The notes beneath the pieces were generated by a model. It was not told the origin of the DNA, ran no database searches, and saw nothing but the letters and a program-made list of their open reading frames with translations. Position numbers and translations under genes: made by a program. A stretch of 64,000 nt of DNA from Parcubacteria group bacterium (lineage in GTDB: Bacteria; Patescibacteriota; Minisyncoccia; Moranbacterales; UBA2206). Positions 1 through 64,000 of the stretch are shown in pieces; the stretch's first letter is position 1, and each line of letters begins with the position of its first letter. The DNA lies in NCBI GenBank assembly GCA_041661275.1, contig JBAZUU010000003.1, positions 25,586 through 89,585 on the forward strand, in the 5' to 3' direction.

Positions 1-75
1 TTGACAAATTATATTGTTATGTGCTATTATTTTTTGACATCACAAGACTAGGTAAAAAGCTAATTTTTCATTCTT

Positions 76-1149
76 ATGAATCATAATACGACCCAAAAAT
101 TGGAAGACGTAAATAAGACGCAAAAAACCGGATCAAAACCGGATTTTTCTGGTTTGGTCAATCAAATCCTGTCATTTTTACCGGAGAGAACGCGAGATAT
201 TTTCAAAAGGCGATATGGATTGGCTCACGAAAAAGGGGAGACGCTGGAAAAAATCGGATCTGATTATGGCATAACCCGCGAGCGCGTTCGCCAGATCGTG
301 GCTGACGCTCAAAAAAATATTTCCGCCAATTTGAGCGAGACTGATTTTTTGCAGGCGGAAAATGGTTTGATTTTTACAATTGAAAAAAATAATGGTATAA
401 TTAAGGAAAGCGTAATAGTTAATCAATTCAATTCGGATGGGATCGCGACAGCGAATGCCATCAAGTTTTTGGCCGAATGTTCCTCTAGGATAAAAATAGC
501 CGAAGAAAAAGGGCTCTTGGAAAAATCCTGGGTCGCTTCTTCCCAGATGGAAGAAAAAGCCAAAAAAGTAGCGCAAAAAGCGGAAGAAATTCTCAAAAAC
601 GAAAAAAAGACATATTCTGCGGAAAAAATGAGCGAAGAGTTGAGAAAAATCTTTCCGGAGATGAGTGAACAGGAGATAATGAACTATCTGGAAGTGTCCG
701 TCAGGGTAAAAAAGAACAAATTTGGAAAATGGGGGATATATAACTGGCCGGAAATCAGCCCAAAAGGAACAAGAGAAAAAGTTTATCTGATCCTCAAAGA
801 GAAGAAACAGCCCCTTCATTTTGCTGAAATTGCCAAGTTGATTGATGAATATAAACTGGGAACAAAGAAAGCTCATCCGCAAACGGTGCACAACGAATTG
901 ATCAAAGACGATCGTTTCGTGCTCATCGGTCGGGGAATGTATGCTTTGGCCGAATGGGGATATAAGGAAGGAACAATTAAAGATGTTCTTCAGGAAATCA
1001 TTGAAAAAAGCGGACATCCATTGAAGCGAGAAGAGATCCTTCGGGAAGTGATGAAGCGCCGAAAAGTGAAAAAAAGCACAGTGCTCATCAATCTTAATAA
1101 TCGTGGAATATTTGAAAAACAAAAAGATCATTACTCTTTGAAAAGATAG
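76..1149 (+). CDS. Sigma-70 region 4-like HTH domain protein (N-terminal sigma region 4.2 motif only, long uncharacterised C-terminus)
   Basis: ORF track 357 aa. Motif ETLEKIGSDYGITRERVRQIVADAQKNI resembles sigma-70 region 4.2 (TLEEVG..GVTRERIRQIEAKAL). Confidence 0.55.
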   Translation: MNHNTTQKLEDVNKTQKTGSKPDFSGLVNQILSFLPERTRDIFKRRYGLAHEKGETLEKIGSDYGITRERVRQIVADAQKNISANLSETDFLQAENGLIFTIEKNNGIIKESVIVNQFNSDGIATANAIKFLAECSSRIKIAEEKGLLEKSWVASSQMEEKAKKVAQKAEEILKNEKKTYSAEKMSEELRKIFPEMSEQEIMNYLEVSVRVKKNKFGKWGIYNWPEISPKGTREKVYLILKEKKQPLHFAEIAKLIDEYKLGTKKAHPQTVHNELIKDDRFVLIGRGMYALAEWGYKEGTIKDVLQEIIEKSGHPLKREEILREVMKRRKVKKSTVLINLNNRGIFEKQKDHYSLKR

Positions 1150-1346
1150 CCCTGATGCTTTACGCGATTGTCTCTGCCGATACGCGCTTCGGCGCGGTAG
1201 TTTGGTTGAAGTAGCTAATTCCGACAGTACGGCTAGATAATCATATCAAAAAACTATCAAGCGCCTCCGTAAGCGTATCGCCATCAACAATCGCGTAAAG
1301 CATATTATAAAACAAAAATATTTAATTTCTACAACGTTAGAAAAAA

Positions 1347-2618
1347 ATGATTATAAACAGCGAACTTTTATATACTCTTCATATCCTCGGTGTAGCTTTT
1401 TATCACACCTGGTGGATAATCTTGCCTTTTGGTCTTTACTGGATTTTTAAAATTCTTCATACAGACTTTGTCTTTATCCGATCTTCCAACTCCTATTTCC
1501 GCAGTTTGCAATGGACGTTTTTAGAAGTTATTCCGCCCAAAGAAATTGAACGAGGGCCGAAAATGATGGAGTCTGTTTTTCAGGGTCTTTCTGGAGTGAC
1601 CACCACTCCTAATAATTTTGATCTCTGGGTCGACGGGAAGTGGATCCAGGATCGTTTTAGTTTTGAAATTTTTGGGGAGAACGGACAGGCTCATTTCATC
1701 ATCCGGGTTCAAAAAAGGCTGCGCAATATGGTGGAGGCTAATATATATGCCCAATATCCGGGCGCGGAGATTATGGAAGTGGATGATTACACACTCCGTT
1801 TCCCCAAGATTATGCCTAACAGAGATTGGGATTTTTGGGGAACGGATTTTAGATTTACCGCTCCCATCCCGATACCTATCAAAACATATGACAAATTTGA
1901 AGAAGATATCACCGGAGAAATGATTGATCCAATGTCTTCTCTTATGGAAGTCATTGGCACTTTGCCGCCCAACCAGTATATTTGGATGCAATATGCTATT
2001 GAGCCGAAACTGGAAAAGTGGAATTATGAGGACGCGCATAAGGTAGTTCTCGATAAGCTCAAAAAGAAAGAAAGTCCGGCCAAGATGAATTTTCTGGATC
2101 ATCTGATGGATGTTTTGTCCAATTTTTTCAAGGGCTTTTCAGCGCCACCGGAATTTGCCGTGGTCGCCAAAAATCAGGATCAGCCGCTGGAGTTCAAATT
2201 GAGCCCCCTGGAAAAAGATCTTTTGAAAGCGACAGAGGAAAAAATGGGAAAAAACATTTTCAATACAAAAATGAGATTTATCTATATCGGCAAGCGGGAA
2301 AATTTCGATAAGAATACAGTAGGCAATTTCATCGGCGGGATAAAACAATTCAACGACATGAACTATAATCAGGTTATTCCGGAAGACGTCAGCAAAACTT
2401 ACGGCAAAATATTTTTCAAGGATGTTACCGCCAGTTTCAGAAAAAGAAAAATATATAAAAGATATAGAGACAGGGATCCGACCGGGGTTACCGTTCTTTT
2501 TTCCACCAAAGAAATGGCCACTGTCTATCACTTTCCGGATATGGGAGTTAAATCTCCCGCTGTTCCGCGCGTGGCTTCGAAATTGGGCAGCGCCCCGGCT
2601 AATTTGCCGATAGAATAG
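1347..2618 (+). CDS. Hypothetical membrane-anchored protein (N-terminal TM helices), likely partner of the downstream ATPase
   Basis: 423-aa ORF with hydrophobic N-terminus (LHILGVAFYHTWWIILPFGLYWIFKIL). Its stop lies 3 nt before the next gene start. Confidence 0.5.
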   Translation: MIINSELLYTLHILGVAFYHTWWIILPFGLYWIFKILHTDFVFIRSSNSYFRSLQWTFLEVIPPKEIERGPKMMESVFQGLSGVTTTPNNFDLWVDGKWIQDRFSFEIFGENGQAHFIIRVQKRLRNMVEANIYAQYPGAEIMEVDDYTLRFPKIMPNRDWDFWGTDFRFTAPIPIPIKTYDKFEEDITGEMIDPMSSLMEVIGTLPPNQYIWMQYAIEPKLEKWNYEDAHKVVLDKLKKKESPAKMNFLDHLMDVLSNFFKGFSAPPEFAVVAKNQDQPLEFKLSPLEKDLLKATEEKMGKNIFNTKMRFIYIGKRENFDKNTVGNFIGGIKQFNDMNYNQVIPEDVSKTYGKIFFKDVTASFRKRKIYKRYRDRDPTGVTVLFSTKEMATVYHFPDMGVKSPAVPRVASKLGSAPANLPIE

Positions 2619-2621
2619 CTT

Positions 2622-4472
2622 ATGAATAAGATTAATTTCTTTGCTAAAACTAATTTCCGCAATCAGGAGAGGACGTTCGGGATAAAAAGGGAGGATCGTA
2701 CCCGCCACATGTATGTCATTGGAAAAACGGGTATGGGGAAAACGAATCTTCTGGAGAATATGGCCATTCAGGATATCCGTGATGGCGAGGGTGTTTGCGT
2801 TGTCGATCCGCACGGAGAATTTGCCGAAAAAATGTTGCGAGCCGTTCCGCCCGAGCGTATAAATGACGTTGTCTATTTCAATCCGGCGGACAAAGAATTT
2901 CCGGTGGCTTTTAATATTCTGGAAGCGGTTGATGAGGACAAAAAAAATCTGGTGGCTTCGGGTATGATGGGTGTTTTCAAAAAAATATGGCCGGACGTTT
3001 GGAGTCCGCGGATGGAATATATTCTCAATAATACAATTCTCGCTCTTCTTGATTATCCTGGCTCAACCATGCTTGGCGTCAACCGGATGATGTTTGACAA
3101 GGATTATCGGAAACGCGTTTATCCTAAAATAAAGGATCCGGTGGTCAAATCATTCTGGATCAACGAATTTGACAAATGGGAAGATAAATTCCGAAAAGAA
3201 GCAGTGGCGGCCATCCAAAATAAAGTCGGCCAATTTTTGTCTTCTGTCGTCATCCGCCATATTGTCGGCCAGCCGAAATCGACGATCGATATGCGAGAGA
3301 TTATGGATAACAAAAAAATTCTTATCGTCAATCTTTCGAAGGGCAGGATAGGAGAAGACGCTATGAGACTTTTGGGCGGTATGGTTGTAACAAAGATCCA
3401 GCTGGCGGCCATGGGAAGAGTGGATATCAATTCTGAAGATCGAAAAGACTTTTATCTCTATGTCGATGAATTCCAGAACTTTGCCACGGAGTCTTTTGCC
3501 AATATTTTATCCGAAGCCAGAAAATATCGCTTGAATCTGATCCTGGCTCACCAATATATCAATCAGCTGGTCTTTGATAATAATTCCGTGGTGCGTGACG
3601 CTGTTTTTGGCAACGTCGGAACGATGGTTACTTTTCGGGTTGGGGCGGATGACGCGGAATTTCTGGAAAAAGAATTCGAGCCGGTTTTTATGATGAATGA
3701 TCTGGTCAACTTGGCAAAATACAATGTTTATCTTAAGCTAATGATTGACGGGATAACCGGCGATGCTTTTTCCGCAACCACTTTACCACCGGCCGATCTG
3801 TCGGAGACTACCGGAAATGAAGAAAAAGCTATTAAGGTTTCCCGAGAAAGATATGGAAAAAGCCGAGCGGAAGTGGAAGAAAAGATCGCCCGCTGGAGCG
3901 GAATGATGGATATGGAAGAATATGATAATCTGGCCGCTAAAAGAAATAATAATGCCAGTCCGGCCGTCCCTATTGCTCCGCCCAGATTTAATCCGCCTGC
4001 AAATCAAGCAGTAACACAAGTCAGAAGAGAAGAAGTCAGAGAAAGAGTAGCTTATACGCCAAGACCAGCTAGTGTTTCTGTTTCGCCTCCAAAACCAGAT
4101 ATAAAACAAAATATTGAGGAAAAACCAATGTTTTCGGCGGTGTGCGACACGTGCGAGGAAAAAATCAGTGTTCCTTTCAAGCCCGATCCATCACGTCCAA
4201 CTTTTTGCAAAGAGTGCCTGAAGGATTATCAAAGGGCTAAAGCCCGGGCGCAAGCCAAGCCGGATAATTATCAAAAGCCTGATAATCGTTACGAAAAAAG
4301 AGAACCGGAAAAGAAAGAATATCAACCGAACGCTTTTGTCCCCAGGGAAAGACCGATGAGTCTCAATCAAATTTCGCATATGGCTCCCAAAAAATTCAAA
4401 CGCGCGCGGCCACAGGTAAATTTGAGCGAAGTGCGGGAATTAATTGATAAAACTAAAAAAAATGATAACTGA
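2622..4472 (+). CDS. P-loop NTPase of the VirD4/TraD/TrwB-like (DUF87/HerA-FtsK-like) family with C-terminal CxxC..CxxC zinc ribbon
   Basis: Walker A YVIGKTGMGKTNLLENM followed by VVDPHGEF (similar to DPKGE of coupling proteins). Walker B-like LYVDEFQNF. C-terminal CDTCEEK...CKEC zinc ribbon. Confidence 0.5.
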   Translation: MNKINFFAKTNFRNQERTFGIKREDRTRHMYVIGKTGMGKTNLLENMAIQDIRDGEGVCVVDPHGEFAEKMLRAVPPERINDVVYFNPADKEFPVAFNILEAVDEDKKNLVASGMMGVFKKIWPDVWSPRMEYILNNTILALLDYPGSTMLGVNRMMFDKDYRKRVYPKIKDPVVKSFWINEFDKWEDKFRKEAVAAIQNKVGQFLSSVVIRHIVGQPKSTIDMREIMDNKKILIVNLSKGRIGEDAMRLLGGMVVTKIQLAAMGRVDINSEDRKDFYLYVDEFQNFATESFANILSEARKYRLNLILAHQYINQLVFDNNSVVRDAVFGNVGTMVTFRVGADDAEFLEKEFEPVFMMNDLVNLAKYNVYLKLMIDGITGDAFSATTLPPADLSETTGNEEKAIKVSRERYGKSRAEVEEKIARWSGMMDMEEYDNLAAKRNNNASPAVPIAPPRFNPPANQAVTQVRREEVRERVAYTPRPASVSVSPPKPDIKQNIEEKPMFSAVCDTCEEKISVPFKPDPSRPTFCKECLKDYQRAKARAQAKPDNYQKPDNRYEKREPEKKEYQPNAFVPRERPMSLNQISHMAPKKFKRARPQVNLSEVRELIDKTKKNDN

Positions 4473-4737
4473 CCCAACGCAGATGAGCGACGAAGACAAA
4501 AAGAGAAAAAAACATTCCATCGAAATGGAAATGGTCATTTTAGAATCGGACCAAAAAAAGATGATCAGTCAAAAAACGGCGTTGGAAGCAGAAATCAGAA
4601 AATTGAAATATGATGAAGAAAGGATAAGGGTGACACTTGATGAAAAGAAAGAAGAACTGGAAAAAGCGACATATATTTTGACTCAAAATGAGGAGGAAGT
4701 GAAAAGGCTCAAAAAGCAACTTAATTTGGTAATATAA
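4462..4737 (+). CDS. Small coiled-coil hypothetical protein
   Basis: ORF track 4444..4737 starts at TTG. Internal ATG at 4462 overlaps the upstream stop by 11 nt. K/E-rich heptad-like sequence. Confidence 0.3.
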   Translation: MITDPTQMSDEDKKRKKHSIEMEMVILESDQKKMISQKTALEAEIRKLKYDEERIRVTLDEKKEELEKATYILTQNEEEVKRLKKQLNLVI

Positions 4738-4741
4738 AAGT

Positions 4742-4984
4742 ATGGCCGCGTCTTATTTAAAAGAAATTGTGACTAAAAGAGCCGAAGATATTAAGTTGGA
4801 ACTGGCTGGTTCGGAAAAAGATGCTATCTTTTATCTTGACAGAAAGCTAGACCATGAAGATATTGATTTTATCGGCGCCATGACCGAACTCCGGAAGAAA
4901 TTCGGCAGAAAATTTACCGAACCTGATTACAAATACATGGGCAATGAGATCCATAGGAAATTATATAATAAGCCTTATTTTTAA
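4742..4984 (+). CDS. Small hypothetical protein (80 aa)
   Basis: ORF track. Tightly spaced with its neighbours. Confidence 0.35.
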   Translation: MAASYLKEIVTKRAEDIKLELAGSEKDAIFYLDRKLDHEDIDFIGAMTELRKKFGRKFTEPDYKYMGNEIHRKLYNKPYF

Positions 4985-4995
4985 ATACAGAAAAT

Positions 4996-6849
4996 ATGAC
5001 AGCGAAAGAACTTCGTCAGAAATATTTGGATTTCTTTGAAAGCAGGGGACATGCAATTGTTCCAAGCGCTTCTTTGATTCCGGAAAATGACCCTACAACA
5101 CTCTTCACCGGTTCGGGAATGCAGCCGATGGTGCCATATCTTTTAGGAGAAAAACATCCATTGGGGACAAGAATTACTGATAGCCAAAAATCTTTTCGGA
5201 CTCAGGATATTGAAGAAGTGGGGGATAATCGGCATACTACTGTTTTTGAAATGTTGGGTAACTGGTCGCTTGGTGATTATTTCAAAAAAGAACAAATAAA
5301 TTGGATGTTTGAATTTTTGACCAATGAATTAAAACTAGATCCTGACCGTATATATGTAACAGTGTTTAGAGGAAATGAAAAGATAGGAATCCCAAGAGAT
5401 GACGAATCAGTAAAAATTTGGCAGGAAGTATTTAAAAAATCCGGAATTGAAGCAAGGCCAATTGATTTTTCTGAGCGGGATGGAATGCAGGGAGGAAGAA
5501 TCTTCTATTACGACGAAACAAAAAACTGGTGGTCGCGCGCCGGAGTGCCAGCCAATATGCCAGTAGGCGAGCCGGGAGGGCCTGACAGTGAAATGTTTTG
5601 GGATTTTGGAGTGGAACATAAGTTTCATGAAAATTCCAAATGGAAAGATGAGCCATGCCATATCAATTGTGATTGCGGAAGATTTTTGGAAATCGGAAAT
5701 AATGTCTTTATGGAGTATGTTAAAACGGAAAAAGGTTTTGAACTTCTGAAACAAAAAAATGTTGATTATGGAGGCGGGCTTGAACGCCAAATCGCAGCTA
5801 AGCTGGATACCCCAGATATATTTCTAACGGATATATTTACCCAAGCTATAAAAACAATTGAAAAACTATCAGGCAAGACATATTCTGGCAATGAAGAAGC
5901 GTTTCGAGTAATCCTGGACCACCTAAGGGCGTCTACACTCTTAATAGGCGATGGCGCATATCCGTCCAATAAGGATCAGGGATATTTTGTCAGAAGGCTT
6001 ATAAGGCGCGCTGTTAGATTTGCGCATAAGTTGGGTATAGAAAATAATTTCTGTTCCCAAATCGCGAAAGTTTATATTGAATATTACAAGGATCCATATA
6101 TAAGTCTTGAAAATGATAAAGAGAAAATTTTTAATGAGTTAGAAAATGAAGAAAATAAATTTAGAAAAACTCTTAAAAAGGGGGAATCTATGATAATAAA
6201 ATTAGAGGCGCACGATGTTACTGGAGAAGCTGCCTTTGATTTATATCAAACTTACGGATACCCAATAGAAATGGTAGAAGAGGCCGCCAAAGAAAGAGGC
6301 CTGAATATAGCAGACAATTTTAAGAATGTATTTCAGCAGGAGCTACAAAAACACCAAGATCTTTCCCGTACCGCTTCTGAAGGAAAATTTAAGGGCGGGC
6401 TGGCTGACCACAGCGAAAGGACTACTCAATTGCATACAACCGCGCATTTGATGCTGGCAGGACTGCGAAAAGTGCTGGGTGATCATATCCATCAGAAAGG
6501 ATCCAATATCAATGGCGAAAGAATCCGTTTTGACTTTTCGCACGGCGAAAAGATGACCGATGAACAAAAAAAAGCAGTAGAAGAATTTGTGAATACGGCC
6601 ATTAAGGCCGCGGTGCCGGTAACCCTGGAAGAAATGAGCCTAGAAGAGGCGCGGGAAGCTGGGGCGGAAGGCGCGTTTGAGGATAAATATGGTGACCGGG
6701 TGAAAGTATATACAATAGTTGGTTTTTCCAAAGAAATTTGCGGCGGCCCGCATGTAGAAAACACCGGCGATATCAAGGGTGTGTTTAAAATCACCAAAGA
6801 AGAGAGCTCCAGCGCGGGTGTGAGAAGGATAAAAGCGGTGGTGGAATAA
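4996..6849 (+). CDS. alaS: Alanine--tRNA ligase (short form lacking C-terminal C-Ala domain)
   Basis: N-terminus LRQKYLDFFESRGH and TGSGMQPM are classic AlaRS catalytic-domain motifs. Editing-domain HTTAHLMLAGLRKVLGDHIHQKGS (HxxxH) and C-terminal GGPH are present. Confidence 0.9.
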   Translation: MTAKELRQKYLDFFESRGHAIVPSASLIPENDPTTLFTGSGMQPMVPYLLGEKHPLGTRITDSQKSFRTQDIEEVGDNRHTTVFEMLGNWSLGDYFKKEQINWMFEFLTNELKLDPDRIYVTVFRGNEKIGIPRDDESVKIWQEVFKKSGIEARPIDFSERDGMQGGRIFYYDETKNWWSRAGVPANMPVGEPGGPDSEMFWDFGVEHKFHENSKWKDEPCHINCDCGRFLEIGNNVFMEYVKTEKGFELLKQKNVDYGGGLERQIAAKLDTPDIFLTDIFTQAIKTIEKLSGKTYSGNEEAFRVILDHLRASTLLIGDGAYPSNKDQGYFVRRLIRRAVRFAHKLGIENNFCSQIAKVYIEYYKDPYISLENDKEKIFNELENEENKFRKTLKKGESMIIKLEAHDVTGEAAFDLYQTYGYPIEMVEEAAKERGLNIADNFKNVFQQELQKHQDLSRTASEGKFKGGLADHSERTTQLHTTAHLMLAGLRKVLGDHIHQKGSNINGERIRFDFSHGEKMTDEQKKAVEEFVNTAIKAAVPVTLEEMSLEEAREAGAEGAFEDKYGDRVKVYTIVGFSKEICGGPHVENTGDIKGVFKITKEESSSAGVRRIKAVVE

Positions 6850-6850
6850 A

Positions 6851-6900
6851 TGTCAGAACCACTGATTATCACATGAACTTGCATGATTTCACTTGATTTT
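6851..6900. repeat. Solo copy of the AACCACTGATT repeat family immediately after the alaS stop
   Basis: cagaaccactgattatcacatgaacttgcatgatttcacttgat shares the core with 11319-11350. Confidence 0.45.
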
Positions 6901-6917
6901 TAAAACTATTAAATAAT

Positions 6918-7259
6918 ATGAAAATTGTTACTGATAAAATTACAATAGCTGAATTAAAAGAAATGTCCGGAAAAATGTTTGGTAATCTGGTCAAGGCTGT
7001 TGTGGATGTGGAAAAAGAAATTATGGCAGTAGATGCCGAACTTCATGCTGACGAAGAGGCCTTGATGTTGGAAAACGGATCAAAGCAGGAAAATCTTTGG
7101 GGGATAAATATTTACCCTGAAATGGAAGGCGAAGATTTTGTGGAATTTGATTCTATGATTAATATCCGTCCGGCGCAAAATAATCGCAGTCGAGGAGTTG
7201 AAAGTGAAGAAATGCAAAAAAGGATATTGGAAATTGTTAATAAGCTTGTAACTAAATGA
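6918..7259 (+). CDS. DUF5674-like small protein
   Basis: 113 aa, MKIVTDKITIAELKEMSGKMFGNLVKAVVDVEKEIMAVDAELHADEE...ENLWGINIYPE resembles the DUF5674 family. Its stop overlaps the next ORF (ATGA). Confidence 0.5.
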   Translation: MKIVTDKITIAELKEMSGKMFGNLVKAVVDVEKEIMAVDAELHADEEALMLENGSKQENLWGINIYPEMEGEDFVEFDSMINIRPAQNNRSRGVESEEMQKRILEIVNKLVTK

Positions 7260-7588
7260 ACATTCAACATAAAGAACTAGCCGGTGGACGGTGGAATAAA
7301 CTTTCTTTTTTTGAGCAGATGGCCAATGTTGGCAGTGAAGTAGAAAGAACAATAAAATGGAAAGACAAAAGTAACAAGGAATATTCTGAACTGGCCTTTT
7401 TTCGCGCGCTTGAACTGCTTGATTTGACTATTGCGGATAAAAAAAATATTTCTAAATTAAGAGAGATAGTCAGAGCGCGGGAGGCTCTGGCAGACTATTT
7501 TGTCTTTGATAATGAATATCACTCAACAGACAAGTCCTGGCAAAATTATTTTTACGCCTTCAGCTTTGCAGCCAGGCTGAATAACTGA
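7256..7588 (+). CDS. Hypothetical protein
   Basis: 110-aa ORF translationally coupled to the upstream gene. Confidence 0.45.
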   Translation: MNIQHKELAGGRWNKLSFFEQMANVGSEVERTIKWKDKSNKEYSELAFFRALELLDLTIADKKNISKLREIVRAREALADYFVFDNEYHSTDKSWQNYFYAFSFAARLNN

Positions 7589-7642
7589 CTTATTAGGTAA
7601 CTATACGATAAAAAGAATGGCCTCAAAAGGGTCTTTTTTCGT

Positions 7643-7671
7643 TTGACAGGCGGATAAAAATATGCTATAAT
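7643..7671 (+). promoter_or_regulatory. Sigma-70 consensus promoter TTGACA-N17-TATAAT
   Basis: ttgaca at 7643-7648 and tataat at 7666-7671 with a 17-nt spacer. It sits upstream of the structured leader and small ORF that precede tyrS. Confidence 0.6.
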
Positions 7672-7708
7672 GGACGGTTAGTTGATCGAACTTTGACAAT
7701 GAAATATG

Positions 7709-7775
7709 CCTACATTCGGCCACTTTTTGCCTTTACTTGGTTATCCATTTTGAGGCAAAAATTGGCTGAATGTGG
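7709..7775 (+). other. Long RNA hairpin (about 21 bp, 20/22 pairs) in the 5' leader
   Basis: cctacattcggccactttttgcc pairs with ggcaaaaattggctgaatgtgg, including one bulge and G-U pairs. Confidence 0.5.
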
Positions 7776-7815
7776 AAGAAAGATAATAAACCCGACAAAA
7801 TTCATAGGAGAAGAG

Positions 7816-7998
7816 ATGAAAAAGAATCTGATGGTAATTTTTGTTTGTGCAGCGCTGCTTTTTTCTGCAGCCGATGTTTTCGCAGTTTCCACGTCCAGAA
7901 CGTTTCTGGGCGACAATATTTCGTTGCCCAAAAATTTTGAAAATGAAACCTCAATCAGAGGTTTTTTATATTTCCAAAAAACCCTTGCTTGCTGGTAA
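7816..7998 (+). CDS. Small secreted protein (60 aa, signal peptide MKKNLMVIFVCAALLFSAADVFA)
   Basis: Strong SD aggagaagag then ATG. In frame within ORF-track ORF 7693..7998. Confidence 0.35.
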   Translation: MKKNLMVIFVCAALLFSAADVFAVSTSRTFLGDNISLPKNFENETSIRGFLYFQKTLACW

Positions 7999-8039
7999 AG
8001 TTTATGTTAAATTTGGCATAAATGTGATAAAATAAATTT

Positions 8040-9260
8040 ATGGTAAAAATAATCACTGACGAAAAACTAGTAGACGAATTTTTGGAACGCGGTGTGGCGG
8101 AAATTTATCCGGATAAAACCACTTTCAAGAAGAAACTTTTGAGCGGAGAAAAAATTCGTGTTTATTGTGGTTTTGATCCGAGCGCGCCGTCACTTCATAT
8201 TGGAAATGCCATTCTTATCAATAAATTATCTGAACTGCAGAAACTTGGTCATGAAGTGATATTTCTTATCGGTGATTTTACCGGAATGATCGGTGATCCG
8301 ACAGATAAATCTGCCGTCAGAAAAAAATTGACACGGGAAGAAGTTCTGGAAAACGCTAAAAATTATCAAAAGGAAGCTTCGGCCTATCTGTTTTTTGATA
8401 AAGAAAATCCAGCGACGGTAAAATACAACAGCGAATGGAATGATAAACTTTCCTATAGGGATCTTATGGAAGTGGCTTCCAATTTTACCGCCCAGCAAAT
8501 GTTTGCGCGAGATATGTTCCAGGAAAGGATAAAAAACGACAAACCGATCTATCTCCATGAATTTCTATATCCTTTGGCGCAAGCCTATGATTCAGTGGCG
8601 ATGGATGTGGATTTGGAAATTGGAGGCAATGACCAGATGTTCAATATGATGTGCGGACGAGATTTAATGAAAGCCATGAAAAACAAAGAAAAATTTGTGC
8701 TGACAATGAAGCTCCTGGCTGACAATGAAGGAAAGAAAATGGGAAAGAGCGAAGGAAATGTAGTTTGGCTTTCCGATAGTCCACAGAATATGTATGGCAA
8801 AGTGATGTCTTGGCCGGACGGAGTCATTGGGATTGGGTTTGAACTTTGTACGAATATTAAATTTAGCGAGGTAAAAGAAATATATGTTGAACTGGAAGAT
8901 GGAAAAATTAATCCTAGAGATCTGAAGATGAAGTTGGCGTATGAAATAACCAAAATTAATCATGGAGAGGAAAAAGCTGACGCGGCGCAGGATTATTTTG
9001 TAAAAACTATCCAAAAAAAAGAAATTCCGGATGATGTTTCTCCGTCGCTGCCTCCTCCGGGAGAAGTTACTCTTGTAGAATTTTTAGTTAGGGAAAACAT
9101 GGCCGAAAGCAAGGGTGATGCGCGTAGAAAAATTGAACAAGGCGGAGTAAGTATCGATGGTGAAATAATTAGAGATTACAAAGGTATTATTGATGAAAGT
9201 TGGGATGGAAAAATTGTAAAAGTCGGAAAGAAAAATTTTCGAAAAATTACGTTTGAATAG
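8040..9260 (+). CDS. tyrS: Tyrosine--tRNA ligase (bacterial type with C-terminal S4-like domain)
   Basis: HIGH motif (SLHIGN), KMSKS-like KMGKS, and a C-terminal S4-like domain (VREN...ARRKIEQGGVSIDGE). Confidence 0.9.
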   Translation: MVKIITDEKLVDEFLERGVAEIYPDKTTFKKKLLSGEKIRVYCGFDPSAPSLHIGNAILINKLSELQKLGHEVIFLIGDFTGMIGDPTDKSAVRKKLTREEVLENAKNYQKEASAYLFFDKENPATVKYNSEWNDKLSYRDLMEVASNFTAQQMFARDMFQERIKNDKPIYLHEFLYPLAQAYDSVAMDVDLEIGGNDQMFNMMCGRDLMKAMKNKEKFVLTMKLLADNEGKKMGKSEGNVVWLSDSPQNMYGKVMSWPDGVIGIGFELCTNIKFSEVKEIYVELEDGKINPRDLKMKLAYEITKINHGEEKADAAQDYFVKTIQKKEIPDDVSPSLPPPGEVTLVEFLVRENMAESKGDARRKIEQGGVSIDGEIIRDYKGIIDESWDGKIVKVGKKNFRKITFE

Positions 9261-9469
9261 CGATAATTCTTGCAAAATTTACTTTTATCTTTTACTTTTT
9301 AATTTTTACCTTGAAAAGTTATCCACAGTTCAAAAAAGGGCATTGACAAATATTCTAAAAGTTTTATATTTAAGACTGTGAGTAGTTTTTAATATAAAAA
9401 TTAATTTAACTAAAAAAACTATCTAGTAATTTTAAATTTTTTACACTGGATATTTTCCTACAATAAAAA

Positions 9470-9949
9470 ATGGAAGAAACAAATGGGGTAGGGACTACGC
9501 AATTTGGTTCCCACCTGACGCTAGACGGTTATGGCGGAGACTTTGACAAATTAAACAGCAAAGAAATAGTGTATAAGTGTCTCGACGAGCTTGTGGAAAA
9601 GTTAGGGATGCATAAGCTGACTGAACCGATGGTGGTGGAATGCGGCGCGGTCAATCCCAAAGATTCCGGAGGCTTTTCCGGGTTCACGATGATCATCGAA
9701 AGCCACATCAGTGTCCACACATTCCCGTATCGGAAGTTCGTCTCCGTGGATGCCTACACCTGCAAGGGCTCAATTGACAAAGAGTTTGTGGTAAATTATT
9801 TTAAAGAAGCATTCGGGCTGAAAGAAGTGGAAATAAACTATATCGTTCGCGGAAAGAAATTCCCGGCAGAAGATATAATCGTCAAAGAAGCTGAAGAAAC
9901 TGAACGAAGCGGCGTTGGAGCGTTGAATCTGCAAACGGAAAACATCTAG
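9470..9949 (+). CDS. speH: S-adenosylmethionine decarboxylase proenzyme (pyruvoyl-dependent, SpeH/class 1 type)
   Basis: Motif ESHISVHTFPY matches the ESH self-cleavage site of small AdoMetDCs. Size is 159 aa. Confidence 0.75.
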   Translation: MEETNGVGTTQFGSHLTLDGYGGDFDKLNSKEIVYKCLDELVEKLGMHKLTEPMVVECGAVNPKDSGGFSGFTMIIESHISVHTFPYRKFVSVDAYTCKGSIDKEFVVNYFKEAFGLKEVEINYIVRGKKFPAEDIIVKEAEETERSGVGALNLQTENI

Positions 9950-10047
9950 CAATTACATAGCAAAAAAAGCGCCGGGTTTCCGGCTCTTTTTAATTGTCGA
10001 AAAACTCTATTTGGTTTATAATAAAGACACAAATACAAAATTTTACA

Positions 10048-11316
10048 ATGGGAATTTTTTCCAAAATTTTAGGTTTTAGCAATATTTCTAACGACTATCT
10101 TTTGTCACTGGATATTGGTACAGAAGTGGTGAAAGCGCTCGTTTTTAAGGTGGACAAGGAAACCGGAGACGGAATTGTTTTGGGTGTGGGGCGGGCACGC
10201 CAGGGATTGGGTGACATGCATAGTGGCGCCGTGTCTGATATTTCCGGCGTCATCGAAAATTGCCGGCGGGCGATCGAAATCGCCAAAACTATGGCCGGAG
10301 TGAAAAAAGCGGAAAAAGCCGTTGTGGGAATTGCCGGAGAACTGGTAAAGGGAACAACTACCACAGTGCACTATGAAAGGATAAAGCCGGAGATCAGGAT
10401 TGATTTGCCGGAATTGAAAAATATAGTCCAGAAAGTCCAGTGGAAAGCTTTTGACCGCATACGCCAGCAATTGGCTTGGGAAACGGGACATAGTGAAATT
10501 GAAGTGAAACTGATAAATGCCGTCATTGTCGATGTCAGGATTGATGGCTATAAAATTACCAATCCGGTCGGATTTCAGGGGCGGGACGTTTCTATCGCTA
10601 TTTTTAACGCTTACGCGCCAATGGTTCATCTGGGGGCTTTGCAAACTATTGCTGACGAATTAAAGTTGCAACTTATAAATATTGCCGCTGAACCATACGC
10701 GGTCGCCAAATCAATGGGTGTGGAAGAAATTACTGATTTTTCTGCCGTATTTATTGATATTGGTGGCGGAACAACAGACATTGCCATTGTTCGCAATGGC
10801 GGATTGGAAGGAACAAAAATGTTCGCGCTCGGTGGCCGGGCTTTTACCAAAAGACTGTCAAGAGATTTAGGCATGAATTTTGAAGAGGCGGAGCTTTTAA
10901 AAATACGCTATGCCGAAGGGAGATTATCGCCTGACGTCAGCGCCAAGATAGAAAAAATTCTGGAAGATGATTGTAATGTCTGGGTTTCGGGAGTGGAACT
11001 TTCGCTTGCTGAATTTGCCGAGGCTGATCTTTTACCTTACCGTTTCTTTTTATGTGGCGGGGGGTCGGGTCTTCCTGGGATAAGAAAAGCGCTTCTTTCT
11101 ACCGCGTGGAGAAAAAATATGCCGTTTGCCAAAGATATTGAAGTTGGATTTCTGCAACCTAAAGACGTGGCCAATATCCATGACAAGACCGGAGCTTTGA
11201 AAGATCCGCAGGACATCACGCCAATGGGGCTGGCCAATCTGGCGCTTGATCTGGTCGGAGAAGAAAAGGTGATGGCGGGGATATTGCGAAGAGCGGTAAA
11301 GATGATACAGAAGTAG
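10048..11316 (+). CDS. ftsA: Cell division protein FtsA (actin-like ATPase)
   Basis: LSLDIGTEVVKALVF (phosphate 1), IAAEPYAVAKS, and FIDIGGGTTDIAIV (phosphate 2) follow the FtsA pattern. ORF track begins at 9994; the ATG at 10048 (MGIFSK) is more likely. Confidence 0.8.
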   Translation: MGIFSKILGFSNISNDYLLSLDIGTEVVKALVFKVDKETGDGIVLGVGRARQGLGDMHSGAVSDISGVIENCRRAIEIAKTMAGVKKAEKAVVGIAGELVKGTTTTVHYERIKPEIRIDLPELKNIVQKVQWKAFDRIRQQLAWETGHSEIEVKLINAVIVDVRIDGYKITNPVGFQGRDVSIAIFNAYAPMVHLGALQTIADELKLQLINIAAEPYAVAKSMGVEEITDFSAVFIDIGGGTTDIAIVRNGGLEGTKMFALGGRAFTKRLSRDLGMNFEEAELLKIRYAEGRLSPDVSAKIEKILEDDCNVWVSGVELSLAEFAEADLLPYRFFLCGGGSGLPGIRKALLSTAWRKNMPFAKDIEVGFLQPKDVANIHDKTGALKDPQDITPMGLANLALDLVGEEKVMAGILRRAVKMIQK

Positions 11317-11490
11317 TCTGAACCACTGATTATCACTGATTTTCACATGAAGACACATGAATTTTGATAAGCAAGTTAGCATTTTAAAAAGCTAAAAGCC
11401 ATTTATTAAAAATCAGAGAAATAAATAAAAAAATGAACACCACTAAACTTCACGTGAAATCAGTGTTTTCGTGTGAGAATCAGTGGTTCA
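11317..11490. mobile_element. MITE-like element bounded by imperfect 40-nt inverted repeats (GTCTGAACCACTGATT...)
   Basis: Left end gtctgaaccactgattatcactgattttcacatgaag. Right end cttcacgtgaaatcagtgttttcgtgtgagaatcagtggttcagac is its imperfect reverse complement. The interior is AT-rich. Related solo copies lie at 6851-6900 and 48041-48058. Confidence 0.45.
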
Positions 11491-11497
11491 GACAATT

Positions 11498-13423
11498 ATG
11501 CATCAAACATTTTATATTGACATCGATGAAGAGATAACTTCAGTCGTGGAGCGTCTCAAAAAAGCTCGCGCCAGCGAGATTATTATGGTTGTTCCGAAAA
11601 GGGCGCTTCTGATTCAGAGCATCATTAATTTGCGGCTTTTGAAAAAAGAAGCAGAAGGAATGGGACTCCAACTGATGATTGTCACGCAGGATAAACTGGG
11701 AAAACTCCTTATTGAAAAAGCCGGAATTCTGGTTCAGCAGAAACTGGATGACGCGGATGATGAAATAGTGGACATTAGAGATAATAGTTCCGGCTATCAC
11801 CAGGAAAATAGTTCGGAATTGCCTTCTGAAAAAAAAGATCCTTCCGATGGCAGGCTGGATAAACTTGGTTCAGACAGCTATTTCCATAGCGCGGGAGCGC
11901 CAAAGGAAAAGCCAAAAGATAAAATATATGCTCTGGCCGGCAATGAAGCGGCGGAAAAAATAACCAACAAGGAATTGGTGACAGAAATTGGAAAAGATAT
12001 CAGAAAAAATTCTCCCAAAAGAATGGATTTGGGAATTGGCGCAAACACAAAGACAATTGCTAGCGGATTAGATAAACCGGACAGCTTATCCTGGGAGCCG
12101 GAAGCGGGACAAGTGGGCAAATATTTTTTGGGGGACAATAAGAATAGTTCTTTTGATCAGGATAAAAAGATAGAGCATTTCTTTCATCCGGAACACGATA
12201 CCCAAGCGCCCAGGCCTGAAAAGATCAGAAAAAAGATGGATTTTTCCAAGCTGAAAAGGGTGGTTTTGGCGATTGTCATCATAGCCATACTTTTTGGTCT
12301 GGGAGTGGCGGCATATGTCTTTATTCCTAAGGCTGACATATCTTTGGCCATCAAGCAAAAAATAAAAGAGCAGGATTATACTTTGAAGGGAGATGCGGCG
12401 AAGTCCGGTATTGATATAGAAAACGAAATCATCCCGGTAAAAATAGTGGAGATAACCAGTGAGGCGACCAGGGATTTTCCCACAACCGGCTCCGGGAAAA
12501 AATCGGTTTCAAGCCAGAAAGCGCATGGAACGATAACTATATACAATGAATTTAGTTCTTCCCCTCAGTCGCTGGTGGCGACCACCAGATTTTTGAGCGA
12601 CAGTGGAAAGCTTTTCCGACTGGTGGGTGCTGTAACTGTTCCTGGAACATCGAGCGTGAATGGAGAAACAAAACCAGGGGCGATCGAAGCAGAAGTAGCG
12701 GCTGATCAGGCCGGAGAAGATTATAACATCGAACCGACAAAATTTTCCATTCCTGGTTTCAAGGATAATGGTAATGACAAATATACCAAAATTTACGCCA
12801 AATCAACCAAAGCCATGAGTGGAGGAGGCAGCTCCACTGCATCAAACGGAGAAGCAAAGGCTATCACCACGGACGACATAGCCAAAGCCAAAAGCGAAAT
12901 ACTCGTTGACCTGAATAAGGATGCCAAGGATAAAATTTCAGCCGGATCCGCTGGCATGGTCGTTTTGAATGATGCTATTAATAATGATGAAGCAACATAT
13001 AAGACTTCTAATTCAGTGGGTGAAGTGGTTGATAAATTTCAGATCATTGCAAGTTCGCGTTCACAGGCCATTGTTTTTAACGAGAAAGACTTGAAAGAAT
13101 TGATCAGCGCGCTTCTGGCCAAATCAGCCGGAGGAACTAAGATGGATTCAAGCGAGATTTCACTGGAGTATGGCAAGTCATTGCCTGATTTCAAAAATAA
13201 GACACTCGATATCAAAGTGCACGCCGTGGGCAAAATCGGAGGCGGAATAGATCTGGAAAAATTCAAGAAAGAAATAGAGGGAAAAAACAACGATGAGTTT
13301 GAAAGTTACTTGAGTAATTATCCGGACATTACTAAAGCGGAAGTTACTTATTGGCCGCCATTTATTTCCAAAATTCCGAGATTTTCTCAAAGAATAGGAG
13401 TGACTCTTGACACATCTCAATAA
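11498..13423 (+). CDS. Hypothetical single-pass membrane protein with D/K/S-rich linker
   Basis: ORF track 11483 has a GTG start that overlaps the right inverted repeat; ATG at 11498. TM helix VVLAIVIIAILFGLGVAAYVFI. Low-complexity acidic regions. Confidence 0.5.
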   Translation: MHQTFYIDIDEEITSVVERLKKARASEIIMVVPKRALLIQSIINLRLLKKEAEGMGLQLMIVTQDKLGKLLIEKAGILVQQKLDDADDEIVDIRDNSSGYHQENSSELPSEKKDPSDGRLDKLGSDSYFHSAGAPKEKPKDKIYALAGNEAAEKITNKELVTEIGKDIRKNSPKRMDLGIGANTKTIASGLDKPDSLSWEPEAGQVGKYFLGDNKNSSFDQDKKIEHFFHPEHDTQAPRPEKIRKKMDFSKLKRVVLAIVIIAILFGLGVAAYVFIPKADISLAIKQKIKEQDYTLKGDAAKSGIDIENEIIPVKIVEITSEATRDFPTTGSGKKSVSSQKAHGTITIYNEFSSSPQSLVATTRFLSDSGKLFRLVGAVTVPGTSSVNGETKPGAIEAEVAADQAGEDYNIEPTKFSIPGFKDNGNDKYTKIYAKSTKAMSGGGSSTASNGEAKAITTDDIAKAKSEILVDLNKDAKDKISAGSAGMVVLNDAINNDEATYKTSNSVGEVVDKFQIIASSRSQAIVFNEKDLKELISALLAKSAGGTKMDSSEISLEYGKSLPDFKNKTLDIKVHAVGKIGGGIDLEKFKKEIEGKNNDEFESYLSNYPDITKAEVTYWPPFISKIPRFSQRIGVTLDTSQ

Positions 13424-13579
13424 TTGCCTTAAGATAATAAAGGAATTTGTAAAACAGAATATTCACACATAAATAGAGGGAATTTCCTGGATTCAGGAAT
13501 TTGGAATGACTCACGCTTCCCGGGGCTTTTTTACGAGCTCTGGAAGTCCGTCTATTTTTTTGTTTTTCCGAGATTTTAT

Positions 13580-13801
13580 ATGGTAAATGATAAAGAATTA
13601 GTCAAATTTGAAGGAGTGGTCGAGGAAACCTTGCCCAGCACTACTTTTCGAGTGAAATTAGATAATGGACACGAAATCCTGGCTCATATTTCCGGCAGAA
13701 TGAGAGTAAACTATATCCGGCTTATTCCGGGCGACCGGGTGCTGGTGGAAATGAGTCCCTATGATCTGACTAAGGGAAGGATAACCCAGAGATTAAAATA
13801 A
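13580..13801 (+). CDS. infA: Translation initiation factor IF-1
   Basis: 73 aa. KGRITQRLK and [20 protein letters not shown] are typical of IF-1. It is the first gene of the alpha operon. Confidence 0.9.
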
Positions 13802-13804
13802 ACC

Positions 13805-13919
13805 TATGAAGGTGAGAGCTTCTGTCAAAAAAATTTGTGATAAATGCAAAACAGTAAAGCGTAAGGGAAAACTTTACGTGATTTGTTCTAATCCAAAACA
13901 TAAGCAAAGACAGGGATAA
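13805..13919 (+). CDS. rpmJ: 50S ribosomal protein L36, apparently disrupted by a +1 frameshift (extra G near 13860/13861)
   Basis: ATG at 13805 encodes [19 protein letters not shown] then hits TAA at 13862. The +1 frame continues [19 protein letters not shown] to 13919. Deleting one G from gcgg restores full-length L36. Confidence 0.5.
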
Positions 13920-13923
13920 AACT

Positions 13924-14310
13924 ATGTTACGAATATCGGGAGTAAATATTCCAGACGACAAAAGAATAGAAGTATCTCTAACCTATATCTATGGCATAGG
14001 ACAGTCTACTGCGACCAAAATTCTGGAAGAATTGGAAATCGACACCTTGAAAAGGACTAAAGATCTGACAGAAGAAGAGCAGAATAAAATCAGAACTCAT
14101 GTAGAAAAAAGGATAAAGGTAGAAGGGGAATTAAAATTGGCCGTGCGGGATAACGTAAAAAGACTGAAAGAAATTGGGTCTTACCGGGGGACAAGACATC
14201 AGAAGGGCTTGCCAACGAGAGGTCAAAGGACTAAAACCAATACCCGAACAGTGAGAGGAAATGTGAGACGAACGATGGGATCAGGAAGAGTGAAGACGGA
14301 GAAAACTTAA
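13924..14310 (+). CDS. rpsM: 30S ribosomal protein S13
   Basis: [26 protein letters not shown] plus conserved operon position. Confidence 0.9.
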
Positions 14311-14400
14311 AACGATGCTAATCCACGAATAAAGGCGAATCTGCGAATTGCTAATAATTCGCAATTAGCGGATTAGCGTATATTAGCAGATTAGCATCAC
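14311..14400. repeat. Array of short GCTAAT/ATTAGC and CGAAT repeats forming an imperfect palindrome between rpsM and rpsK
   Basis: gatGCTAATc...GCTAATaattcgcaATTAGCggATTAGCgtatATTAGCagATTAGCatc. Confidence 0.5.
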
Positions 14401-14408
14401 TTAAAATT

Positions 14409-14885
14409 ATGTCTGAAAAAGAAATTAAAACCGAAGAACTCAAGGAAACAGTTGAAAAGACTGAAAATTTAGCAGTGGAGGAAAAAGTAGCACCATCTGA
14501 CGCGGAAAAAAAGAAGAAAGCCAAAAAGATCAAAAGGCAAATTTCCAAGGGAAAGGCTAGTATCAAATGCACCTATAATAATACCATGGTCACTCTTTCT
14601 GATTCTAATGGACAGGTTTTGGCCTGGGCTACATCAGGGCTTCTGGGATTTAAGGGTGCGAAAAAAGCGACTCCTTATGCCGCGACTCAAGTAGTGGCGA
14701 ACGTTGCAGAAAAAGTGAGAAAATATGGCCTCAAGGAATTGGAAGTTTATGTAAAGGGCGTAGGTTCGGGAAGGGAAGCTTCAATAAGAGCTTTAGCTAA
14801 CAATGGATTCGATCTGATTTTAATAAAAGATATAACACCAATTCCACATAACGGATGCCGGCCGAAAAAGCCAAGGCGAGTATAA
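14409..14885 (+). CDS. rpsK: 30S ribosomal protein S11 (with K/E-rich N-terminal extension)
   Basis: ASIKCTYNNTMVTLSDSNGQVLAWATSG...TPYAA is the S11 core. Confidence 0.9.
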   Translation: MSEKEIKTEELKETVEKTENLAVEEKVAPSDAEKKKKAKKIKRQISKGKASIKCTYNNTMVTLSDSNGQVLAWATSGLLGFKGAKKATPYAATQVVANVAEKVRKYGLKELEVYVKGVGSGREASIRALANNGFDLILIKDITPIPHNGCRPKKPRRV

Positions 14886-14889
14886 ATTT

Positions 14890-15522
14890 ATGGCAAGAAA
14901 CACAGATCCAAAATGCAGACTTTGTCGAAGAGCCGGAGAAAAGCTCTTTCTTAAGGGTGACAGATGCGCTTCGCCCAAATGTGGCATCGTTCGAAAAGCT
15001 TATGCTCCCGGAATGCACGGAAAAAAGATGAGCCGCAACAAAAGCGAATACGGAGCGCAATTGGCTGTGAAACAAAAAATCAAAAGAATTTATGGAGTGA
15101 TGGAAAGACAATTTAGAAAACATTTTGATGAGGTGAAGAATAAAAAAGGAATTACCGGAGACCTTCTGCTCGCGCGATTGGAAACACGACTGGATAACGT
15201 AGTCTACAGACTGGGTCTTGCCAGTTCCCGGGCGCAAGCCAGGCAAATAGTAACTCACGGCCTCATCGCTGTTAATGGCAAAAAGGTTGATATTCCTTCA
15301 TATCAGGTGAAAGTTGGCCAGATAATTTCCGCCAGCGCCACTAAAAAAGACAAAAATTATTATAAATCATTGGAACAGGCTATAAAAAACAAGAAAGATT
15401 TTCCAAGCTGGTTGAGTTTTGACGCCGGGAAAATGGAAGGAAAGATTATGTCCTCTCCTACGCGTGACGATATGGGAGTGATGCTGGACGCGCAGGTTGT
15501 CGTTGAATATTATTCCAGGTAA
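14890..15522 (+). CDS. rpsD: 30S ribosomal protein S4
   Basis: N-terminal zinc ribbon CRLCRRAGEKLFLKGDRCASPKC and an S4 domain. Confidence 0.9.
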   Translation: MARNTDPKCRLCRRAGEKLFLKGDRCASPKCGIVRKAYAPGMHGKKMSRNKSEYGAQLAVKQKIKRIYGVMERQFRKHFDEVKNKKGITGDLLLARLETRLDNVVYRLGLASSRAQARQIVTHGLIAVNGKKVDIPSYQVKVGQIISASATKKDKNYYKSLEQAIKNKKDFPSWLSFDAGKMEGKIMSSPTRDDMGVMLDAQVVVEYYSR

Positions 15523-15539
15523 TTAATTATAAAAAAATT

Positions 15540-16505
15540 ATGCAAGCTATTACACTTCCTCAAAAACCGAAGTATAAGGATGAGGGGAATAACATGGGAA
15601 AATTTGAAATTGAAGGATGCTACCCGGGTTATGGAACAACTCTGGGAAATGCGCTTCGACGCGTGCTTCTTTCCTCGCTTTCCGGCGCGGCTGTTGTTTC
15701 TGTCAAAATCAAAGGCGTGAAACACGAATTTTCTACCATTCCTAATGTTCAGGAAGATGTTATTCAGATCATATTAAACTTGAAACAGGTCAGATTTAAG
15801 CTACATAAAGACGAACCAGCCAGGGTGACACTAAAAGTTAAGGGTGAAAAAGAGATAAAGGCCGGAGCTATCACTTGTTCTTCGGATGTGGAAATTGTGA
15901 ATCCGGAAGCGCATATCGCGACCATTACCAGCGCTAAAGGTGAAATTGAAATGGAAATGGAAGTGGAAAGTGGCATTGGTTATGTTCCAGTGGAGCAACA
16001 GGAAAGAGAGAAAAAGGAAGTGGGGACGATCGCGCTTGATGCCATTTATACTCCAATAAAGAGAGTCAACTATACTATTGAGAATATGCGAGTGGGGAAA
16101 AGAACTGATTTTGAAAGGATTAATCTGATCGTGACAACGGATGGAAGCATTGCTCCTCAGGAAGCTTTTTCCAAGGCGGTCAATATTCTTGCGGAACAGT
16201 TTGAGGTATTGAAAAAACTCGATGAAAAAGATGAAAAAGAAGAAGTGATTGAGGAAAAAGACGAAAAGGATGAAAAAGTCGAAAAAGAGGAAAAAATTGA
16301 CGATCCGAAAGAAGTTTTAGTCACCGACCTCAAAAGTCTTTCTACCAGAACTTTGAATGTTCTGGAAAAAAGCAAAATCAAGAATCTGGGAGGAATTTTA
16401 AAGCTCACCGAAGATCAGCTGAATGATTTGGAAGGAATGGGAGGCAAGGGGATAAAGGAGATAAAAAAAGCTATTGGGGATTATGGATTTAATCTTAAGA
16501 AGTAA
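15540..16505 (+). CDS. rpoA: DNA-directed RNA polymerase subunit alpha (with acidic KDE-rich linker insertion)
   Basis: GYGTTLGNALRRVLLSS is the alpha NTD motif. The CTD follows a low-complexity EKDEK linker. Start may be the ATG at 15594. Confidence 0.85.
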   Translation: MQAITLPQKPKYKDEGNNMGKFEIEGCYPGYGTTLGNALRRVLLSSLSGAAVVSVKIKGVKHEFSTIPNVQEDVIQIILNLKQVRFKLHKDEPARVTLKVKGEKEIKAGAITCSSDVEIVNPEAHIATITSAKGEIEMEMEVESGIGYVPVEQQEREKKEVGTIALDAIYTPIKRVNYTIENMRVGKRTDFERINLIVTTDGSIAPQEAFSKAVNILAEQFEVLKKLDEKDEKEEVIEEKDEKDEKVEKEEKIDDPKEVLVTDLKSLSTRTLNVLEKSKIKNLGGILKLTEDQLNDLEGMGGKGIKEIKKAIGDYGFNLKK

Positions 16506-16532
16506 GAAGAAAGAAGTAAGAAGAAAGCGAAT

Positions 16533-16898
16533 ATGAGACACCAAAAACATGGAAGAAAATTTGGCAGAGTGAGAAATCAAAGAAAGGCGCTCCTGAAAAC
16601 GATGCTGGGGAGTTTGATTATGCGTGAAAAAATCCAAACAACCGAGGCCAAAGCTAAGGAACTGAAAAGCAAGATCGACCGAATCATCAACAAAGCGAAA
16701 AAGACGAAGAATAAGGATATGAAAGTGGCTATCATCAGGGATTTGAAAGATAGCATCCCGATGATGGCGGTAAGCAAATTAATTACCAAAGACTTTATAG
16801 CTAAAGTTGAAGGAAGAACCAGTGGATATTCACGAGTGATCCGATTGCCAAGAAGAAAGGGTGATGGAGCAAGAATGGCAGTAGTGGAGTTAGTTTAA
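16533..16898 (+). CDS. rplQ: 50S ribosomal protein L17
   Basis: MRHQKHGRKFGRVRNQRKALL is the L17 N-terminus. Confidence 0.9.
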   Translation: MRHQKHGRKFGRVRNQRKALLKTMLGSLIMREKIQTTEAKAKELKSKIDRIINKAKKTKNKDMKVAIIRDLKDSIPMMAVSKLITKDFIAKVEGRTSGYSRVIRLPRRKGDGARMAVVELV

Positions 16899-16987
16899 TA
16901 GCGATACGAATGACACGAATTGCATACGAATGCCACGAAGGAGTCAATTAGTATCATTCGCATGTAATTCGTAGATTAGTATCGCTT
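16899..16987. repeat. ACGAAT/ATTCG hexamer array forming an imperfect palindrome between rplQ and rplM
   Basis: Four copies of acgaa(t) followed by two copies of attcg. Outer arms gcgatac...gtatcgc. Confidence 0.5.
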
Positions 16988-16999
16988 TGAAGGAAATTT

Positions 17000-17395
17000 A
17001 TGAAACCGATCAGTCGAAAATATCATTTGTTTAATGCCGAAGGGAAGACTCCTGGACGAATGGCGACAGAGATCGTAAAGGTTCTCCGTGGCAAGAACAA
17101 GGTTGATTGGACTCCACATATTGATGCGGGAGATTTCGCCGTGGTTATCAATTCTGATAAGATAGCGGTTCTTGGTGGAAAAGAAAGCAAAAAAACCTAT
17201 TATCATTTTAGCGGATATCCGGGAGGAATCAGCGCCATAAAATTAAAAGACCAGATTGTGAAGGACTCAAGAAAAGTTATCAAGGACACTCTTTATGGAA
17301 TGCTTCCGAAAAACAAACTGCGCGACCGGATGATGACGAGACTTTTAGTGTATAAAGATGATAAGCATACACATAAGATAGAGATAACGCATTAA
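17000..17395 (+). CDS. rplM: 50S ribosomal protein L13
   Basis: GRMATEIVKVLRGKNK...DAGDFAVVIN is the L13 pattern. Confidence 0.9.
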   Translation: MKPISRKYHLFNAEGKTPGRMATEIVKVLRGKNKVDWTPHIDAGDFAVVINSDKIAVLGGKESKKTYYHFSGYPGGISAIKLKDQIVKDSRKVIKDTLYGMLPKNKLRDRMMTRLLVYKDDKHTHKIEITH

Positions 17396-17506
17396 TTTAA
17401 AATTTTAAATTTAGAATTTTAAATCAAATCTTAATTTTAAATTTAAAATTAAATCATTTAAAATTCATTTCAAATTTCAAATTTAGAATTTAAAATTATT
17501 AGATAT

Positions 17507-17956
17507 ATGGTTACAAAGAAAGTTAAAGAAAAAGCAGAACCCAAAGAAGAAGCAAAAGCTTCCCGGTATTTTTACGGTCTCGGAAAAAGAAAAACAGCTA
17601 TTGCGCAGGTGCGGATCTACGTAGCCGGGAAAGAAGGAAAGGGAGTTGTGGTCAATGAAAAATCATTTGAAAAATATTTTCCGATCGCGCGTCTACGAGA
17701 TCTGGTGAAAGAGCCCTTAGCTTTGGCCGGACAAGACGCCAAGTTCGATGTCAGCGCCAGAGTTCACGGTGGGGGAGTGAATGCCCAAGCGGAAGCTATC
17801 AGACTGGGAATTTCTCGGGCGCTTATTGAATTCAACCCCGAACTGCGAAAATCACTCCGAGACAATGGATTTTTGACCCGTGATTCCAGGATTGTGGAAC
17901 GAAAAAAACCAGGTTTGCGAAAAGCCCGAAGAGCGCCACAGTGGGCAAAACGCTAA
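17507..17956 (+). CDS. rpsI: 30S ribosomal protein S9
   Basis: C-terminal GGGVNAQAEAIRLGISRAL...RKKPGLRKARRAPQWAKR is S9. Confidence 0.9.
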   Translation: MVTKKVKEKAEPKEEAKASRYFYGLGKRKTAIAQVRIYVAGKEGKGVVVNEKSFEKYFPIARLRDLVKEPLALAGQDAKFDVSARVHGGGVNAQAEAIRLGISRALIEFNPELRKSLRDNGFLTRDSRIVERKKPGLRKARRAPQWAKR

Positions 17957-17984
17957 TTTTGAGTACATTACATTTATATATACC

Positions 17985-18011
17985 AAAAATCCTGTGAAAG
18001 CGGGATTTTTG
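17985..18011 (+). terminator. Rho-independent terminator after rpsI
   Basis: Hairpin atcctgtgaaagcgggat followed by ttttt. Confidence 0.55.
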
Positions 18012-18041
18012 GCTTATATAGGGGATAATATGATCTTATGT

Positions 18042-18070
18042 TTGACAAAATGGTTAAAAAGGAGTATAAT
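18042..18070 (+). promoter_or_regulatory. Sigma-70 consensus promoter TTGACA-N17-TATAAT
   Basis: ttgaca 18042-18047 and tataat 18065-18070, spacer 17 nt. A roughly 115-nt leader with nested stems (acagc...gctgt; ctctacgtcgtgtagag) follows. Confidence 0.55.
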
Positions 18071-18188
18071 GTAAGGTTGAACATTAAAAATTTATACCTA
18101 GCCATTTAACAGCCATTTTCTGGCCAGCTCTACGTCGTGTAGAGGCAGCCGGAAATGTGCTGTTAAAAACAAATGAAAGGTAGAGACA

Positions 18189-18704
18189 ATGGAAAACGTA
18201 CTCGAACTTTTTAGTAAAGGCAAGGATCTTTCTGCTGATTTGGCAGAAAAAGTTGAAAAAGTTTGTTTGATTGTTGAAAGGTTGGACAAGTTTAAATCTG
18301 GTGAAGAAAGAAGAATTTTGTGGGAAGAATTTGAAGACATGCTCGGAATTGAAGTCGAGATATGTCATCAAGTAATAAAGGATGATGAGACCGGAGAAGT
18401 GATTGATGAATACGTCGAGTGTTCAGTCAATCAACGCCCGGACAACCTTTTCTGGCACCTCTGTCAGAACTTGCCCTCACTTTACACGGTTGATTGGACT
18501 GAAGGAAGGGATTACGTCATTCTTCCTAATGGTTTTGTAATCGAGCTGTGTAGCACTGGACTGTATTATTCGAAAAACATCAATTCGCTCACGAATCGGA
18601 TTCTTGATGAAATCAAGAGTCAAGAAGAATATCGAAAAGAATGTGAAGAGTCGGAGCGAGAGTATTACTCCTCAGAAGAATGTCGGGAGTGGTACAAGAA
18701 GTAG
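18189..18704 (+). CDS. Hypothetical acidic Cys-rich protein inserted within the ribosomal protein gene cluster
   Basis: 171-aa ORF with six or more Cys and an E/S-rich tail. No recognisable motif. Confidence 0.45.
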   Translation: MENVLELFSKGKDLSADLAEKVEKVCLIVERLDKFKSGEERRILWEEFEDMLGIEVEICHQVIKDDETGEVIDEYVECSVNQRPDNLFWHLCQNLPSLYTVDWTEGRDYVILPNGFVIELCSTGLYYSKNINSLTNRILDEIKSQEEYRKECEESEREYYSSEECREWYKK

Positions 18705-18915
18705 GAACTATTATATCGAAATTGAGTACTGCAAAGAAGCCGGATAGTAGAAAAATAGAAACTTGATTTTGTTTAATTAGGCTAAGAGCACAAGATTAGA
18801 GAAATGGGTCTAATCTTATCAATCCCTAGGATTTACACCGCGCTTGTAAGTCCTTTTTTATTTTCCAAAACAAAACCGCCCTTTTGAGGCGGATTTATTT
18901 TGTTAGAGTTGTATG

Positions 18916-19209
18916 TTATTTCTTCTTTTTCTTGGAAATTGTCTTTTTGATCTCCGGTTTGGTTTTGACGCGTTCTTTCTTTTTCGGTTTCGCAGCCAAT
19001 TTCTTGGCGGCAATTTCTGTCAGTTTCTTGAAGCGGTCAACTCGTCCGGCGGTGTCCATCAGCTTCTTTTTGCCGGTATAAAATGGATGGCAAGCGGAGC
19101 AGATTTCCACTTTCATTTCCGGCATAGTTGAGCCGGCGGTAATGACATTGCCGCAAGCGCAAGTAATTTTGGCGTTTTTGTAGTATTTGGGATGAATATT
19201 CTTTTTCAT
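18916..19209 (-). CDS. rpmE: 50S ribosomal protein L31 (with K-rich C-terminal tail)
   Basis: [28 protein letters not shown]...[13 protein letters not shown] is the L31 zinc-ribbon pattern. Confidence 0.85.
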
Positions 19210-19260
19210 GATATCTCTACGAATTACGAATCTGTACGAATGTACGAATTACGAATCCTG
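19203..19260. repeat. Five tandem ACGAAT hexamers upstream of rpmE (minus strand)
   Basis: ctACGAATtACGAATctgtACGAATgtACGAATtACGAATcc. Confidence 0.5.
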
Positions 19261-19479
19261 TTAAAATCTAGTTTTAGTTACTAAATTAGCCTATCACAAG
19301 GGTTTAAAATTGACAAGAGGCGCCGGAGTTGATATATTGTATTAGTACCATTTGGTATAAAACACATACTTATTTAGGCTTTATCCTGTCCCGCCATAAT
19401 TTTGCGAAGCAAAACTAAAGCGGGTTATTAAAGCCATACAGCAAATAAGTAGAGGATAATTAATTAAGGAATAAACAAT

Positions 19480-20307
19480 ATGACAAATGGAAAAAACGCT
19501 CCAAAAGCGGAGCAGGAAAGTGCCGGCCAGGTGAAAAAATCTGCCGGGTGTTTTGACGGTTTTGATTTTTCGTCGCTCGAAATCAAAATTGAAGACATGT
19601 TCAAGGGCGGCGTCCATTTCGGACACAATAAGTCCAGGAAAGATCCGAGGATGGATCAATATCTATTTGGCGTCAAAAATGACATCAGCATCATCGATCT
19701 GGAAAAGACTGAAGAGAAACTGAAAGAGGCGATGGAGTTTGTCACTAATACAGTGGCTGAAGGGAAAAATATTCTTTTTGTCGGAACGAAAAAACAAGCT
19801 CAAAAAATGATTGTGGAAGCGGCCAGGATTTGTGAGATGCCCTATGTCAGTGAAAGATGGCTGGGGGGAACATTCACTAATTTCGACATCATCTCCAAGA
19901 GAACGAAATTTTTGCGTGATGGTCAGGAAAAGATGAAAAGAGGGGAATATACCCACTATACAAAATTTGAGCAGATGAAAATTGCCGAAGAGCTCAATCG
20001 ATTGGAATCAAGAATGGGCGGGATAAAAGAGATGGTAAAATTGCCCGGAGCTATATTCATCGTCGGCGTCATTGAAGACGATCTGGCCATCAAGGAAGCG
20101 ACAGCCAAAAATATTCCCATCGTGGGGCTGGTTGATTCCAATGTCAATCCGGAGCGTGTCACGTATCCCATTCCGGCCAACGAAGACGCGCTGTCTTCGA
20201 TAAAGCTAATGCTGGCCTATATGGTGAAAGCAGTATTGGAGGGAAAAAATAACGCGGTAGTGGCAAAAGCTAAGGAAGAGAAAGAAAAAATCAAGGAGGA
20301 GAAATAA
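19480..20307 (+). CDS. rpsB: 30S ribosomal protein S2
   Basis: MFKGGVHFGHNKSRKDPRM and ILFVGTKKQA are S2 motifs. Confidence 0.9.
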   Translation: MTNGKNAPKAEQESAGQVKKSAGCFDGFDFSSLEIKIEDMFKGGVHFGHNKSRKDPRMDQYLFGVKNDISIIDLEKTEEKLKEAMEFVTNTVAEGKNILFVGTKKQAQKMIVEAARICEMPYVSERWLGGTFTNFDIISKRTKFLRDGQEKMKRGEYTHYTKFEQMKIAEELNRLESRMGGIKEMVKLPGAIFIVGVIEDDLAIKEATAKNIPIVGLVDSNVNPERVTYPIPANEDALSSIKLMLAYMVKAVLEGKNNAVVAKAKEEKEKIKEEK

Positions 20308-20449
20308 ATTTAAAAATCACAAATCCAAAATTACAAATCACAAATAAATTACAATATCAAAATCCAAAATTAAAAACCGTTTTGGATTTAGAAAATTAGA
20401 GTTTTGAATTTATTTGGAATTTGGCGCTTGAGATTTGGAATTTAATAGC

Positions 20450-20893
20450 ATGTTGGATAAAATTAAAAATTTACGAGAAAAAACCGGCGCGGGAATGGTG
20501 GAGATCAAAAAAGCGCTTGAAGAAACAGGTGGAGATGAGGCGAAAACTCTCGAAATTCTAAGAGCTCATGGGCAGGAAAAGGCTCAAAAAAAATCCGACC
20601 GGGTCGCCGGCGAGGGTTTTATCGTTTCCTATGTTCATCCCAATGGGAAAGTTGGATCTATGGTGAAACTAATGTGTGAGACAGACTTTGTGGCTATGAA
20701 TGATGATTTCAAAAATCTTGCTCGTGACATCGCTATGCATGTGGCGGCGATGAATCCGGAAGATGCGGTCGCGCTTCTTGCTCAACCGTTCGTCAAGAAT
20801 CCTGAAATAACCGTCGGAGAGCTGATCATTCAAAACATTTCGAAGATTGGTGAGAATATCCAAGTGGGAGAATTTTCAAGAATGGAAATATAA
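20450..20893 (+). CDS. tsf: Elongation factor Ts (short form)
   Basis: IKNLREKTGAGMVEIKKALEETGGD is the UBA-like N-terminus of EF-Ts. The gene follows rpsB. ORF track starts at TTG 20435. Confidence 0.8.
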   Translation: MLDKIKNLREKTGAGMVEIKKALEETGGDEAKTLEILRAHGQEKAQKKSDRVAGEGFIVSYVHPNGKVGSMVKLMCETDFVAMNDDFKNLARDIAMHVAAMNPEDAVALLAQPFVKNPEITVGELIIQNISKIGENIQVGEFSRMEI

Positions 20894-20910
20894 TTATTGC
20901 CAGAAGTATT

Positions 20911-21687
20911 ATGCCTAAATTTTTGATAAGAGTTTATTCCTGGGAAACGCCGAAGGTATATTTTTCCGAGATCGTTCTGGCCAAAGGGGAAAGCGTCATT
21001 GTAGCTACTGATTTTTGCAATGAATTGGGAATAGTTGAAGAGGCTGCCACGGAAAATAAGGAAGAAGCGGCGTTAAAAATATTACGGGTGGCAACATCCA
21101 GAGATAGAGAAGTTTTTTCCGGATATGAAAAAGAAGGGCCGCAACTAATGTCTGTTTGCCGGGAAGAAGCAAAGAAAATGAATTTGGAAATGAAAGTAGT
21201 TGACGCGCGAGTCAGTCTTGACGGAAAGCAGGTGATATTTGTTTTCACGGCTGACGGACGGATCGATTTTCGGGAGCTGGTCAAAAAACTTTCCAAAGAT
21301 CTGAAGAAAACTATCCGAATGCAGCAAATCGGTTCACGAGATGAGGCAAAAAAATTAGGCGGATTTGGAATATGTGGAAGGACTTTGTGTTGTGTTAATT
21401 CCAAGGGAAATATTCCGTCCATTTCTACTGATATGGCCAGGATCCAGCAAATTTCCCATCGCGGCGCGGAAAGAATTTCCGGGCTTTGCGGACGCCTCAT
21501 GTGTTGTCTGGCTTATGAAACGGAACAATACAAAGAAATGATGGCCGGTATGCCTGAAATGTACAGCGTAGTTAATACTAAAGAAGGCAGAGGGACAGTC
21601 ATTGAAATCAATGCTATCGAGCAGAAGATAAAGGTCAAATTGGAAAAAGGAGAATATATCACCATAACCAAAGAAGATTTGAAATAA
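20911..21687 (+). CDS. PSP1 C-terminal domain protein (RicT/YaaT-like)
   Basis: Repeated GICGRTLCC and GLCGRLMCCLAYE motifs are characteristic of PSP1/RicT. Confidence 0.7.
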   Translation: MPKFLIRVYSWETPKVYFSEIVLAKGESVIVATDFCNELGIVEEAATENKEEAALKILRVATSRDREVFSGYEKEGPQLMSVCREEAKKMNLEMKVVDARVSLDGKQVIFVFTADGRIDFRELVKKLSKDLKKTIRMQQIGSRDEAKKLGGFGICGRTLCCVNSKGNIPSISTDMARIQQISHRGAERISGLCGRLMCCLAYETEQYKEMMAGMPEMYSVVNTKEGRGTVIEINAIEQKIKVKLEKGEYITITKEDLK

Positions 21688-21690
21688 CAT

Positions 21691-22386
21691 ATGGCTTATT
21701 CCATTATACCTCCAATAGTAGTAGTCTTGAGCCTTATCGGTATAATTTTGTTTTTGATGAAAAAGGCTCCGCAAGTGAGACAGCTGAGAGAAGATGTTTC
21801 GAAGAGAGAATCGGGCGTCCTTTCTCCGGTAGCCAATGGCATTTCCAACGGATCGAAAATGCAATCAGTGAAACACGGATTTTTTCTGACACTGGAAAAA
21901 ATGACAAGAAAATTCAAGGTGATGTTTTTGAAGCTGGAAAATAAATTTACCTCATGGAACGAATCGATGAGGCAAAAGAGAAAAAATCATTCAGAAGAGG
22001 CAATGCCGAAAACGGATCAGCATAACGAAGTTTTTTCCGGTGACTTCAGACGCTCAGAAGATAATACTCAAAAAGTTGGCAGAAGAGGAATTTTCGTTCG
22101 GGAATCACTGGAAGAAAGGCTGAATCGTCCGATGGTGAGCGAAAAAGCAGTTATGCCGGAAGCGATACAACCGGAAATAAAAGACAGATTTGAAAAATTG
22201 CTCATCGAAAGGATCGCCGTCAATCCGAAAGACACCGAAGCTTATGAACGGTTGGGTGAATATTATTTTGAAATCCGCAATTACAATTATGCCAAAGAAT
22301 GTTTCAAGCAAGTGATCAAGCTCAATCCTGCCAACCAGGATGCCAAGAACCGGATGAAGAGATTGGAAAAGATTTTGTCGAGATAA
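21691..22386 (+). CDS. Membrane-anchored protein with C-terminal TPR-like repeat
   Basis: N-terminal TM helix (IIPPIVVVLSLIGIILFLM). C-terminus EAYERLGEYYFEIRNYNYAKECFKQVIKLNPAN is TPR-like. Confidence 0.5.
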   Translation: MAYSIIPPIVVVLSLIGIILFLMKKAPQVRQLREDVSKRESGVLSPVANGISNGSKMQSVKHGFFLTLEKMTRKFKVMFLKLENKFTSWNESMRQKRKNHSEEAMPKTDQHNEVFSGDFRRSEDNTQKVGRRGIFVRESLEERLNRPMVSEKAVMPEAIQPEIKDRFEKLLIERIAVNPKDTEAYERLGEYYFEIRNYNYAKECFKQVIKLNPANQDAKNRMKRLEKILSR

Positions 22387-22403
22387 ATTCTTTTTGTCAA
22401 TGT

Positions 22404-22475
22404 GCCGAAGTAGCTCAATGGTAGAGCAGCGCTCTTGTAAAGCGAAGGTTGGGGGTTCAAGTCCTCTCTTCGGCT
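22404..22475 (+). tRNA. tRNA-Thr (anticodon TGT)
   Basis: Manual fold. Acceptor gccgaag/cttcggc. D-arm gctc-aatggta-gagc. Anticodon loop cttgtaa. T-arm ggggg-ttcaagt-cctct. No encoded CCA. Confidence 0.7.
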
Positions 22476-22493
22476 CGTTAAAATAAAAATAAA

Positions 22494-22892
22494 ATGCACA
22501 TAAAAACAAAAGGATATATTGCAGAAATGTATGTAACGGCGCGGCTAATTGAAGACGGATGGCGAGTGTTGCATCCAATCGGAGAAAATAATCGGTATGA
22601 TCTGGTTGCTGAACGCGACGGAAAATTTATCAGAATCCAGGTTAAATATGTGACACCTAAAAAAGGTGTTTTGGATGTAAATTGCAGAAGTAGTAATAAT
22701 TGGTCAGTTTTGCATTATTCAGCTAAGGAAATTGATGTTATAGCAGCTTATAATGCGCAAACCAGAGATATCTATTACATACCAGTTTCAAAAATAAATA
22801 GAAGTTTGATAAAATTAAGAATATTTCCAACAAAAAACAACCAGAAGATAAATATTAATTCAGCAGAAAAATTTTTAAAATTAGAATATTAA
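22494..22892 (+). CDS. YraN-like (UPF0102) PD-(D/E)xK endonuclease family protein
   Basis: GYIAEMYVTARLIEDGWRVLHPIGENNRYDLVAERDGKFIRIQVKY matches the YraN pattern (G..aE..a...L...G..il.....GEIDLIa.dg...FVEVKtR). The gene is embedded in the tRNA cluster. Confidence 0.5.
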   Translation: MHIKTKGYIAEMYVTARLIEDGWRVLHPIGENNRYDLVAERDGKFIRIQVKYVTPKKGVLDVNCRSSNNWSVLHYSAKEIDVIAAYNAQTRDIYYIPVSKINRSLIKLRIFPTKNNQKININSAEKFLKLEY

Positions 22893-22897
22893 TATAT

Positions 22898-22980
22898 GGG
22901 TGTGTCGCATAGTGGCAATTGCTCCTGACTGTAAATCAGGCGTCCTACGGACTTCGCAGGTTCGAGTCCTGCCGCACCCA
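22898..22980 (+). tRNA. tRNA-Tyr (anticodon GTA, long variable arm)
   Basis: Acceptor gggtgtg/cgcaccc. Anticodon stem-loop cctga-ctgtaaa-tcagg. Variable arm cgtcctacggacttcg. T-arm gcagg-ttcgagt-cctgc. Confidence 0.8.
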
Positions 22981-23013
22981 CATAAAATAAATAGTTTGCC
23001 GTTGTTTCGATGT

Positions 23014-23088
23014 CGGGATTGCCGAGATAGCTCAGTTGGTAGTCGCCTCATCGGCGACCTGCCGAAGAGGCAGGAGCACGTCCTTGCC
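23014..23088 (+). pseudogene. Disrupted tRNA-Gly(GCC)-like 5' half: intact D-arm, 31-nt insertion, sequence through anticodon GCC, then truncated (no T-arm or 3' acceptor)
   Basis: gccgagaTAGCTCAGTTGGTAG[tcgcctcatcggcgacctgccgaagaggcag]GAGCACGtCCTTGCCt matches tRNA-Gly(GCC) up to position 36, then diverges. No TTCRA T-loop before the next tRNA. Confidence 0.35.
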
Positions 23089-23102
23089 TGATTTCGTTTA
23101 AT

Positions 23103-23174
23103 GCCCAGGTAGTTCAGTGGCAGAACGCTTCCATGGTAAGGAAGAGGTCGAGAGTCCGATTCTCTCCCTGGGCT
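23103..23174 (+). tRNA. tRNA-Thr (anticodon GGT)
   Basis: Acceptor gcccagg/cctgggc. D-arm gttc-agtggca-gaac. Anticodon stem-loop cttcc-atggtaa-ggaag. T-arm gagag-tccgatt-ctctc. Confidence 0.75.
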
Positions 23175-23273
23175 CAAGTTTAATAAAATTAATTGTATCC
23201 CTCATCCGTCTCCGACTATCCGTCGGAGCCACCTTCTCCCAGAGGGAGAAGGGGATTTGAAGGGACTGAATAT

Positions 23274-23429
23274 ATGGCGCGAGAAAATTTGGTGAAAATG
23301 CGATGCTCCGATTGTAAAAGTATCAATCATTTCACAACCAGAAACAAGAAAAAAATCAAAGAGAAATTGGAACTAAAAAAGTTCTGCAAAAAATGCCGGA
23401 AAAATACCGTGCACAAAGAGATGAAATAA
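23274..23429 (+). CDS. rpmG: 50S ribosomal protein L33
   Basis: MARENLVKMRCSDCKSINHFTTRNKKKIKEKLELKKFCKKCRKNTVHKEMK is the L33 zinc-ribbon pattern. ORF track 23193 has extra upstream residues. Confidence 0.8.
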   Translation: MARENLVKMRCSDCKSINHFTTRNKKKIKEKLELKKFCKKCRKNTVHKEMK

Positions 23430-23473
23430 GTGAGTGTCCGCCTTCGCTCTTTTCGAGCTTCGGCGGGACGAAG

Positions 23474-23547
23474 GCGGGATTCGTACAGTGGTAGTACATC
23501 GGTCTCCAAAACCGACGACGTAGGTTCGATTCCTACATCCCGTGCCA
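23474..23547 (+). tRNA. tRNA-Trp (anticodon CCA, CCA end encoded)
   Basis: Acceptor gcgggat/atcccgt. D-arm gtac-agtggtag-tac. Anticodon stem-loop tcggt-ctccaaa-accga. T-arm gtagg-ttcgatt-cctac. Discriminator g, then cca. Confidence 0.8.
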
Positions 23548-25137
23548 ACGTGTAATCAGCGAGCTTAATTGCTCGCTTTTTACTTTGTTAGAGCCACTTT
23601 CTCTCGGTTCTAACCCTTCATATTCACTATGCAAGGCAGGATACTTGTTTGTGATAGGCACAAACCAATCTTTGGCTTGAATGGCGGATATTTTGTCTTT
23701 TATGGCGTGGTTCGAGCCTAAATGCAAAATAAGCTCTCGTTTGCCCTCAAGGTCTCTTTTGAGAAATTCATTATGGGCGTAAGCCGCAAAAGAAAATGTC
23801 TTTTCCGTGAGCTCCAGCGTTTTTTCTTTGTTTTCTTCGGCGTGTTTCAGTTTATCCTCAAACTGGGCGATATTTTTCTTTAGCGTTTCCCGTTCAACTA
23901 CAAATTCATCATCGGTAATCAAATTTTTATAACGCATAGCCGTGAGGCTGGCAAGCTGATTTTTAGTTTCCGAAAGCGTTCTCTCTTGCATCTCTTTTAT
24001 TTTCTTCTCGTTATCAATCTCGGTGCCCTTTTTACTTTCGATAACTTCCAACGCCCAAGACAAAAATTCGGGAATCATTTCGTATTTTTCCAGTTCATAT
24101 TCCAGTTGCTCAAAAAGTTTTCTTTCCTCTAAAACTTTATTCTGCGTGCATTTTCTTTTTTTACTCTTTCTGGTGCAGTGATAATACGTATAGGCTCTTA
24201 GCTCGCCCGTGCTTTTAATGAGTTTATATTTTGTCTCTGCGGTATACATACAGCCACATTCCGGACAGCGGAACAAGCCAGTGAAAGGGAAATGGTGTTT
24301 TTTGGGTCTGGGTTTTCCCGCTCGTCCCAAAATGGCTTGAGCTCGGTCATATTCTTCGAGCGTTATCATTGGGGTGTGTTTTCCTGGATATTGTATGTTA
24401 TTGTGTTCGATAATTCCTGCATAAAAGATATTGGTAAAAATTTTATACATACCGCTCATTGCTAATGGCTTGTCTCCTAATCTCTTTTTCTTTATTGTCC
24501 GGAATCCCCATTCATTATTGAGCTTATTAAGGACTTGAGGCACTGTGTAATCACCAGTAAGCATTAAATCCCAAGCTTTACGAAGCAATCTGAATCGCAA
24601 TGGGTCTATTGGCATTGTGTGCGTTGCCAAATCATTTAAATAGCCTGTAGGTGCCATTCCAGGTCTCCACCCATCCTCTCGTTTCTTCTGGTTTCCTCTT
24701 TTAACAACCGTGCTTAAATCTCGAGAATACTGGTTAGCCATTCCACTTTCAACACTAAAAAGCAATACATTGTCCTCGGGTTTGTATTCCTTTTCTATTG
24801 TTTGGATTGATTTAATAACTCCTTGTTGCAAGAGCCAGCTTATTTTCCCGCTGTCTATTGGATTTCTGGAAAGACGGTTAAGGTGCCAGCATAAAATGCC
24901 ATCCGCCTCTCCACTTTCAATTCTTTTTATCATCTCATCGAATAGGGGACGATTGTTCGGTTTTTTGGCGGACTTTGATTCTTTGTAGGTATTCTTCACA
25001 TTAAAGCCCCTGTCCTTGGCTAATCGCTCCAGGCTTCCAACTTGGTCTTCGATTGATTGCACCTGGCGGTCTTCGCTTTCTGAAGATTTTCGAGCGTAGA
25101 GAAAATATTTTATTTCTTGCGGTTTAGTTGTTGCCAT
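23533..25137 (-). CDS. Large serine recombinase (phage/ICE integrase type)
   Basis: 534 aa. N-terminal resolvase catalytic domain (YARKSSESEDRQVQSIEDQ with catalytic Ser). Recombinase domain, zinc ribbon (CPECGC...YYHCTRK), C-terminal coiled coil. Confidence 0.8.
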   Translation of the reverse strand: MATTKPQEIKYFLYARKSSESEDRQVQSIEDQVGSLERLAKDRGFNVKNTYKESKSAKKPNNRPLFDEMIKRIESGEADGILCWHLNRLSRNPIDSGKISWLLQQGVIKSIQTIEKEYKPEDNVLLFSVESGMANQYSRDLSTVVKRGNQKKREDGWRPGMAPTGYLNDLATHTMPIDPLRFRLLRKAWDLMLTGDYTVPQVLNKLNNEWGFRTIKKKRLGDKPLAMSGMYKIFTNIFYAGIIEHNNIQYPGKHTPMITLEEYDRAQAILGRAGKPRPKKHHFPFTGLFRCPECGCMYTAETKYKLIKSTGELRAYTYYHCTRKSKKRKCTQNKVLEERKLFEQLEYELEKYEMIPEFLSWALEVIESKKGTEIDNEKKIKEMQERTLSETKNQLASLTAMRYKNLITDDEFVVERETLKKNIAQFEDKLKHAEENKEKTLELTEKTFSFAAYAHNEFLKRDLEGKRELILHLGSNHAIKDKISAIQAKDWFVPITNKYPALHSEYEGLEPRESGSNKVKSEQLSSLITRWHGM

Positions 25138-25249
25138 ATGATTATTATAATAATTTATTACTGATATAATTTTACCAAAAACGATTAGTTAAATTACATT
25201 TCAGGAAAAATGTGAAAAATTTTTGGAAAATTTATTGATGTTTTCATTA

Positions 25250-26002
25250 TCAACGAAAAAGTCGACTAAAAATATCCGGAGGCTCTTTTACGGGTATTAT
25301 TTTTTTCTTATGACGTAACTGCTCGAGTTTTTGTGTAATTTCTTTCATCCCGAGGATTCCACCCACGCCCCTAATTTCATTGATAGCCAGTTTTATATCT
25401 TCTTTCTTATAATATGTCTTATAAAATGACAAAGCCTTATTGGTTTCAGATTCTTCTGTATTTATTTTTTTTGGCTCGATTTCATCATATGATTTAATCC
25501 TATGATTTACAGGGTCAAATTCTACCTTAGTTGCGAGTTCATTTTGACTCTCTACCTTGTCCATTTTGACACTAGGCTCCAGATAGATGTTTTCCTTTTC
25601 AAAGCCAGGAAGCTTTTTCCAGACGGAAGTATCCAGAAGATAATAATTATTTACCATTCTTTTTCCAGGACGATTTACAAAAATCAGGTTGTACCTCTCA
25701 AGTTCTTTTAAGCCCTTCGATACGTACCGATTGTTGCAAATCCCGCCCTCTCTAACGATTTTTTCCATTCCTGGGAAGCACGCCTGAGTTTTTGCGTTAG
25801 CGTGTTTTGCTAATGAAAAATAAACCAGCGTAGCGTGCTTCGAAAGATTTTTGGCGTATCCCCATTCGTAATACTCATTGTCCACAAAAAATCTCTTTTG
25901 CTTGCCCTTTCTTCTAATCGGAAAATCAGGAGAAAACCCTCCGTGAGTCATTTTGAAAGCGGTGCTTCTGATTATTTTGTCTATACGTTTTATTTCACTC
26001 AT
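25250..26002 (-). CDS. HTH (winged-helix) DNA-binding protein, replication-initiator/HTH_36-like
   Basis: LVYFSLAKHANAKTQACFPGMEKIVREGGICNNRYVSKGLKELERYNLIFV resembles plasmid/phage HTH replication proteins. Confidence 0.4.
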   Translation of the reverse strand: MSEIKRIDKIIRSTAFKMTHGGFSPDFPIRRKGKQKRFFVDNEYYEWGYAKNLSKHATLVYFSLAKHANAKTQACFPGMEKIVREGGICNNRYVSKGLKELERYNLIFVNRPGKRMVNNYYLLDTSVWKKLPGFEKENIYLEPSVKMDKVESQNELATKVEFDPVNHRIKSYDEIEPKKINTEESETNKALSFYKTYYKKEDIKLAINEIRGVGGILGMKEITQKLEQLRHKKKIIPVKEPPDIFSRLFR

Positions 26003-26193
26003 ATTATTTTCATTTCCCGCCGCCTTTTTTGTAATAGCTTAAATTCCCGTTCCATCATCGGTTTATAAGTAAGCTCGACCTCACGTACAAGGCTTTCTGC
26101 CTGTTCGTGAGCCTCACTTAAATCAAGCTCCTTCCCGAGAAGCTCTCTATATAAAATCTGAAATTTTTTGATTTGTTTATCGGATAACGACAT
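25999..26193 (-). CDS. Small hypothetical protein (64 aa)
   Basis: ORF track. 4-nt overlap with the downstream gene. Confidence 0.35.
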   Translation of the reverse strand: MSLSDKQIKKFQILYRELLGKELDLSEAHEQAESLVREVELTYKPMMEREFKLLQKRRREMKII

Positions 26194-26311
26194 TTTTTGA
26201 AAATTAAAAATAGGCTATGTTTCAAGCCTACTTAAATTAAAAATGATTGTCGTTCTAGTCCGAGTGTTTCTTACATTTCTATGTGAATTTCTTAATACTT
26301 CTTAATGTTTC

Positions 26312-27001
26312 TTACTCGTCGATGTTTTTTAATTTTGCAATCCCTTCAGCAAGTTTATCTGGGTCTATGCTAAATTCTTCTATTTTATCTTTGGGAATGA
26401 AATTTCTAAATTTTACAGCATTCATTGAAACCTCAAAAAATAATTTCCGTATCTCATTGTTAAATCCAAGGTCGTTTAATATATGATGAAAGTCTTTTCC
26501 GATGGTCGCTTTCTCATTTTTTTCAATTTCATCCCTACGAATCAGTCTGTTGGGATTGCAAAAGACGTAGTTAAAAAAGTGGTCATTTTCTGACTCAAAG
26601 TTCGGCTTAGAAAGTTTATATTTATCATCCAGCGATATAGTTCTGTCTTCTTTGATGCTTATGTAATGACAATCCTTTTTGTTTATACGTCTTTCAAATT
26701 TTATTCCGTGTTCTTCACATAATTTGTCAAACCCAGGGCTTATTATTTTAATATCATACCAATTCGTTTTATTTTTATTTGCCTTTGCTCCATTTCTTGA
26801 TTTTTTTCTGCTCAAAATTTTTATAGCCTCAAAAACTTCTAAAACTTTTTCGACTATGTCTCTCTGGGTTTCTGGAAGTGGGTCTGTTTCTTGCGTATCA
26901 ATCTTGTACCACGTCCTGTCGCTTATTTTGGGATAATTTTCAAAATTATTTACAATTTTTTCAAGTACCCATTTTCTTTGTCGGGCTGATACTGAACTCA
27001 T
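26312..27001 (-). CDS. Hypothetical protein
   Basis: 229-aa ORF. No motif recognised. Confidence 0.45.
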   Translation of the reverse strand: MSSVSARQRKWVLEKIVNNFENYPKISDRTWYKIDTQETDPLPETQRDIVEKVLEVFEAIKILSRKKSRNGAKANKNKTNWYDIKIISPGFDKLCEEHGIKFERRINKKDCHYISIKEDRTISLDDKYKLSKPNFESENDHFFNYVFCNPNRLIRRDEIEKNEKATIGKDFHHILNDLGFNNEIRKLFFEVSMNAVKFRNFIPKDKIEEFSIDPDKLAEGIAKLKNIDE

Positions 27002-27269
27002 ATTTTTTATATTATTATTGATTCTTATATCCTTAACTTACCTCAAATCCGCCTTAAAATCAACTGAAAAACTTGATATTCTGGCTTTTTTGTAGTATCT
27101 TATAAGTGTTCACCTGCAGCAAATTTTTCGTGAGGAAAACTGCCTTTTCTATCCGATTACGGGTAGTAAGCGGCGGTCGAGTTCCATAATCGGACTTCCT
27201 CACGGATTGTCTGTTGTGGGTGAACGGCTCGGTCGTCGCTTTTTGTTTTGGCTAAATATTTATTTTAAT

Positions 27270-27842
27270 ATGATGAAAACTAAAATTCTGCCGATTATCA
27301 TTGGTTTAGGAATCGGAGTCGTAATATCTCCCGTCCTGGGAATGGCAATCAGCCCAACTAGAAATCTAATTATGAAACTGGCTCCCCAAGAAGCTATCTT
27401 GAGCTTGGCAGATAAAATCAAACAAAAGGAGACGAGCGAACAACAAAAATTAAGTTCTGAAGAAAAAGTCCAAGAAGTAATTCAGGAATCACAACCTGCA
27501 GAAAGTATTACGGAACCTCGACAGGAAATTATTCCCGCAGTTCAATCAGAAAACGACAAGGGACAGATAGAAGCCTGCCAAAATGCCAAAACCGAATGTG
27601 AGAAAAAAATAAAAAATATCAATAATGAAATAGATGATTTGGAAAACCAGGTCAAGGAGCAAGAAAAATTATATGGTGAAGCCAAAGAAAAGTATGGAAA
27701 CAGTACGAGCGACGGAGAGATAAAAATGTTGAAATATCGTGAGGCTATGTTGAAAAAATCAGAAGGAGATTTGAAATCCAGAAAGAAAGAGCTCCAGAAT
27801 ATCACTGGCGGAGAATGTAAAAATTATAATAAAACTTGTTAA
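27270..27842 (+). CDS. Membrane-anchored/secreted coiled-coil protein
   Basis: Start MMKTKILPIIIGLGIGVVISPVLG (TM/signal) within ORF-track ORF 27207. E/K-rich coiled coil. Confidence 0.45.
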   Translation: MMKTKILPIIIGLGIGVVISPVLGMAISPTRNLIMKLAPQEAILSLADKIKQKETSEQQKLSSEEKVQEVIQESQPAESITEPRQEIIPAVQSENDKGQIEACQNAKTECEKKIKNINNEIDDLENQVKEQEKLYGEAKEKYGNSTSDGEIKMLKYREAMLKKSEGDLKSRKKELQNITGGECKNYNKTC

Positions 27843-27846
27843 AAAA

Positions 27847-28239
27847 ATGAATCCACACTTTCAAAAAATAGGCGATGTTTTCCTAAATATTTCCAAAATT
27901 TGGGCTGGCGGGTGGGTTGTTATTATAGTCGCGTCTTTTCTAATAAATTCTGATAGCGATTTTATTCAAAATTTTTCGATACTGGATTTTTTCATTTTTT
28001 TAACCTTGGCATTTAGTCCATATATAATCATTAAAATAATAAAAATCGGGATGGAAAACAAAATAATAAATAACCAAGCAAAAAAGTATTGGCTGGTTTT
28101 AATTTTTATATTGATTTTTGGAGTTATTTTTTATTGGTTTGAATACCGACCAAGCCAGGCAAGAAAACAATGTTCCGCAAAATCATTCAGCGATAACTTA
28201 TATAAAAAATGTTTGCGGGAAAAGGGCTTGGAAAAATGA
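27847..28239 (+). CDS. Small multi-pass membrane protein
   Basis: 130 aa with three hydrophobic segments. Confidence 0.45.
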   Translation: MNPHFQKIGDVFLNISKIWAGGWVVIIVASFLINSDSDFIQNFSILDFFIFLTLAFSPYIIIKIIKIGMENKIINNQAKKYWLVLIFILIFGVIFYWFEYRPSQARKQCSAKSFSDNLYKKCLREKGLEK

Positions 28240-28694
28240 GCTATAAATCAAGCCAGTTTTACTTTTTATCTCTTTTGCTCTATATTTAAGGCACTTCACA
28301 AAGAAATCGAAACAAAGTATCCCGAAGGGAAGCGGACAGGAAACTGACCCAGAAGCCATATAAAATACCAGCGAGCATTAGTTCTTTTGTCGCCCTTGGC
28401 GAATAAGTCTCGCAGTATTTCCAATGAGAAGGTTGTCATCTTCTCACCGCACCGACCAAAAAGACGCTGGAAAGAATAATCCGCCGTAGGAGGAAAAATC
28501 TCAGCCTCGGGGTGTATCGAACGGTGCTAACATCCCCTAGACCAAGTAAAGGCCACTGCTTGTTTCGCAGAACAGTTCCATATCCTTACACGGGCAACCG
28601 TAGATGTAGGGTTATAGTTTATTTGTCCCAATTTAGCTTTTTGAGCTATATAGCTTTTTATACAGTTAATCCAATAAAGCCTTTGGCAACAAAA

Positions 28695-29402
28695 ATGCTT
28701 AGGAAAAAGCTATTAAGCAAAAAAGGGGCGATTTTGTCTCTTATTCTACTTTTTGGCATAATCGCAGTTATTTTTCTTTGGAATTATGAATTTAAGCCGG
28801 AAGAGAAACAGCAGATATGCCAACCGCTATTTTTGGAATACACCTTCGGCGATATTGATTCCCGCTTCAATCTGAAAAACGAAGAACTTATCGAAATGCT
28901 GAAAGACAGTGAGAAGATTTGGGAGGAACCGTTGGAATACGACGTTCTTCGCTACAATCCCGAAGCGTATTTTAAGATAAATTTTGTCTTTGACGAAAGA
29001 CAAGAATACGATATGCTCGAACAGGAATATTCCGAGCTTCAATATTCCCTCAATTTCTCGGAAAAAACCAAGAAAGAAACAGCAAAAATCCAAAAAGAAA
29101 TGGCTGTCATAGAAGCCAAGCAAGATTTGCTCTCCGATAAAATTTACAGCTCGGGAGAAAAATACGAGAAAGACGAAGCTTATACCCAGGGAGATTATAC
29201 GGGAAACTCCATCAATATTTATAATTTTGACGATAGGGATGAATTAGTAACGCTTCTCGCTCACGAGTTCGGGCACGCCTTGGAAGTTCCTGACAACCAA
29301 GACCCTGATTCGATTATGTGTGGGATTAACAGCGGACATTTTCGGCAGGCTACCCCAGATGATTTGGAAAAGGCGAAAGATTTTTGTGTAAGTTCAGAAT
29401 AG
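28695..29402 (+). CDS. Zincin-like metallopeptidase (HExxH) with N-terminal signal anchor
   Basis: HEFGHALEV...D..DSIMCG zinc-binding motif. Start at ATG 28695 (MLRKKLLSKKGAILSLILLFGIIAVIF); ORF track extends upstream to 28512. Confidence 0.5.
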   Translation: MLRKKLLSKKGAILSLILLFGIIAVIFLWNYEFKPEEKQQICQPLFLEYTFGDIDSRFNLKNEELIEMLKDSEKIWEEPLEYDVLRYNPEAYFKINFVFDERQEYDMLEQEYSELQYSLNFSEKTKKETAKIQKEMAVIEAKQDLLSDKIYSSGEKYEKDEAYTQGDYTGNSINIYNFDDRDELVTLLAHEFGHALEVPDNQDPDSIMCGINSGHFRQATPDDLEKAKDFCVSSE

Positions 29403-29449
29403 ATTTTTCGACATATAGCTTACAGTATTGAGAAATCTAAAAAAGTAAA

Positions 29450-30727
29450 ATGGACATACTTAGAAAGCCAATAAATTCATTTGGTCATAGCGATATAGTA
29501 TCTTTTTGTCAGGAAAAAAATCCTGAAGGTGTCCAGTTGGATTATAAGAAGGAACTTCCTCAAAGAGGCCTTGCTAAACATTTTGCCGCATTTTCAAATA
29601 CCAGAGGCGGTGTATTGATAATCGGGGTCGAGGAGGATAAAAAATCAGGATTTCCAGTTATGTGGGACGGAATCGAAGGAGATGCAAAAATGATTGAAAA
29701 AATTCACCAGGAAGCAAGTAATGTTGAGCCGATTCCTTCGTATGAAGTGCACGCTACCGATAAAATTGACGGCAGAAATTTTATTATTATTAGAATATTT
29801 GAAGGAGACAAAACTCCTTATTATGTCCAAAATGATTCTAATGTTTGGGTAAGGACTGGAAACATAAGTAATCCTATTGATATTGCCTCTCCAGATGGAT
29901 TGGAGTTGTTGTTTGGAAAAAAGGAAAAAGCTGAAAAGGCTAGAAATAATTTTTTACTGATAGGCAAGGAATTACACGAAGCGGCGATTGAGAAAGAAGA
30001 GAAAAAAATAAGAGAAGGATGGAAAAAAGAAATAGAAAAAGAAGGAGGTACGACTATTTTTAGATATGAAAAAATAATCGGAATTGATGATGCGATATGC
30101 AAAATAACACTACAGCCATATTTTCCAAGTAAATCACTTGTAGCTCCAAAAGAAATTAAAGACAATATTGATTCAATCCGCTTTAGAAATGGCAATTTTA
30201 CATTTCCGCAGTTAAATGTCGAGCCATCACCAAAAGGAATAAGATATTTTTCTTATCAAAGAAGCAGAGAAATACTTGAATCTCAGATAGTTCTTGGACA
30301 AGGACTAATTCAAAATATTTTTACAGTTTCAAGGAAAGGTCAGGATGAAGAACCTAGAATAATAAGCCTCCAAGCAATCGCCACTAGAGTTTTTGGAATA
30401 TTTAGATTTGCCGATAAATTCTACAATAAATACGGCTATCAGGGAGTGCTCATTGGAAGTATAGAAATAAGCGGGGCTGAAGATGCTCTAGCCAGAAGGA
30501 TAGTGCCATCGGGTATGGATTTTTGGGATAATGATAAAATAAAAGATAGCTTGCTGTCCGATTATTTATGGGAAATAAAAATTGATACAAGGATATTAAA
30601 AGAAAAGGATAAACTGAAAAAATATTACGAAGAAGTTCTGGAAGAAATTTATTGGGATTTTGGTTTTGAAGAATTTGGCGAAGGTGTTATTGATAAATTT
30701 TTTAAAGATAGCGGGTTCACATTCTGA
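29450..30727 (+). CDS. AlbA_2/Schlafen-like (divergent AAA, putative DNA-binding) domain protein
   Basis: N-terminus VQLDYKKELPQRGLAKHFAAFSNTRGGVLIIGVEED follows the AlbA_2 (PF04326) pattern E..lE.K......l.k.i.AfaN..GG.l.iGv.d. Confidence 0.5.
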   Translation: MDILRKPINSFGHSDIVSFCQEKNPEGVQLDYKKELPQRGLAKHFAAFSNTRGGVLIIGVEEDKKSGFPVMWDGIEGDAKMIEKIHQEASNVEPIPSYEVHATDKIDGRNFIIIRIFEGDKTPYYVQNDSNVWVRTGNISNPIDIASPDGLELLFGKKEKAEKARNNFLLIGKELHEAAIEKEEKKIREGWKKEIEKEGGTTIFRYEKIIGIDDAICKITLQPYFPSKSLVAPKEIKDNIDSIRFRNGNFTFPQLNVEPSPKGIRYFSYQRSREILESQIVLGQGLIQNIFTVSRKGQDEEPRIISLQAIATRVFGIFRFADKFYNKYGYQGVLIGSIEISGAEDALARRIVPSGMDFWDNDKIKDSLLSDYLWEIKIDTRILKEKDKLKKYYEEVLEEIYWDFGFEEFGEGVIDKFFKDSGFTF

Positions 30728-31006
30728 TGATTTATCAAGGTCAATTTCAGGGGGTAATTTTGGTTCATATTACATTTTTAATACCCACCTCTTCATAGAA
30801 GGGTTTGAAATCTTAATAGAATCTGGAATATCTGATAGCTAAACTCCAGATTATAATTTCCGCGAAAATGTTGACAAAATGCCGAAAGTGTTATACGATA
30901 GCACATCGGTTCTTTTTATTTCTATGCGGGCTATAAATGGCTGAAATCCATTAAAAATATAGGTGACTTCAACATCAGAAAAAAAACCAAAAGGAGGCAA
31001 GTAATT

Positions 31007-31885
31007 ATGAAATCCGTAAAAACAGTAATGATACTGGCGGAAGAAAAAAGGAAGCGTGCAGATGTTCTGGCTCAACAGGCCAAGGACATTTACACCGAAG
31101 TCAGTCAGGATTGGAACAACATTGCCCAACGTATCAGGGATGGAGAAACCTCGGGCGACCCGCTCAAGGATTTTATCGCCACAAGGTATTTCGCATTCGA
31201 CGAAAAAACCGAAGAGCGTTTCCGTGCCCTTCAAGCAAGGTTCAAGAATTTTCAAGGGCAATATGCAATGCTGGTGCGGGTAAGTAAGGAGAGGAGTCAC
31301 GCACATAGCGATAATTTCGTCGAAAAAACGGAGTTGAGCGTCGGTGTCCTCAGCGGAGACTCATTTATCCTTGACCCGCCTCAGGCACTGTTCTGGTTTC
31401 CTACGGGCGGTAAGAATGCCGTTTGCTACGACCGCTTCAATCAAAACCCCGTTTATATGCGTGAGGGCGACCTGACTCTTCCGCTCCTTGAAGATATGGG
31501 GCTCAAAACATCGTCTGAACTGCAAATCCTCATCGGAGACGAAGAAGTTGCTGGCTGGTTTGAGGAACAGCGTGGTGAAAATTATTTCAAGGTTTTTTGT
31601 GGCTTCAATGCAGTTCTGGGCAGGTCAGTGATACATCCCAGGCTCTCGGTCTATCTCAGCAAAAAACGGGACGAGTGGCTTAAGGAACACGACGCCTTGA
31701 AAGCCAAGAAGGTCTGGCTGGAAGCCGAGTGCAAGCGACTCAAGAAGCCAGGCGTAACCGACGGCAGTGTGGTCAAAATGGAAAAAGAAATTCAGGAAAT
31801 TCCCGAAAGGATAAAGGCCATCATCTCTGAGGCTTCTGGCTGGGGCGTCAATGACCTGGACTGGGAAAACGCCACCGCAGCCTAA
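31007..31885 (+). CDS. Hypothetical protein (gene 1 of a GC-rich three-gene cassette)
   Basis: 292-aa ORF. SD aaaaggagg before ATG. Promoter-like ttgaca-N17-tacgat at about 30873-30901. GC markedly higher than flanks. Confidence 0.5.
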   Translation: MKSVKTVMILAEEKRKRADVLAQQAKDIYTEVSQDWNNIAQRIRDGETSGDPLKDFIATRYFAFDEKTEERFRALQARFKNFQGQYAMLVRVSKERSHAHSDNFVEKTELSVGVLSGDSFILDPPQALFWFPTGGKNAVCYDRFNQNPVYMREGDLTLPLLEDMGLKTSSELQILIGDEEVAGWFEEQRGENYFKVFCGFNAVLGRSVIHPRLSVYLSKKRDEWLKEHDALKAKKVWLEAECKRLKKPGVTDGSVVKMEKEIQEIPERIKAIISEASGWGVNDLDWENATAA

Positions 31886-32101
31886 CGCAGTCCATTACAG
31901 CCCGTGTTTTTTGGAGAAGGAACACTACCGTTCCTTCTCCCCATTTCTAAGTTTGGCAGTAAATGGTAAATTTGGATGATGGATTAAATAAAGTTCTTTT
32001 TAGCGATATGACTTCGGGATGAAGTCATATAAAAAATTATTAACTCGATAGTAAGCGGGATGCTTCCTATCATAACCAGCTAAAAGCTGAAGGAGTTTGT
32101 G

Positions 32102-32662
32102 ATGAGCACTATGTCCGAAAAAAGAAGAGATGCGTTTTTTGAGGAATTTCCTTGGCTCAGCAAATATGTAAAGTTGAAACACAGGAAATATATCAGAAGC
32201 ATCAAGGTGTCCAGAGCGGATAAAGACTTACTCGGAAGAACTGCTTTGTCTGAGTTTATCGACAAAGGCGAGGACAGCTACTATATTTTCGAGCAACTCG
32301 TCCTTCTTGATGAAAATGGCGACATCCTAAAGCGAGAACTTCCCTCAGAGGATTTCAGTATCTGGAGACCTTGCACCTGGAGAAGGCATCGTTTCATTGT
32401 TGGCAGAGTAACCGAACCTCATACTGTTGCAGAATGTATTGTTAGTCTCGGTTCTGAATCTGAAAGGATTGCGTTTATCTTTTCTGTTTTCTGTAATAAC
32501 CTTGTAATCTACAAGCCTCCCAAGAAGTTTAATATTCAGACGCTTCTAGAAGAGGTTGAAGAAGATAAGAGACGGGAAGCGGAAGAAGAGAAGAAAAAAG
32601 AAGCAGAAATCTTTGATGCTCAAAAACAATCTATCCGAAAAGAATGGGAATCGCTGGATTAA
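32102..32662 (+). CDS. Hypothetical protein (gene 2 of the GC-rich cassette)
   Basis: SD aaggag then ATG 32102. K/E-rich C-terminus. Confidence 0.45.
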   Translation: MSTMSEKRRDAFFEEFPWLSKYVKLKHRKYIRSIKVSRADKDLLGRTALSEFIDKGEDSYYIFEQLVLLDENGDILKRELPSEDFSIWRPCTWRRHRFIVGRVTEPHTVAECIVSLGSESERIAFIFSVFCNNLVIYKPPKKFNIQTLLEEVEEDKRREAEEEKKKEAEIFDAQKQSIRKEWESLD

Positions 32663-32681
32663 CTAAAAAGGAGAACCTTCT

Positions 32682-33041
32682 ATGGTTGCCGAGACGTGGA
32701 CAGTTTCAACTGAGGACAAGCTCGGGTTTAGGATGTATCCTCTTCGGGACGAGAAACGCCAGTTTCCTGATATGGTGCCTGTGAGCATACACATTGGTAA
32801 GTTTTCCTGTCGTGGATATGTGCCCAGCGAAGAATACGACGGGCATTACGAGTCGCCGTATGCGGAACTCATCGTTAAATATGACAGTTCCGAAAGGATG
32901 CAACCCGACCTGACCAAGTGGAATTTCCAGAAGATGTCCTGCTGGCTGACAAAGGACGCTGTAGCCTATTCGCTCTATATCAAGAAGCAGAAATTGGAGC
33001 GGTTACGAACTTACCTGCGAAATTCCTGCAGGCTTCCGTAA
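32682..33041 (+). CDS. Hypothetical protein (gene 3 of the GC-rich cassette)
   Basis: 119-aa ORF 19 nt after gene 2. SD aaaaggag. Confidence 0.45.
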   Translation: MVAETWTVSTEDKLGFRMYPLRDEKRQFPDMVPVSIHIGKFSCRGYVPSEEYDGHYESPYAELIVKYDSSERMQPDLTKWNFQKMSCWLTKDAVAYSLYIKKQKLERLRTYLRNSCRLP

Positions 33042-33070
33042 CAGCATCTTTCAGACAATCATTGACCAAA

Positions 33071-33110
33071 AGGCGGCACAGAGAACCATATTCTGCACCG
33101 CCTTTTTCTT
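33071..33110 (+). terminator. Rho-independent terminator closing the GC-rich cassette
   Basis: ggcggcacagagaaccatattctgcaccgcc hairpin followed by tttttctttt. Confidence 0.5.
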
Positions 33111-33148
33111 TTGAACGAAAAAAATTAAAAATTTTTATCTAGAAAGTT

Positions 33149-33200
33149 TTTAGAAGTATTTCTGGCTATGTCTCATTTTTATCCCCCCTCCCTCTTGTTA
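33149..33200 (-). pseudogene. 5' gene remnant A (SD GGGAGGGGGG plus ATG, ORF MRHSQKYF*), paralogous to remnant B
   Basis: Minus-strand ATG at 33173-33175 preceded by gggagggggg. About 85% nt identity with 36222-36272. Confidence 0.4.
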
Positions 33201-33225
33201 GGGGTTTGTGTTATAATTTGCTTGT

Positions 33226-34210
33226 GATGCTATCATTAGAAACTAAAACTAAAGAAATAATCGACAGTCTAGTCCGACTAGCTAGGGAAGTAGAAATTTG
33301 CAATGGAATGGGCTTTTTTGATGGCAATAAATGTGCCGAAGATTTTTTTAAGGGCATTTTGAACCGTGTTTATGACTGCAATCTTATCAATCTTAATTTG
33401 GAAAAAAATAATTTTCCAGCAGTTGACTTAGGCGATAAATCCAAGAGATTAGCAATTCAAGTTACAGCGAGCACGGGGAGAGCAAAAATTTCAAATTCTA
33501 TAACGAAATTTGTAAATCATAACCTCTACGAAACTTATAAAAAGCCAATATTCTTAATCATTGGAAAAAAGCCAAAATATTCCAAAAATTTCGATGCCGA
33601 CACGGAGGGAAAATTTATTTTCAACCCTTCTGAAGATATTTTAGATATTACCGATTTAATAAAAATAATTTCTTCTTTACCCGTTGAAAAAATCACAGAC
33701 CTTAATGAGTTTATTATTTCTAATGTTACCGACGTATTATCTATTGACCCGATTAAAATTAACGAGCAGGATATTAAAAATTTAATTCTAGGCATAAGAG
33801 ATGCTATAAATGACGATACCTCGTTTAAACAAAAATATTCCAGTGATATTCCGATGAGATTCCAGGATTATATTGTAGAAAAAAATAAACTAAACGAGAT
33901 AGATAAATTGTTTTTTGAACAGGTGTTCGCTAGAAGTCTCGCGTATAGCGATGATATTAAGAATTTTTTATCCGACCCCATAAACGCAGAGATAAAAGAG
34001 TGGTATTTTACTATTAGTAGTGAACTTCAGAATGAATATATAAAAAATAGAGATAATTTCGATTTGTTGGAATTTATAGACAAGATTTATGATAAGGTCT
34101 GTAGAAAATTTAAGGCGGATTTGTCATATGACAAAAGAAAAATTAAGGTAATGCTTCATTGTATGTATTTTCATTGTGATTTAGGAATAAATCCAGAGGA
34201 AAAAACATAA
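33226..34210 (+). CDS. Putative effector with SMEK-like/restriction-endonuclease-fold N-terminal domain (candidate ABC-3C C-component)
   Basis: Motif NFPAVDLGDKSKRLAIQVTASTG (D...QVT, PD-(D/E)xK-like). ATG 33226 preceded by tataat at 33211. ORF track begins at TTG 33206. Confidence 0.4.
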
Positions 34211-34452
34211 TGATAACACCAAATAAATATACAAATTTAGACTTATCAGTCTTGAATATCGGGGCTGAAATTGTTAAGGTGCTTCAGAAAAGCAGTCTTC
34301 TTAAATATGATGACCTGTTAAATCAGATTCTGCTAAAGAAGGGGAGGGGGGCGAAAGAAATTTTTGTCTATTCTTTAAATTTTTTATTTGTTCTGAATAT
34401 AATTAAATACCATAGTTCTGAGGATATAATCGAATTTTATGAAACTCGTTAA
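34210..34452 (+). CDS. Small protein (80 aa), candidate ABC-3C middle component
   Basis: Start overlaps the upstream stop (TAATG). Its end overlaps the downstream ATPase by 14 nt. Confidence 0.4.
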   Translation: MITPNKYTNLDLSVLNIGAEIVKVLQKSSLLKYDDLLNQILLKKGRGAKEIFVYSLNFLFVLNIIKYHSSEDIIEFYETR

Positions 34453-36199
34453 GATATATTCTAATATTTCCAGTATGAAGCCAGTTATTTTTAATTCTGG
34501 CTTAAATATAATATACGGCGATGTAAGTCAATATGAAGGAGACAGCAATGAGCATAATTTAGGAAAAACTTCGCTTGTCTACCTGATAGATTTTTTGTTA
34601 TTAAAAAAAATAGATAAAAATAATATATTTAGGAAAAGAAGGAGTAATTTCTTAGGCTGGGATTTTTATTTGGAAGTAGAGCTGGATGATAAATCATACC
34701 TTACGATTAAAAGAAATCTGGTTAATGATTCCAGAATATCAATTAAGCTTCATAAGGAAGGAAATCAGGACTTGTCGTCGGAGGTGTTTTGGGACTATAA
34801 AGATAAATCAATAAGTGCGAAAAAAGAAGAGGAAAATGCGGTTAAGATTTTGAAAAATATATTGAAATTCGATGTCTTAAGCGAATATAATTTGAGGCAT
34901 TTTCTTTCCTATCTTCTAAGAACCCAAAATGATTATGCGGATGTTTTTAGATTAAGCACGTTCAAAAAAGACAAAAACTGGAAGCCACCCCTTCTTTCTC
35001 TATTTGGATATAACGGACAACTATTTGAGAAGAAGTATGATTTAGAGCAGGAAATTTCTATCCGTAGAGAATTGATTGCAAAAATGAAGTCGGATAATCT
35101 CATAGAGAAATCAGAGGAAGCTTTCAAATTACAAGCTGCCATTAAGGCTAGGGAGGATGAAAAGAAATCAATAGAAAAAAATCTTGAAATGCTCAATTTT
35201 TTTACCAGGGATGAACAAATGACGGAAAAAATAGTGAAAGAATTTGAGACAAAAATTAGTATCCTAAATTCTGAGGAATATAGCCTAAAATACGAGGTCG
35301 ACAAGATTAATAAATCATTGGAAAATAATGTTTCCGTTAAAGTTTCTGATGTTAAAAAGATATATGAAGAGGTGGAAATATTTTTTCCAGATAAGCTTAC
35401 TAAATCTTATGAGGAATTAGCCAATTTTAATAAGCAAATTTCAGACGAGAGGTCAAAATACCTAAAAAAAGAATTGGACAATCTGAATGATAGGCTGATG
35501 ATTATTAAAAAAGACCTCAAGGAATATAATGATAAGTTATCAGAAGCCTTATCGATAATAAAGGAGAAAGATGCATTTATAAAATTTAGGAAATATCAAA
35601 ATGAGCTTATAAAAATAGAAACAGACATTGCCATATATAAACAAAAAATTGAGAGTATAGACACTATAGAAAATTATAGTAATGCGATTAGCGAGATAAG
35701 AGAAAAATCCAAAGAAATATCCTCAATAATTAAGGGGGATTTGGCGGAAGAAAAAAATCCATTGCAAGAAATACGTGAGATGTACACTGAGATTTTTAGA
35801 AAAACTATGGATGGAACTGCTACTTTCGCAATAACTCCAAATAAATATGGTTATTTTGATTTTGAGCCGTTTGTAATAAGCGGCGGTGATTTAACAGGGC
35901 AGGGAGATGGATACACCGCTACAAAAGTTCAATGTGCCGCGTTTGTTATAGCGGCATTGGCTTACTATTCAAAAAATTCTTTTTATAAATTTGCCTATCA
36001 CGATGGCATTTTTGAGGGCTGGGGAGATAATCCTAAGATAAATTTTATCAATCTAATTAGGGAATATTGTGATAAATATAAAATTCAGTATATCGCAAGT
36101 ATGATAAAAAGTGATATTCCCAAAAACTTTGATTTTGAAAAAGAAGAAATAATAATTACTTTAGACAAAAACCAGCCATTATTTGGTATCAAATTTTGA
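34439..36199 (+). CDS. SMC/ABC-type ATPase with long coiled-coil insert (candidate ABC-3C ATPase)
   Basis: N-terminal head KLVKIYSNISSMKPVIFNSGLNIIYGDV...NLGKTSLVYL (RecF/SMC-like Walker A). Roughly 230-aa heptad-rich coiled coil. C-terminal head with FAYHDGIFEGWGD (Walker B/D-loop-like). Confidence 0.5.
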   Translation: MKLVKIYSNISSMKPVIFNSGLNIIYGDVSQYEGDSNEHNLGKTSLVYLIDFLLLKKIDKNNIFRKRRSNFLGWDFYLEVELDDKSYLTIKRNLVNDSRISIKLHKEGNQDLSSEVFWDYKDKSISAKKEEENAVKILKNILKFDVLSEYNLRHFLSYLLRTQNDYADVFRLSTFKKDKNWKPPLLSLFGYNGQLFEKKYDLEQEISIRRELIAKMKSDNLIEKSEEAFKLQAAIKAREDEKKSIEKNLEMLNFFTRDEQMTEKIVKEFETKISILNSEEYSLKYEVDKINKSLENNVSVKVSDVKKIYEEVEIFFPDKLTKSYEELANFNKQISDERSKYLKKELDNLNDRLMIIKKDLKEYNDKLSEALSIIKEKDAFIKFRKYQNELIKIETDIAIYKQKIESIDTIENYSNAISEIREKSKEISSIIKGDLAEEKNPLQEIREMYTEIFRKTMDGTATFAITPNKYGYFDFEPFVISGGDLTGQGDGYTATKVQCAAFVIAALAYYSKNSFYKFAYHDGIFEGWGDNPKINFINLIREYCDKYKIQYIASMIKSDIPKNFDFEKEEIIITLDKNQPLFGIKF

Positions 36200-36203
36200 T
36201 TTT

Positions 36204-36272
36204 TTAAATAAGAGGTTTCAGGAAGGATTTCTGGCTAAGCCTCATATTTTAGACCCCCTCCCCCCATTCGGC
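36204..36272 (-). pseudogene. 5' gene remnant B (SD GGGGGGAGGGGG plus ATG, ORF MRLSQKSFLKPLI*), paralogous to remnant A
   Basis: Minus-strand ATG at 36243-36245. Peptide MRLSQKSF vs MRHSQKYF in A. Confidence 0.4.
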
Positions 36273-36325
36273 GGGTTTGGAGTCAGCTTTTTATAAAAAA
36301 TATAATAGTGGGTAGGGGATAGCGA

Positions 36326-36517
36326 TTACTGATGATTTTTTCTTAGGTCAGGTATGTAAATATACTCTTTTTTGTTCTCAAAGATAGTTATGACTTCCTC
36401 TACAACTGCGTGCCAGTCAAAACAAGGCTTATTTAGGCCTTGTTTTTGTATGGGGGTGGTAGGATGTTCGAACTGGCCGGCAAGCCGTTGACTTATGGCT
36501 GATTTTATGCAAGTATA
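36326..36517 (-). pseudogene. 3' gene remnant C1 (63 codons, no start; ends ...WHAVVEEVITIFENKKEYIYIPDLRKNHQ*)
   Basis: Codon-by-codon minus-strand translation from stop at 36326-36328 up to the in-frame stop at 36518-36520. Paralogous to 37980-38087. Confidence 0.45.
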
Positions 36518-36606
36518 TTAAGTCATAGCTCTTTTACAGGCAAAAAGCAGGCTACAGGCAGTAGCCAGAATTGCACCGGCTGATTATCAGAAAAAGGAGA
36601 ATAGGC

Positions 36607-37221
36607 ATGCAGGCGAGAATTAAAGGCTTTGTAGTAGGAGCCGACAGACCCTTTGAGGGTGGCGTCAGAGGCAAAAAGGTTTGGAAAGTCCGAGTCAAGG
36701 ATGAAAGTCACGAAGACAACGGCAAAAAGTTTGAGGTTGCCGAAGGCCATTGGAAGAGATTTTTTTCCAAAGGGCTTGATGTGACATTTGAACTCGGAAA
36801 TTTCCAGGAAGGCGGACAGGCAGTTCGCAAAGCTATCAATGTCAAGTTGTTAGACAACAAAACGGAAGCAAAGGAGCTTCCAATGGAAAAAGCGAAAATT
36901 GTCCAAGACCCTGACACTCTGTACGTGCTTATCACGGAATGTCGCGGCGAACTCAGCGTCTACTTCACTGGCTTTGAGACCGAGGAAGAAGCGGTTGCAT
37001 TTTTTATCAAGGAAACTGGCGAGAATGAAGCGGATTCGGAAAAGGTTGTTTGTTTTATTCCCTTCAATATCTATGATTGGACAGAAGACGCTCTTGATCC
37101 TGATATTGTAAATGGATTCGCGGTCGTTCGTTCTCTCGTAGGTATTACTTCCGCTCAGGAAGCCTTGGAAAAAATGATGACTGTTATTCTCAGGTCTTTT
37201 GCTACCAGAAAGGAAGAATAA
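36607..37221 (+). CDS. Hypothetical protein (gene 1 of a two-gene cassette)
   Basis: SD aaaaaggagaatagg then ATG 36607 (MQARIKGF...). ORF track starts at 36571. Confidence 0.45.
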   Translation: MQARIKGFVVGADRPFEGGVRGKKVWKVRVKDESHEDNGKKFEVAEGHWKRFFSKGLDVTFELGNFQEGGQAVRKAINVKLLDNKTEAKELPMEKAKIVQDPDTLYVLITECRGELSVYFTGFETEEEAVAFFIKETGENEADSEKVVCFIPFNIYDWTEDALDPDIVNGFAVVRSLVGITSAQEALEKMMTVILRSFATRKEE

Positions 37222-37222
37222 C

Positions 37223-37891
37223 ATGCGTATTCTGGTCATTGACGATACTCAGGGACATCTCGATGCGGCTCGACAAACTCTTTCAGGGCACGACCTTACT
37301 CTTTGCTCTTCTCATGACGAAGCTGTTAAGCTTCTCCTTTGGAAATACGATGATAATGAGAAGAGTCAAAGAATCAAGCAATATGAATCAGAAGGTCTGA
37401 AGTGGACTGATGCCTACGAAAAGGCGGAACAGGAAACAAGATTGCCCTATTGGGAGGTCGTTCTTTGTGACCTGCTCATGCCTGCTGGTAGCAGAGAACA
37501 GGGTTCGGGTCGTCATTTAGTTGGTCAAGAAATGGCTGTTGGTTGGTCACTCGCTTTGCAGGCAGTAAAAAACGGTGCCAACTATGTAGCCGTGATTACT
37601 GAATTAAATCATCACCAACATCCTGCTAGTGCCATGATTGATAAAATCAATGGGCACATTTTCACCATTGACAATGCTAAAATGCTCATGACCAATTACG
37701 TCGAAACCGTTGGTATTAAGGGTACCGAGGGTAAATGTATTGAATGCGGTGGTACTGGCAAGCACAGAAAGTGGGGATATGAAGATAATTGCCACTTCTG
37801 CAAAAACGGCATCGACTTTTTGGTAAAGGGCAAGGATTGGGGTAAGATTCTCAACCTGCTTCTCACAGGAAAAAGCATCGATGACGAATAA
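37223..37891 (+). CDS. REC (CheY-like receiver)-like domain protein with C-terminal zinc ribbon
   Basis: MRILVIDD start and VVLCDLLMP (phospho-acceptor-like D). C-terminus CIECGGTGKHRKWGYEDNCHFCKNG. Confidence 0.4.
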   Translation: MRILVIDDTQGHLDAARQTLSGHDLTLCSSHDEAVKLLLWKYDDNEKSQRIKQYESEGLKWTDAYEKAEQETRLPYWEVVLCDLLMPAGSREQGSGRHLVGQEMAVGWSLALQAVKNGANYVAVITELNHHQHPASAMIDKINGHIFTIDNAKMLMTNYVETVGIKGTEGKCIECGGTGKHRKWGYEDNCHFCKNGIDFLVKGKDWGKILNLLLTGKSIDDE

Positions 37892-37892
37892 T

Positions 37893-37955
37893 AGTGTGGA
37901 CTGAGCAGACCTACTGCTCCTGCCAAGGCGAACGCTTTGGCAGTTTTTTATTTAT
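37893..37955 (+). terminator. Tandem hairpins plus T-run after the two-gene cassette
   Basis: ctgccaaggcgaacgctttggcag followed by ttttttatt. Confidence 0.45.
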
Positions 37956-37979
37956 ATAGTGAGCGACACAGTGGGGTAG

Positions 37980-38087
37980 CTATACATTTAAACTCAAATC
38001 AGGAATATAAATATACTCTTTTTTATTCTCAAAAATAGTTCTAACGTCCTTTACTAAGGCGTGCAAATATCCTAAAAATGGCTCTAA
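37980..38087 (-). pseudogene. 3' gene remnant C2 (35 codons; ...LEPFLGYLHALVKDVRTIFENKKEYIYIPDLSLNV*)
   Basis: Minus-strand translation. In-frame stop immediately upstream. The C-terminal 20 aa match C1. Confidence 0.45.
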
Positions 38088-38180
38088 TTAGCCATTTTTT
38101 GTTGGGTAGGCACGCAGCTGGGGTTATGTTAGGCTAAAAACGTGAAAATACCATATTTATTCTTCTTTTTCACGGTTATG

Positions 38181-38209
38181 TTGACAAAAACGTGAAAAAA
38201 GAGTATAAT
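38181..38209 (+). promoter_or_regulatory. Perfect sigma-70 consensus promoter TTGACA-N17-TATAAT with flanking aaaacgtgaaaa direct repeats
   Basis: ttgaca 38181-38186 and tataat 38204-38209. Two copies of aaaacgtgaaaa at 38138 and 38187. Confidence 0.6.
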
Positions 38210-38217
38210 TGTAATAT

Positions 38218-39105
38218 ATGACAAAAACACTCAATGTCTACAATAAAATAAGTTTTCTTCGTGAAAGATATTATAAAGCGTCTATTGGTAAAGAAGCGCT
38301 TATTAAACTTATTGCTGAAACTGAAATTGCCGAGCAGGTATATAACTCGAATGCAATAGAAAACAGCACGCTCACGCTTGAAGAAACTGAAAAAATACTC
38401 CTTCAAATTGATCTGGACAGATATATAACTGAACGAGAAATTTTTGAGGCTAAAAATCTAGCGAGAGTCGTGTCGTATATTAGCAAGAGGGCCAAGGAAC
38501 AAGAGCTTGCTCTTGAGGTGATTTTGTCGCTACACAAGATGCTGATTTCTAATATTCGTGATGATATTGCGGGAAGATTCAGGCGTGACAATGAATTTGT
38601 TCGAGTTGGAAATTATATCGCTCCTGGTCCGCAAGAAGTGTTGGGTCGTCTTGAAAAAATGTTAAATGAATATAACGCGGAAAGTCATGAAAATATTATC
38701 AAACGCATAGCAAGATTACATCTTGCTTTTGAGCATATTCACCCTTTCTGCGATGGTAATGGACGAATCGGGCGAGTAATTAATAATTATTTGCTGATGC
38801 GAGAGGGATTTGTTCCAATAAACATAAAATTTATTGATAGAAAAAAATATTACGAAGCATTTAAAGAATTTGACGTGAAAGGCGCGACTGCTGTCATGGA
38901 GGAAATTGTAGGAAAGGCGTTGACCAATAGTTATTACAAGCGTTTGGCCTATTTGGAGGGAAAGGAAATTATCACCCTGGCTGATTATGCGAAAAAGAAT
39001 AAAATTTCTCACTCGAATCTTATTAATAAAGCAGGAAGACAAACTATCGAAGCTTTTTTAGAAAAAGGAATTTGGAAGATTGGCGTCGATCATAACGGAA
39101 AATAA
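38218..39105 (+). CDS. Fic family protein (AMPylase/Fido domain)
   Basis: HPFCDGNGRIGR is the Fic motif HPFx(D/E)GNGR. Confidence 0.8.
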   Translation: MTKTLNVYNKISFLRERYYKASIGKEALIKLIAETEIAEQVYNSNAIENSTLTLEETEKILLQIDLDRYITEREIFEAKNLARVVSYISKRAKEQELALEVILSLHKMLISNIRDDIAGRFRRDNEFVRVGNYIAPGPQEVLGRLEKMLNEYNAESHENIIKRIARLHLAFEHIHPFCDGNGRIGRVINNYLLMREGFVPINIKFIDRKKYYEAFKEFDVKGATAVMEEIVGKALTNSYYKRLAYLEGKEIITLADYAKKNKISHSNLINKAGRQTIEAFLEKGIWKIGVDHNGK

Positions 39106-39289
39106 TTAATATTTGCGTGATTGATGGTTAAATCTATCCCATCAACGCCATTGCGCGCTCCTTTTTTACCTCAATTCGATCCCAATTTTCCAAAATATTG
39201 TTTCTAGTCGTATCTACTAGCCCGTGCGAAATTTGCTAAAATAGCCGTTAGATTATAAAATAGAGCCAAGGGAAGAACCCCTTGGTTTT

Positions 39290-41092
39290 TTGTTGAAAAA
39301 TATGATTAGCAGAAATTCGAAAAAAGATAATACTGTCCAATTTGATTTTCGTCAATTTTGGATCAAACTCTGGAGGCTTTTGGTTCCGGCGCACGGCAAA
39401 ATAATAAAGTTTGTCATTTTTGTCGTGGTTTTGGAAATTTCCAGGATGGCCGGGCCGTATATTTTAAAATACATAATCGACCTTATCACTAATTTTCAAG
39501 CGGAAAAGATTGGCCAGATGATCGGGCTCATCGCTCTGATGTTTGTGGCTAATCAAGCGGTGTCTATAATGAACTTTTTTTCTGACAGAAGGATTTTTGA
39601 TATTCTCATTACCGTCGAATCATATCTTTCTGACATATCATTTAAAAAATTAGTCTTTCTTGATTTGGGCTATCACGAACGGGAGAATAGCGGAAATAAG
39701 GTGTATAAGATCCAAAAAGGGATTACCAAGATCGATGAGATGATCAGCAGTTTTTCCTGGGAGGTCATTCCGACAAGTATTCAAGTTGTCGTAACTACAG
39801 TTGTCCTCTTTTTCATTAATTGGCGATTTGGAGTGACCATTTTGGTTTTTGTGCCGATATTTTTGTGGTTATCTTTGATTGTAAACAGCACTAATTATTT
39901 AACCAGAAAAAAACGACATGATTTGCAGGAAGACGCGGCCGGATTTATGGCTCAATCGATTGTTAATATAAATACGGTTCAATCATTTGTCCAGGAAAAG
40001 CGGGAGAGGAAAAATTTTCGCGGTATGATGGATCGGGTCTTTGAAATGATTCTTTGGGAATATGGTCGGTATATGAAATATAATCTTTGGCGCAACCTGG
40101 TGATTGACCTTGGGAGAGCGTCCATGTTGCTTTTTAGCATCTATCTTGTGTGGAATAACTCTATTACGGTAGGCAGTATGATATTTGTTTTCACAATTTC
40201 TGAAAAAGCATTAATTTCTCTTTATCGCATCTCGAGGATTTATGACAAAATCATGGAAGCAGGGGAGTCGGTAGTAAGAGTCGATGATTTATTTCAGGAA
40301 AAAGAAGATATTTTCAATAATCCGAAAGGAATTAGACCTAAGGAAATGGAAGGTGCTATCGAATTCAAGCAAGTGGATTTTTCCTACAGGAGTAGCGATA
40401 TTAAGGCATTGGAAAATGTTAGTTTTAAAATCACTTCCGGTTCAGTAACGGCTTTAGTTGGACCATCGGGTGGAGGGAAAACTACTGTTGCCAGGATGGT
40501 TTATCGACACTATGACCCTCAGGAAGGTCAAGTGTTTTTGGATGGTAAGGACTTGAGGGAATATGACCTCTTTTCTTTTCGAAAATTTTTTGCCATTGTT
40601 CCGCAGGAAGTAGAGATATTTAACACATCAGTAAGAGATAATATTTCTTATGCCAAGCCGAGTGCCAGCATGAAAGAAATTGTGGCAGCGGCGCGCATAG
40701 CTAATGCAGAGGAATTTATTTTGAAGTTAAGGGAAGGCTATGATACAGTGGTTGGAGAGCGCGGGGTAAAATTATCCGGCGGACAAAGGCAGAGAATTGG
40801 GATTGCCCGGGCGGTACTGGCTAATCCACGAGTTTTAATCTTTGATGAAGCGACATCCAACCTGGATTCATACTCAGAAAAACTAATTCAGGAGGCGCTG
40901 GATAAAATTGAGAAGGGTCGGACAGTGATAATCATTGCCCACCGCTTAAGTACCATCAAAAAGGCGGATAAGATAATTGTTTTGGAAAATGGAAGAGTGG
41001 TGGAAGAGGGGAGTCACATTGAACTTTCCCGTGAGGAGAAGGGACTTTATCATAAACTTCTGGAGTTACAGAGAATGGGGGATGTGGAGTAG
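39290..41092 (+). CDS. ABC transporter permease/ATP-binding protein (type I exporter, MsbA-like)
   Basis: Six-TM N-terminal domain. NBD with Walker A GPSGGGKTT, signature LSGGQRQRIGIARAV and Walker B ILIFDEATS. Confidence 0.85.
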   Translation: MLKNMISRNSKKDNTVQFDFRQFWIKLWRLLVPAHGKIIKFVIFVVVLEISRMAGPYILKYIIDLITNFQAEKIGQMIGLIALMFVANQAVSIMNFFSDRRIFDILITVESYLSDISFKKLVFLDLGYHERENSGNKVYKIQKGITKIDEMISSFSWEVIPTSIQVVVTTVVLFFINWRFGVTILVFVPIFLWLSLIVNSTNYLTRKKRHDLQEDAAGFMAQSIVNINTVQSFVQEKRERKNFRGMMDRVFEMILWEYGRYMKYNLWRNLVIDLGRASMLLFSIYLVWNNSITVGSMIFVFTISEKALISLYRISRIYDKIMEAGESVVRVDDLFQEKEDIFNNPKGIRPKEMEGAIEFKQVDFSYRSSDIKALENVSFKITSGSVTALVGPSGGGKTTVARMVYRHYDPQEGQVFLDGKDLREYDLFSFRKFFAIVPQEVEIFNTSVRDNISYAKPSASMKEIVAAARIANAEEFILKLREGYDTVVGERGVKLSGGQRQRIGIARAVLANPRVLIFDEATSNLDSYSEKLIQEALDKIEKGRTVIIIAHRLSTIKKADKIIVLENGRVVEEGSHIELSREEKGLYHKLLELQRMGDVE

Positions 41093-41151
41093 GAGGATAA
41101 TAGAAAAACGAACCATCAAGGCTCGTTTTTTTTGTGGGCTGTGGATAACTT

Positions 41152-42384
41152 TTAAGATAGTATTTTTTCGATTTCAGCAGGGGAGACTACTTTCGAATCA
41201 TGCTCCCCTCTTTTTTTAATTTCTACTCCCCCACTGGCCAAACTTTTTTTGCTAACAACGACGCGGTATGGGATTCCAATGAGATCAGAATCGGCAAACT
41301 TTTCTCCGGCGCTTATCTCTTCCCTATCGTCATAAAGCACTTCAATATTTTTCTTCGTCAAATCATTATAAATTTTTTCCGATTCCAAATTTTGCCCAAG
41401 GCTAATCAAATGGACTTTGAAGGGCGCGACAGTTTCCGGCCAGATTATTCCTTTGTCGTCATGAAAAACTTCGACAATCGTTCCCATCGTTCTTTGCGGT
41501 CCGATGCCGTAACAACCCATGATGATATCTTTTTTCTGTCCGGACTCATCAGTGTAGTTAAGATCAAATGGTTTGGAGTATTTTGTTCCCAGCTTAAAAA
41601 TATTTCCCACTTCCACTGCCTTGTCTTCTGTTAGTTTTGTATTTCCGCAGAGTGGGCATTTATGCTCTAAATCTTCAATTATTTCTTTATTGATAGCGAT
41701 GTGGCATTTTTCGCAAATATAAATCGTGTCCTCTCCGGCCGCAGTTACAGTTTGAAATTCGTGGGAATATTTGGAAAATGATCCTCCGGAAGCATAAGTC
41801 AGATATGTTTTTTCGCCCAGTCCCACGCGTTCAAAAACATTTTTGTAGGCCTGCGTTGCCCGATCATAATATTTATCCAAATCTTCTTGTGAAGCGTGGA
41901 AGGAATATAGATCTTTCATAATAAATTCGCGCATTCTTAAAATCCCCGATTTAGCTCTCTTTTCTTTTCGAAATTTATTCTGAAATTGATAGACATATTT
42001 TGGCAGGTCTTTATATGAACTGACAAATTTTTTGGCCAGTGGCGAGACAATTTCTTCGTGGGTCGGCGCCAACGCCATATTATTGTCGTCATCATATCCA
42101 AACTTGACCAGTGCGTCGAGAGTTTCCCATCGTCCAGTCTTTTCCCAATTTTCCTTGGGGTTGATAGACGGCATAAAAATTTCCTGTCCGTCGATGGCGT
42201 TCATCTCTTCGCGGATTATATCTTCCACTTTTTGATAAACCCTGATTCCTAGTGGCAGATAGGTATAAACGCCGGCCATGAGCTTGTCGATATATCCCGC
42301 TCTGATTAACAATTGAGCGTTCACGCTTTCTTCATCTCTCGGCGCGTTCTTTTGAGTTTTGGTGAATAGTTGTGATTGATACAT
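41152..42384 (-). CDS. proS: Proline--tRNA ligase (short form without editing insertion)
   Basis: LIRAGYIDKLMAGVYTYLPLG is a ProRS motif. Class II motifs and a C-terminal anticodon-binding domain are present. Confidence 0.85.
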   Translation of the reverse strand: MYQSQLFTKTQKNAPRDEESVNAQLLIRAGYIDKLMAGVYTYLPLGIRVYQKVEDIIREEMNAIDGQEIFMPSINPKENWEKTGRWETLDALVKFGYDDDNNMALAPTHEEIVSPLAKKFVSSYKDLPKYVYQFQNKFRKEKRAKSGILRMREFIMKDLYSFHASQEDLDKYYDRATQAYKNVFERVGLGEKTYLTYASGGSFSKYSHEFQTVTAAGEDTIYICEKCHIAINKEIIEDLEHKCPLCGNTKLTEDKAVEVGNIFKLGTKYSKPFDLNYTDESGQKKDIIMGCYGIGPQRTMGTIVEVFHDDKGIIWPETVAPFKVHLISLGQNLESEKIYNDLTKKNIEVLYDDREEISAGEKFADSDLIGIPYRVVVSKKSLASGGVEIKKRGEHDSKVVSPAEIEKILS

Positions 42385-42460
42385 AAGTTTTATATATATA
42401 GTAATTTAATAATCTCATAACCATATTTAAAAATCAAATACTTATTTTTATGACGGGCTA

Positions 42461-42488
42461 CCTGACAACGCGCATGCGCGTTGTCAGG
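42461..42488. promoter_or_regulatory. Perfect 28-bp palindrome cctgacaacgcgcatgcgcgttgtcagg upstream of proS
   Basis: A 14-bp inverted repeat with no spacer, 77-104 bp upstream of the proS start. Confidence 0.45.
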
Positions 42489-43332
42489 CTTGATTTCAAT
42501 AGATCGCATATTACTTTCCCAAAGATATTATGCCGTTTTTCAATGGTACCTTTTTGGGGATATCAGTGCTGTTGGTGAGTCGATGATAGAGAAGAATCCA
42601 CATTTTTTCTCTGTCGAGTTCTTTGTGGAAGACGAAGAAGTCTAATAGACAACACTCATCTTCAACAAAACATCCAGCGTATGCCAACACTTTTCCGCAT
42701 CCACCGACTACAACCTGACAGTTAGTATGTCGAATATCGCGCGGCCTTCTTTTTGTGGATGCCTCGTCGTTTTGGAGCAGTTTGCATACCTGACGTGACT
42801 GTGACCAGCTGGGCTTTTTGATCCGTGCCATTGATATTTCTCCTAGTCGCTGAGTTTTGGTTGATCGTTACTTCTGGAAATACCACAGTTTTTTTCTTGT
42901 TTCTATTGAAATTAAAGAACTAAAAAACAACCCCTCCTGAGGTCGTTCATCTTATTCTCTATTGTCCTAAAAATTAGGCTCTACGAAACAACCTCAAAGC
43001 GGGGGTTATTTCTGGTCGCGGGCTTTTGATTGTCGCTAATGTCTTCATGATTTTAGTATAGAGCGGGTATGTGGTTTTTGTCAAATTTCCAAGGCTAAAT
43101 TTAATCTGAAAGAGTCAGTGGATAAAAATAATAGTTGTTATTCAAAAAAGAGCGGCATACCCCTTAAGATTGTCAAAAGAAAATTTAAGGATTGTCTTTT
43201 AGTAACGGATGGTTCAGGTGATTGTTGCGGGGCAAAGTTAGCGCGCATACCTTGTATTTTGATTCAGCCCAGAAAAATCCCGTTATTTTTATTTGATAAA
43301 CAAGCGAAAATGTGTCATTATGGGGTAAATCA

Positions 43333-43605
43333 ATGAAAAAAGGAAATAATAAGATTATTATTTATACGACTGATGACGGTAAGGCGAAGATTGAGGTGAA
43401 ACTGGATAATGAAACCGTTTGGCTAACGCAGAAGCAGATGGCGGAGCTTTTTAATTGTAGCGTGGAAAATGTTATTTTTCATTTGCAGAATGTGCTTGAA
43501 AGCGGTGAAATAAGGGAAAAAGCAACTACTAAGGATTCCTTAGTAGTTCAAAAAGAGGGAAGCCGCACCGGGTTTATCAGGCTATTTTTCCATTTAAATA
43601 TATGA
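43333..43605 (+). pseudogene. RhuM-family (virulence/Fic-associated) N-terminal fragment, about 90 aa (full-length about 330 aa)
   Basis: IIIYTTDDGKAKIEVKLDNETVWLTQKQMAELFNCSVENVIFHLQNVLESGEI matches the RhuM N-terminal domain. Confidence 0.4.
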
Positions 43606-43615
43606 TTAGAATAAT

Positions 43616-44416
43616 ATGAAACCATTATACATCCTCAAAATAGGCGGGAGTGTGGCGACTTATAAAAATAAGCCAGGCATATCCGTTCGAAACTCGCTTC
43701 TCAAAAAAATCGGTCAGTCAATAAAAAAATCCCAGGAAAAGGGAAATTTTGATTTGATTCTGATTCATGGCGCGGGAGCAGCCGGACATCAGCTAGCCAA
43801 AAAATATAGTTTACAGGAGGGGATTGGCGTAAATCCAAAAAAATGGTACGGAGCTTTGATTTCTAGACTTGCTAATAATAAATTAAACACAGCTATCGCG
43901 GAAACTTTTACAAAAATCGGACTTAGAATAGCGCCGGTACACACTGCATCGGCCATCATTCAAAAAAATAAAAAAATTAGTCGCTGCAGCTTAAAAATGA
44001 TTCAAGAGGCATTGCGGCAAAATTGCATTCCTATTCTTTATGGTGAAATGGTTTTTGATACTAAACTTGGCATGTCGATCTGTTCTGGTGATGCCATTGC
44101 GCCATACCTGGCCAAAAAACTGGAGGCCAAAAAAATCATGTTTGCTTCTGACATTGATGGTATATTTACTCAAGATCCACATATTTATAAGGATGCCGAA
44201 TTGATCGAAAAAATAAATTTGAAAGAGATAAATCAAAAAGCGAAAGTTTCTCATTCGCATAATGTTGACGTGACAGGCGGGCTTTTAGGAAAAATAAACA
44301 AAATAGAATTTTCTGATAATTTGCAATCGATTGAAATTTTTAATGGTCTTGATCCGGAAAATTATCAAAAAATATTTCTTGGTCAAAAATTTTCACACAC
44401 AATAATTCTGCCATAA
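43616..44416 (+). CDS. Isopentenyl phosphate kinase (amino acid kinase family)
   Basis: ILKIGGS, LIHGAGAAGH, CSGDAIAPYLA, ASDIDGI and DVTGGL align with IPK motifs (ILKLGGS, LVHGGGAFGH, ISGDDIVPYLA, ATDVDGV, DVTGGM). Confidence 0.65.
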   Translation: MKPLYILKIGGSVATYKNKPGISVRNSLLKKIGQSIKKSQEKGNFDLILIHGAGAAGHQLAKKYSLQEGIGVNPKKWYGALISRLANNKLNTAIAETFTKIGLRIAPVHTASAIIQKNKKISRCSLKMIQEALRQNCIPILYGEMVFDTKLGMSICSGDAIAPYLAKKLEAKKIMFASDIDGIFTQDPHIYKDAELIEKINLKEINQKAKVSHSHNVDVTGGLLGKINKIEFSDNLQSIEIFNGLDPENYQKIFLGQKFSHTIILP

Positions 44417-44426
44417 GAAAAGCGGC

Positions 44427-44915
44427 CTAGGCCGCTTTGGCAAGCTTTTTGATGAGCTTGCGGTAATAAGGAGAATCAAGGAAATGATCCAGTATCGGAC
44501 TGGTTTCAATCCGGACGGAATGACGAAAGAGCTCGGGGATAGTTTTCCAGCCGAAGTAGGCGACGTCATCATCTTCGGGTTGAAGAATTTGGTTACGGTC
44601 GCCAGTGAAAATTCCATAGCCGTAGGCAGTGAAAACGTCACGCCTTCCCGGTATCAAATTGAATTTTTCCCGAAAGATGTGGCAGATCTTCACCTGGCCG
44701 TTAAGAAATCCCATTTCCTCCTTGATAAGACGGAGGATTGTGCCATGTGGAGTAACATCTTTTTCCTCAAAAGTTTCCAGAGGAAAAGAAATCATCCCTT
44801 TCTTTTTAAAATACTCCGGCTTATCTCGCAGCTCTTTTACGGTAAAAACTTCAAGTTCACCGGAGTCGTTTATAGAAAAAACCGGAAACCCTACTCCTAA
44901 AATATTTTTGGCCAT
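44427..44915 (-). CDS. NUDIX hydrolase-like protein (degenerate Nudix box)
   Basis: PLETFEEKDVTPHGTILRLIKEEMGF resembles GX5EX7REUXEEXGU. Confidence 0.4.
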   Translation of the reverse strand: MAKNILGVGFPVFSINDSGELEVFTVKELRDKPEYFKKKGMISFPLETFEEKDVTPHGTILRLIKEEMGFLNGQVKICHIFREKFNLIPGRRDVFTAYGYGIFTGDRNQILQPEDDDVAYFGWKTIPELFRHSVRIETSPILDHFLDSPYYRKLIKKLAKAA

Positions 44916-45088
44916 GATCCCCTCCTTTTTTGAGCCAAAGCTAAAAGTGCTATATTAGAGATTAGCACAAGAAAGTAGGGGTAGGCAAATAGCGTTTGCG
45001 CAAATTGGCGGCTGTATTATAATAGAAATAGACATAAAAACGCATCCAAGAAAGTTTGAGCAATCAAACATAATTGGTGTGGGGATAA

Positions 45089-45634
45089 ATGGACAACAAA
45101 AACAAAATTTTCTTCGCGGTGTTTTTTACGCTTATTGCGGCAGTGGTGATCATCACTTTCACTAAATACTTCGTAGCCAAGGACTATTATATAGAAGCCC
45201 AGGCCGATTGTGATCCTTATACGCAAAAGTGTTTTATCTGGAACTGCGATCCTAATTCGCAAGTTGAGGGTGAAAAATGCACCGGGGATCCGGAAACGGA
45301 TATCTGGTATTATCAAAACGTTAAAAAAATAGCTAACGAAATTCCTCTTTGCGATCCAAATTCTGAAAATTGCAACGCGTTGGCATGTGAAGCCGGAATG
45401 GATTGTGAAGTGACATATTGCGATGAGTCAACAGTCGAGGAAGGAATAACGTGCAATGATCCGGTGAAATATACAGAGGAAAATCCAGTCGAAGAAGAAA
45501 GTAGTGCCGAAGAATGCGCTCCGGATGACGAGGAATGCATAAACACCGAGGACTCGAGTGATAGTATTGATTCCAGTGATGAGAGTAGTTCGGGCGATGA
45601 ATCGAGTGTCAATGTTGAAAATTTTGTGAGTTAA
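45089..45634 (+). CDS. Secreted/membrane-anchored Cys-rich acidic protein
   Basis: N-terminal hydrophobic segment, 12 or more Cys, D/E/S-rich tail. Confidence 0.45.
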   Translation: MDNKNKIFFAVFFTLIAAVVIITFTKYFVAKDYYIEAQADCDPYTQKCFIWNCDPNSQVEGEKCTGDPETDIWYYQNVKKIANEIPLCDPNSENCNALACEAGMDCEVTYCDESTVEEGITCNDPVKYTEENPVEEESSAEECAPDDEECINTEDSSDSIDSSDESSSGDESSVNVENFVS

Positions 45635-45782
45635 GGTTTCAAGGGAACGCGTAACAGCGTTCCCTTTTTAAGTTGTACAAAGGAGTTGTTATTTGACAAT
45701 CTTTTTTTGCGGCTGTATAAGATAGTCAGCATAGTGTTCATTAAATTTATATTGCAACTAACCCGAAAAAGGGAGAAAGTCG

Positions 45783-47114
45783 ATGTTAAAAGTACTGAAG
45801 ATGTCAATGATTTTGGTTTGCTCGATTTTTTTTGTCACGTCAGTCGATGCCGGCGGCAAGCCGGAAAACAGGCCGGCTCCAGCGCCAAGAGCAGCTCCTG
45901 CGCCTCGACAACAAGCGCCAAGACAGCAGATGGCACCAAGGCAACAAGCGCCAAGACAGCAGATGGCACCAAGGCAACAAATGGCGCCAAGGCAAGCGCC
46001 CCAGCAGCGTCCTCAGATGCAGCAGCAACGTCCACAGGGTTTCGGGCAACAGAAATCCTTCGGCAATCAGGGATCTGCTGGCAATAGATTTGGCAACCAG
46101 GGAGCCAATGATCGAGGTAATAGATTCGGTCAGCAGGGATCCGGAAAAGCCGGTAGTACAGGAAGTAGATTTGGCAACCGGGGATCCGACGGTAGCAAAT
46201 TCAGTCAGCAAGGAACTGGCAAGTCTGGCGACAAAACCAGTAGCAAATTTGACCATCAAGGTGCCCAGGGAACTGGAAAGGCCGGTAGTAAATTTGGCCA
46301 GCAAGGAACTGGTAAAGCCGACAGTAGATTTGACAGGCAAAAAACCGGAAAATCTGGCAACAAGCTTGGAAAAACCGGTGAAAAATCCAGTGTCCAGGGT
46401 GCTGGCAAAGGTAAGCAGCCTGACACGGGAAAAATCGCCTCGGACAAAAACAAGCCGGGTGGCGAGAAGATCGGCGGTAAGAATCAGCCGATTGCCGGAA
46501 AACCATCTATGGATGGCAAAAAGCCTATGGACGGAAGAATGTCCGGCCAGAAAATGAACAGACCCAACAGATCCGAGCTGGGCGAGAAAATGAAGAGATC
46601 GCCCAACAAAGAGGCTCTTCGCGACGCGAAGATGGGGCGAAAAGCCGAGCGCGCGAAATTCAGGGACGATCCTAAGCATCACAGACTCAGAGAGCATGAG
46701 CACTCGATGGTGCGCAGTAGCTTTGAATCGCATTCCTGGAGTTACTCAGAATATTCCTACACCTCCACCACTTTTTATGAATCATATGGATATGCACCAG
46801 CACCGTGGTGCTTCGAACTGGCGCCGTATTACGGCGTTTGGGACACAACGTATCTTGGATTCGTTGTAGCCAATGCCGTCGAAATGGAAAGTTCCATTTT
46901 TTATTACCATCACAGAGGGGAAGAGGAGTTGATGGCATGGCGCGCAGAAATGGATCGATTGGCTCAGCAGGATGCTGAACTGGCCGCGCAACTAGCGGTG
47001 CTGGATGAACAAGCGCAGCTGCTGGCAAGCCAAGGCATTGCGGTCAACCCAAACTATGTTCCTGATGCTCCTGTTTTTGCTCCGGAAATTGTGGAGCAAA
47101 TGCAATTAGAATAA
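45783..47114 (+). CDS. Secreted low-complexity repeat protein (APRQQ and FGQQGTGK repeats)
   Basis: Signal peptide MLKVLKMSMILVCSIFFVTSVDA. Tandem peptide repeats. GC-rich relative to the window. Confidence 0.55.
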   Translation: MLKVLKMSMILVCSIFFVTSVDAGGKPENRPAPAPRAAPAPRQQAPRQQMAPRQQAPRQQMAPRQQMAPRQAPQQRPQMQQQRPQGFGQQKSFGNQGSAGNRFGNQGANDRGNRFGQQGSGKAGSTGSRFGNRGSDGSKFSQQGTGKSGDKTSSKFDHQGAQGTGKAGSKFGQQGTGKADSRFDRQKTGKSGNKLGKTGEKSSVQGAGKGKQPDTGKIASDKNKPGGEKIGGKNQPIAGKPSMDGKKPMDGRMSGQKMNRPNRSELGEKMKRSPNKEALRDAKMGRKAERAKFRDDPKHHRLREHEHSMVRSSFESHSWSYSEYSYTSTTFYESYGYAPAPWCFELAPYYGVWDTTYLGFVVANAVEMESSIFYYHHRGEEELMAWRAEMDRLAQQDAELAAQLAVLDEQAQLLASQGIAVNPNYVPDAPVFAPEIVEQMQLE

Positions 47115-47156
47115 CAAGCTCTTCTGGTTTCAGTGAGAACTGGATCTGAGCAATAT

Positions 47157-47200
47157 AAACCCCCGGCTTCGCCTTGTGCGAGATCGGGGTCCTTTTTTTC
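47157..47200 (+). terminator. Rho-independent terminator
   Basis: ccccggcttcgccttgtgcgagatcgggg hairpin followed by tcctttttttc. Confidence 0.55.
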
Positions 47201-47266
47201 AATTTAAAAACCCCGCCGACGTAGCGCCGATGGGGGTAGTGCATTGGCAGCCGATGGGGGTAGTGA

Positions 47267-47875
47267 TCAGCGACGTTTGCCGCTGGATTTGCCATGGATC
47301 CTTCTATCTGAATCTTTGATCGCTTGCGCGGGAAACCTCTTGCCATCGATCCGGCAAAACGATAAACCGTAGCCAGTCGACGAGTCGCTGGCACAGCAAT
47401 TGAATTTCTTGTCCACGAAAAGAAGAACCGGCAATTTACAGGCATCGGCTGGTCCGATGTCCAGCAATTCCATAAACTTCTTCTCCGCTTCGGAGCGCGA
47501 TGTTTCGATGTCGATATCCGTAATGATGATTCCGAAAGGATATTTACTGTTTTTGAGAGCATATATTCCATAGCTCTCATTTTCAAAAAGACATGGCTCA
47601 TCGACGTTACAGTCGATAAACTGGCAGAAATCGGTCACCGACACCGCGCCACGGCCGAAATTGAAGTTGACTCTTTCTCCGGTTGGCGCTGGCGTCGGGC
47701 TTTGGGCGCGCTGTTGTTGGCGCGCATTTTCGTTTTCAATAATGGTGCCGAATACTCCGCCGATAATTCCACTAATCGCATTGGCGGTATCCTCATCCAA
47801 TCCAGCCCTGGCAGGTGGCGCCAAAAAGGCGAAACAAAGGGACACAACGAAAAGCACGGTCAAAATTTTTTTCAT
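47267..47875 (-). CDS. Secreted protein (signal peptide, Cys-containing)
   Basis: MKKILTVLFVVSLCFAFLAPPARA signal. GC-rich. Confidence 0.5.
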   Translation of the reverse strand: MKKILTVLFVVSLCFAFLAPPARAGLDEDTANAISGIIGGVFGTIIENENARQQQRAQSPTPAPTGERVNFNFGRGAVSVTDFCQFIDCNVDEPCLFENESYGIYALKNSKYPFGIIITDIDIETSRSEAEKKFMELLDIGPADACKLPVLLFVDKKFNCCASDSSTGYGLSFCRIDGKRFPAQAIKDSDRRIHGKSSGKRR

Positions 47876-48034
47876 GACTCTCTCCTTGTTTATAGGTAGT
47901 AGGAACTATTGAAATGCGATAAAAAATGATCTTTCGACTTTTGCTCAATGTATCACCGCTTGGAAAAAGTGTCAAACGAGACAATCCGTGGTTATGATAA
48001 TTTTAATTTTCTTACGGTTCATAGCCTTGCTTAT

Positions 48035-48105
48035 TTGACGAACACCACTGATTTTCTCTATAATACACTCATGCAGGAACTTTGGTGGAAAAGGACAAAA
48101 AATAT
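48035..48105 (+). promoter_or_regulatory. Promoter (TTGACG-N18-TATAAT) plus partial copy of the repeated RNA element, serving as 5' leader of the DUF4143 gene
   Basis: ttgacg 48035-48040 and tataat 48059-48064. Transcribed sequence acactcatgcaggaactttggtggaaaagg is homologous to 49463 and 55428. The spacer contains the aacaccactgatt repeat core. Confidence 0.45.
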
Positions 48106-48165
48106 GGAATAGAATTTAATAACCTATACTTGACTAAAATATACAATTATAATAAACTATAGTCT

Positions 48166-49434
48166 ATGAAAATAGATAAGGAACAATTAGTGAGAATAAT
48201 CGATTTTTGGCGGGAAAACGCGCGGGAAAATAACCTTTTTGACCGCGATGTTTTGAATGGAATCGATTTGAAAAGCAAAGAAATCATTGATTTGGTCGGG
48301 CCGAGACGAAGCGGAAAATCGTCGGTATTAAAACTGATTATAAAAAAAATGGCGCTGGGAAACGATTTCTTATATCTCAATTTTGAGGATCCGTTTTTTG
48401 TTGAAAATAACAATCCTCAAATAATAGAAGAGTTTGTAAATGTTTACAGGGAGTATTTTGACGCCAAGGTAAAATATCTTTTTCTTGATGAAATACAAGA
48501 AATAAAAAATTGGGAAAAAGCGGTGAGAAAATTAAGAGACGGGGGAAAATACAAAATATTCATAACCGGTTCCTCATCCAAATTATTGAGTCGGGAGCTG
48601 GCAACTCTTCTGACCGGACGGCACCTGTCATATCGCGTTTTTCCTCTTTCTTTTTCTGAATTTCTAAAATTTGAAAAGGTGGAAATAAGGAACAAGCGGG
48701 ATCTGATTCTTAAGGATAAATTGTTGCAAAAGAAATTTGATCAATATCTTGATCAAGGAGGATTTCCTGAACCGGTTTTGGAAAAAAATCATGAGCTCCT
48801 CAAAAATTATTTTTTTGATATTTTGGAAAAAGATATCATGGCTCGCCATGAAGTGAGGGACAGGATAACACTGGAAAAGATGGCTGTTTTTCTTTTGACT
48901 AATTCGGCTAAAATCGTTACCCAGGAGTCTTTGAAAAATAATTTTAATATTTCTTTTGAAACTGTTTCAACTTATCTGGAATATTTCAAAAACGCGTTTT
49001 TATTGTTTGATCTTATGCAATTCTCATATTCTCTCAAAAAACAACAGAAGGCTTTCAAGAAATTTTATGCCGTGGATACCGGACTGGCCGGAAACGTGAG
49101 CTTCAGGTTTTCCGAAGATAAAGGCAGAATATTGGAAAACGCGGTTTTTTTGGAATTAAAAAGAAGAGGCGGTGAAGTCTATTACTATAAGACGAAGGAG
49201 GGGCTGGAAACAGACTTTTATGTGAAAAACTCGGCGGGCGGAAATCTTATTCAGGTTTCCTGGAGTATTAGTGAAAAAGACGTCAAGGACAGGGAGATAA
49301 AAAACATATTCGCCGCCATGGATGAGTCGAAAATAAAAAAAGGTCTGATGCTTACTTATGGGGAAAATGATATAATAAAAAAAGATGGCAAGGAAATAAG
49401 AGTAATGCCGGCGTATCGCTGGATGCTGGAGTAG
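48166..49434 (+). CDS. ATP-binding protein, DUF4143/AAA_14 family
   Basis: Walker A GPRRSGKSS and Walker B LFLDEIQ are typical of archaeal-type ATPase (DUF4143) proteins. Confidence 0.6.
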   Translation: MKIDKEQLVRIIDFWRENARENNLFDRDVLNGIDLKSKEIIDLVGPRRSGKSSVLKLIIKKMALGNDFLYLNFEDPFFVENNNPQIIEEFVNVYREYFDAKVKYLFLDEIQEIKNWEKAVRKLRDGGKYKIFITGSSSKLLSRELATLLTGRHLSYRVFPLSFSEFLKFEKVEIRNKRDLILKDKLLQKKFDQYLDQGGFPEPVLEKNHELLKNYFFDILEKDIMARHEVRDRITLEKMAVFLLTNSAKIVTQESLKNNFNISFETVSTYLEYFKNAFLLFDLMQFSYSLKKQQKAFKKFYAVDTGLAGNVSFRFSEDKGRILENAVFLELKRRGGEVYYYKTKEGLETDFYVKNSAGGNLIQVSWSISEKDVKDREIKNIFAAMDESKIKKGLMLTYGENDIIKKDGKEIRVMPAYRWMLE

Positions 49435-49469
49435 TTCAATTTTATTAATAGGAGTGCTATAATACAACT

Positions 49470-49587
49470 ATGCAGGAATTTTGGCAGAAAAAGATAAAAA
49501 TACATATAATATTTGAGTCGCTGGAGAGTTATAACGAAAGCGTATATTTTTAGATTTTGAAAGCCGTCCATTTGGACGGTTTTTTTG
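49470..49587 (+). ncRNA. Candidate small RNA (copy 1 of repeated element) with own promoter and intrinsic terminator
   Basis: Promoter ttcaat-N17-tataat (49437-49463). Terminator ccgtcc-attt-ggacgg plus ttttttt (49564-49587). About 85% identical to 55435-55551. Confidence 0.45.
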
Positions 49588-49669
49588 TAAAAAAACAGAC
49601 AATTTAGAAGTTGACAAATAAACCAAACAGGTATATAATAACCAGTTATCATAACGTCTTTAAATAACT

Positions 49670-50269
49670 ATGAAAAAGTCAAAAAGAACCATCGAACAAG
49701 ATAAATTTTCAGTGGAAATATTGGATCATAATAGCAAAAGAGTTGTGGATGAATTGGTGTGTCTTGAAGAAAAATGCTTTCCGTTGGAAATGAGAAATCC
49801 TTCGAGTGATGATTATTATTCTGCCGTTCTCAACGACCCGAAAAACATCAGTCTACTTCTAAAATACAAAGGAAAAGTTGTTGGTTTTTTGGTAGCCAAG
49901 GAATATAAGCGAGTTTATGATTCTTTGTCTAACCATGACCCCGATCTTCGGGAAAATAAGAAAAGACTCTTTTATGTCGACCTCATTCAGATCCATCCTC
50001 GCTTCAAAATTAACGGAGGGCTTAGTCTTCTTGTTTCCAAGCTGATTGAAAAGGCTCTGGAAAAAGATCTTCAGGGATTTTGCCTGCATGCTCGAAAGAA
50101 AAATGGATTGAGCCAATTTTTGCAGAAAATTTTTGATTGCAAAAGACTTCACTCTATCGACAACTGGCTGGGATTTGGCGAACAGTTTGATTATCTCGAA
50201 TTTGCTATAAATAAAAAGATCGTAAAAAAAATAATCGGAAAACTCAATCCGATACACGCGCTGAATTAA
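49670..50269 (+). CDS. GNAT-like acetyltransferase family protein (weak)
   Basis: 199-aa ORF with a weak acetyl-CoA-binding-like segment. Confidence 0.3.
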   Translation: MKKSKRTIEQDKFSVEILDHNSKRVVDELVCLEEKCFPLEMRNPSSDDYYSAVLNDPKNISLLLKYKGKVVGFLVAKEYKRVYDSLSNHDPDLRENKKRLFYVDLIQIHPRFKINGGLSLLVSKLIEKALEKDLQGFCLHARKKNGLSQFLQKIFDCKRLHSIDNWLGFGEQFDYLEFAINKKIVKKIIGKLNPIHALN

Positions 50270-50281
50270 TGAATTAAACTT

Positions 50282-51583
50282 ATGCGAATATTAGTTGTTT
50301 CAATGGATGCGTCAGGGGGGGATTTGGCCTGGAGGCTTCAGGAGGAGGGCAATGAAGTGAAAACCTATATCCACAAAAAGGCTCACCAAAAACATTACGA
50401 CGGAATTTTAGAAAATAAAATCAAGGATTGGGAGAAAGAACTTCACTGGGTCGGGAAAAAAGGACTCATTGTTTTTGACTATTCTGGGATGGGCGAAATC
50501 CAGGACAGTCTCCGGAAAAAAGGATATAATGTCGTCGGCGGATGCCGGATCGGCGATCTTCTGGAAGGTAATAGAAAATTTGGACAAAGGATTTTTTCCC
50601 AAGTGGGGATGGAGATAGAAGCTTCCCGGACTTTTTATTGTATTGATGAAGCGATAGATTTTATCCGGAGGAACCCGGCCGCCTGGGTTATCAAACAAAA
50701 TGGCCAGCTGGACAAAGATTTAAATTATGTAGGGAAGCTGGAAGATGGGCGGGACACTATCGCGGTTCTGGAACTTTATAAAAAAATTCTTCCCAAAACT
50801 TTTGTTAATCTGGATCTCCAAAAAAGGATAGACGGAGTGGAAATCGGAGTCGGCCGCTATTTCAACGGCAAGGATTGGGTTGGTCCGATCGAATTCAACA
50901 TTGAACACAAATCACTTTTTCCTGGAGGCTTGGGACCAAAGACATATGAAATGGGAACGATTATGTGGTACTCTGATAATGAGAAGAATAAACTCTACCA
51001 GGCGACAACAGCGAGAATGAAAAAATTTCTCCAAAATATCGGATTTATCGGAGACTTTGAGATAAATTGCATAGTTAGCAAAGATCACATTTTCCCTTTG
51101 GAAGCGACTACCCGTTTTGGCTATCCCGCACTGCAACTGCAGGCTCAATTCCATCAGTCGCCGTGGGGAGAATTTCTTTTGGCTCTGGCCAGAGGAAAAA
51201 AATATGATTTGAAATGGAAAAAGGGGATGGGGATTATAAATCTGGTAGCTGCTCCCCCATTTCCTTATCATGCCAGAGAACCAAGGCAATCTTCCGAGGG
51301 GATGGAAGTGATTATTGATCCAAAAACTTTCAAGCATAAGAGAAAAAATATCCATCTGGAAGAAGTTTATCAGTCAAAAAAGGACGGAAAACTTTATGTT
51401 TCTTCTGAGCAAGGATACGTTCTTCATGTTTCGAGCGTCAAAGACACGCTTTTCGAAGCAAGAGCAGAAGTTTTGGAAATTATAAAAGACATTACTATTC
51501 CCAAAATGTTCTTCCGAAACGACATCGGCGCCAAATTCCTGAACGAAGAAAAACCGAAGTTGAAGAAGTGGGGGTATATTTAA
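50282..51583 (+). CDS. ATP-grasp enzyme, phosphoribosylamine--glycine ligase (PurD)-like
   Basis: MRILVVSMDASGGDLAWRLQEEGNEV resembles the PurD N-terminus (MKVLVIGSGGREHALAWKL). Size 433 aa. Confidence 0.45.
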   Translation: MRILVVSMDASGGDLAWRLQEEGNEVKTYIHKKAHQKHYDGILENKIKDWEKELHWVGKKGLIVFDYSGMGEIQDSLRKKGYNVVGGCRIGDLLEGNRKFGQRIFSQVGMEIEASRTFYCIDEAIDFIRRNPAAWVIKQNGQLDKDLNYVGKLEDGRDTIAVLELYKKILPKTFVNLDLQKRIDGVEIGVGRYFNGKDWVGPIEFNIEHKSLFPGGLGPKTYEMGTIMWYSDNEKNKLYQATTARMKKFLQNIGFIGDFEINCIVSKDHIFPLEATTRFGYPALQLQAQFHQSPWGEFLLALARGKKYDLKWKKGMGIINLVAAPPFPYHAREPRQSSEGMEVIIDPKTFKHKRKNIHLEEVYQSKKDGKLYVSSEQGYVLHVSSVKDTLFEARAEVLEIIKDITIPKMFFRNDIGAKFLNEEKPKLKKWGYI

Positions 51584-51668
51584 ATTTGCTCAATTTTAAG
51601 GGTCGAAGTATTGCGTGATTATTGCGCGATTCTTGCGCGATTCATGAAAATCGTGTATAATAGAGATA

Positions 51669-52723
51669 TGCTAAAACCACAATATAAACTCACCAACAAA
51701 ATACTTAAAAACCTGACGGATATCGCTGAAGCAAAGGGGATTATTGAAAAAGCTAAACTTCTCCCCAGGCACGAACTAAAGCTCAAGCGTCAGGCGATGA
51801 TAAGGATGTCTCATAGTTCCACGGCTATTGAAGGCAATATTTTGGACATCCGCCAGGTTGAGGCTCTCTATGCTAATAAGAAAATAGACGCACCGGATCG
51901 GGATATTTATGAAGTAAAAAACTATTTGGAAGCTCTGAAATATATAGAGAAGTTTGTCAAAAGTGGAAAGCCGATTTCAGTAAAAGTGTTACTCAAAATT
52001 CATTCGCTGGTAACCAACAAAACTTTGCCAGTCGAGCAGTCGGGTCATTTTCGCCAAAGTCCGGTCTATGTCGTCAAAAGAAGATTGGGATTTCCGGACG
52101 AAATAGTTTATGCCGGGCCTGTCGCGGCGAATGTTCCTTATCTTTGTAACGATTTGATTGAGTGGATAAACAAAAGCGAAAAAGAAGAAACAAATCCGGT
52201 TATTGTGGCCGGAGTAACTCATTTGGAAATTGCGGCCATCCATCCGTTCAGCGATGGTAACGGAAGAACGGCCAGAGCTTTGGCTACTTTGATATTATAT
52301 AAGCGAGGCTATGATTTTAGACATTTATTCGCTTTGGAAGATTATTATAATAAAGATCTGCCAAGCTATTACAAGGCCATAAATGTCGGTAAAAATTATG
52401 AAGAGAGAAAGACAGAAATTACCTATTGGCTGGAATATTTTGTGGAGGGTTTTAGAGACGAAATTATGAGCGTCAAAAATCAAGTTACAACACTAGCTCT
52501 TAAAAAGGTAGATAAAAATATTGGAAGTCAGGTGTATCTAACGCCAAAGCAACAGCAGATATTGGATTTTGTTGATCAGCTGGGAAGAATAAAGGTTAGT
52601 GATGTAGTGGATATTTTGAAATGTCCTCAAAGAACGGCTCAGCTGGAACTACAGAAACTCAAAAAGCTGGGGATTATCAAACAAGTCGGTAAAGGTAAGG
52701 CGACTTATTACAAGTTGAAGTAA
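51669..52723 (+). CDS. Fic family protein with C-terminal winged-helix domain
   Basis: HPFSDGNGRTAR Fic motif. Start ATG 51669 (MLKPQYK) is preceded by tataat and a triplicated ttgcgcgatt repeat. Confidence 0.75.
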
Positions 52724-52791
52724 AAATATGCGAGAAGTTGCTTATTGCAGGGCTGCTATTTTTCAGTAGAATTAATATAAAAGTGCGAGAT

Positions 52792-53542
52792 AAAAGGGGT
52801 CAAGTACCTTTTCTATCAAACAGTAATATGAGCAATATGATATACTCAACACATGGCTAGAATTCCAAGAAATCCAATAGGTGATGTTGCCTATCATGTG
52901 CTTAATCGTGCCAATGGGCGAGAGCAGATTTTTAATAAAGAAAAAGATTACGAAGCTTTCATAAAAATCATTCAAGAAGCCAAGGAAAAATATCCAGTGG
53001 ATATTTTTACCCTTTGCCTCATGTCCAATCATTGGCATTTTTCTTTGAGTGCCAAAAAAGGAGAAAATATTTCCAATTTCATGCGCTGGGTAACTCACAC
53101 CCATACTCAACGTTATCATTCCCATTACAAAACTATCGGTTACGGCCATCTCTATCAGGGTAGATATAAATCTTTCCCTATTGAAAAAGATAACCATTTT
53201 CTCCAAGTTTGCCGCTATATTGAAAGAAATCCGATCAGGGCTGGATTAGTAAGAAAAGCTCAGAATTGGAAATGGTCAAGTCTTTGGATAAGAAAAAATG
53301 GAACCAAAGAACAAAAAGCATTATTATCAGACTGGCCGGTAGAAATGCCGATTGGATATCTGGAATGGGTTAATGTTTTAGATAAAAACGAAGAAGACAA
53401 GCTAAACAAAATACGATATGCTCTCAAAAGAGGGTGCCCCTATGGCGAAGATAGCTGGGTTAAGAAAACAGCAAAAAAACTAAACTTAATTTCCACATTA
53501 ATTCCCAGAGGCAGACCGAAAAAAGGTACCTGACCCCTTTTT
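52792..53542. mobile_element. REP-RAYT-REP unit: IS200-like HUH Y1 transposase gene flanked by inverted REP-like hairpins
   Basis: Left aaaaggggtcaagtaccttttc (52792-52813). Right gaaaaaaggtacctgaccccttttt (53518-53542) is its imperfect reverse complement. Each is itself a small hairpin. Confidence 0.55.
52853..53533 (+). CDS. REP-associated tyrosine transposase (RAYT) / IS200-like Y1 HUH transposase
   Basis: HuH motif LMSNHWH and catalytic Tyr region YQGRYKS. 226 aa with a C-terminal extension typical of RAYTs. Confidence 0.65.
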   Translation: MARIPRNPIGDVAYHVLNRANGREQIFNKEKDYEAFIKIIQEAKEKYPVDIFTLCLMSNHWHFSLSAKKGENISNFMRWVTHTHTQRYHSHYKTIGYGHLYQGRYKSFPIEKDNHFLQVCRYIERNPIRAGLVRKAQNWKWSSLWIRKNGTKEQKALLSDWPVEMPIGYLEWVNVLDKNEEDKLNKIRYALKRGCPYGEDSWVKKTAKKLNLISTLIPRGRPKKGT

Positions 53543-53554
53543 CTCTCTCCCCAA

Positions 53555-53720
53555 GAAAGCTATCATAGAGGCGTTGAAAAAAAGCGGTATTAAAAAAGGA
53601 GAAAAACTGTATGATTTAGGTGCGGGAAATGGAAGGATTTTAGTGATTGCTGAAAAAGAATTTGGCTTAAAATCAATTCTGTCCAAATTTGTTAGGATTG
53701 ATACTAGTGTATGTTTAATT
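53555..53720 (+). pseudogene. Class I SAM-dependent methyltransferase N-terminal fragment (motif I) with no start and truncated after about 55 codons
   Basis: Translation KAIIEALKKSGIKKGEKLYDLGAGNGRILVIAEKEFGLKS contains the DLGAGNG SAM-binding motif. Confidence 0.35.
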
Positions 53721-53858
53721 TAATTTTGCTGATTAATAAGTTACAAATAGGCCTGTTTATTAAACTTTATTTATTTTTTCGACCATCGAAATTAAATTAA
53801 TAACGCACTAGTCCTATAATTATTGTTAAATTCAATAAATATTATTACAATCATCAAT

Positions 53859-55181
53859 ATGCCAAATGAAATATACGCAGGTCACATCTATCCAAACGAA
53901 CTTCTTCGTCCTCCTAAAGATAATATTCCTTCATTAGAACACGTATATTTTGTTGTAGGTACAGTTATGAGTGACATTGGTAAAGGATGGCTTTCAGGTT
54001 CGATAGCTAGTACTTTAGATAATCCCCTGATAATAAAAATAGATCCGATGCTAAATCAAAGTTTTCCTGAAAACGTAGGTATCCCTATGGACAATACACA
54101 CGTAACAGATGACTTTAAAACATATCAGCGTTTAGGATTAGAGACAAAAGTTGATAACAATATCGTAATGGGACAGATATGGAGAGAATATCTAAGTCAT
54201 TCCCAAATTCCTATGCAGATAACCGAAGGATCAATTAAAAAACAGACTTATGCGGATGTGGCGGATTATTTTTCAGATAAACTACTCAATATGATTAAAT
54301 CATCTCATGCTAAAAATGTTGTAATTGAAATTGGAGGTACGCCAGTAGATTCAGAACAAGATGTACTTCCATCCACTTTCCGTTTAATGGGGATCAAGAC
54401 GAATGTTGTACCTGAGCTCATTCTTCTCTCATATTTTGAAACGAGAGAGGATAATGCTAACGATGGGAAAAAAGGTTTGAAAACTCAAATTATTCGACAA
54501 GGAATACGCGATGCAACCACAAAATATGCAGGATTACCATTAAAATCTGTATTTGTACGAAGAAGGCGCGTTTCCGAGTCAATTGTGTCTGTATCATTGC
54601 AGGATGAATTATTGAGGGTGGCATATGAGACACAAATATCTCCACAAAAATTAACACTTCTTGAAAATTATCAAGATGTTACAGAATTAATGAAATATAT
54701 ATCGGAATCTGGTATTTTTAAAGAAATTGATAAACCACTGATGGTTAGTGCATGTATCTTGGGAATACCATGTAGGTTTGATGGAGCATCAAAACCAGTG
54801 GGAGATCGAAAAATGAATGTTATTTTATCAAATGGATCTGCTTTAATTTTATGTCCTGAAATATTAGCAGGTTTACCCACACCAAGAGGACCGTATAATA
54901 TAACTTCAGGTAGTGGAGAAGATGTTTTAAATGGAATTGCAAAAGTAGTTGATAACGATGGAAATGACGTGACGGATCTATTTATAAAAGGTGCAGTAGC
55001 AACATTAAAAGCACTTATGAATAGGGGTATTAAAAAAGCATATTTACGTGAAGGTAGTCCATCATGTGGAATAAATAGAATTACTACAAAATTGGATGGA
55101 AAAGTATCTGCTATGGGTGTAACGACTGCTTTACTACAACGCTGGGGTATAGAGTGCATCTCATCTGATGCAGTTGTTTAG
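53859..55181 (+). CDS. Fusion protein: CTP synthase N-terminal (amidoligase)-like domain plus DUF523 (TudS-like, Cys-rich) domain
   Basis: N-terminus VYFVVGTVMSDIGKGWLSGSI, IIKIDPMLN and VVIEIGGTPVDSEQD parallel CTP synthase motifs. C-terminus ACILGIPCRFDGASKP...ILCPEILAGLPTPRGP matches DUF523. AT-rich codon usage. Confidence 0.45.
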   Translation: MPNEIYAGHIYPNELLRPPKDNIPSLEHVYFVVGTVMSDIGKGWLSGSIASTLDNPLIIKIDPMLNQSFPENVGIPMDNTHVTDDFKTYQRLGLETKVDNNIVMGQIWREYLSHSQIPMQITEGSIKKQTYADVADYFSDKLLNMIKSSHAKNVVIEIGGTPVDSEQDVLPSTFRLMGIKTNVVPELILLSYFETREDNANDGKKGLKTQIIRQGIRDATTKYAGLPLKSVFVRRRRVSESIVSVSLQDELLRVAYETQISPQKLTLLENYQDVTELMKYISESGIFKEIDKPLMVSACILGIPCRFDGASKPVGDRKMNVILSNGSALILCPEILAGLPTPRGPYNITSGSGEDVLNGIAKVVDNDGNDVTDLFIKGAVATLKALMNRGIKKAYLREGSPSCGINRITTKLDGKVSAMGVTTALLQRWGIECISSDAVV

Positions 55182-55434
55182 GACATATATGGATAATTCA
55201 GTAATACTTTGTAGCGCATGTTTGGGATGGAAAACATGGTGTTTTTGCAGTAGCTACTAGCGAGAAAATAACTAGCTCGGTCACTTTCTCGTTAGAACCT
55301 ACCGTATGGCAAGAGCCAAGCTATCCAGAGCCAGGAGAAATCGTTCTTCTTGGTAATCTTCGTAAGAAGCGGGCTTGATCAAAAATGAGCCACATGTGTT
55401 TGACTAACAGAGCTTGTTTTTCGTATAATACACT

Positions 55435-55551
55435 TATGCAGGAAATCAGGAATAAGAAGATAAAAATACATACAATATTCGAGTCGCTCGAGAATCAAAA
55501 CGAAAGCGTATATTTTTAGTTTTTGAAGGCCGTCCATTGGGGCGGTTTTTT
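55435..55551 (+). ncRNA. Candidate small RNA (copy 2 of repeated element) with promoter TTGACT-N18-TATAAT and intrinsic terminator
   Basis: ttgact 55399-55404 and tataat 55423-55428. Terminator gccgtcc-attg-gggcgg plus ttttttt. Its G-U replaces the A-U of copy 1, keeping the stem. Confidence 0.45.
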
Positions 55552-55573
55552 TGTCGGAAAAGATTGAGGATTG

Positions 55574-55860
55574 ACCCCGCACTAACTTTTGTTTGTTATG
55601 CATTACGTTTATATTATACAGAATGAATTAGCCGAATTATATTATGGTTGTACCGGTAATCTTAAGAAAAGATTTTTTGAGCATAACAACAATAAATCCT
55701 TTTCTACCAAAAGTCATAAGTGGAAACTGATCTATTACGAAGCATATACGGCCGAGGAAGACGCATGGAATAGAGAAAAACAGCTAAAGCAATATGGCCA
55801 AGCCCTGGGTCAGTTGAAAAGGAGACTTAAAAAATCTTTGAACAAAAGTTAGTGCGGGGT
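55574..55860. repeat. Perfect 20-bp inverted repeats (accccgcactaacttttgtt / aacaaaagttagtgcggggt) bracketing the GIY-YIG gene
   Basis: 55574-55593 and 55841-55860 are exact reverse complements. The right copy contains the stop codon. Confidence 0.6.
55598..55852 (+). CDS. GIY-YIG nuclease family protein (UPF0213/YhbQ-like)
   Basis: YVYIIQNE...YYGCTGNLKKRFFEHN is the GIY-YIG motif with conserved R and E. Confidence 0.65.
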   Translation: MHYVYIIQNELAELYYGCTGNLKKRFFEHNNNKSFSTKSHKWKLIYYEAYTAEEDAWNREKQLKQYGQALGQLKRRLKKSLNKS

Positions 55861-55927
55861 TGACAAACGGCCTTTTGCGTAGTATTATATCTAGTCAACT
55901 AAAACCGTTTGCTTTATAGAAAATATA

Positions 55928-56752
55928 ATGGAAATTTTTGAAAATAAAACAATACAGACTAAGGAGATGCTGGATTTTCATCTGGACATTAAAAAACTAA
56001 GGGAAATTCCAGTCGAAATTGATAGTTGGGCGTATAAGCAGGTAGGCAAGAAAAATGACGGGTCGTTTAAGGATAATTATCAGAATCTGGAAGTCAGGGA
56101 ATGCGGAGAAAGCCTGGTTGATATAAGCGATTTTAATTTATCAAATAAAGATTATTATTTTCAGAAGTTTTCTGGAGAAAAAGAAATTTTGGCCAAAAAA
56201 CTAGTTACCGAAAAAGTTTTTCTCAGAAAAAGTCATGCTGAACGATTAGCCAGGGCGGATAAATATTTTCGAGAAAGAGGACTGTATATTAACATTGTTT
56301 CGGGCTGGCGGCATCCAGAGTTTCAAAAAATAATCAAAGAAGAATATGCGAAAAAATTTGGACAAGAAAAAGCGGATAGATTATTTGCTTCTGTTGACAG
56401 AAGAGTTCCAGCTCCGCATTCCACAGGCGCTTCCTTTGATGCTGAGTTACGAGATTTATCCTCAAGTAAAAAGATAAAAATGAACGTTTGTTTTAATAAC
56501 GAAGTGATTCATGGCCTGTATTGGGCAGAAGAACTATTAAAAGAAGGGAAACTCGATAATATTAGTGCGGAGGCTGTGAGAAATCGAAGAATTCTTTATC
56601 ATGGCTTGTGTTCAAAAGGCGTGGTTTTTGAAAAAAAAGAAGATCTCTTTGTTGCCCATCCGGGGGAATACTGGCATTATGGCGATGGCGATACATTAAG
56701 CTCCTTTTTAAAGAAAAAAAAGTTTATAAAATACGGCATAGTTTATCCGTGA
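55928..56752 (+). CDS. M15 family D-Ala-D-Ala dipeptidase (VanX/DdpX-like)
   Basis: SGWR...PHSTGASFD...EYWHYGDGD follows the VanX zinc-binding pattern (SxHxxGxAxD, WEWWH). Confidence 0.6.
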   Translation: MEIFENKTIQTKEMLDFHLDIKKLREIPVEIDSWAYKQVGKKNDGSFKDNYQNLEVRECGESLVDISDFNLSNKDYYFQKFSGEKEILAKKLVTEKVFLRKSHAERLARADKYFRERGLYINIVSGWRHPEFQKIIKEEYAKKFGQEKADRLFASVDRRVPAPHSTGASFDAELRDLSSSKKIKMNVCFNNEVIHGLYWAEELLKEGKLDNISAEAVRNRRILYHGLCSKGVVFEKKEDLFVAHPGEYWHYGDGDTLSSFLKKKKFIKYGIVYP

Positions 56753-56777
56753 TTTAATAAATTATAAGCTAATAATT

Positions 56778-57929
56778 ATGAGTAAAAAAGGAAAAAAGTA
56801 TTTTAACAATAGCGTAGTTAATCCTATACATACTTCTGCTACGTACTACTTTGAAGACACAAAGCAGGTTGTTAGATATCATAACAAAAAGGAAAAAGTT
56901 GGTAGATATGGGCGGTATGATAATCCTAATTGGCTAGAAGTAGAAGAAAAATTAGCTAAACTGGATCTTTGCGAAAGCGCTCTTATTTTTCCTTCCGGAA
57001 TGAGCGCGATTGCCACAACGTTAATGAGTCTCAGTGAAAAAGGAAAAAGAATAATTTATACAGGAAAAGGATATCGAAACATACGAAACTTATGCGGTAA
57101 TATTCTAACTAAATTTGGAGTAGATGCTATTTCGTTGTCGCCAGCCAATTCAGAAAAATTCATGGCTGATTTTAAAAAATACTATAATGATAATACTAGT
57201 GTCGTATTTTTAGAGATTCCATCAAATCCTCATCTTCATCTCGTTGATTTGGAAAAAATTAAAAAAATAATCAACAAAAATACTTTGTTAATCGTCGATA
57301 GTACATTTTCTTCTCCCATAAATTTTCAACCTGTTGAGTGGGGCGCTGATATAGTTATTCATAGTTGCGGAAAATATATAGGTGGTCACGCTGATTTGAT
57401 GGCAGGAAGCGTTGCGGGAAAAAAGGAAATTATCGAAAAAATTAGAAATTATAGAAATGTAATGGGAAGTATTGCTGAATCCCATAGTGCATATTTATTG
57501 AATCGAAGCATTGCGACATTGAAAATGAGGATTGAATATTTGAATCAGTCGGGGCTTAAGTTAGCCAACTTTTTGGAAAATCATCCGAAAGTCAAAAAAG
57601 TTTTTTATTCCGGATTGCCGTCATATTTCAATCGAGATCTTGCGGAAAAATATTTAAAGGGTCATGGTGGAGTGGTAACATTTGAATTGGATTTGTCGAA
57701 AGAGAAAACGGCTAAATTTGTAGATTCACTGAAAATTCCATATATGGGAACCAACTTTGGATCATGCCATTCTATGGTCGAGCAATGCTCAATTTTCACT
57801 TATTATAATGAAACAAAAAAGGTTAGGGACGATTTGGGGATTAGCGACACCTTAATCAGGTATAGTATTGGATTTGAGAATGTAGAAGATATCATAAATG
57901 ATATCAGTAAAGTGTTGGAGAAAATTTAG
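56778..57929 (+). CDS. Cys/Met metabolism PLP-dependent enzyme (cystathionine gamma-synthase/beta-lyase/methionine gamma-lyase family)
   Basis: YGRYDNPNW, SGMSAI and PLP-lysine region SCGKYIGGH. AT-rich codon usage. Confidence 0.75.
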   Translation: MSKKGKKYFNNSVVNPIHTSATYYFEDTKQVVRYHNKKEKVGRYGRYDNPNWLEVEEKLAKLDLCESALIFPSGMSAIATTLMSLSEKGKRIIYTGKGYRNIRNLCGNILTKFGVDAISLSPANSEKFMADFKKYYNDNTSVVFLEIPSNPHLHLVDLEKIKKIINKNTLLIVDSTFSSPINFQPVEWGADIVIHSCGKYIGGHADLMAGSVAGKKEIIEKIRNYRNVMGSIAESHSAYLLNRSIATLKMRIEYLNQSGLKLANFLENHPKVKKVFYSGLPSYFNRDLAEKYLKGHGGVVTFELDLSKEKTAKFVDSLKIPYMGTNFGSCHSMVEQCSIFTYYNETKKVRDDLGISDTLIRYSIGFENVEDIINDISKVLEKI

Positions 57930-58027
57930 GCCATCGGATTTGAGATGGAAAATATGCATTTAATGATAGAGCGGGGTTTTTGCAGTATCGTCGTTGTTTA
58001 ACAATCTGTTCAGAAAGGAAGTGGCAT

Positions 58028-59086
58028 ATGTCGCAAAAAATTTCCAGTTTATTGGACGGTTTAAGTAAGAAGTGGCTTTTAAGGGAAGATGACGATACTT
58101 GGAAAAAGTGGGTGGATTTCAAGTCTCGGGATCGGGAAGATCTTATCGACCTCTTGTCGGCTAATATCAGAGACACTTTAAAAGCCAGAGCCCTTTTTTT
58201 GCTTTTGATTCTGGTAGATCGTTGGAATACGATCTATTGGAAGGGCGAGATCGGTGTTTTTCGTAAGGCTGGATTTTTCAAAGATCTTTCGCCAGTATTG
58301 GCGAATCTGGCGGTTATGTTGCTCCGTACATTTTTGGATGCAACCGCTGAAAAAATTGAAGGAGTGAGTCGTCATGAGATAGGAAGCGCTAGAAATTATT
58401 ACAATGACTCTCTTCTTAGCGTCCTGTCGGCATTACCAGAAAAGGAAGCACTGAAAGTTTTTGAGTCGTATTCGTTTAATGATCTTGTTTCTCCCTGGTG
58501 TGATACGGAGAGTTGTTCCGGCTACAAACCCTTGAAAACACTTTTTTTCCGTAGTGATGTTGATGTAAAGTGGAAGCTTCTTGCTCACGAAAAGATGCAA
58601 CAGATTATTGCGGACGAAGTGTCTGGTAAGGCACTACCTCGTACTAGCTGGGAGACGGCGCTTCCTCACTATATAGAGGTAGTGCAGCAACAGCTCTATC
58701 TTCGAAGGGGATTAAACTACCCTACGGAATTATTTGCTGATCAGATCAGGCTTGTTACCGATGAAACTCATTATGGTAAGGCTTCTATTGAGCTTCGCCA
58801 TCTCCCCCAAATCATAACTCTGTTGGCAGGAGATTCTTACCGAGATATCCGATGCCAGCTCTACAGATTTATTCTGTTGGGCAATGCACAAGAATTTCAG
58901 ATATGGGATGAAAGCCTCTTTCATTCGGCCAAGCTTATGCTAGATGAGTTGGGGGAGGGTGATAGCAATATCACCAAACGTCTCCAATCTGCCATCGATG
59001 ATTGGCAGAAAAAAGGCAGAGAGAACAAGGATCGTCAGTTTGAGGCTAGGCGAGACGAAGAGTCGGTTCTGTCTCAAATGAGATAG
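58028..59086 (+). CDS. Hypothetical protein
   Basis: ORF track 57980..59086; ATG 58028 (MSQKISS) is preferred. Higher GC. Confidence 0.45.
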   Translation: MSQKISSLLDGLSKKWLLREDDDTWKKWVDFKSRDREDLIDLLSANIRDTLKARALFLLLILVDRWNTIYWKGEIGVFRKAGFFKDLSPVLANLAVMLLRTFLDATAEKIEGVSRHEIGSARNYYNDSLLSVLSALPEKEALKVFESYSFNDLVSPWCDTESCSGYKPLKTLFFRSDVDVKWKLLAHEKMQQIIADEVSGKALPRTSWETALPHYIEVVQQQLYLRRGLNYPTELFADQIRLVTDETHYGKASIELRHLPQIITLLAGDSYRDIRCQLYRFILLGNAQEFQIWDESLFHSAKLMLDELGEGDSNITKRLQSAIDDWQKKGRENKDRQFEARRDEESVLSQMR

Positions 59087-59194
59087 GCATAATTTTTTTA
59101 CAGAGCTCCCAGCAGATTCAGTCTGTCGGGGGCTCGTTTTTATTAAAATCCAAAACTGCTAAAAGTTTAAAATTCCCCGATTTTGTGCTAAAAT

Positions 59195-59677
59195 TTGAGT
59201 ATGGAGAAAGGAAAATTGGTATGTGTGTTGTTCAATGCTGGCAGGAAAGACGAGCTGACTTCGGAATGCCGGCTAAGGATAAAAGCGGGGCTGACAATTG
59301 AAAACGCAACTCTTTGTTTGGTCGGGGAAAAGACGTGGCTAATGAAAACTATTTGTTCCGACAGATTTATAATAGAACTGAATAACTGTAGTGATACTAT
59401 CGGCAATATTAGAGAAATAGAGAAATTTGCGCGACAAGAGGGTTTTCACGATATTTTAATAATAAGCAGCTCCTATCATCTAAGAAGAATCAAGTTATTA
59501 CTGAACATAATTGGGCTTGAGGCGGATGTGCGGGCGGCGGAGGATATTATGGGCGTGAAAAAAGCAATCAGTTTCACAGAGCCTTTAATATACTTCGCGA
59601 CTCTTATTTTTTGGAAGTTGAGAATTATAAACAAGCAGAAGATAAAAGGAGAAGTCAATATTCAGAAAAAATTATGA
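59195..59677 (+). CDS. DUF218/YdcF-like family protein
   Basis: LVCVLFNAGRKDE...ILIISSSYHLRRIKLL resembles DUF218 motifs. Confidence 0.4.
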   Translation: MSMEKGKLVCVLFNAGRKDELTSECRLRIKAGLTIENATLCLVGEKTWLMKTICSDRFIIELNNCSDTIGNIREIEKFARQEGFHDILIISSSYHLRRIKLLLNIIGLEADVRAAEDIMGVKKAISFTEPLIYFATLIFWKLRIINKQKIKGEVNIQKKL

Positions 59678-60159
59678 CAGCAGAAGAAGGCAAGACTATA
59701 TTAATCAAGCCGCATCATTTTTTGGATATTATAAAACTATACGGTTCTGGTTTGGAAGAATTTATTCCCGATAAAGAGTACAGCCACGATTTTTGGAAAG
59801 TGGGAAATGATATTCTTCGAAATCCGAATATTGAAATGGAATTAACTTTGGGAGCTGATGATATTTGCGTGCCGTGTAAATTTATCAAAAATGGATTATG
59901 CTCCGATATGACTGATATAGATTCCGGTGAAATTTCCAAGGACGAGTGGAATAAAACGATCGACAGGAGATTGTTGGAAATGTTGGGTCTTAATGAGGGG
60001 GATAAAATTACGGCAATTGAATATTGCAACTTAGCGAGTAGAATTATTACCAGGGAAAAAATATTGAAAGTGTGGAAAGAAAAGCCGGTCGAGATTACGG
60101 AAAAGAGGGTGGACTTACTGTTGAAAGGTATTGAGAAATATATTAAAAATGTGGGTTAG
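59674..60159 (+). CDS. Hypothetical protein
   Basis: ATGA overlap with the upstream stop. ORF track extends to 59611. Confidence 0.4.
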   Translation: MTAEEGKTILIKPHHFLDIIKLYGSGLEEFIPDKEYSHDFWKVGNDILRNPNIEMELTLGADDICVPCKFIKNGLCSDMTDIDSGEISKDEWNKTIDRRLLEMLGLNEGDKITAIEYCNLASRIITREKILKVWKEKPVEITEKRVDLLLKGIEKYIKNVG

Positions 60160-60301
60160 GTGCTAAGATTTGGATATGGAAAAAGCGAGCGTCAAAAACT
60201 GCCTTTCGGGTGGTTTTTTGATCCAAAAAACTCTTTGACAAAACGGCCATTTGGGTGTATAATGTTAGGTTATGTCAATAAACACGAGCAGGGACAAAGG
60301 A

Positions 60302-61378
60302 ATGACTTTTTTCTACCTTTTTCTGGTAGATTTTCTTATCGCAACTCAATCCGTGTTGTTTTCTGTTTTTCCCGAGAGCTTTATCCAGCTTGAAGGAACC
60401 GGATCGATGAAAATCTATCTGCTTTCTTTTATTTTGTCATTTTTTGTCTTTTGTCTTTTTTCTGGTGTATTCAAAAATCATAAGGAAAATGAGAGGGTGG
60501 TGAGGCAGGGACTGGCGTTTTTTATGTTGGGGAATTTAATTTGCCTTCTTTTTCCTCAGTCTGATTTTTTTATCCTGGGAATAATTCTATCGGGTCTGGC
60601 GACGGGTATGATACTTTTGGGCCAAATCGGAATTATCTGGATTACGGAAAACAAAAAATCAAAGAAATTTTCTTTTTGGATGGTATTGGCTTTTTTTCTG
60701 GGATTTTTTATCGGACCTTATGCAATGAATTTTCTTTCAGGCCCGAATTTTGACCAGGTCAAAGTTTTTTCTATTTTGGGGGCGACAATCGCTTTTTTAG
60801 CGATCTTTTTCATATGTCGAATACCGGACAAGATTTTTTCTGTATTTTCCTTTATAATAAAAGATATGCCGAAGTATATAAGAAACAAAAAGAGAAGACT
60901 GGCTATTTTGGGAATAGGATATCTTGGAAATGCTATCATTGTTTATGGATTTGATTACTTTTTATATCCCTATGTCATTTGGAAATTTGGAATTTTGAAA
61001 GGTGGAGCAGTGATGACTCTCCTTTCTTTTATCATTTGTTATGTCACGATACTTTTCTATGATTGGGCCAAGCAGGACTGGCTGGGCATAGAAATCATAA
61101 AAGAAGTCAAGGAATATAACGGGAAATCAATGATTGGCCGATTTACTTCCTGGATATTGAAAAAAAGCGAGCCGGTCGTACTTATATTTCTTTCCATTAA
61201 ATTTGATCCCTTCATAACCACAGCTTACATGAGAAAAGGAGCGGAAAAATATAATGGGTTGGGGAAGCGTGACTGGGTCATATTTATGTCCAGTTTATTT
61301 GTAGGAAATGTTTATTGGACTTTTGTGGCATTTACAGGAGTTTCAGTGATTGAATATGCTTGGAAATTTATCAGCTAG
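60302..61378 (+). CDS. Multi-pass membrane protein
   Basis: Multiple hydrophobic helices. Start is ambiguous (60272, 60302 or 60407). Confidence 0.5.
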   Translation: MTFFYLFLVDFLIATQSVLFSVFPESFIQLEGTGSMKIYLLSFILSFFVFCLFSGVFKNHKENERVVRQGLAFFMLGNLICLLFPQSDFFILGIILSGLATGMILLGQIGIIWITENKKSKKFSFWMVLAFFLGFFIGPYAMNFLSGPNFDQVKVFSILGATIAFLAIFFICRIPDKIFSVFSFIIKDMPKYIRNKKRRLAILGIGYLGNAIIVYGFDYFLYPYVIWKFGILKGGAVMTLLSFIICYVTILFYDWAKQDWLGIEIIKEVKEYNGKSMIGRFTSWILKKSEPVVLIFLSIKFDPFITTAYMRKGAEKYNGLGKRDWVIFMSSLFVGNVYWTFVAFTGVSVIEYAWKFIS

Positions 61379-61437
61379 GGCGCTTTTGCTTTAATGTTTT
61401 TTGTGGTAAAATTTAATCATTGGAATTTAGAAAAAAT

Positions 61438-61956
61438 ATGGCAAAAAGAATGTTTTCTTGGATGAATCCGAAATTAGAAGTAAGGGAGACAGAAAAATAT
61501 GGAAAAGGTGTTTTTGCAAAAGAAGATATAGAAAAAAACGAACTACTTGCAATTTTTGGTGGCTATGTTTTGACATTAGAGGAAGAAGAAGGATTATCAG
61601 GAGAATTTGCAGATACAGGAGTTCAGATCCATGATGATTTCGTATTAACTTCCAAAGAACAAAAAGAAGATACGGATTGTTTTAATCATAGTTGCGATCC
61701 AAATGCTGGATACAATGGGCAAATATTTCTGGTGGCTATGGAAAATATCGAAAAAGAAAAAGAAGTAACTTTCGATTATGCTATGGTGTTGCATAAAGCA
61801 GAGAAATCAAGGGAGTATAAGATAAAATGTCTTTGCGGTTCGGAAAAATGCAGAGAATATATAACAGAGAATGACTGGAAAATACCAGAACTTCAAAAAA
61901 AATATGATGGATATTTCCAATATTTTTTGCAAGAGAAAATAAATAAATTAAAATAA
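61438..61956 (+). CDS. SET domain protein (protein-lysine methyltransferase-like)
   Basis: C-terminus FDYAMVLHKAEKSREYKIKCLCGSEKCREYI matches the SET/post-SET pattern (FDY...C.CG...CRG). Confidence 0.6.
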   Translation: MAKRMFSWMNPKLEVRETEKYGKGVFAKEDIEKNELLAIFGGYVLTLEEEEGLSGEFADTGVQIHDDFVLTSKEQKEDTDCFNHSCDPNAGYNGQIFLVAMENIEKEKEVTFDYAMVLHKAEKSREYKIKCLCGSEKCREYITENDWKIPELQKKYDGYFQYFLQEKINKLK

Positions 61957-61960
61957 AAAA

Positions 61961-63619
61961 ATGTTTTGCACGGACATACCAGCTCCTTTCTGGCTAATCT
62001 TTTCCAAAACCACACCTGCGTTACTTTATTATTCCCATATACCAACGGCCATCATCTCATTACTTATTGGTTTTTTTGTATTCTACAAAAACAGAACTCT
62101 TGCAAGTAAAATATTATTTGCCATATCTATAGTATTTTCTTTGTGGATTTTTTCAAGCTTAATTGCTTGGACAAACATTGATAGTAGAATAATAATGTTT
62201 TCATGGGCATTATCTGGCTTGCTTTATTCTTCGATATACATTTTGGGGCTATATTTCGTGTATGTTTTTATAGATAAGAAAGACATATCTATTTGGATAA
62301 AATCAATAATCGGACTACTTTTTCTGCCAGTTATATTGCTTTCAGCTACAAAGTTTAATTTAGCGGGATTTGATTTAGTTAACTGCGAAGCGCAAGAAGG
62401 AGTATATTTCACAAATTATTATTATTTTTTGGGTCTTTTAATTTCTGTGTGGATATTAATACTGGCTGTTTTGCGGTATCGAAAAGCTGAAAAAGAATTT
62501 AAAAAACAAATAATATATCTGACAATCGGAATAGAATTATTCTTATTTTCTTTTTTCGTCACCGGATTTTTGGCGAGCTACATGGTAGAAAAAGGAATGA
62601 TCACTGATTTTGGACTTGAGCAATACGGCCTCTTCGGCATGACAGTTTTTATGGGATTTTTGGCCTATCTGATCGTCAAATTCAAAGCGTTTAATATAAA
62701 AATGATCGCCACTCAAGCCTTGGCAGTGGCGATGGTAATTTTGATTGCTTCGCAATTTGCGTATGTTCAAAATTTTACTAATAAAATTCTAACTGGTATA
62801 ACACTGGCACTTTCCATTATTGGCGGGTGGATGCTGGTGCAGTCAGTAAAACTGGAGGTACAGAGGAAAGAACAACTCCAGGAAATGACGGACAAGCTGG
62901 CGTCGGCCAATGATAAGTTGCGCACGCTCGACAATGCCAAATCGGAATTTATTTCTATCGCTTCCCATCAATTGCGAACTCCTCTCACCGCGGTGAAGGG
63001 CTACGGCTCTCTGCTTTTGGAAGGATCGTATGGCAAAGTGACGGAAAAACAGAAAGATGTTCTCAATAAGATGTACCAATCCAATGAACGCCTCATAACG
63101 TTGGTCGAAGATATGCTCAATCTGTCGAGAATTGAATCGGGCAGGATGGAATATAAGTTTGAGAAAGTGAAGATAGAGGAGCTTTTGAGCGAAACTTATG
63201 ACACTTTCATTTTGCGGGCTAAAGAGCGGGGATTGACGCTCGAGATGGTGAAGAATGAAAAACCGCTTCCCGAAGTGATGACCGACAGAAACAAGATTAG
63301 AGAAATTATTTCCAATTTTACAGACAATGCCATCAAATATACGCCTTCCGGCGGAGTGAAAATCAAAGCCTTTGAAAAAGACGGCAAGCTGACAGTGGCG
63401 GTGAGCGACACCGGAATTGGCATTCCCAAAGACGAAATTCCCTATTTGTTCGAAAAATTCTCGCGTGGAAAGGATGTTTCTCGGCTCAACGCCGGAGGCA
63501 CAGGTCTTGGGCTGCACGTGGGGATAAAGATGATAGAAGAACTGCACGGTCGCATCTGGATAGAATCCGCAGGCACGGGGAAGGGCTCGACATTTTTTGT
63601 GGAACTGCCGGTGGGGTAG
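61961..63619 (+). CDS. Membrane sensor histidine kinase
   Basis: Seven-TM N-terminus. HisKA H-box ASHQLRTPLTAVKGY. HATPase G-boxes DTGIGIP and GGTGLGL. Confidence 0.8.
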   Translation: MFCTDIPAPFWLIFSKTTPALLYYSHIPTAIISLLIGFFVFYKNRTLASKILFAISIVFSLWIFSSLIAWTNIDSRIIMFSWALSGLLYSSIYILGLYFVYVFIDKKDISIWIKSIIGLLFLPVILLSATKFNLAGFDLVNCEAQEGVYFTNYYYFLGLLISVWILILAVLRYRKAEKEFKKQIIYLTIGIELFLFSFFVTGFLASYMVEKGMITDFGLEQYGLFGMTVFMGFLAYLIVKFKAFNIKMIATQALAVAMVILIASQFAYVQNFTNKILTGITLALSIIGGWMLVQSVKLEVQRKEQLQEMTDKLASANDKLRTLDNAKSEFISIASHQLRTPLTAVKGYGSLLLEGSYGKVTEKQKDVLNKMYQSNERLITLVEDMLNLSRIESGRMEYKFEKVKIEELLSETYDTFILRAKERGLTLEMVKNEKPLPEVMTDRNKIREIISNFTDNAIKYTPSGGVKIKAFEKDGKLTVAVSDTGIGIPKDEIPYLFEKFSRGKDVSRLNAGGTGLGLHVGIKMIEELHGRIWIESAGTGKGSTFFVELPVG

Positions 63620-63781
63620 GAAGAGGATGAGTTATATAGCCGTTGTCATATAGCCGTTTGACATACTTACTTTAACATGATAACCTAAGTCATTAGACCT
63701 TTAAAAATTTAATAGAGGGTCTAGACAGGCGTAGAACTCATGATAAAATGAACTAATTGCTTTGTATAAAGGAGACTTTGT

Positions 63782-64000
63782 TATGAATAGGGCAAAAATC
63801 ATTGAGGATATTTCAAGAACAACCGAGGAGATTTTTTCCTTGGAGGAGTTAAAGAAGCTGTTGAAGTCAGGACGTCAACTTCGTATTAAATACGGAATAG
63901 ATGTGACTGCGCCCACGCTTCACATCGGCCATGCTGTTAATCTCTGGATGATGAGAAAATTTCAGGATTTGGGTCACAAAGTCGTCTTTTTAATTGGAGA
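63782..64000 (+). CDS. Class I aminoacyl-tRNA synthetase of the TyrRS/TrpRS family, second TyrRS-like paralog (partial, runs off window)
   Basis: [39 protein letters not shown] has the HIGH motif and resembles tyrS at 8040. Confidence 0.55.

Follow-up and report, generated by a model that had tools for sequence, protein, structure and literature searches.

Three hypothetical genes between two defence systems of a Parcubacteria genome are probably unrelated neighbours, one of them preceded by a conserved RNA leader

Results

Three co-directional genes lie between a Schlafen-like gene and an ABC-3C system

The window analysed here is a 64-kb stretch from a metagenome-assembled Parcubacteria (candidate phyla radiation, CPR) genome, on a contig of at least 172 kb. 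It contains a block of three hypothetical genes on the forward strand: ORF1 (31007-31885, 292 aa), ORF2 (32102-32662, 186 aa from the ATG, or 187 aa from a GTG at 32099) and ORF3 (32682-33041, 119 aa). A preliminary description, made from the sequence alone, had listed ORFs of the same lengths (292, 187 and 119 aa) and placed them between Schlafen-like and ABC-3C modules. This placement is correct: an SLFN_AlbA_2 gene (29450-30727) lies upstream and a complete ABC-3C (Lamassu-type) trio (33206-36199) downstream, the trio on the same strand as the block. The trio is complete on its own, with an effector (SMEK_N and CTD12), a middle component (MC6/MC8) and a DUF2326 ABC ATPase. A large serine recombinase at tRNA-Trp opens the region. 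To delimit the island, an att-type direct repeat of this tRNA was sought; none was found to mark the right border, as expected for a serine recombinase.

The G+C content of the whole window is 0.391. The block had been described as about 50% GC, which is true for ORF1 (0.497; GC3 0.56) and ORF3 (0.492; GC3 0.61) but not for ORF2 (0.405; GC3 0.41), which is close to the window average. The contrast appeared sharp partly because the immediate neighbours of the block (0.30-0.34) are themselves below that average.

None of the three proteins had a significant match in Pfam, NCBIfam, PHROGs, PADLOC or the PDB sequences, and the earlier statement that no motif or function could be recognised agrees with this lack of any protein-family match in the libraries searched. 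Remote homology searches of the PDB by sequence and by profile gave noise only (E > 0.1), and pattern scans of IMG/VR returned no relatives of ORF1, ORF2 or ORF3.

Signals around the genes most likely define two transcription units

A promoter-like box (TTGACA-N17-TACGAT) that had been noted upstream of ORF1 is present at 30871-30899. It matches 10 of 12 consensus positions and is suggestive only: 8 such sites were found in the region and 5.5 were expected by chance. The strong Shine-Dalgarno sequence of ORF1, noted at the same time, is AAGGAGG (30991-30997), 9 nt before the ATG at 31007. No structure was found in the leader of ORF1 (30900-31010; z +1.5).

At the other end of the block, the hairpin and T-run noted after ORF3 are present at 33068-33113 (-17.3 kcal/mol, z -4.26). 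The interrupted, G+C-rich hairpin is followed at once by the T-run TTTTTCTTTT, as in an intrinsic terminator. It escaped a pattern-based terminator scan, whose pattern probably does not accommodate an interrupted stem. This was taken to be the single closing terminator of the block, but a stronger hairpin lies directly 3' of ORF1 (31913-31940; -18.9 kcal/mol, z -5.35), and the promoter-like element and conserved leader of ORF2 come after it. The 11-bp, G+C-rich stem (GGAGAAGGAAC/GTTCCTTCTCC) is terminator-like and has the hairpin of an intrinsic terminator, with a weak T-tract (CCATTTCT, only 4 T in 8 positions). Given this weak tract, transcription from the ORF1 promoter may read through into ORF2. 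This hairpin recurs, with a single compensatory change of a pair, 3' of an ORF2 homologue in locus L010.

The hairpin, a promoter-like site and the leader are all held in the 216 nt between ORF1 and ORF2 (213 nt to the GTG at 32099). Immediately after the hairpin is a conserved 43-nt element, CCATTTCTAAGTTTGGCAGTAAATGGTAAATTTGGATGATGGA (31941-31983), which occurs once in the window and contains the promoter-like sequence TTGGCA-N16-GATGAT (31953-31980). Positions 31930-31983 are 87% identical to positions 6611-6663 of L010, against about 70% in the adjacent coding DNA. In L010, the ORF2 homologue is flanked by an exact direct repeat of a 15-nt piece of the element. TTGGCAG in this element was also considered as a sigma-54 site and rejected by eye, the -12 element being absent.

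ORF2 and ORF3 are separated by 19 nt, have no terminator between them and share the terminator downstream. The Shine-Dalgarno sequence of ORF3, AAAGGAG (32667-32673), lies 5 nt past the ORF2 stop codon and 8 nt before the ATG, and ORF3 is probably translated with ORF2 from one transcript. A single operon has one promoter, no internal terminator and short gaps; only ORF2 and ORF3 fit this layout. The block most likely consists of ORF1 as a unit by itself and a second unit made up of ORF2 and ORF3.

The three genes are not found together in other loci

All relatives' loci examined were searched by tblastn with ORF1, ORF2 and ORF3. None contained two of them, and ORF3 was found nowhere else. The co-occurrence in conserved order that is typical of multi-gene defence systems was thus not seen, either by tblastn or in the locus contexts. 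PADLOC models matched the neighbours of the block, none of the three ORFs being significant. The block had been described as a self-contained three-gene operon, which is not borne out: the genes do not occur jointly in other loci, and ORF2 is compositionally native and has a conserved leader of its own.

The closer relatives of ORF2 (in the window, L006 and L009) tend to sit in variable regions with ABC-3C or Fic genes. Core genes surround the ORF2 relatives in L010, L013, L018, L021 and L022, as they do the L002 relative of ORF1; the contexts are too few for statistics. The closer relatives may have a loose link with accessory or defence regions, judging from these gene neighbourhoods. Homologues scattered as single housekeeping genes had been named in the preliminary description as a result that would refute its reading, and homologues of ORF1 and ORF2 were indeed found scattered singly, mostly amid housekeeping genes or after 16S rRNA.

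ORF1 is an apparently rare gene with a composition of its own

ORF1 is a stand-alone hypothetical gene with three homologues (66%, 46% and 46% identity). Divergence at its third codon positions is about double that at the first and second, indicating that the gene is under protein-level selection. The protein is predicted to be soluble, with helical ends flanking a strongly conserved central domain (residues ~105-215); the AlphaFold2 model was poor (pLDDT 52) and not interpretable. No ORF1 match was found by tblastn against phages or in the JGI metagenome scan, and pattern scans of GTDB representative genomes returned no relatives of ORF1 or ORF2.

In L002, L004 and L005, the ORF1 homologue is closed by its own hairpin and T-run. 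Three contexts were usable, two of them contigs of about 1.2 kb; in L002 the gene precedes rpmH-rnpA-yidC-jag. This relative (0.507 GC in 0.487 flanks, on a contig of about 49% GC) is compositionally at home, and all four family members are about 50% GC. ORF1 at 0.497 thus departs from its host (0.39) and has a relative that is native in a contig of matching GC. These comparisons suggest a horizontal origin of ORF1 in a lineage of about 50% GC. The horizontal acquisition proposed for the whole block is accordingly plausible for ORF1 and does not extend to ORF2, whose GC is that of the window.

ORF2 belongs to a large unnamed family

Among 1.84 billion representatives, at least 308 protein clusters belong to the ORF2 family at E<=1e-3, and 89 at E<=1e-10. 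The proteins of this large family are ~150-250 aa long and are found singly in such genomes. ORF2 itself is native in composition; its closer relatives are 68-73% identical, and family GC mostly follows the host contig. Divergence at third codon positions exceeds that at positions 1 and 2 (2-3 times across ORF1 and ORF2), a coding signature. No Pfam family was found among 104 members, and a 104-sequence profile found no relative in the PDB, only noise at E > 0.1. The only source names on the family's records are hypothetical proteins of Moranbacteria and Parcubacteria. The AlphaFold2 model of ORF2 was too poor to interpret (pLDDT 62). The N-terminal 140 residues are basic (pI 8.4); the whole protein has a pI of 6.1 and the family a median of 7.9. 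A JGI metagenome scan for ORF2 recovered only contigs that were already known.

The contexts of family members are unrelated to one another. The homologue precedes a 110-aa gene in L006, a Pif1 helicase in L009 and rpoB/rpoC in L010; it follows an RND efflux pump in L018, adjoins PriA in L021, and is placed between a PDZ protease and CorA/CysS in L013 and between fpg and a Mur ligase in L022. In L006, L007 and L008, the ORF2 homologue lies about 0.9 kb past the end of a complete 16S rRNA gene on the same strand. The contig of L009 begins with a 16S 3' end, and in L018 (Moranbacteria) a 212-nt 16S remnant lies about 0.45 kb upstream of the homologue.

A covarying RNA leader precedes ORF2 and its closer relatives

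ORF2 is preceded by a structured 5' leader of about 115 nt (31988-32101; z -3.98). Two hairpins, each capped by the loop GGGAU (hairpin 1, 32006-32030, loop 32016-32020; hairpin 2, 32047-32071, loop 32057-32061), are enclosed by a helix in which the anti-Shine-Dalgarno sequence GTTCTTT (31993-31999) pairs with the ribosome-binding site AAGGAG (32090-32095). Independent folds gave the same structure in every lineage, and the RNAalifold consensus was identical. Six lineages are the basis of the leader, and the alignment behind the pair counts had been fitted to the model. Of 27 pairs, 12 show compensatory change on both sides; none of 500 shuffles reached this level. Of the alignment cells, 93.7% were paired, against 36-57% in slid controls.

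A covariance model of the leader (R1) scores 70-120 bits in the six lineages, and detects the Moranbacteria copy in L018, which was outside the model-building set (E 6e-15). The leader was found only with closer ORF2 relatives, in six genomic contexts, and nowhere else in the DNA searched. R1 detected no leader upstream of the distant family members in L013, L021 and L022, and a loose leader pattern gave only chance matches in IMG/VR (<=21 bits with R1). At the gathering threshold, Rfam recognised four tRNAs only in the whole window; at E<=10, the region 30700-33300 gave sub-threshold noise only, with no known riboswitch family. Conservation is confined to the two near-identical short loops and the Shine-Dalgarno region, the junctions being poorly conserved.

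We read the leader as a protein-binding element of translational control acting on ORF2. The long-range helix between GTTCTTT and AAGGAG would sequester the ribosome-binding site and enclose the two hairpins with their identical GGGAU(G) loops. Both loops could be recognised by an RNA-binding protein, dimeric or with repeated domains, that sets the accessibility of the ribosome-binding site; a CsrA/Rsm-type regulator or the ORF2 protein itself, in feedback, are candidate binders. ORF3 would then be expressed as a passenger of the leader-controlled ORF2 transcript.

ORF3 has coding features and no detected homologue

Searches for ORF3 returned the self-match only, with none in the relatives' loci, IMG/VR or phages. 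The absence of ORF3 homologues and the rarity of ORF1 are based on a word-indexed search and pattern scans, and relatives and contexts of both may have been missed because an exhaustive search took the ORF2 family from 6 to 308 clusters. The codon positions of ORF3 follow a coding-like pattern (GC3 > GC1 > GC2), and by our own estimate 119 codons at 49% GC would stay free of stops by chance with a probability of about 0.003 per frame. Its GC (0.492) deviates from the window average, with no relatives for comparison of composition. As candidates, ORF3 and ORF1 were each considered as diverged members of the ORF2 family and rejected (hhalign probability <1%). An ORF3-like gene was also sought behind ORF2 homologues, and the downstream genes were unrelated to ORF3. 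ORF2-homologue loci L014, L009 and L018 have their own terminators.

Discussion

Taken together, the data argue that the three ORFs are probably a mosaic of evolutionarily unrelated hypothetical genes lying side by side, most likely in two transcription units, and not one functional module. The genes themselves are real; on balance we favour an accidental neighbourhood in the variable, recombinase-associated region of this genome over a conserved defence operon. That the block is a novel anti-phage defence or addiction module, acquired horizontally as one operon, is what its surroundings had suggested: it lies between SLFN_AlbA_2 and ABC-3C in a region starting with a serine recombinase at tRNA-Trp, its genes are co-directional with ORF2 and ORF3 only 19 nt apart, and the ORF2 relatives of L006 and L009 share their variable regions with genes of the ABC-3C, Fic, NUDIX and peptidase types. 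We now consider this very improbable, as the three genes co-occur in no other locus examined, match no PADLOC, Pfam or PHROG model, have no relatives in the phage or IMG/VR collections and are heterogeneous in composition, with ORF2 at the window average. An internal hairpin and a separate conserved leader divide the block, and the wider ORF2 family and an ORF1 homologue are found among core genes. Nor do the ORFs look like extra components of ABC-3C, the trio being self-sufficient and the ORF2 homologue of L006 not adjacent to ABC-3C genes. A narrower association, in which ORF3 was captured behind ORF2 to form a lineage-specific pair (for instance toxin-antitoxin-like, or an effector and its partner) with ORF1 unrelated, would account for the 19-nt spacing, the strong ribosome-binding site of ORF3, the lack of a terminator between the genes and their common terminator; in L006, another small gene (110 aa) follows the ORF2 homologue at +32 nt. 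This too is improbable: the pair is unique to this genome and has no toxin or antitoxin domain, no homologue of ORF3 was detected, nothing similar lies behind any ORF2 homologue, and no gene follows at close spacing in most of the ORF2 relatives examined.

The function of ORF2 may be approached through its leader and its position. As a speculative proposal, the ORF2 family would be an unrecognised RNA-binding or ribosome-associated CPR protein whose gene ancestrally lay just 3' of the 16S rRNA gene and whose closer relatives are feedback-regulated through a new leader class (twin GGGAU-loop hairpins in an anti-Shine-Dalgarno helix); the window copy would have been relocated into a mobile island, where its neighbours would be one gene of horizontal origin and one without known homologue. 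In a related form, and with the same reserve, the protein would be a CPR-specific rRNA- or ribosome-associated one, the leader would mimic its RNA target for feedback repression as in ribosomal-protein operons, and the window copy would be relocated or a second copy, with ORF1 and ORF3 as unrelated neighbours. The leader travels with the gene through six contexts, its two identical loops suggest a repeated protein-binding site, the N-terminal part of ORF2 is basic, and 16S genes or parts of them accompany the homologue in L006, L007, L008, L009 and L018. Several observations count against a ribosomal role: no RNA-binding domain was detected in ORF2, the pI of the whole protein is 6.1 (family median 7.9), distant family members have no leader, and the 16S-linked lineages number only three, L006 and L009 being close relatives. 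The 16S rRNA gene of L006, the only rRNA compared, has a single 7-nt loop match (GGGAUGA), outside any comparable hairpin. A leader that acts as a riboswitch or another small-molecule or RNA sensor, with the GGGAU loops in tertiary or kissing contacts, would share the general plan of translational riboswitches, in which an outer helix that sequesters the Shine-Dalgarno sequence surrounds two covarying hairpins with invariant loop nucleotides. We regard it as quite unlikely, because conservation of short loops and the Shine-Dalgarno region, with poor junctions, is more like that of a repeated protein site than that of a ligand pocket, the known riboswitch families gave no match even at E<=10, and no metabolic or transport role could be recognised for the gene downstream.

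The mosaic reading carries a caution, in that a same-strand run of uncharacterised genes between two defence systems in small CPR genomes can be accidental, and guilt by association would have mislabelled this block as a defence module. Defining the ORF2 family (at least 308 clusters, no Pfam model, no solved structure) would annotate many genomes. The leader, absent from Rfam, joins the few cis-regulatory RNA candidates of organisms whose gene regulation is almost uncharted, and together with the 16S adjacency it offers concrete, testable handles on the function of the protein.

Comparison with known systems

The block adjoins an ABC-3C (Lamassu) system, on the same strand and in the same variable region, but ORF1, ORF2 and ORF3 match none of its components; in L006, the ABC-3C locus is 6 kb and nine genes away from the ORF2 homologue. 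ORF2 resembles the lineage-specific small-protein families of CPR/Patescibacteria, with about 170 aa, no Pfam domain, names only in Parcubacteria and Moranbacteria, and members that occur singly among core genes. It differs from them in the covarying RNA leader of its closer relatives and in its 16S-adjacent position in three lineages, for neither of which did we find an earlier description. In ultra-small groundwater prokaryotes, csrA is reported to be among the highly expressed genes (PMC9938205).

Like the leaders of ribosomal-protein operons (L1, S15 and L10 in Rfam), the ORF2 leader is co-inherited with one protein family across contexts, sequesters the ribosome-binding site in a helix and belongs to a gene that is close to an rRNA gene in three lineages. 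Unlike them, it precedes a gene for no known ribosomal protein, has no Rfam match and finds no convincing mimic of its hairpins in 16S rRNA.

The leader also resembles those bound by CsrA/RsmE (e.g. hcnA, glgC), which contain several GGA motifs. Such leaders have at least two GGA, in hairpin loops and with one over the Shine-Dalgarno sequence; the ORF2 leader has two in hairpin loops (C-GGGAU-G) and another overlapping the Shine-Dalgarno sequence, and these sites are conserved in six lineages. The consensus of CsrA sites is A/UCANGGANGU/A, which the loop and closing bases of the ORF2 leader (YUCGGGAUGAR) resemble. The loops differ from the usual ones in having 5 nt instead of 6, with the 5' side shifted by one base in register, and phmmer found no CsrA-like ORF in the window or in the partial genomes of the relatives' loci. 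In being tied, within the DNA searched, to the closer relatives of ORF2, the leader fits gene-specific feedback better than it fits a global regulon.

Composition and setting of the three-gene block

Each feature listed in the preliminary description was present in the sequence, but two parts of that description, on GC content and on closure, failed. A promoter-like box (TTGACA-N17-TACGAT) was present at 30871-30899, ORF1 was preceded by a strong Shine-Dalgarno sequence (AAGGAGG, with the ATG at 31007 9 nt further on), and a hairpin followed by a T-run was found at the far end of the block (33068-33113). The three ORFs, of 292, 187/186 and 119 aa, exist (31007-31885, 32099/32102-32662 and 32682-33041, all on the plus strand). 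The GC content of about 50% attributed to the whole block held for ORF1 (0.497) and ORF3 (0.492) but not for ORF2 (0.405), which is near the window mean of 0.391; the corresponding GC3 values were 0.56, 0.61 and 0.41. The GC contrast of the block was exaggerated because the flanking defence genes are unusually AT-rich (0.30-0.34). GC-rich hypothetical genes are not peculiar to this locus, since a second patch at 45783-47875 (GC 0.49-0.52 versus 0.39 for the window) consists of two ORFs of 443 aa (plus strand) and 202 aa (minus strand), neither of which had a Pfam match. Closure of the block by one terminator was contradicted by an 11-bp G+C-rich hairpin inside it (31913-31940, 27 nt past the ORF1 stop; -18.9 kcal/mol, z -5.35), followed by a promoter-like site upstream of ORF2 (31953-31980) and a conserved leader.

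Sequence comparisons indicated that ORF1 and ORF2 are real genes: length and reading frame were kept in their homologues, and third codon positions showed 2-3 times the divergence of first and second positions (0.20, 0.15 and 0.50 by codon position for ORF2 against its homologue in locus L014). ORF3 has a strong ribosome-binding site (AAAGGAG, 8 nt spacer), a coding-like composition (GC3 > GC1 > GC2) and a stop-free run expected by chance at about 0.003 per frame, by our own estimate. Judged from these features, with no homologue for comparison, ORF3 is probably a gene.

The source is a metagenome-assembled genome of the Parcubacteria group (candidate phyla radiation, CPR), and the three proteins have NCBI entries (WCV59_02760, WCV59_02765 and WCV59_02770) on contigs of up to 172 kb. 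Four clustered tRNA genes occupy 22404-23547, the last of them being tRNA-Trp (23474-23547). A minus-strand gene for a large serine recombinase (23533-25137; 534 aa, Resolvase and Zn_ribbon_recom) overlaps, with its own end, the 3' end of tRNA-Trp. This junction (23474-25137) probably marks where an integrated element begins on the left; a search for att-like repeats found none. Past the recombinase came an HTH gene and several genes of unknown function, and a Schlafen/AlbA_2 gene (29450-30727) directly precedes the three ORFs. Upstream of the Schlafen-like gene, a 296-aa ORF (28512-29402) was a borderline match to Matrixin (Peptidase_M10; E 3.7e-5), scoring 24.1 bits where the cut-off is 24. 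Directly downstream of the block lies a complete ABC-3C (Lamassu-type; PADLOC PDC-M68B) trio at 33206-36199, made of SMEK_N+CTD12 (33206-34210), MC6/MC8 (34210-34452) and DUF2326 (34439-36199). A similar MC6 and DUF2326 pair was seen on a related contig, L006 (17064-19074). Beyond the trio were two more unknown genes, a Fic gene and an ABC transporter, after which housekeeping genes resumed from an aminoacyl-tRNA synthetase. Placing the block inside an island was thus reasonable, given the recombinase at tRNA-Trp on the left, the defence genes around it and the housekeeping genes on the right.

Homologues of ORF1 and ORF2 are scattered as single genes

Three ORF1 relatives (66%, 46% and 46% identity) were found in a collection of 5.8 billion clusters, and no ORF3 homologue in that collection, the fetched loci, IMG/VR or phages; both the rarity of ORF1 and the missing ORF3 homologue are apparent only, because these searches were less sensitive than the exhaustive HMMER search used on ORF2. 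In L002 the ORF1 homologue is a solitary gene, with a divergent gene upstream and rpmH-rnpA-yidC-jag on its other side, and in all three ORF1 loci (L002, L004 and L005) a hairpin and T-run of its own follow the gene directly. ORF2 relatives of 68-73% identity, plus one of 30%, provided five further contexts, in which tblastn detected no ORF1 or ORF3 relatives. The genes 3' of the ORF2 homologues showed no relationship either to ORF3 or among themselves, and in L014, L009 and L018 the homologue has a terminator of its own.

All four ORF1-family genes have a GC content of 50-54%. In L002 the flanks, at 49% GC and with core genes, agree in composition with the ORF1 copy, and the surroundings of the window and L004 copies are at 33-39%; this comparison supports horizontal acquisition of ORF1. 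The composition of ORF3 is that of ORF1. The structure model of ORF1 (pLDDT 52) had confident helices at the C-terminus only, leaving unmodelled the stretch of peak conservation (residues ~105-215, with ILDPP..F.FPTG.K and LQIL.GD.EV), for which no known match was found.

Collectively, these data did not support the proposal of one operon forming a novel defence or addiction module: homologues were scattered as single genes, the distribution which the preliminary description had itself set against its reading. What stood was part of the observation. The block is three unrelated hypothetical genes, neighbours in a variable region and ordinary in kind.

ORF2 belongs to a large family of hypothetical proteins

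An exhaustive HMMER search with a six-sequence ORF2 profile, against clusters defined at 50% identity, returned 308 clusters at E<=1e-3 and 89 at E<=1e-10. The best 150 hits were 130-310 aa long, nearly all with a single matching stretch. None of 104 members (0/104) had a meaningful Pfam match, a profile of 104 sequences found no PDB relative, and the records bore no name other than "hypothetical protein", given for Moranbacteria and Parcubacteria sequences. The conserved sequence features comprise an N-terminal motif, (K/R)I.AF..EFPW(L/V), the motifs VSR....LL and LLD..G, an almost invariant YK.P within VI.YK.PK, and a charged C-terminal helix. Distant members lie as single genes amid core genes (PriA/def/fmt/aroA/mreB in L021, fpg/Mur ligase/ruvA/rpsT in L022, PDZ protease/CorA/CysS in L013). 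Many distant members (e.g. P0017, P0133, P0136) have an annotated N-terminal extension starting M.TQ.EL, and some share SDRCGGCSG upstream of the (K/R)I.AF..EFPW start; the extension may be real, or a nucleotide element conserved upstream may have been translated as if it were coding.

Several closer relatives lie behind 16S rRNA. In L006, L007 and L008 a complete 16S gene (L006 7466-9085; L007 1-967; L008 1-651) is co-directional with the ORF2 homologue and ends ~0.9 kb 5' of it. The L009 contig opens with the 16S 3' terminus (1-20) and, over ~270 nt from its start, matches the L006 region downstream of 16S. Across the L006 and L009 lineages the homologue follows 16S at 0.45-0.9 kb, with both on one strand. 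In L018, from Moranbacteria, a 212-nt remnant holding only the 16S ends (5339-5550) is flanked by an RND efflux gene and the ORF2 leader, ~0.45 kb upstream of the homologue. This hints that these closer relatives were ancestrally behind 16S and that the window copy has moved.

Upstream of ORF2, the internal hairpin (31913-31940) and a 43-nt element (31941-31983) form an intergenic block. The corresponding block in L010 (6586-6663) has the opposite placement, downstream of the ORF2 homologue, and is 87% identical to window 31930-31983, with one compensatory pair change in the hairpin. A shortened copy also lies upstream (5877-5898), so that a 15-nt exact direct repeat (ATTTGGGTGATGGAA) flanks the L010 homologue. 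The block at 31913-31983 could be a portable unit of terminator plus promoter or operator; alternatively, it could be a scar left when tandem cassettes recombined.

A candidate cis-regulatory RNA precedes ORF2

At other ORF2 loci, the DNA remained similar to that of the window for 90-140 nt 5' of the start codon. Alignment and independent folding gave an architecture common to the lineages: a helix forms between GTTCTTT (31993-31999) and the Shine-Dalgarno AAGGAG (32090-32095) and encloses two hairpins (32006-32030 and 32047-32071), and the tip of each hairpin is a GGGAU pentaloop with a C-G closing pair. In L010 and L018 a third GGGAU hairpin, also small, lies directly against the ribosome-binding site. 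Copies of the ~115-nt leader are at window 31988-32101, L014 780-897, L010 5898-6019, L006 9886-10006, L009 366-483 and L018 5881-5997.

A covariance model built on five lineages, which scored 109-121 bits, recovered the unseen Moranbacteria copy (L018) at 70 bits (E 6e-15); chance loop-pattern matches in IMG/VR reached at most 21 bits. In the alignment, which comprises six lineages only and was fitted to the model, 93.7% of cells were paired and 12 of 27 pairs had changes on both sides (8 of 11 in hairpin 1). None of 500 shuffles reached this covariation, and slid controls were 36-57% paired. The leader had no Rfam match, was absent before distant ORF2-family members and had no convincing mimic of its hairpins in 16S rRNA. 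We regard it as a candidate new cis-regulatory RNA. This covarying leader, carried by the closer relatives of ORF2 within a large family that has no name, is the one new feature of the block, and a modest one; the nearby 16S rRNA genes are a suggestive addition to it.

Two identical loops, with a GGA-bearing ribosome-binding site in the sequestering helix, fit a repeated protein-binding site gating translation, and the leader is probably such a site controlling ORF2. The binder could be the ORF2 protein itself, in which case it would be clear why gene and leader stay together in every context. The other candidate is a regulator of the CsrA/Rsm type; csrA is reported to be highly expressed in ultra-small groundwater prokaryotes (PMC9938205). 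The window and the fetched loci, which are parts of these genomes, contained no csrA. The loop with its closing bases, YUCGGGAUGAR, is close to the known CsrA/Rsm site, A/UCANGGANGU/A.

Follow-up and report, generated by a model that had tools for sequence, protein, structure and literature searches.

SSV1-type integrases of archaeal viruses and plasmids (SSV1, pTN3, pT26-2) have attP within the integrase ORF, and integration into a tRNA gene splits the gene to opposite ends of the element (PMC8371274). After repeated integration, pieces of the integrase gene stay behind in the chromosome ('gene capture'), and self-disrupting recombinases are described as exclusively archaeal in the same review (PMC8371274). 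In the case of Mx8 IntP, the integrase ORF spans attP and integration alters its C-terminus (Tojo et al. 1996 as referenced in PMC4383910); the part of PMC4383910 that deals with this tyrosine recombinase of a single phage lineage does not mention displaced-tail arrays. That survey (PMC4383910) and a second one, where 14 of 297 candidates are unproven (PMC7192596), both state that no serine integrase had been reported to target a tRNA gene. In the Tycheposon islands of Prochlorococcus, older elements are displaced inward as new ones integrate site-specifically at the same tRNA, and degenerate elements pile up with partial tRNA copies between them (bioRxiv 10.1101/2020.12.28.424599).

The DNA analyzed here (the window) is a stretch of 64,000 nt from Parcubacteria group bacterium (GCA_041661275.1 JBAZUU010000003.1:25586-89585), of which the initial annotation concerned positions 33149-38087. 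Judging from a comparison of genome assemblies, a good part of which are MAGs, the island downstream of tRNA-Trp very probably consists of stacked integrative elements, each integrated through a large serine recombinase (LSR) whose attP most likely lies within the 3′ end of the LSR's own gene. Such comparison establishes that the gene is split, that the tRNA is the target and where the elements end; we infer at which dinucleotide crossover takes place, how active the truncated enzyme is and by which route older LSR bodies were lost. A split through an internal attP has so far been described only for tyrosine integrases, whereas the window enzyme belongs to the serine recombinases. The island would represent a form, not described before, of the split-integrase design of SSV1 and Mx8.

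The window LSR has in common with the SSV1-type integrases a probable attP inside the ORF, a tRNA target and a gene whose halves flank the integrated element on either side. It falls outside the SSV family, whose members are tyrosine recombinases (PF16795) of archaea in which the split cuts off the catalytic domain and inactivates the enzyme, whereas the window LSR is a serine recombinase of Patescibacteria that is shortened by no more than its final ~30 residues, which follow all recognized domains. With Mx8 IntP, as far as it is described in that part of the survey, it shares a bacterial host and a C-terminus altered by integration. The Resolvase, Recombinase and Zn ribbon domains with a coiled coil are found in phiC31, Bxb1, A118 and SPbeta SprA as well, and short att sites with an integrase gene at the element edge are common to canonical large serine integrases. 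To our knowledge, the attP of phiC31, Bxb1, A118 and SPbeta SprA lies outside the integrase gene, and their targets are protein-coding genes. Successive elements are stacked at one tRNA in the Tycheposon islands too; Tycheposons mostly have tyrosine recombinases and their scars are tRNA fragments, whereas the scars in the window are integrase tails.

Table 1. Features of the tRNA-Trp island (positions counted from the first nucleotide of the window).
Feature	Position	Strand	Basis
tRNA-Trp, CCA encoded at 23545-23547; integration target	23474..23547	+	ARAGORN, Rfam, sequence
LSR body: Resolvase, Recombinase, Zn ribbon	23533..25137	-	Pfam, translation, homologue C-termini
Hairpin AGCGAGC-TTAATT-GCTCGCT with T-run, within LSR coding sequence (codons SEQLSSL)	23558..23582	+	Sequence
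Conserved element backbone: HTH_36 protein (25250-26002), 64-aa ORF (25999-26193), 229-aa ORF (26312-27001)	25250..27001	-	Pfam
E1 cargo: two unknown ORFs, M10-like peptidase, Schlafen/AlbA_2 (29450-30727), GC-rich operon (31007-33041), ABC-3C trio (33206-36199)	27207..36199	+	Pfam, synteny
A0 inter-cassette module, just past the Schlafen/AlbA_2 gene	30718..30828	+	nhmmer E = 9.5e-16 (about 1e-15), alignment
A1 module, past the GC-rich operon	33118..33229	+	Repeat finder, core match, nhmmer, alignment
A2 module, past the DUF2326 gene, adjoining the B1 tail	36187..36299	+	Repeat finder, core match, nhmmer, alignment
Conserved non-coding box (ATATAATAGTGGGTAGGGGATAGCG) just 3′ of the recombinase stop codon	36300..36324	+	Box repeated after many tails across CPR
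B1 tail WHAVVEEVITIFENKKEYIYIPDLRKNHQ and stop; proposed attR of element E1	36326..36415	-	Translation, consensus search, boundary with L121 element
Hairpin and T-run beside B1, similar to tRNA-Trp downstream sequence in relatives	36419..36448	+	Shuffle-tested alignments
Cargo of older units: two-gene cassette (36607-37891), Fic (38218-39105)	36607..39105	+	Pfam
Second copy of the conserved box, plus-strand upstream of B2	37953..37980	+	Sequence, recurrence across CPR
B2 tail (L)HALVKDVRTIFENKKEYIYIPDLSLNV and stop; core CGTGCAA at 38060-38066	37980..38066	-	Translation, consensus search
Hairpin and T-run beside B2, homologous to native tRNA-Trp flank of L120 and B flank of L119	38075..38101	+	Score 31, shuffle maximum 26
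B3 diverged tail (S)HGLVDTTRNNILENWDRIEVKKERAMALMG and stop; right edge of island	39134..39229	-	Match to intact recombinase P0022
Hairpin terminator after B3, just 5′ of conserved ABC transporter gene	39266..39291	+	Sequence

The tRNA-Trp gene was called intact by both ARAGORN and Rfam. It adjoins the LSR gene, as in the related loci L116, L119 and L121, and its 3′ end CGTGCCA (23541-23547) is the common core at attL. The Pfam domains of the LSR (PF00239, 9e-21; PF07508; PF13408) are all confined to the part before residue 340, far ahead of the break at residue 530 of 558. Family homology stops at a conserved codon for Trp that corresponds, in antisense, to the CCA end of tRNA-Trp. Past this codon the ORF runs three further codons into the tRNA, giving the C-terminus ...LSSLITR-W-H-G-M; the last five codons including the stop (TGG CAC GGG ATG TAG) are antisense to the tRNA end CCCGTGCCA. 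The ~30-residue tail present in intact family members is missing, as seen by comparison with homologue C-termini. The hairpin located within the LSR coding sequence is also found in L116, L119 and L121, and after integration it may act as a replacement terminator for tRNA-Trp. The gene order of the backbone was also observed beside the recombinase in L120 and L121.

The C-termini of the 120 closest homologues of the window LSR (57-85% identical) were compared. In 112 of them the family tail is lost at one codon and the ORF runs into, or ends in, antisense tRNA: 72 continue from the same W/M codon into the antisense T-arm signature ([ED]SN), and 40 stop no more than 6 residues after it. The other 8 keep a tail of ~30 residues like B1/B2 or B3. 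The end of LSR homology at the same codon as the tail edge, at the tRNA end, points to a site-specific split at an internal attP. Intact LSRs with Resolvase, Recombinase and Zn_ribbon domains (a 519-aa ORF in L048, P0019, P0132 and P0022) end in a tail of the B or B3 type, which is the in-frame end of recombinases of 519-569 aa. P0022, a relative 72% identical to the window LSR, has a B3-like tail matching B3 at 21 of 29 residues (E = 1e-13). Intact genes with B ends do exist, and the view of the B repeats as 3′ termini of paralogous minus-strand genes holds. The reconstructed window LSR is 558 aa long, within the 554-569 aa of intact members, and this length fits a gene that is split and rejoined.

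B1, B2 and B3 are cut-off ends of LSR genes, 27-31 codons long, rather than genes in decay. The initial annotation listed two pairs of repeats, both of which are real and non-random: the 33-nt B consensus gave two matches in the window and none in 100 shuffles, and the 19-nt A core ATTTCTGGCTAWGYCTCAT gave two matches against 0.05 expected. It missed the third copies, A0 and B3. Its description of the B pair as minus-strand 3′ ends of 30-60 codons with no start holds for the missing start of B1; a TTG is available in B2, and the length is 27-29 codons. The repeat finder placed this pair at 36335-36413 and 37986-38064 (79 nt, 78% identity). Within the 15-codon core TIFENKKEYIYIPDL, there are 7 synonymous differences between B1 and B2 and 0 non-synonymous ones, a genuine signature of coding sequence. 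B1 begins with TGG CAC GCA, compared with TGG CAC GGG at the window LSR end, and the B1 core CGTGCCA (36409-36415) matches the end of tRNA-Trp at every position. The B3 core CGTGC (39223-39227), part of a tRNA-Trp-like CCCGTGC, is located inside CTACTAGCCCGTGC, where the tRNA has CTACATCCCGTGC. At the far end, the sequence that B1 and B2 share with the tRNA is only CGTGC(CA), 5-7 nt; past the core, the similarity of the tail arm to the tRNA arm was not above that of shuffles.

On the plus strand, the core CGTGC and, beyond it, a terminator-type hairpin come after every B copy. The B1 flank scored 29 against the tRNA flank of L120 and 38 against the B flank of L036 (shuffle maximum 22 in both cases). 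The tRNA-Trp flank of L120 matched the B flank of L119 at 58 of 63 positions (score 82, shuffle maximum 31), and the tRNA flank of L036 matched the B flank of L001 at 36 of 38 (score 54, shuffle maximum 27). The ABC transporter gene next to B3 is the island border in L001 and L005 too. The box ATATAATAGTGGGTAGGGGATAGCG beside B1 may be an outward -10 promoter. Such a -10-like box and a terminator hairpin bracketing B on the plus strand could also belong to a small RNA running from the upstream TATAAT box to the hairpin, or B could be a free-standing gene for a peptide of 28-31 residues, given that the TTG of B2 has AGGA upstream and metagenome gene callers gave ORFs of 31-83 aa over B. We consider both highly improbable, since most copies have TGG and some have TAG ahead of the tail, neither being a start codon, the N-termini of the called ORFs are mutually unrelated, the identical sequence ends 519-569-aa recombinases in frame, and B sequences had no Rfam or viral match.

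The four syntenic elements of the window, L119, L116 and L121 have the same layout: tRNA-Trp and LSR body, differing cargo, then A-B and the flank, with CGTGC at both element ends. Homology of the window with related elements breaks exactly at the B1 core; in the case of the L121 element it amounts to 91% and ends at 36421, just past the core. The pairing of B1 with the resident LSR is based on position and on the L119 and L121 boundaries, not on sequence.

The following model would account for these data. Crossover would occur in the core CGTGC, overlapping the conserved Trp codon (a Met codon in relatives), where TGG is the antisense of the tRNA CCA. Integration would join the LSR body to the tRNA end, leaving an ORF that terminates in antisense tRNA, and would move the last ~30 codons to the far end of the element, against the former downstream flank of the tRNA, where they would form the B repeats. 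Excision would restore an LSR of 558 residues ending in ...LSSLITRWHAVVEEVITIFENKKEYIYIPDLRKNHQ. The reconstructed attP has a short TACA...TGTA dyad of weak symmetry, centered on the TG of CGTGC. The window contains three tails and one LSR body. Element E1 (23548-36415) would retain its LSR body, paired with B1. B2 would be the attR-type scar left by E2 (36416-38066), an older unit with the two-gene cassette, and B3 would be the tail of E3, with Fic; that both units have lost their LSR bodies is an assumption.

Tails were found throughout Patescibacteria, and many of them form co-oriented arrays that lie downstream of a tRNA. Across 113 non-identical tails, drawn from many members of the group, conservation begins abruptly at the W codon, and LSR homology was detected upstream within 1.8 kb in only 3 of 120 tails (>95% without). 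In L001, the tail is present and the LSR is absent. At least two tails were present in 18 of 113 loci, and all 22 neighboring tail pairs were co-oriented. Of these multi-tail loci, 6 hold a tRNA gene, and in all 6 it is encoded on the strand opposite to the tails and points towards them with its 3′ end. The initial annotation had proposed an ancestral tandem array of minus-strand genes, whose bodies were repeatedly deleted and replaced by unrelated cassettes, leaving random 5′ and 3′ stubs. In line with this, cassettes indeed sit between the B copies, and the copies have a coding signature and differ in nucleotides and protein. Nevertheless, we regard such an array as very unlikely: random deletions are expected to give stubs of varied length, whereas ~113 copies have one common 5′ edge at a single codon, nearly all lack upstream recombinase homology, the resident LSR homology ends at that codon, at the tRNA, and no gene among 5.8 billion proteins matches A. 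The B repeats proved to be the ends of integrative elements, an outcome that had been named as counting against the array.

Within the split-LSR reading, the tails could in addition be the working sites of an LSR cassette system. Units without LSR (tRNA-type flank, cargo and tail) would be mobilized in trans, and the LSR backbone would excise with any of several downstream tails. We treat this idea as tentative and rather unlikely. It is consistent with the frequent co-oriented arrays, whose tails are 0.3-4.6 kb apart, and with E2, E3 and the L120 unit, small LSR-less units that each begin with a tRNA-flank-like module. In L120, the tail of the unit completes the adjacent LSR ORF; this fused tail is 1 kb from an apparently unoccupied tRNA-Trp, which requires a non-canonical event. 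The frame was open in 13 of 18 tails outside the strict pattern (unbiased DNA model), but this could simply mean recent integration. Moreover, canonical LSRs recombine only attP x attB or attL x attR, no circular cassette was seen, and the tail arm is not significantly tRNA-arm-like, which makes attR no obvious second attB. If the idea is true, an LSR backbone collects and deposits small LSR-less cargo units, many of them defense genes, and acquires a different C-terminal tail at every such exchange. It would then be an integron-like gene-capture device made of the recombinase's own coding sequence and widespread in Patescibacteria.

Integron arrays have in common with the window co-oriented cargo, short conserved sites and a nearby site-specific recombinase gene. 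The same-orientation cassettes with short conserved elements between them might suggest attC-like sites or insertion sequence ends, which we find extremely unlikely. IntI, attI and the attC hairpin are absent in the window, a Pfam scan of the island revealed no IntI-type tyrosine recombinase and no transposase, and the repeat finder found no terminal inverted repeats in the window. The B sites are coding sequence of a serine recombinase, and the A alignment showed no consensus structure and no conserved bulged hairpin.

The A repeats had been read as 5′ remnants. The SD-like run, the ATG and the short peptides (MRHSQKYF and MRLSQKSFLKPLI, each followed by a stop) are present as described; the 85% identity is not, being ~70% ungapped and ~78-80% with one gap over 45 nt. 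The repeat finder gave the pair 33122-33180 and 36191-36249 (59 nt, 73%). No intact gene starting MR(H/L)SQK was found among 5.8 billion proteins, and the concatenated A peptides gave one candidate in this collection, none at E <= 10, which leaves the remnant reading unsupported. A copies are restricted to close relatives. They form a clade-restricted, non-coding module with which cargo operons end at their 3′ side and which also adjoins the tail. Both the indels of the cargo and the breaks in mosaic identity are located in A copies, and for this reason the modules are probably recombination joints, as well as weak terminators. No Pfam match was obtained for the two-gene cassette of the older units. 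The GC-rich operon, missing from L113 and L119, is an indel with both ends in A copies; together with the stop of homology at the B1 core, this bears out the proposed hotspot of cassette exchange. In A1, the hairpin at 33189-33204 is terminator-like, and the 3′ part contains TGTTATAAT, the -10 box of the ABC-3C trio.

Genes for tRNA-Thr, tRNA-Tyr, tRNA-Thr and tRNA-Trp stand at the left edge of the island. Directly after tRNA-Trp, the minus strand encodes a 534-residue large serine recombinase (LSR) with Resolvase, Recombinase and zinc ribbon domains, followed by an HTH_36 protein and two unknown ORFs (Pfam). The region is closed by an ABC transporter and an aminoacyl-tRNA synthetase, and the same transporter flanks the island in relatives. 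A Rfam search of the window at gathering thresholds reported the four tRNAs and nothing further of note; together with a search at E ≤ 1 over 36150-36500, it gave one chance miRNA match besides the tRNAs.

Features of the island (window positions)
Feature	Position	Strand	Content
tRNA-Thr, tRNA-Tyr, tRNA-Thr, tRNA-Trp	22404-23547		
LSR body	23533-25137	-	
M10-like peptidase	28512-29402	+	cargo
Schlafen/AlbA_2	29450-30727	+	cargo
A0	30718-30828		A module
GC-rich operon	31007-33041	+	cargo
A1	33118-33229		A module
ABC-3C trio	33206-36199	+	cargo
A2	36187-36299		A module
B1	36326-36415	-	LSR gene tail
Two-gene cassette	36607-37891	+	cargo, no Pfam match
B2	37980-38066	-	LSR gene tail
Fic	38218-39105	+	cargo
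B3	39134-39229	-	LSR gene tail
E1	23548-36415		LSR body, backbone, cargo, B1
E2	36416-38066		hairpin flank, two genes, B2
E3	38067-39229		hairpin flank, Fic, B3

Both repeat pairs described in the initial annotation were recovered by a repeat finder, with minus-strand readings as described. The B pair (36335-36413 and 37986-38064) spans 79 nt at 78% identity, and the A pair (33122-33180 and 36191-36249) spans 59 nt at 73%. Searches with the consensus of each pair gave two matches in the window, compared with about zero expected. The B remnants are 3′ ends of genes, but they are 27-29 codons long rather than 30-60; the A pair is a repeat, but at about 70-80% identity rather than 85%. The 15-codon core shared by B1 and B2 (TIFENKKEYIYIPDL) contains seven synonymous and no non-synonymous changes, which indicates that the two diverged as coding sequence.

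A protein search with the B peptides revealed only 13 short called ORFs, which have the last ~25 residues in common and unrelated N-termini. The tblastn search with the B peptide gave no match in the plasmid or phage collections. On the contigs of the 13 ORFs, B lies antisense between cargo genes of one orientation, and two of these contigs are syntenic with the window but carry different cargo. A degenerate codon pattern, applied to one genome per species, matched 106 stretches, almost all in Patescibacteria (Nealsonbacteria, Moranibacteria, Saccharibacteria, Berkelbacteria, Jorgensenbacteria, Yanofskybacteria, Doudnabacteria, Curtissbacteria and others). Two matches in Flavobacteriia (L029, L038) were left out as probable chance matches. 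The apparent frequency of matches at contig ends is partly an artefact of the fixed 8-kb locus blocks, and some true cases remain. In all, tails are present in over 100 genomes of many Patescibacteria lineages. In most copies, an in-frame stop occurs 0-40 codons upstream, and a few are true ends of long ORFs. The clearest intact case is a 519-residue protein of locus L048 (start MNKAVILARVSTAKQ, end ...SRSQWLTIVDNVRTIIQRQNEYIYIPDLRPAILASQ); since it contains LSR domains, B is the C-terminal tail of an LSR family. The third tail of the window, B3, was found via the LSR homologue P0022, with whose tail it shares 21 of 29 residues (E = 1e-13); it adjoins CCCGTGC at the right edge of the island.

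A comparison of 113 non-identical tails showed that, judged by their conservation, they have one common fixed break point. Upstream, the information content is zero; it climbs sharply at a single Trp codon, and the conserved stretch stops just past the Leu of IPDL. LSR homology within 1.8 kb upstream was found for only 3 of 120 tail copies. The initial annotation had proposed an ancestral tandem array of minus-strand genes with replaced bodies, and these two results leave it unsupported. Its view of the B repeats as paralogous 3′ gene remnants at exchange boundaries in a hotspot was confirmed, and tail-bearing LSR genes do exist (L048 and the homologues P0019, P0132 and P0022). As a check not biased by coding potential, a nucleotide model without a coding assumption was used; it found 142 tails, and of the 18 without a match to the codon pattern, 13 have an open frame.

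The LSR of the window ends in ...KSEQLSSLITR-W-H-G-M*. Its last codons, TGG CAC GGG ATG TAG, read the tRNA-Trp end CCCGTGCCA in antisense, and the Trp codon of the LSR is therefore the CCA of the tRNA. B1 starts with TGG CAC GCA and is read as W-H-A-V-V-E-E. A protein search gave more than 4,152 homologues of this LSR (more than 4,000 with E ≤ 1e-20), and the best 120 of them (57-85% identical) were classed by their C-termini after the W/M codon. In 72 of these 120, the C-terminus runs into an antisense T-arm signature (WHGWRESNPR, WQGRKESNPQ, WLGRQDSNLR); in 40 it stops within six residues (HGV, QGR, LPG), and in eight there is a ~30-residue tail. The last class includes P0019 (MHAIVKDVRTLFIENDKYIYIP..., identical to B2 at 15 of 22 residues), P0132 (WLRTVNNVRNKIQQYNGTIYIPDLRAYNKL) and P0022 (MHGAMDTTRNNILENWDRIDV...). 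At the break codon, the W and the next two residues read WQG in 27 of the best 120 homologues, WLR in 23, WHG in 22, WLP in 20 and WLG in 9, which suggests subfamilies aimed at different tRNAs, WHG corresponding to tRNA-Trp here. The database sequences of P0016, P0028, P0039, P0064 and P0065 extend 60-70 residues beyond the break, across the whole antisense tRNA and further; because they translate antisense tRNA, their annotated C-termini are integration-junction artefacts. For many such recombinases, the C-termini in databases would be artefacts of read-through into the tRNA gene.

In the simplest reading, attP would lie inside the LSR gene, at the conserved Trp codon. [quoted passage not shown] We consider it highly probable that the LSR genes and B tails are related by such a split, and we are equally confident that the B repeats represent attR-side tails of self-splitting serine integrases targeting tRNA 3′ ends. 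That the resident LSR pairs with B1 specifically is likely, at a lower level of confidence. The LSR body joined to B1 would give 558 residues, and intact members have 554-569. The predicted attP (23548 joined to 36415) is ...CTCTACAACTGCGTGCCAACGTGTAATCAGCGAGC..., and the predicted empty attB (23547 joined to 36416) is ...CTACATCCCGTGCCAGTCAAAACAAGGC....

A metagenome scan and contig look-ups revealed three further complete elements with the layout of the window: L119 (ERZ795055), L116 (ERZ795059) and L121 (ERZ15186021). All have tRNA-Trp, an LSR body followed by HTH, different cargo, A-B and a flank, with CGTGC at both ends. Over A2-B1, the window and the L121 element share 91% identity, and the homology ends at 36421, directly past the B1 core; L113/L119 likewise diverge from the window just past B1. 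The sequence to the right of a tail is, by such matches, former tRNA flank, as predicted from the logic of an empty site. The tRNA-Trp flank of L120 matches the B flank of L119 at 58 of 63 positions (score 82, shuffle maximum 31), and that of L036 matches the B flank of L001 at 36 of 38 (score 54, shuffle maximum 27). The window B1 and B2 flanks match the same tRNA-flank module more weakly. We rejected a variant in which the first tail codons mimic the T-arm and acceptor of tRNA-Trp over ~20 nt, making attR a second attB: the alignments did not exceed shuffles in six of six pairs. The hairpin beside B1 was also considered as the end of a deleted older LSR body, and the upstream frame (…FEHPTTPIQKQGLNKPCFD) showed no convincing similarity to …LEP…NKxKxExLxSL….

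The window contains three tails and one LSR body, and can be read as three units, E1-E3. At least two tails were present in 18 of 113 loci (loci ≤ 8 kb). Neighbouring tails were co-oriented in 22 of 22 pairs, 0.3-4.6 kb apart, and in all six multi-tail loci with a tRNA gene, the tRNA is on the opposite strand with its 3′ end facing the tails, as exemplified by three tails after tRNA-Asn in L103 and two after tRNA-Trp in L093. The commonest type of tail has the edge TGGCTCCGC, which is antisense to a tRNA-Asn-like end (GCGGAGCCA); the three tails of L103 belong to this type. Island growth through successive integrations at a single tRNA is akin to the tycheposon model. Alternatively, tails could be reusable cassette sites. 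L120 has a small unit without an LSR, placed between a tRNA-Trp that appears unoccupied and an LSR body. An apparently intact, tail-bearing integrase (4141-5280) is 1 kb from this tRNA-Trp, which has a native-type flank, with one 322-aa gene between. This arrangement requires integration at a tail-plus-flank junction and not at the tRNA. The tail of the unit completes the neighbouring LSR ORF, which leaves room for the model of reusable tails; we regard this model as rather unlikely. In L001, a syntenic relative without recombinase, a second tRNA-Trp 3′ end (TCTCTCATCCCGTGC) is located ~190 nt downstream of the gene (11250-11560, reverse strand) and has the appearance of a scar left by an insertion that was deleted almost completely.

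The closest analogues of the split LSR genes are tyrosine integrases with an ORF spanning attP. In the SSV1-type "suicidal" archaeal integrases, the gene is partitioned on tRNA integration, and fragments accumulate as captured elements (PMC8371274); in Mx8 IntP, the C-terminus is altered on integration (as cited in PMC4383910). In contrast to these, the enzyme described here belongs to the serine family, its hosts are Patescibacteria, and the split removes only ~30 residues beyond all recognised domains, so the truncated LSR may well stay active. In the literature searched, coverage of which is incomplete, no such case was found among bacterial serine integrases. Self-splitting serine integrases appear to be a variant of a known design, widespread in Patescibacteria. 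Two statements would need revision: that self-disrupting recombinases, with a recombination site in their own gene, are exclusively archaeal (PMC8371274), and that no targeting of tRNA genes by serine integrases is known (PMC4383910, PMC7192596). A 2020 survey counted tRNA targets for 14 of 297 candidates and called them unreported and unproven (PMC7192596). In the poorly annotated, reduced genomes of Patescibacteria, islands could be delimited by an LSR ORF running into an antisense tRNA at one end and by an orphan tail of about 75 nt at the other. Many such islands carry defence cargo, here including Schlafen/AlbA_2, an ABC-3C system and Fic. A C-terminal tail exchanged at integration could act as a built-in switch of directionality, which is of interest because serine integrases serve as genome-engineering tools. 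Pattern scans found neither A nor B in viral contigs, giving no sign that the elements are recognised phages.

The A module is a ~110-nt family found only in close relatives of the window. The window has three copies, L119 and L121 have two each (one of those in L121 weak), and L116 and L001 have a single copy. All copies share the strand of the cargo genes and immediately follow the stop codon of a cargo operon. In the window, L119 and L121, the final copy of an element adjoins the tail; in L116/L005 and L001, the two are ~380-840 nt apart. In order, the module has a conserved stretch (GTTTYAGGRAGKATTTCTGGCTAWGYCTCAT), CCCCCTCCC, a short G/C hairpin that varies from copy to copy, and TTTG. 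By its score, the hairpin of A1 is terminator-like; RNAalifold on seven copies gave no consensus structure, and Rfam gave no match. The initial annotation also took the A repeats for gene remnants. The minus-strand SD-ATG ORFs are variable, with 8-23 codons, and matched nothing in the protein collection, so this part found no support. Compared with L113/L119, the window has an extra 30757-33174, the GC-rich operon, and the single A copy of L113 aligns with A0 on the left and A1 on the right. The identity of E1 is mosaic: against L119, 74-79% over the backbone and Schlafen and 91% from 33175 to the B1 core; against L121, 79%, 87% and 91% over successive segments. Together, the indel and the mosaic identity indicate that A marks joints of cargo-module exchange, which could proceed by homologous recombination between 70-90% identical copies or, perhaps, by a site-specific process. 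Eroded box-plus-tail remnants of former element ends were sought after A0 and A1 and dismissed, as local alignments were no better than shuffles.

At 23558-23582, ~10 nt past the tRNA CCA, the antisense of the SEQLSSL codons forms a perfect hairpin (AGCGAGC-TTAATT-GCTCGCT) with a T-run that is the antisense of the NKVK lysine codons. An equivalent hairpin lies beside tRNA-Trp in L116, L119 and L121, and the motif K-x-K-[ST]-E-x-L-x-S is conserved among the 120 homologues. The LSR coding sequence probably doubles as a replacement terminator for the tRNA.

A non-coding box (36300-36324 and 37953-37980; tail strand TTACCCCACCCCGCTACTCACTAT, reverse complement ATAGTGAGTAGCGGGGTGGGGTAA) is conserved at many loci of distant Patescibacteria (L010-L115), 10-25 nt past the recombinase stop codon; in L015 it directly follows a tRNA-Trp. 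Possible roles are an outward -10 promoter and a protein-binding site. A perfect TTGACA-17-TATAAT promoter (38181-38220) ends 8 nt before the Fic ATG, so the mRNA should have no leader or almost none; similar copies are at 18041 and 60234 (repeat family D6). Outside the island, direct repeats were found at 49458-49595 and 55424-55561 (138 nt, 85%) and at 48034-48101 and 55399-55466 (68 nt, 72%), the latter with a promoter-like TTGAC...TATAAT and then ATGCAGGAA; they could be paralogous gene starts. Tandem 27-33-nt repeats at 46080-46408, in a GC-rich stretch (51%) inside a 443-aa ORF (45783-47114), suggest a repetitive Gly/Ser/Gln-rich protein.

Follow-up and report, generated by a model that had tools for sequence, protein, structure and literature searches.

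What are the three tightly packed genes near one end of a mobile island in this Parcubacteria group genome, and do they make up a defence system of a known kind? They lie in a 64,000-nucleotide stretch of DNA, referred to here as the window, for which a preliminary description had proposed a candidate three-gene conflict system resembling the ABC-three-component (ABC-3C) systems, which were reportedly described by Krishnan et al. in 2020. That reading is correct: Pfam signature families are found for all three components. Against ABC-3C systems as Pfam defines them (CTD1-12, MC1-8) the locus shows no material difference, with all three proteins scoring above gathering thresholds and encoded in canonical order. 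The architecture is already named and catalogued, the locus adds a standard member and the label 'candidate ABC-3C-like' understates its membership.

The operon

An ORF reading of the window gives three intact genes on the + strand, all overlapping, behind a promoter-like element:

33209..33217, + strand: extended -10 promoter-like element TGTTATAAT, read from the sequence, with the gene 1 ATG 9 nt downstream
33227..34210, + strand: gene 1, 327 aa, LmuA-type effector (SMEK_N + CTD12)
34210..34452, + strand: gene 2, 80 aa, LmuC-type middle component (MC8/MC6)
34439..36199, + strand: gene 3, 586 aa, LmuB-type SMC/Rad50-like ABC ATPase of the DUF2326/YydD family

The span had been given as 33226-36199. 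Its end stands but its start does not, the gene 1 ATG being one base further on at 33227; a start at 33226 can be ruled out, as it is in the wrong frame and meets 45 stops. The translational overlaps are as described, with the TAATG junction found as CATAATGATA at 34206-34215 and 14 nt shared by genes 2 and 3, and the block is indeed AT-rich (GC 0.306 in the cassette vs 0.396 in the window outside islands). The tataat box corresponds to TGTTATAAT, an extended -10 that is missing from a generic promoter scan because it has no -35. Alignment shows that this element is kept in a related locus, L003, at equal spacing from the gene 1 start. If it acts as a promoter, as its sequence suggests, the operon mRNA would be leaderless or nearly so. 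The dN/dS values against L003 are 0.098 for gene 1, 0.041 for gene 2 and 0.034 for gene 3, and all three genes are under purifying selection.

A SMEK nuclease effector and a small middle component

Gene 1 matches SMEK_N (3e-44) and ABC-3C CTD12 (2e-14) in Pfam, and NCBIfam likewise assigns SMEK_N. The protein comprises a SMEK/Mrr-like PD-(D/E)xK nuclease domain (aa 10-148) followed by a helical CTD12 domain (aa 175-320). The signature motif noted earlier is present as NFPAVDLGDKSKRLAIQVT at residues 62-80, and the nuclease fold that it implied is borne out, the N-terminal domain having the PD-(D/E)xK (REase) fold. In a PDB search, the best match to this domain was its solved homologue, the Mrr/SMEK domain of Kordia jejudonensis (4e-22 over 152 residues). 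All the residues conserved in the SMEK family are kept in gene 1. The motif reads Q-x-T, not (D/E/Q)-x-K, and K87 may be the relocated lysine of the catalytic motif. The C-terminal domain is closest in structure to YydB (9a6c_B, probability 1.0).

The Kordia match is to an Mrr-APAZ protein and the top PADLOC match is Aga_REase-PNTD1-PNTD2 (1.6e-43), both of which speak for gene 1 as a remnant or partner of a short Argonaute (SMEK/Mrr-APAZ). These matches are, however, confined to residues ~7-172, and the C-terminal half of the protein is CTD12, not APAZ. The SMEK domain is, moreover, common to ~1,470 protein clusters, fused to many different partners, and no pAgo or APAZ was found in the Pfam annotations of genes called on the island and onward to about 48 kb or in direct Pfam scans of ten neighbouring ORFs. 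The short-Argonaute reading, to which we attach next to no probability, is refuted by the domain architecture of gene 1. What the two proteins share is a homologous nuclease domain with a conserved D-L-x-D...Q-x-T...K; the sensor of the Kordia system is APAZ plus a nucleic-acid-guided pAgo, whereas here it is CTD12 plus an SMC-like ATPase. Target DNA cleavage has been reported for the SMEK-APAZ/short-pAgo complex (PMC10810196).

Gene 2 encodes a small protein of the MC1-8 type, located between effector and ATPase as in other ABC-3C systems, with Pfam matches to MC8 (8.5e-10) and MC6 (1.5e-8).

An SMC-like ATPase with an unusual Walker B motif

The sole Pfam family above threshold in gene 3 is DUF2326 (5.6e-16), which falls on the C-terminal head, and the protein also matches PADLOC PDC-M68B over its full length (5e-50). 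Profile searches had been named as a means of exposing a housekeeping ATPase; no SMC_N, RecN or SbcC model in Pfam was assigned, and an NCBIfam search matched no family. An AlphaFold (AF2) model with a pLDDT of 87.6 confirms the N- and C-terminal heads and the intervening coiled coil, whose helices run from 193 to 457 (~265 aa, vs the ~230 claimed). When the model was compared with solved structures by Foldseek, the best match was YydD (9a6c_A, 5e-23), with Lamassu LmuB chains (9uxh_F 1e-13, 9hqu_A 7e-12, 9hqx_B 6e-11, 9ux7_A 2.5e-9) ranking just below it in the first ten, alongside Smc, Rad50 and Smc5/6 heads. By its 586 aa and its modelled fold, gene 3 is an SMC/Rad50-like ATPase of ~600 aa resembling solved LmuB.

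Foldseek also matches the heads of Rad50, SMC, Smc5/6 and JetC at 1e-7 to 1e-11, a result that would suit a housekeeping repair ATPase of the SMC/RecN/SbcC type with coincidental neighbours. Pfam nonetheless gives DUF2326 only and NCBIfam nothing, and YydD and LmuB are structurally best. The gene is always accompanied by MC8 and CTD12 genes and has a low-GC island setting; its partners are the MC8 and CTD12 proteins, with no Mre11/SbcD-type or kleisin partner present. The housekeeping reading is effectively refuted, and its probability is negligible.

The ATPase motifs comprise a Walker A (HNLGKT, K43), a Q-loop (Q163) and a Walker B (FAYHD, D522) that is followed by G523. K43, Q163 and D522 are invariant in the family (90 homologues), whilst G523 and E526, three residues on, are nearly invariant in the gene 3 clade. 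The gene 3 sequence contains no CxxC zinc hook. This hhhhD-G form of Walker B departs from the hhhhD[Q/S/T/E] reported for short LmuB and, with E526 lying three residues later, ATP hydrolysis may therefore be weak or absent.

Might the cassette then be decaying or inactive, with a dead ATPase (Walker B D-G, no His switch) and a non-functional system? The atypical position of the catalytic base after Walker B and the replacement of Q-x-K by Q-x-T in the nuclease could be read in this way. The odd motifs are, however, invariant or nearly so across the clade rather than private to this copy, and the ORFs are intact and overlapping, with dN/dS of 0.03-0.10. We regard inactivity as very unlikely. 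The D-G Walker B of this clade and its 80-aa LmuC offer a useful minimal comparison for work on the Lamassu mechanism.

Conserved linkage of the three genes

Homologues of gene 3 were collected from 80 genome loci, 76 of which could be analysed for upstream genes. Whether the three genes co-occur elsewhere had been raised as a check; they do, in unchanged order. An MC homologue of ~80 aa lies directly upstream of the ATPase gene in 76/76 loci, at spacings that range between a 29-nt overlap and a 9-nt gap, and is identified as MC8 by Pfam in 57 of the 58 scanned. CTD12 was matched by 73/75 upstream ORFs and, by Pfam, in every one of the 72 effector-sized upstream genes scanned. By contrast with this constant CTD12, the effector N-terminus varies, as in ABC-3C systems generally: among the 72 scanned by Pfam, 16 are SMEK_N and eight Mrr_cat, and the rest are Mrr-like with DGGRDA...IQAKH. 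The linkage is obligate, and the DUF2326-MC8-CTD12 clade forms a tight three-gene unit, mostly with Mrr-type nucleases, in which SMEK is a swapped-in relative. The homologues are scattered over many chromosomal contexts and phyla. NCBI labels relatives 'ABC-three component system protein', and JGI labels them 'YydD (DUF2326 family)'.

Relationship to known systems

With a probability that we put at roughly 0.85, the three genes constitute a complete short (type II) Lamassu / ABC-3C system of the SMEK subtype, carried as island cargo in a CPR genome; the gene order lmuA (SMEK + CTD12), lmuC (MC8), lmuB (DUF2326/YydD-family) is part of this explanation and is held just as firmly. ABC-3C has been equated with type II Lamassu (10.1101/2025.06.23.660979). 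SMEK is among the listed LmuA effectors of short Lamassu, in which LmuB is ~600 aa with zero to two zinc hooks, and the DefenseFinder-based census in the same 2025 preprint takes in SMEK effectors (10.1101/2025.04.02.646746). The LmuA, LmuB and LmuC models of PADLOC v2.0.0 gave no match to genes 1-3 at E<=1; since that census includes SMEK effectors, the lack of a match is probably a matter of which models the set contains rather than of biology. The PADLOC PDC-M68 models, which like other PDC entries represent candidate systems, left genes 1 and 2 unmatched and matched only gene 3, end to end (PDC-M68B). At the sequence level, PDB searches with genes 1-3 and their profiles returned no solved Lamassu chain: the effector profile A2, CTD12 included, found the Kordia Mrr domain only, and genes 2 and 3 gave only coiled-coil noise. 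It is solely the comparison of the modelled fold that suggests the link between gene 3 and LmuB. Literature searches found no experimental test of any SMEK-type or DUF2326-type system, and the locus provides a clean, complete example of a SMEK-subtype short Lamassu in the CPR/Patescibacteria, whose defence repertoire is little studied.

V. cholerae DdmABC and Salmonella LmuACB have the same effector-middle-ATPase order as the operon and, like gene 1, an effector that has a toxic domain at its N-terminus and a helical docking domain at its C-terminus. Gene 3 also resembles Vc-clade LmuB in its length of ~600 aa, its short coiled coil and its lack of a zinc hook, and its model matches the LmuB chains 9uxh_F and 9hqu_A. 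The families differ, however: Cap4, CTD7 and MC3 in DdmABC/LmuACB, SMEK, CTD12 and MC8 here, and the LmuC of V. cholerae is 149 residues or longer (10.1101/2025.04.02.646746) against the 80 aa of gene 2.

Among other systems, Bacillus subtilis YydB-YydC-YydD supplies the best structural matches, YydD and YydB (integrative model 9a6c), at 15-16% identity. The match to YydB, a protein of 481 aa, extends over 155 columns, about the length of the gene 1 C-terminal domain only, so that the N-terminal parts of the two proteins do not correspond. We take the N-terminal domain of YydB to be a metallophosphoesterase and not a nuclease. The literature searched gave no function for YydBCD. In type I Lamassu (Bacillus cellulasensis LmuAB), the C-terminal domain of LmuA is classed as CTD12, as in gene 1, and LmuB (9ux7_A, 2.5e-9) shares its fold with the gene 3 model, but LmuC has been lost, the nuclease is Cap4 and LmuB has a zinc hook, whereas here MC8 is a constant component and CxxC is lacking.

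Proposed mechanism

Lamassu complexes have the composition LmuA1B2C1 and are activated by DNA ends, whereupon LmuA is freed as an active tetramer (10.1101/2025.06.23.660979). On the model of the solved complexes, two LmuB would be joined via their coiled coils, with one LmuC and the CTD12 of one LmuA docked on the coiled-coil region, an arrangement that would keep the SMEK nuclease monomeric and inactive. The LmuB heads, together with LmuC, could then sense phage or plasmid DNA through its free ends or replication intermediates, and ATP binding or turnover might tune this sensing. Once freed, LmuA would be expected to oligomerise, allowing its PD-(D/E)xK-type SMEK domain to degrade DNA non-specifically and so abort infection. 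In stoichiometry, DNA-end trigger, release and oligomerisation of the effector, DNA substrate and anti-phage activity, the system is predicted to follow the Lamassu systems already studied; sequestration of LmuA in the complex, activation by DNA ends and anti-phage activity are known for the Vc, Se and Bc systems.

Carriage on a serine-recombinase island

End mapping by sequence places the operon on an island of 12.9 kb (~23548-36415) that is inserted in a tRNA gene and has the following features at its ends:

23474..23547, + strand: tRNA-Trp (ARAGORN, Rfam), the integration target on the attL side, with core CGTGCCA at 23541-23547
23533..25137, - strand: large serine recombinase (Pfam Resolvase, Zn_ribbon_recom)
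36326..36448, - strand: attR side (E2a), with the detached recombinase 3' end (WHAVVEEVITIFENKKEYIYIPDLRKNHQ and stop, from 36415 down to 36326) and core CGTGCCA at 36409-36415
36420-36448: hairpin terminator past attR, probably the original terminator of tRNA-Trp

The recombinase gene closes with five codons, stop included (TGG CAC GGG ATG TAG), that read as the reverse complement of the tRNA-Trp 3' end, and its translation ends ...LITRWHGM(stop); since the gene ends in this way, the native C-terminal tail of the recombinase is missing here. This recombinase mobilises the island, and its att site falls within its own gene, which integration has split. A virtual join of the recombinase and the detached tail aligns without gaps to the intact recombinase of L085, and the E2 peptide is the C-terminus of the intact recombinases in L085 and L092. 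Detached tails of this kind are present in many metagenome contigs. A supposed tail in L014, from a 10-nt repeat search, proved to be a chance match within another gene. We also considered whether the E2 repeat might be a promoter, a small RNA or a micro-ORF and rejected all three: it is conserved with a 3-base period and its peptide is the recombinase C-terminus, an Rfam gathering scan found nothing, and neither the E2a copy of the window nor the other detached copies contain a start codon. Exact-protein look-ups of the flanking genes, which might have revealed an island-free empty site, returned the same genome only.

Tentatively, and with somewhat more doubt than belief, we suggest that CPR genomes harbour a widespread, so far undescribed family of integrative islands in which the Lamassu cassette is swappable cargo and the large serine recombinase has its att site within the 3' end of its own gene. 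Integration into the tRNA 3' end would strand the last ~28 codons (...VRTI..EYIYIPDL and stop) on the opposite side of the island, with the tRNA reverse complement completing the recombinase gene in their place. Such a tail swap could work as an inbuilt switch for directionality or stability. Archaea have 'suicidal' tyrosine integrases of the SSV type, a kind that a 2021 review regards as restricted to that domain; the recombinase would be their bacterial equivalent in the serine family. If confirmed, this would be a new bacterial integration strategy, and the detached tail could serve as a marker for island ends and defence cargo in CPR genomes.

Does the operon serve the island rather than its host? 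Using the same machinery, it could act mainly as an addiction, stabilisation or anti-plasmid module, killing cells that lose the island or excluding competitors. The operon is the last cargo beside attR, and the cassette is 91% identical to that of L003, compared with 74-84% for other shared island genes. In L007, L009 and L014, too, serine recombinases are found 0.3-3 kb downstream of the SMEK-type cassette, and the Lamassu superfamily, to which the V. cholerae DNA defence module DdmABC belongs, is discussed as an anti-plasmid/phage system. Those Lamassu systems that have been tested do, however, give phage protection (10.1101/2025.06.23.660979; 10.1101/2025.04.02.646746), and homologues of the operon are found in many chromosomal contexts across phyla. 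A predominantly island-serving role is unlikely in our view, though island-stabilising and phage-defence roles are not mutually exclusive.

Neighbouring genes and flanking repeats

The operon had been described as lying next to Fic and Schlafen-like genes within one island. The Schlafen/AlbA_2 gene (29450-30727) is on the same island, but the Fic gene (38218-39105) lies past the right-hand att site. Ten neighbouring ORFs scanned with Pfam and PADLOC yielded SLFN_AlbA_2 and a borderline Peptidase_M10, the remainder being sub-threshold. The ORF at 27207-27842 was considered as a JetC/LmuB relative and rejected, its coiled-coil matches (E~0.002-0.003) being taken as noise.

Two copies of a repeat, E1, bracket the Lamassu cassette:

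33122..33212, + strand: E1a, upstream of the operon, with a hairpin (CCCCTCCC...GGGG, 33189-33204) followed by a T-run, a terminator-like match
36191..36282, + strand: E1b, the second E1 copy, directly after the operon

E1a, which was aligned with E1b and L003, forms direct repeat D4 with 36191-36249 at 73% identity. On the island reading, the E1 repeats could mark the exchange of defence cassettes between islands. Their 18-nt core, TTTCTGGCTANGNCTCAT, occurs exactly at 33159 and 36228, and once more, with 3 mismatches, at 20687.

Operon organisation

The studied operon comprises three ORFs on the same strand, as in the preliminary description:

33227-34210, + strand, gene 1, effector (LmuA-type), 327 aa counted from the first ATG
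34210-34452, + strand, gene 2, middle component (LmuC-type), 80 aa
34439-36199, + strand, gene 3, ATPase (LmuB-type), 586 aa

The start of gene 1 had been placed one base too early, at 33226; a TTG six codons 5' of the ATG is an alternative, less likely start. The TAATG in which the gene 1 stop overlaps the gene 2 start was confirmed, as were the 14-nt overlap between genes 2 and 3, the AT-richness of the block (cassette GC 0.306 against 0.396 outside islands) and the tataat box, seen as TGTTATAAT at 33209-33217. No -35 element is present for TGTTATAAT. Because this box lies only 9 nt 5' of the gene 1 ATG and is kept at identical spacing in a related genome, a leaderless or near-leaderless operon transcript is plausible.

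Protein components

Pfam searches identify components of ABC-3C systems in all three genes: SMEK_N (3.2e-44, aa 10-148; confirmed by NCBIfam) and 'C-terminal domain 12 of ABC-3C systems' (CTD12; 1.6e-14, aa 175-320) in gene 1, the ABC-3C middle component families MC8 (8.5e-10) and MC6 (1.5e-8) in gene 2, and DUF2326 (5.6e-16) in gene 3. NCBI already lists the exact gene 3 protein, from a Parcubacteria-group MAG, under DUF2326, and relatives there are named 'SMEK domain-containing protein' or 'ABC-three component system protein'. The window is identical to contig JBAYID010000003.1 (GCA_041665805.1). With PADLOC, gene 3 matches the candidate defence model PDC-M68B end to end (5e-50), and an Argonaute-associated REase model hits the N-terminal half of gene 1. 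According to one paper, a SMEK-APAZ/short-pAgo complex cuts target DNA (PMC10810196); the idea that gene 1 is a pAgo remnant was considered and rejected.

The AF2 model of gene 3 (pLDDT 87.6) shows a split ABC head linked by ~265 aa of antiparallel helices, which bears out the proposed two-headed coiled-coil ATPase with a rather longer coil than the predicted 230 aa or so. Its best PDB match is Bacillus subtilis YydD (9a6c_A, 5e-23), and it also matches LmuB of type II Lamassu (9uxh_F, 1.2e-13), of Salmonella (9hqu_A, 7e-12) and of an LmuAB-DNA complex (9ux7_A, 2.5e-9) that is two-component, as is the type I system described in the same preprint. Below YydD and LmuB come Rad50, SMC, Smc5/6 and JetC, and a housekeeping SMC-like identity for gene 3 was rejected. 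Conserved motifs include a Walker A (HNLGKT, K43), a Q-loop (Q163) and a Walker B (FAYHD522), after which G523 and E526 are nearly invariant; gene 3 lacks a CxxC.

Type II Lamassu (LmuA/LmuC/LmuB, or DdmA/B/C) has been explicitly equated with ABC-3C, with subunits named by the same CTD/MC scheme (BcLmuA CTD12, VcLmuA CTD7, VcLmuC MC3; 10.1101/2025.06.23.660979). SMEK, together with HNH and lipase, is listed among the effectors specific to short Lamassu, in which LmuB is ~600 aa long with 0-2 zinc hooks and a Walker B of the form hhhhD[Q/S/T/E] (Haudiquet et al., 10.1101/2025.04.02.646746). The locus is therefore a SMEK-type short Lamassu (= ABC-3C), a member of an already known subtype. It differs from characterised Lamassu in its D-G Walker B, in its very small LmuC and in that none of the PADLOC LmuA, LmuB and LmuC models matches genes 1-3.

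Linkage, distribution and selection

A genome scan for gene 3 relatives yielded 80 loci from many phyla (28-97% identity). All 76 analysable loci encode a gene 2 homologue of ~76-96 aa directly ahead of the ATPase, with spacings that range between a 29-nt overlap and a 9-nt gap and are mostly overlaps of 4-14 nt, and 73 of 75 upstream ORFs match the C-terminal half of gene 1. CTD12 is found in 72/72 effector-sized ORFs and MC8 in 57/58 (Pfam). Homologues of all three genes thus co-occur, and component families, linkage and folds agree in supporting the original ABC-3C reading.

The effector N-terminal domain is variable, being SMEK_N in 16 cases and Mrr_cat in eight (Pfam), with a sub-threshold Mrr-like DGGRDA...IQAKH motif in the remainder. 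Nine of the 15 SMEK-subtype loci (L003-L015, L042, L060) are from CPR genomes, in a sample skewed towards sequences related to the query. A library of 1.84 billion representatives contains ~1,470 clusters that match gene 1 at E<=1e-10, most via the SMEK domain alone and with lengths up to ~1,450 aa; ~30 of the top 150 match near full length, consistent with a SMEK+CTD12 architecture. For one Gracilibacteria ATPase homologue (locus L016, 7001-8779), translation with table 11 gives no single ORF; a lineage in which TGA encodes glycine (code 25) would be expected to show this, and we make no pseudogene call. Five IMG/VR viral contigs (L203-L207) encode DUF2326 ATPase relatives (34-35% identity), so systems of this clade may also be carried by phages or prophages.

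Relative to the closest related locus, L003, dN/dS is 0.098, 0.041 and 0.034 for genes 1, 2 and 3, indicating that each is a real gene under purifying selection, the 80-aa ORF included. That the cassette is dead is accordingly unlikely, the more so as its unusual motifs are conserved clade-wide.

Probable mode of action

By cryo-EM, the Lamassu complex is LmuA1B2C1, or A1B2 for type I (10.1101/2025.06.23.660979). Our literature search turned up no experiments on SMEK-type or DUF2326-type systems. By homology with Lamassu at every biochemical step, a monomeric SMEK nuclease would be sequestered on an LmuB dimer with LmuC; sensing of foreign DNA ends would release the nuclease, which would oligomerise and degrade DNA non-specifically, leading to abortive infection. 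The data here do not separate phage defence from a main role in island maintenance or plasmid exclusion, which we consider improbable.

The carrier island and its split recombinase

The features that define the island are as follows:

23474-23547, tRNA-Trp
23533-25137, - strand, large serine recombinase adjoining tRNA-Trp
36300-36450, E2a, first copy of repeat E2 (originally D2), peptide on - strand
37950-38100, E2b, second, diverged copy of E2 (D2)

The recombinase ORF ends ...LITRWHGM*, and its closing codons, TGG CAC GGG ATG TAG, reverse-complement the tRNA-Trp 3' end. The 28 aa of the enzyme's native tail, AVVEEVITIFENKKEYIYIPDLRKNHQ*, are encoded at the opposite island end (36326-36448), 12.9 kb off, after a CGTGCCA core; CGTGCCA is common to both junctions (23541-23547 and 36409-36415), with a hairpin terminator beyond the one on the right. 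The E2 minus strand encodes WHAVVEEVITIFENKKEYIYIPDLRKNHQ. In two metagenome contigs (L085 and L092) the E2 peptide is the contiguous C-terminus of an intact large serine recombinase, and a virtual join of ...LITRWH to AVVEEV... aligns to the L085 enzyme without a gap over the junction (47% identity, 1e-33). Judged by sequence, E2a is the detached 3' end of the island recombinase gene. From the shared core, the gapless join and the intact forms it follows that the Lamassu operon is the final cargo item on a ~12.9-kb island (approximately 23548-36415), which upholds the suggested mobile setting, and the position of the tail after the same core at the far end places attP inside the recombinase's own gene.

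A 20-nt E2 core pattern has matches in at least 120 metagenome contigs (L083-L202), of which at least 50 share a wider ~75-nt element. Several are multi-copy (for instance four copies in L139; two each in L087, L089, L107, L119, L123 and L131). Two further features favour a detached gene end: sequence conservation among 50 unique copies is 3-base periodic, and E2 is detached from any long ORF in ~50 of 54 distinct copies. The tail-cargo-recombinase layout recurs in contig L128, and at the SMEK-Lamassu locus L014 a 30%-identical recombinase ends ...STWLPG inside tRNA-Asn. A 2021 review restricts known self-splitting integrases to archaea and to the tyrosine family. The split serine recombinase, more than the operon itself, is the item that deserves follow-up, and the detached tail could serve as a marker of island ends in CPR genomes.

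Island relatives and neighbouring sequences

The related MAG locus L003 has the same island skeleton (recombinase and Schlafen genes 78-79% identical, Lamassu cassette 91%) and is otherwise collinear but lacks a 2.4-kb segment that here separates the Schlafen gene from the cassette:

29450-30727, Schlafen/AlbA_2-domain protein, 425 aa (Pfam 1e-15), 76% identical in L003
30757-33174, 2.4-kb segment, GC 0.44 (above its surroundings), with ORFs 31007-31885, 32099-32662 and 32682-33041
33122-33212 and 36191-36282, direct repeat E1, ~60-90 nt, 73% identical, bracketing the Lamassu cassette
36607-37221 and 37223-37891, two unannotated ORFs enclosed between E2a and E2b

The Schlafen-like neighbour had been predicted and does lie in the same island; it has no PADLOC match and is possibly a second defence gene. 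The three ORFs of the 2.4-kb segment have no Pfam or PADLOC match. Each E1 copy comprises TTTCTGGCTA.G.CTCAT and a CCCCCTCCC...GGGG hairpin; L003 has a copy upstream of its cassette and E1-like sequence directly downstream. E1 could represent either a terminator/promoter module or the footprint of cassette exchange.

E2b, 1.65 kb to the right of E2a, is a second, more diverged detached tail (HALVKDVRTIFENKKEYIYIPDLSLNV) with the core GTGCAA and its own hairpin, and looks like an older attR and tandem island accretion. E2-related spans are 36416-38066 in the window and 8870-9020 and 13900-14050 in L003. Two attR-like sites, both with tRNA-terminator-like flanks, are puzzling for a serine recombinase. 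The two enclosed ORFs, which have no Pfam or PADLOC matches, are one base apart as called (ENA contig), and longer TTG-start versions overlap; the second has a receiver-domain-like start (MRILVIDD...) and a zinc-ribbon-like CxxC...CxxC end.

Elsewhere in the window, a 132-aa PDDEXK_5-family ORF (22494-22892) lies within the tRNA cluster, flanked by tRNA-Thr (22404-22476) and tRNA-Tyr (22898-22981), with rpmG and tRNA-Trp a short way downstream. A high-GC ORF at 45783-47114 (GC 0.48-0.51) contains tandem DNA repeats of 33 nt and ~90 nt (families D1, D3 and D10) and may encode a repetitive low-complexity protein.
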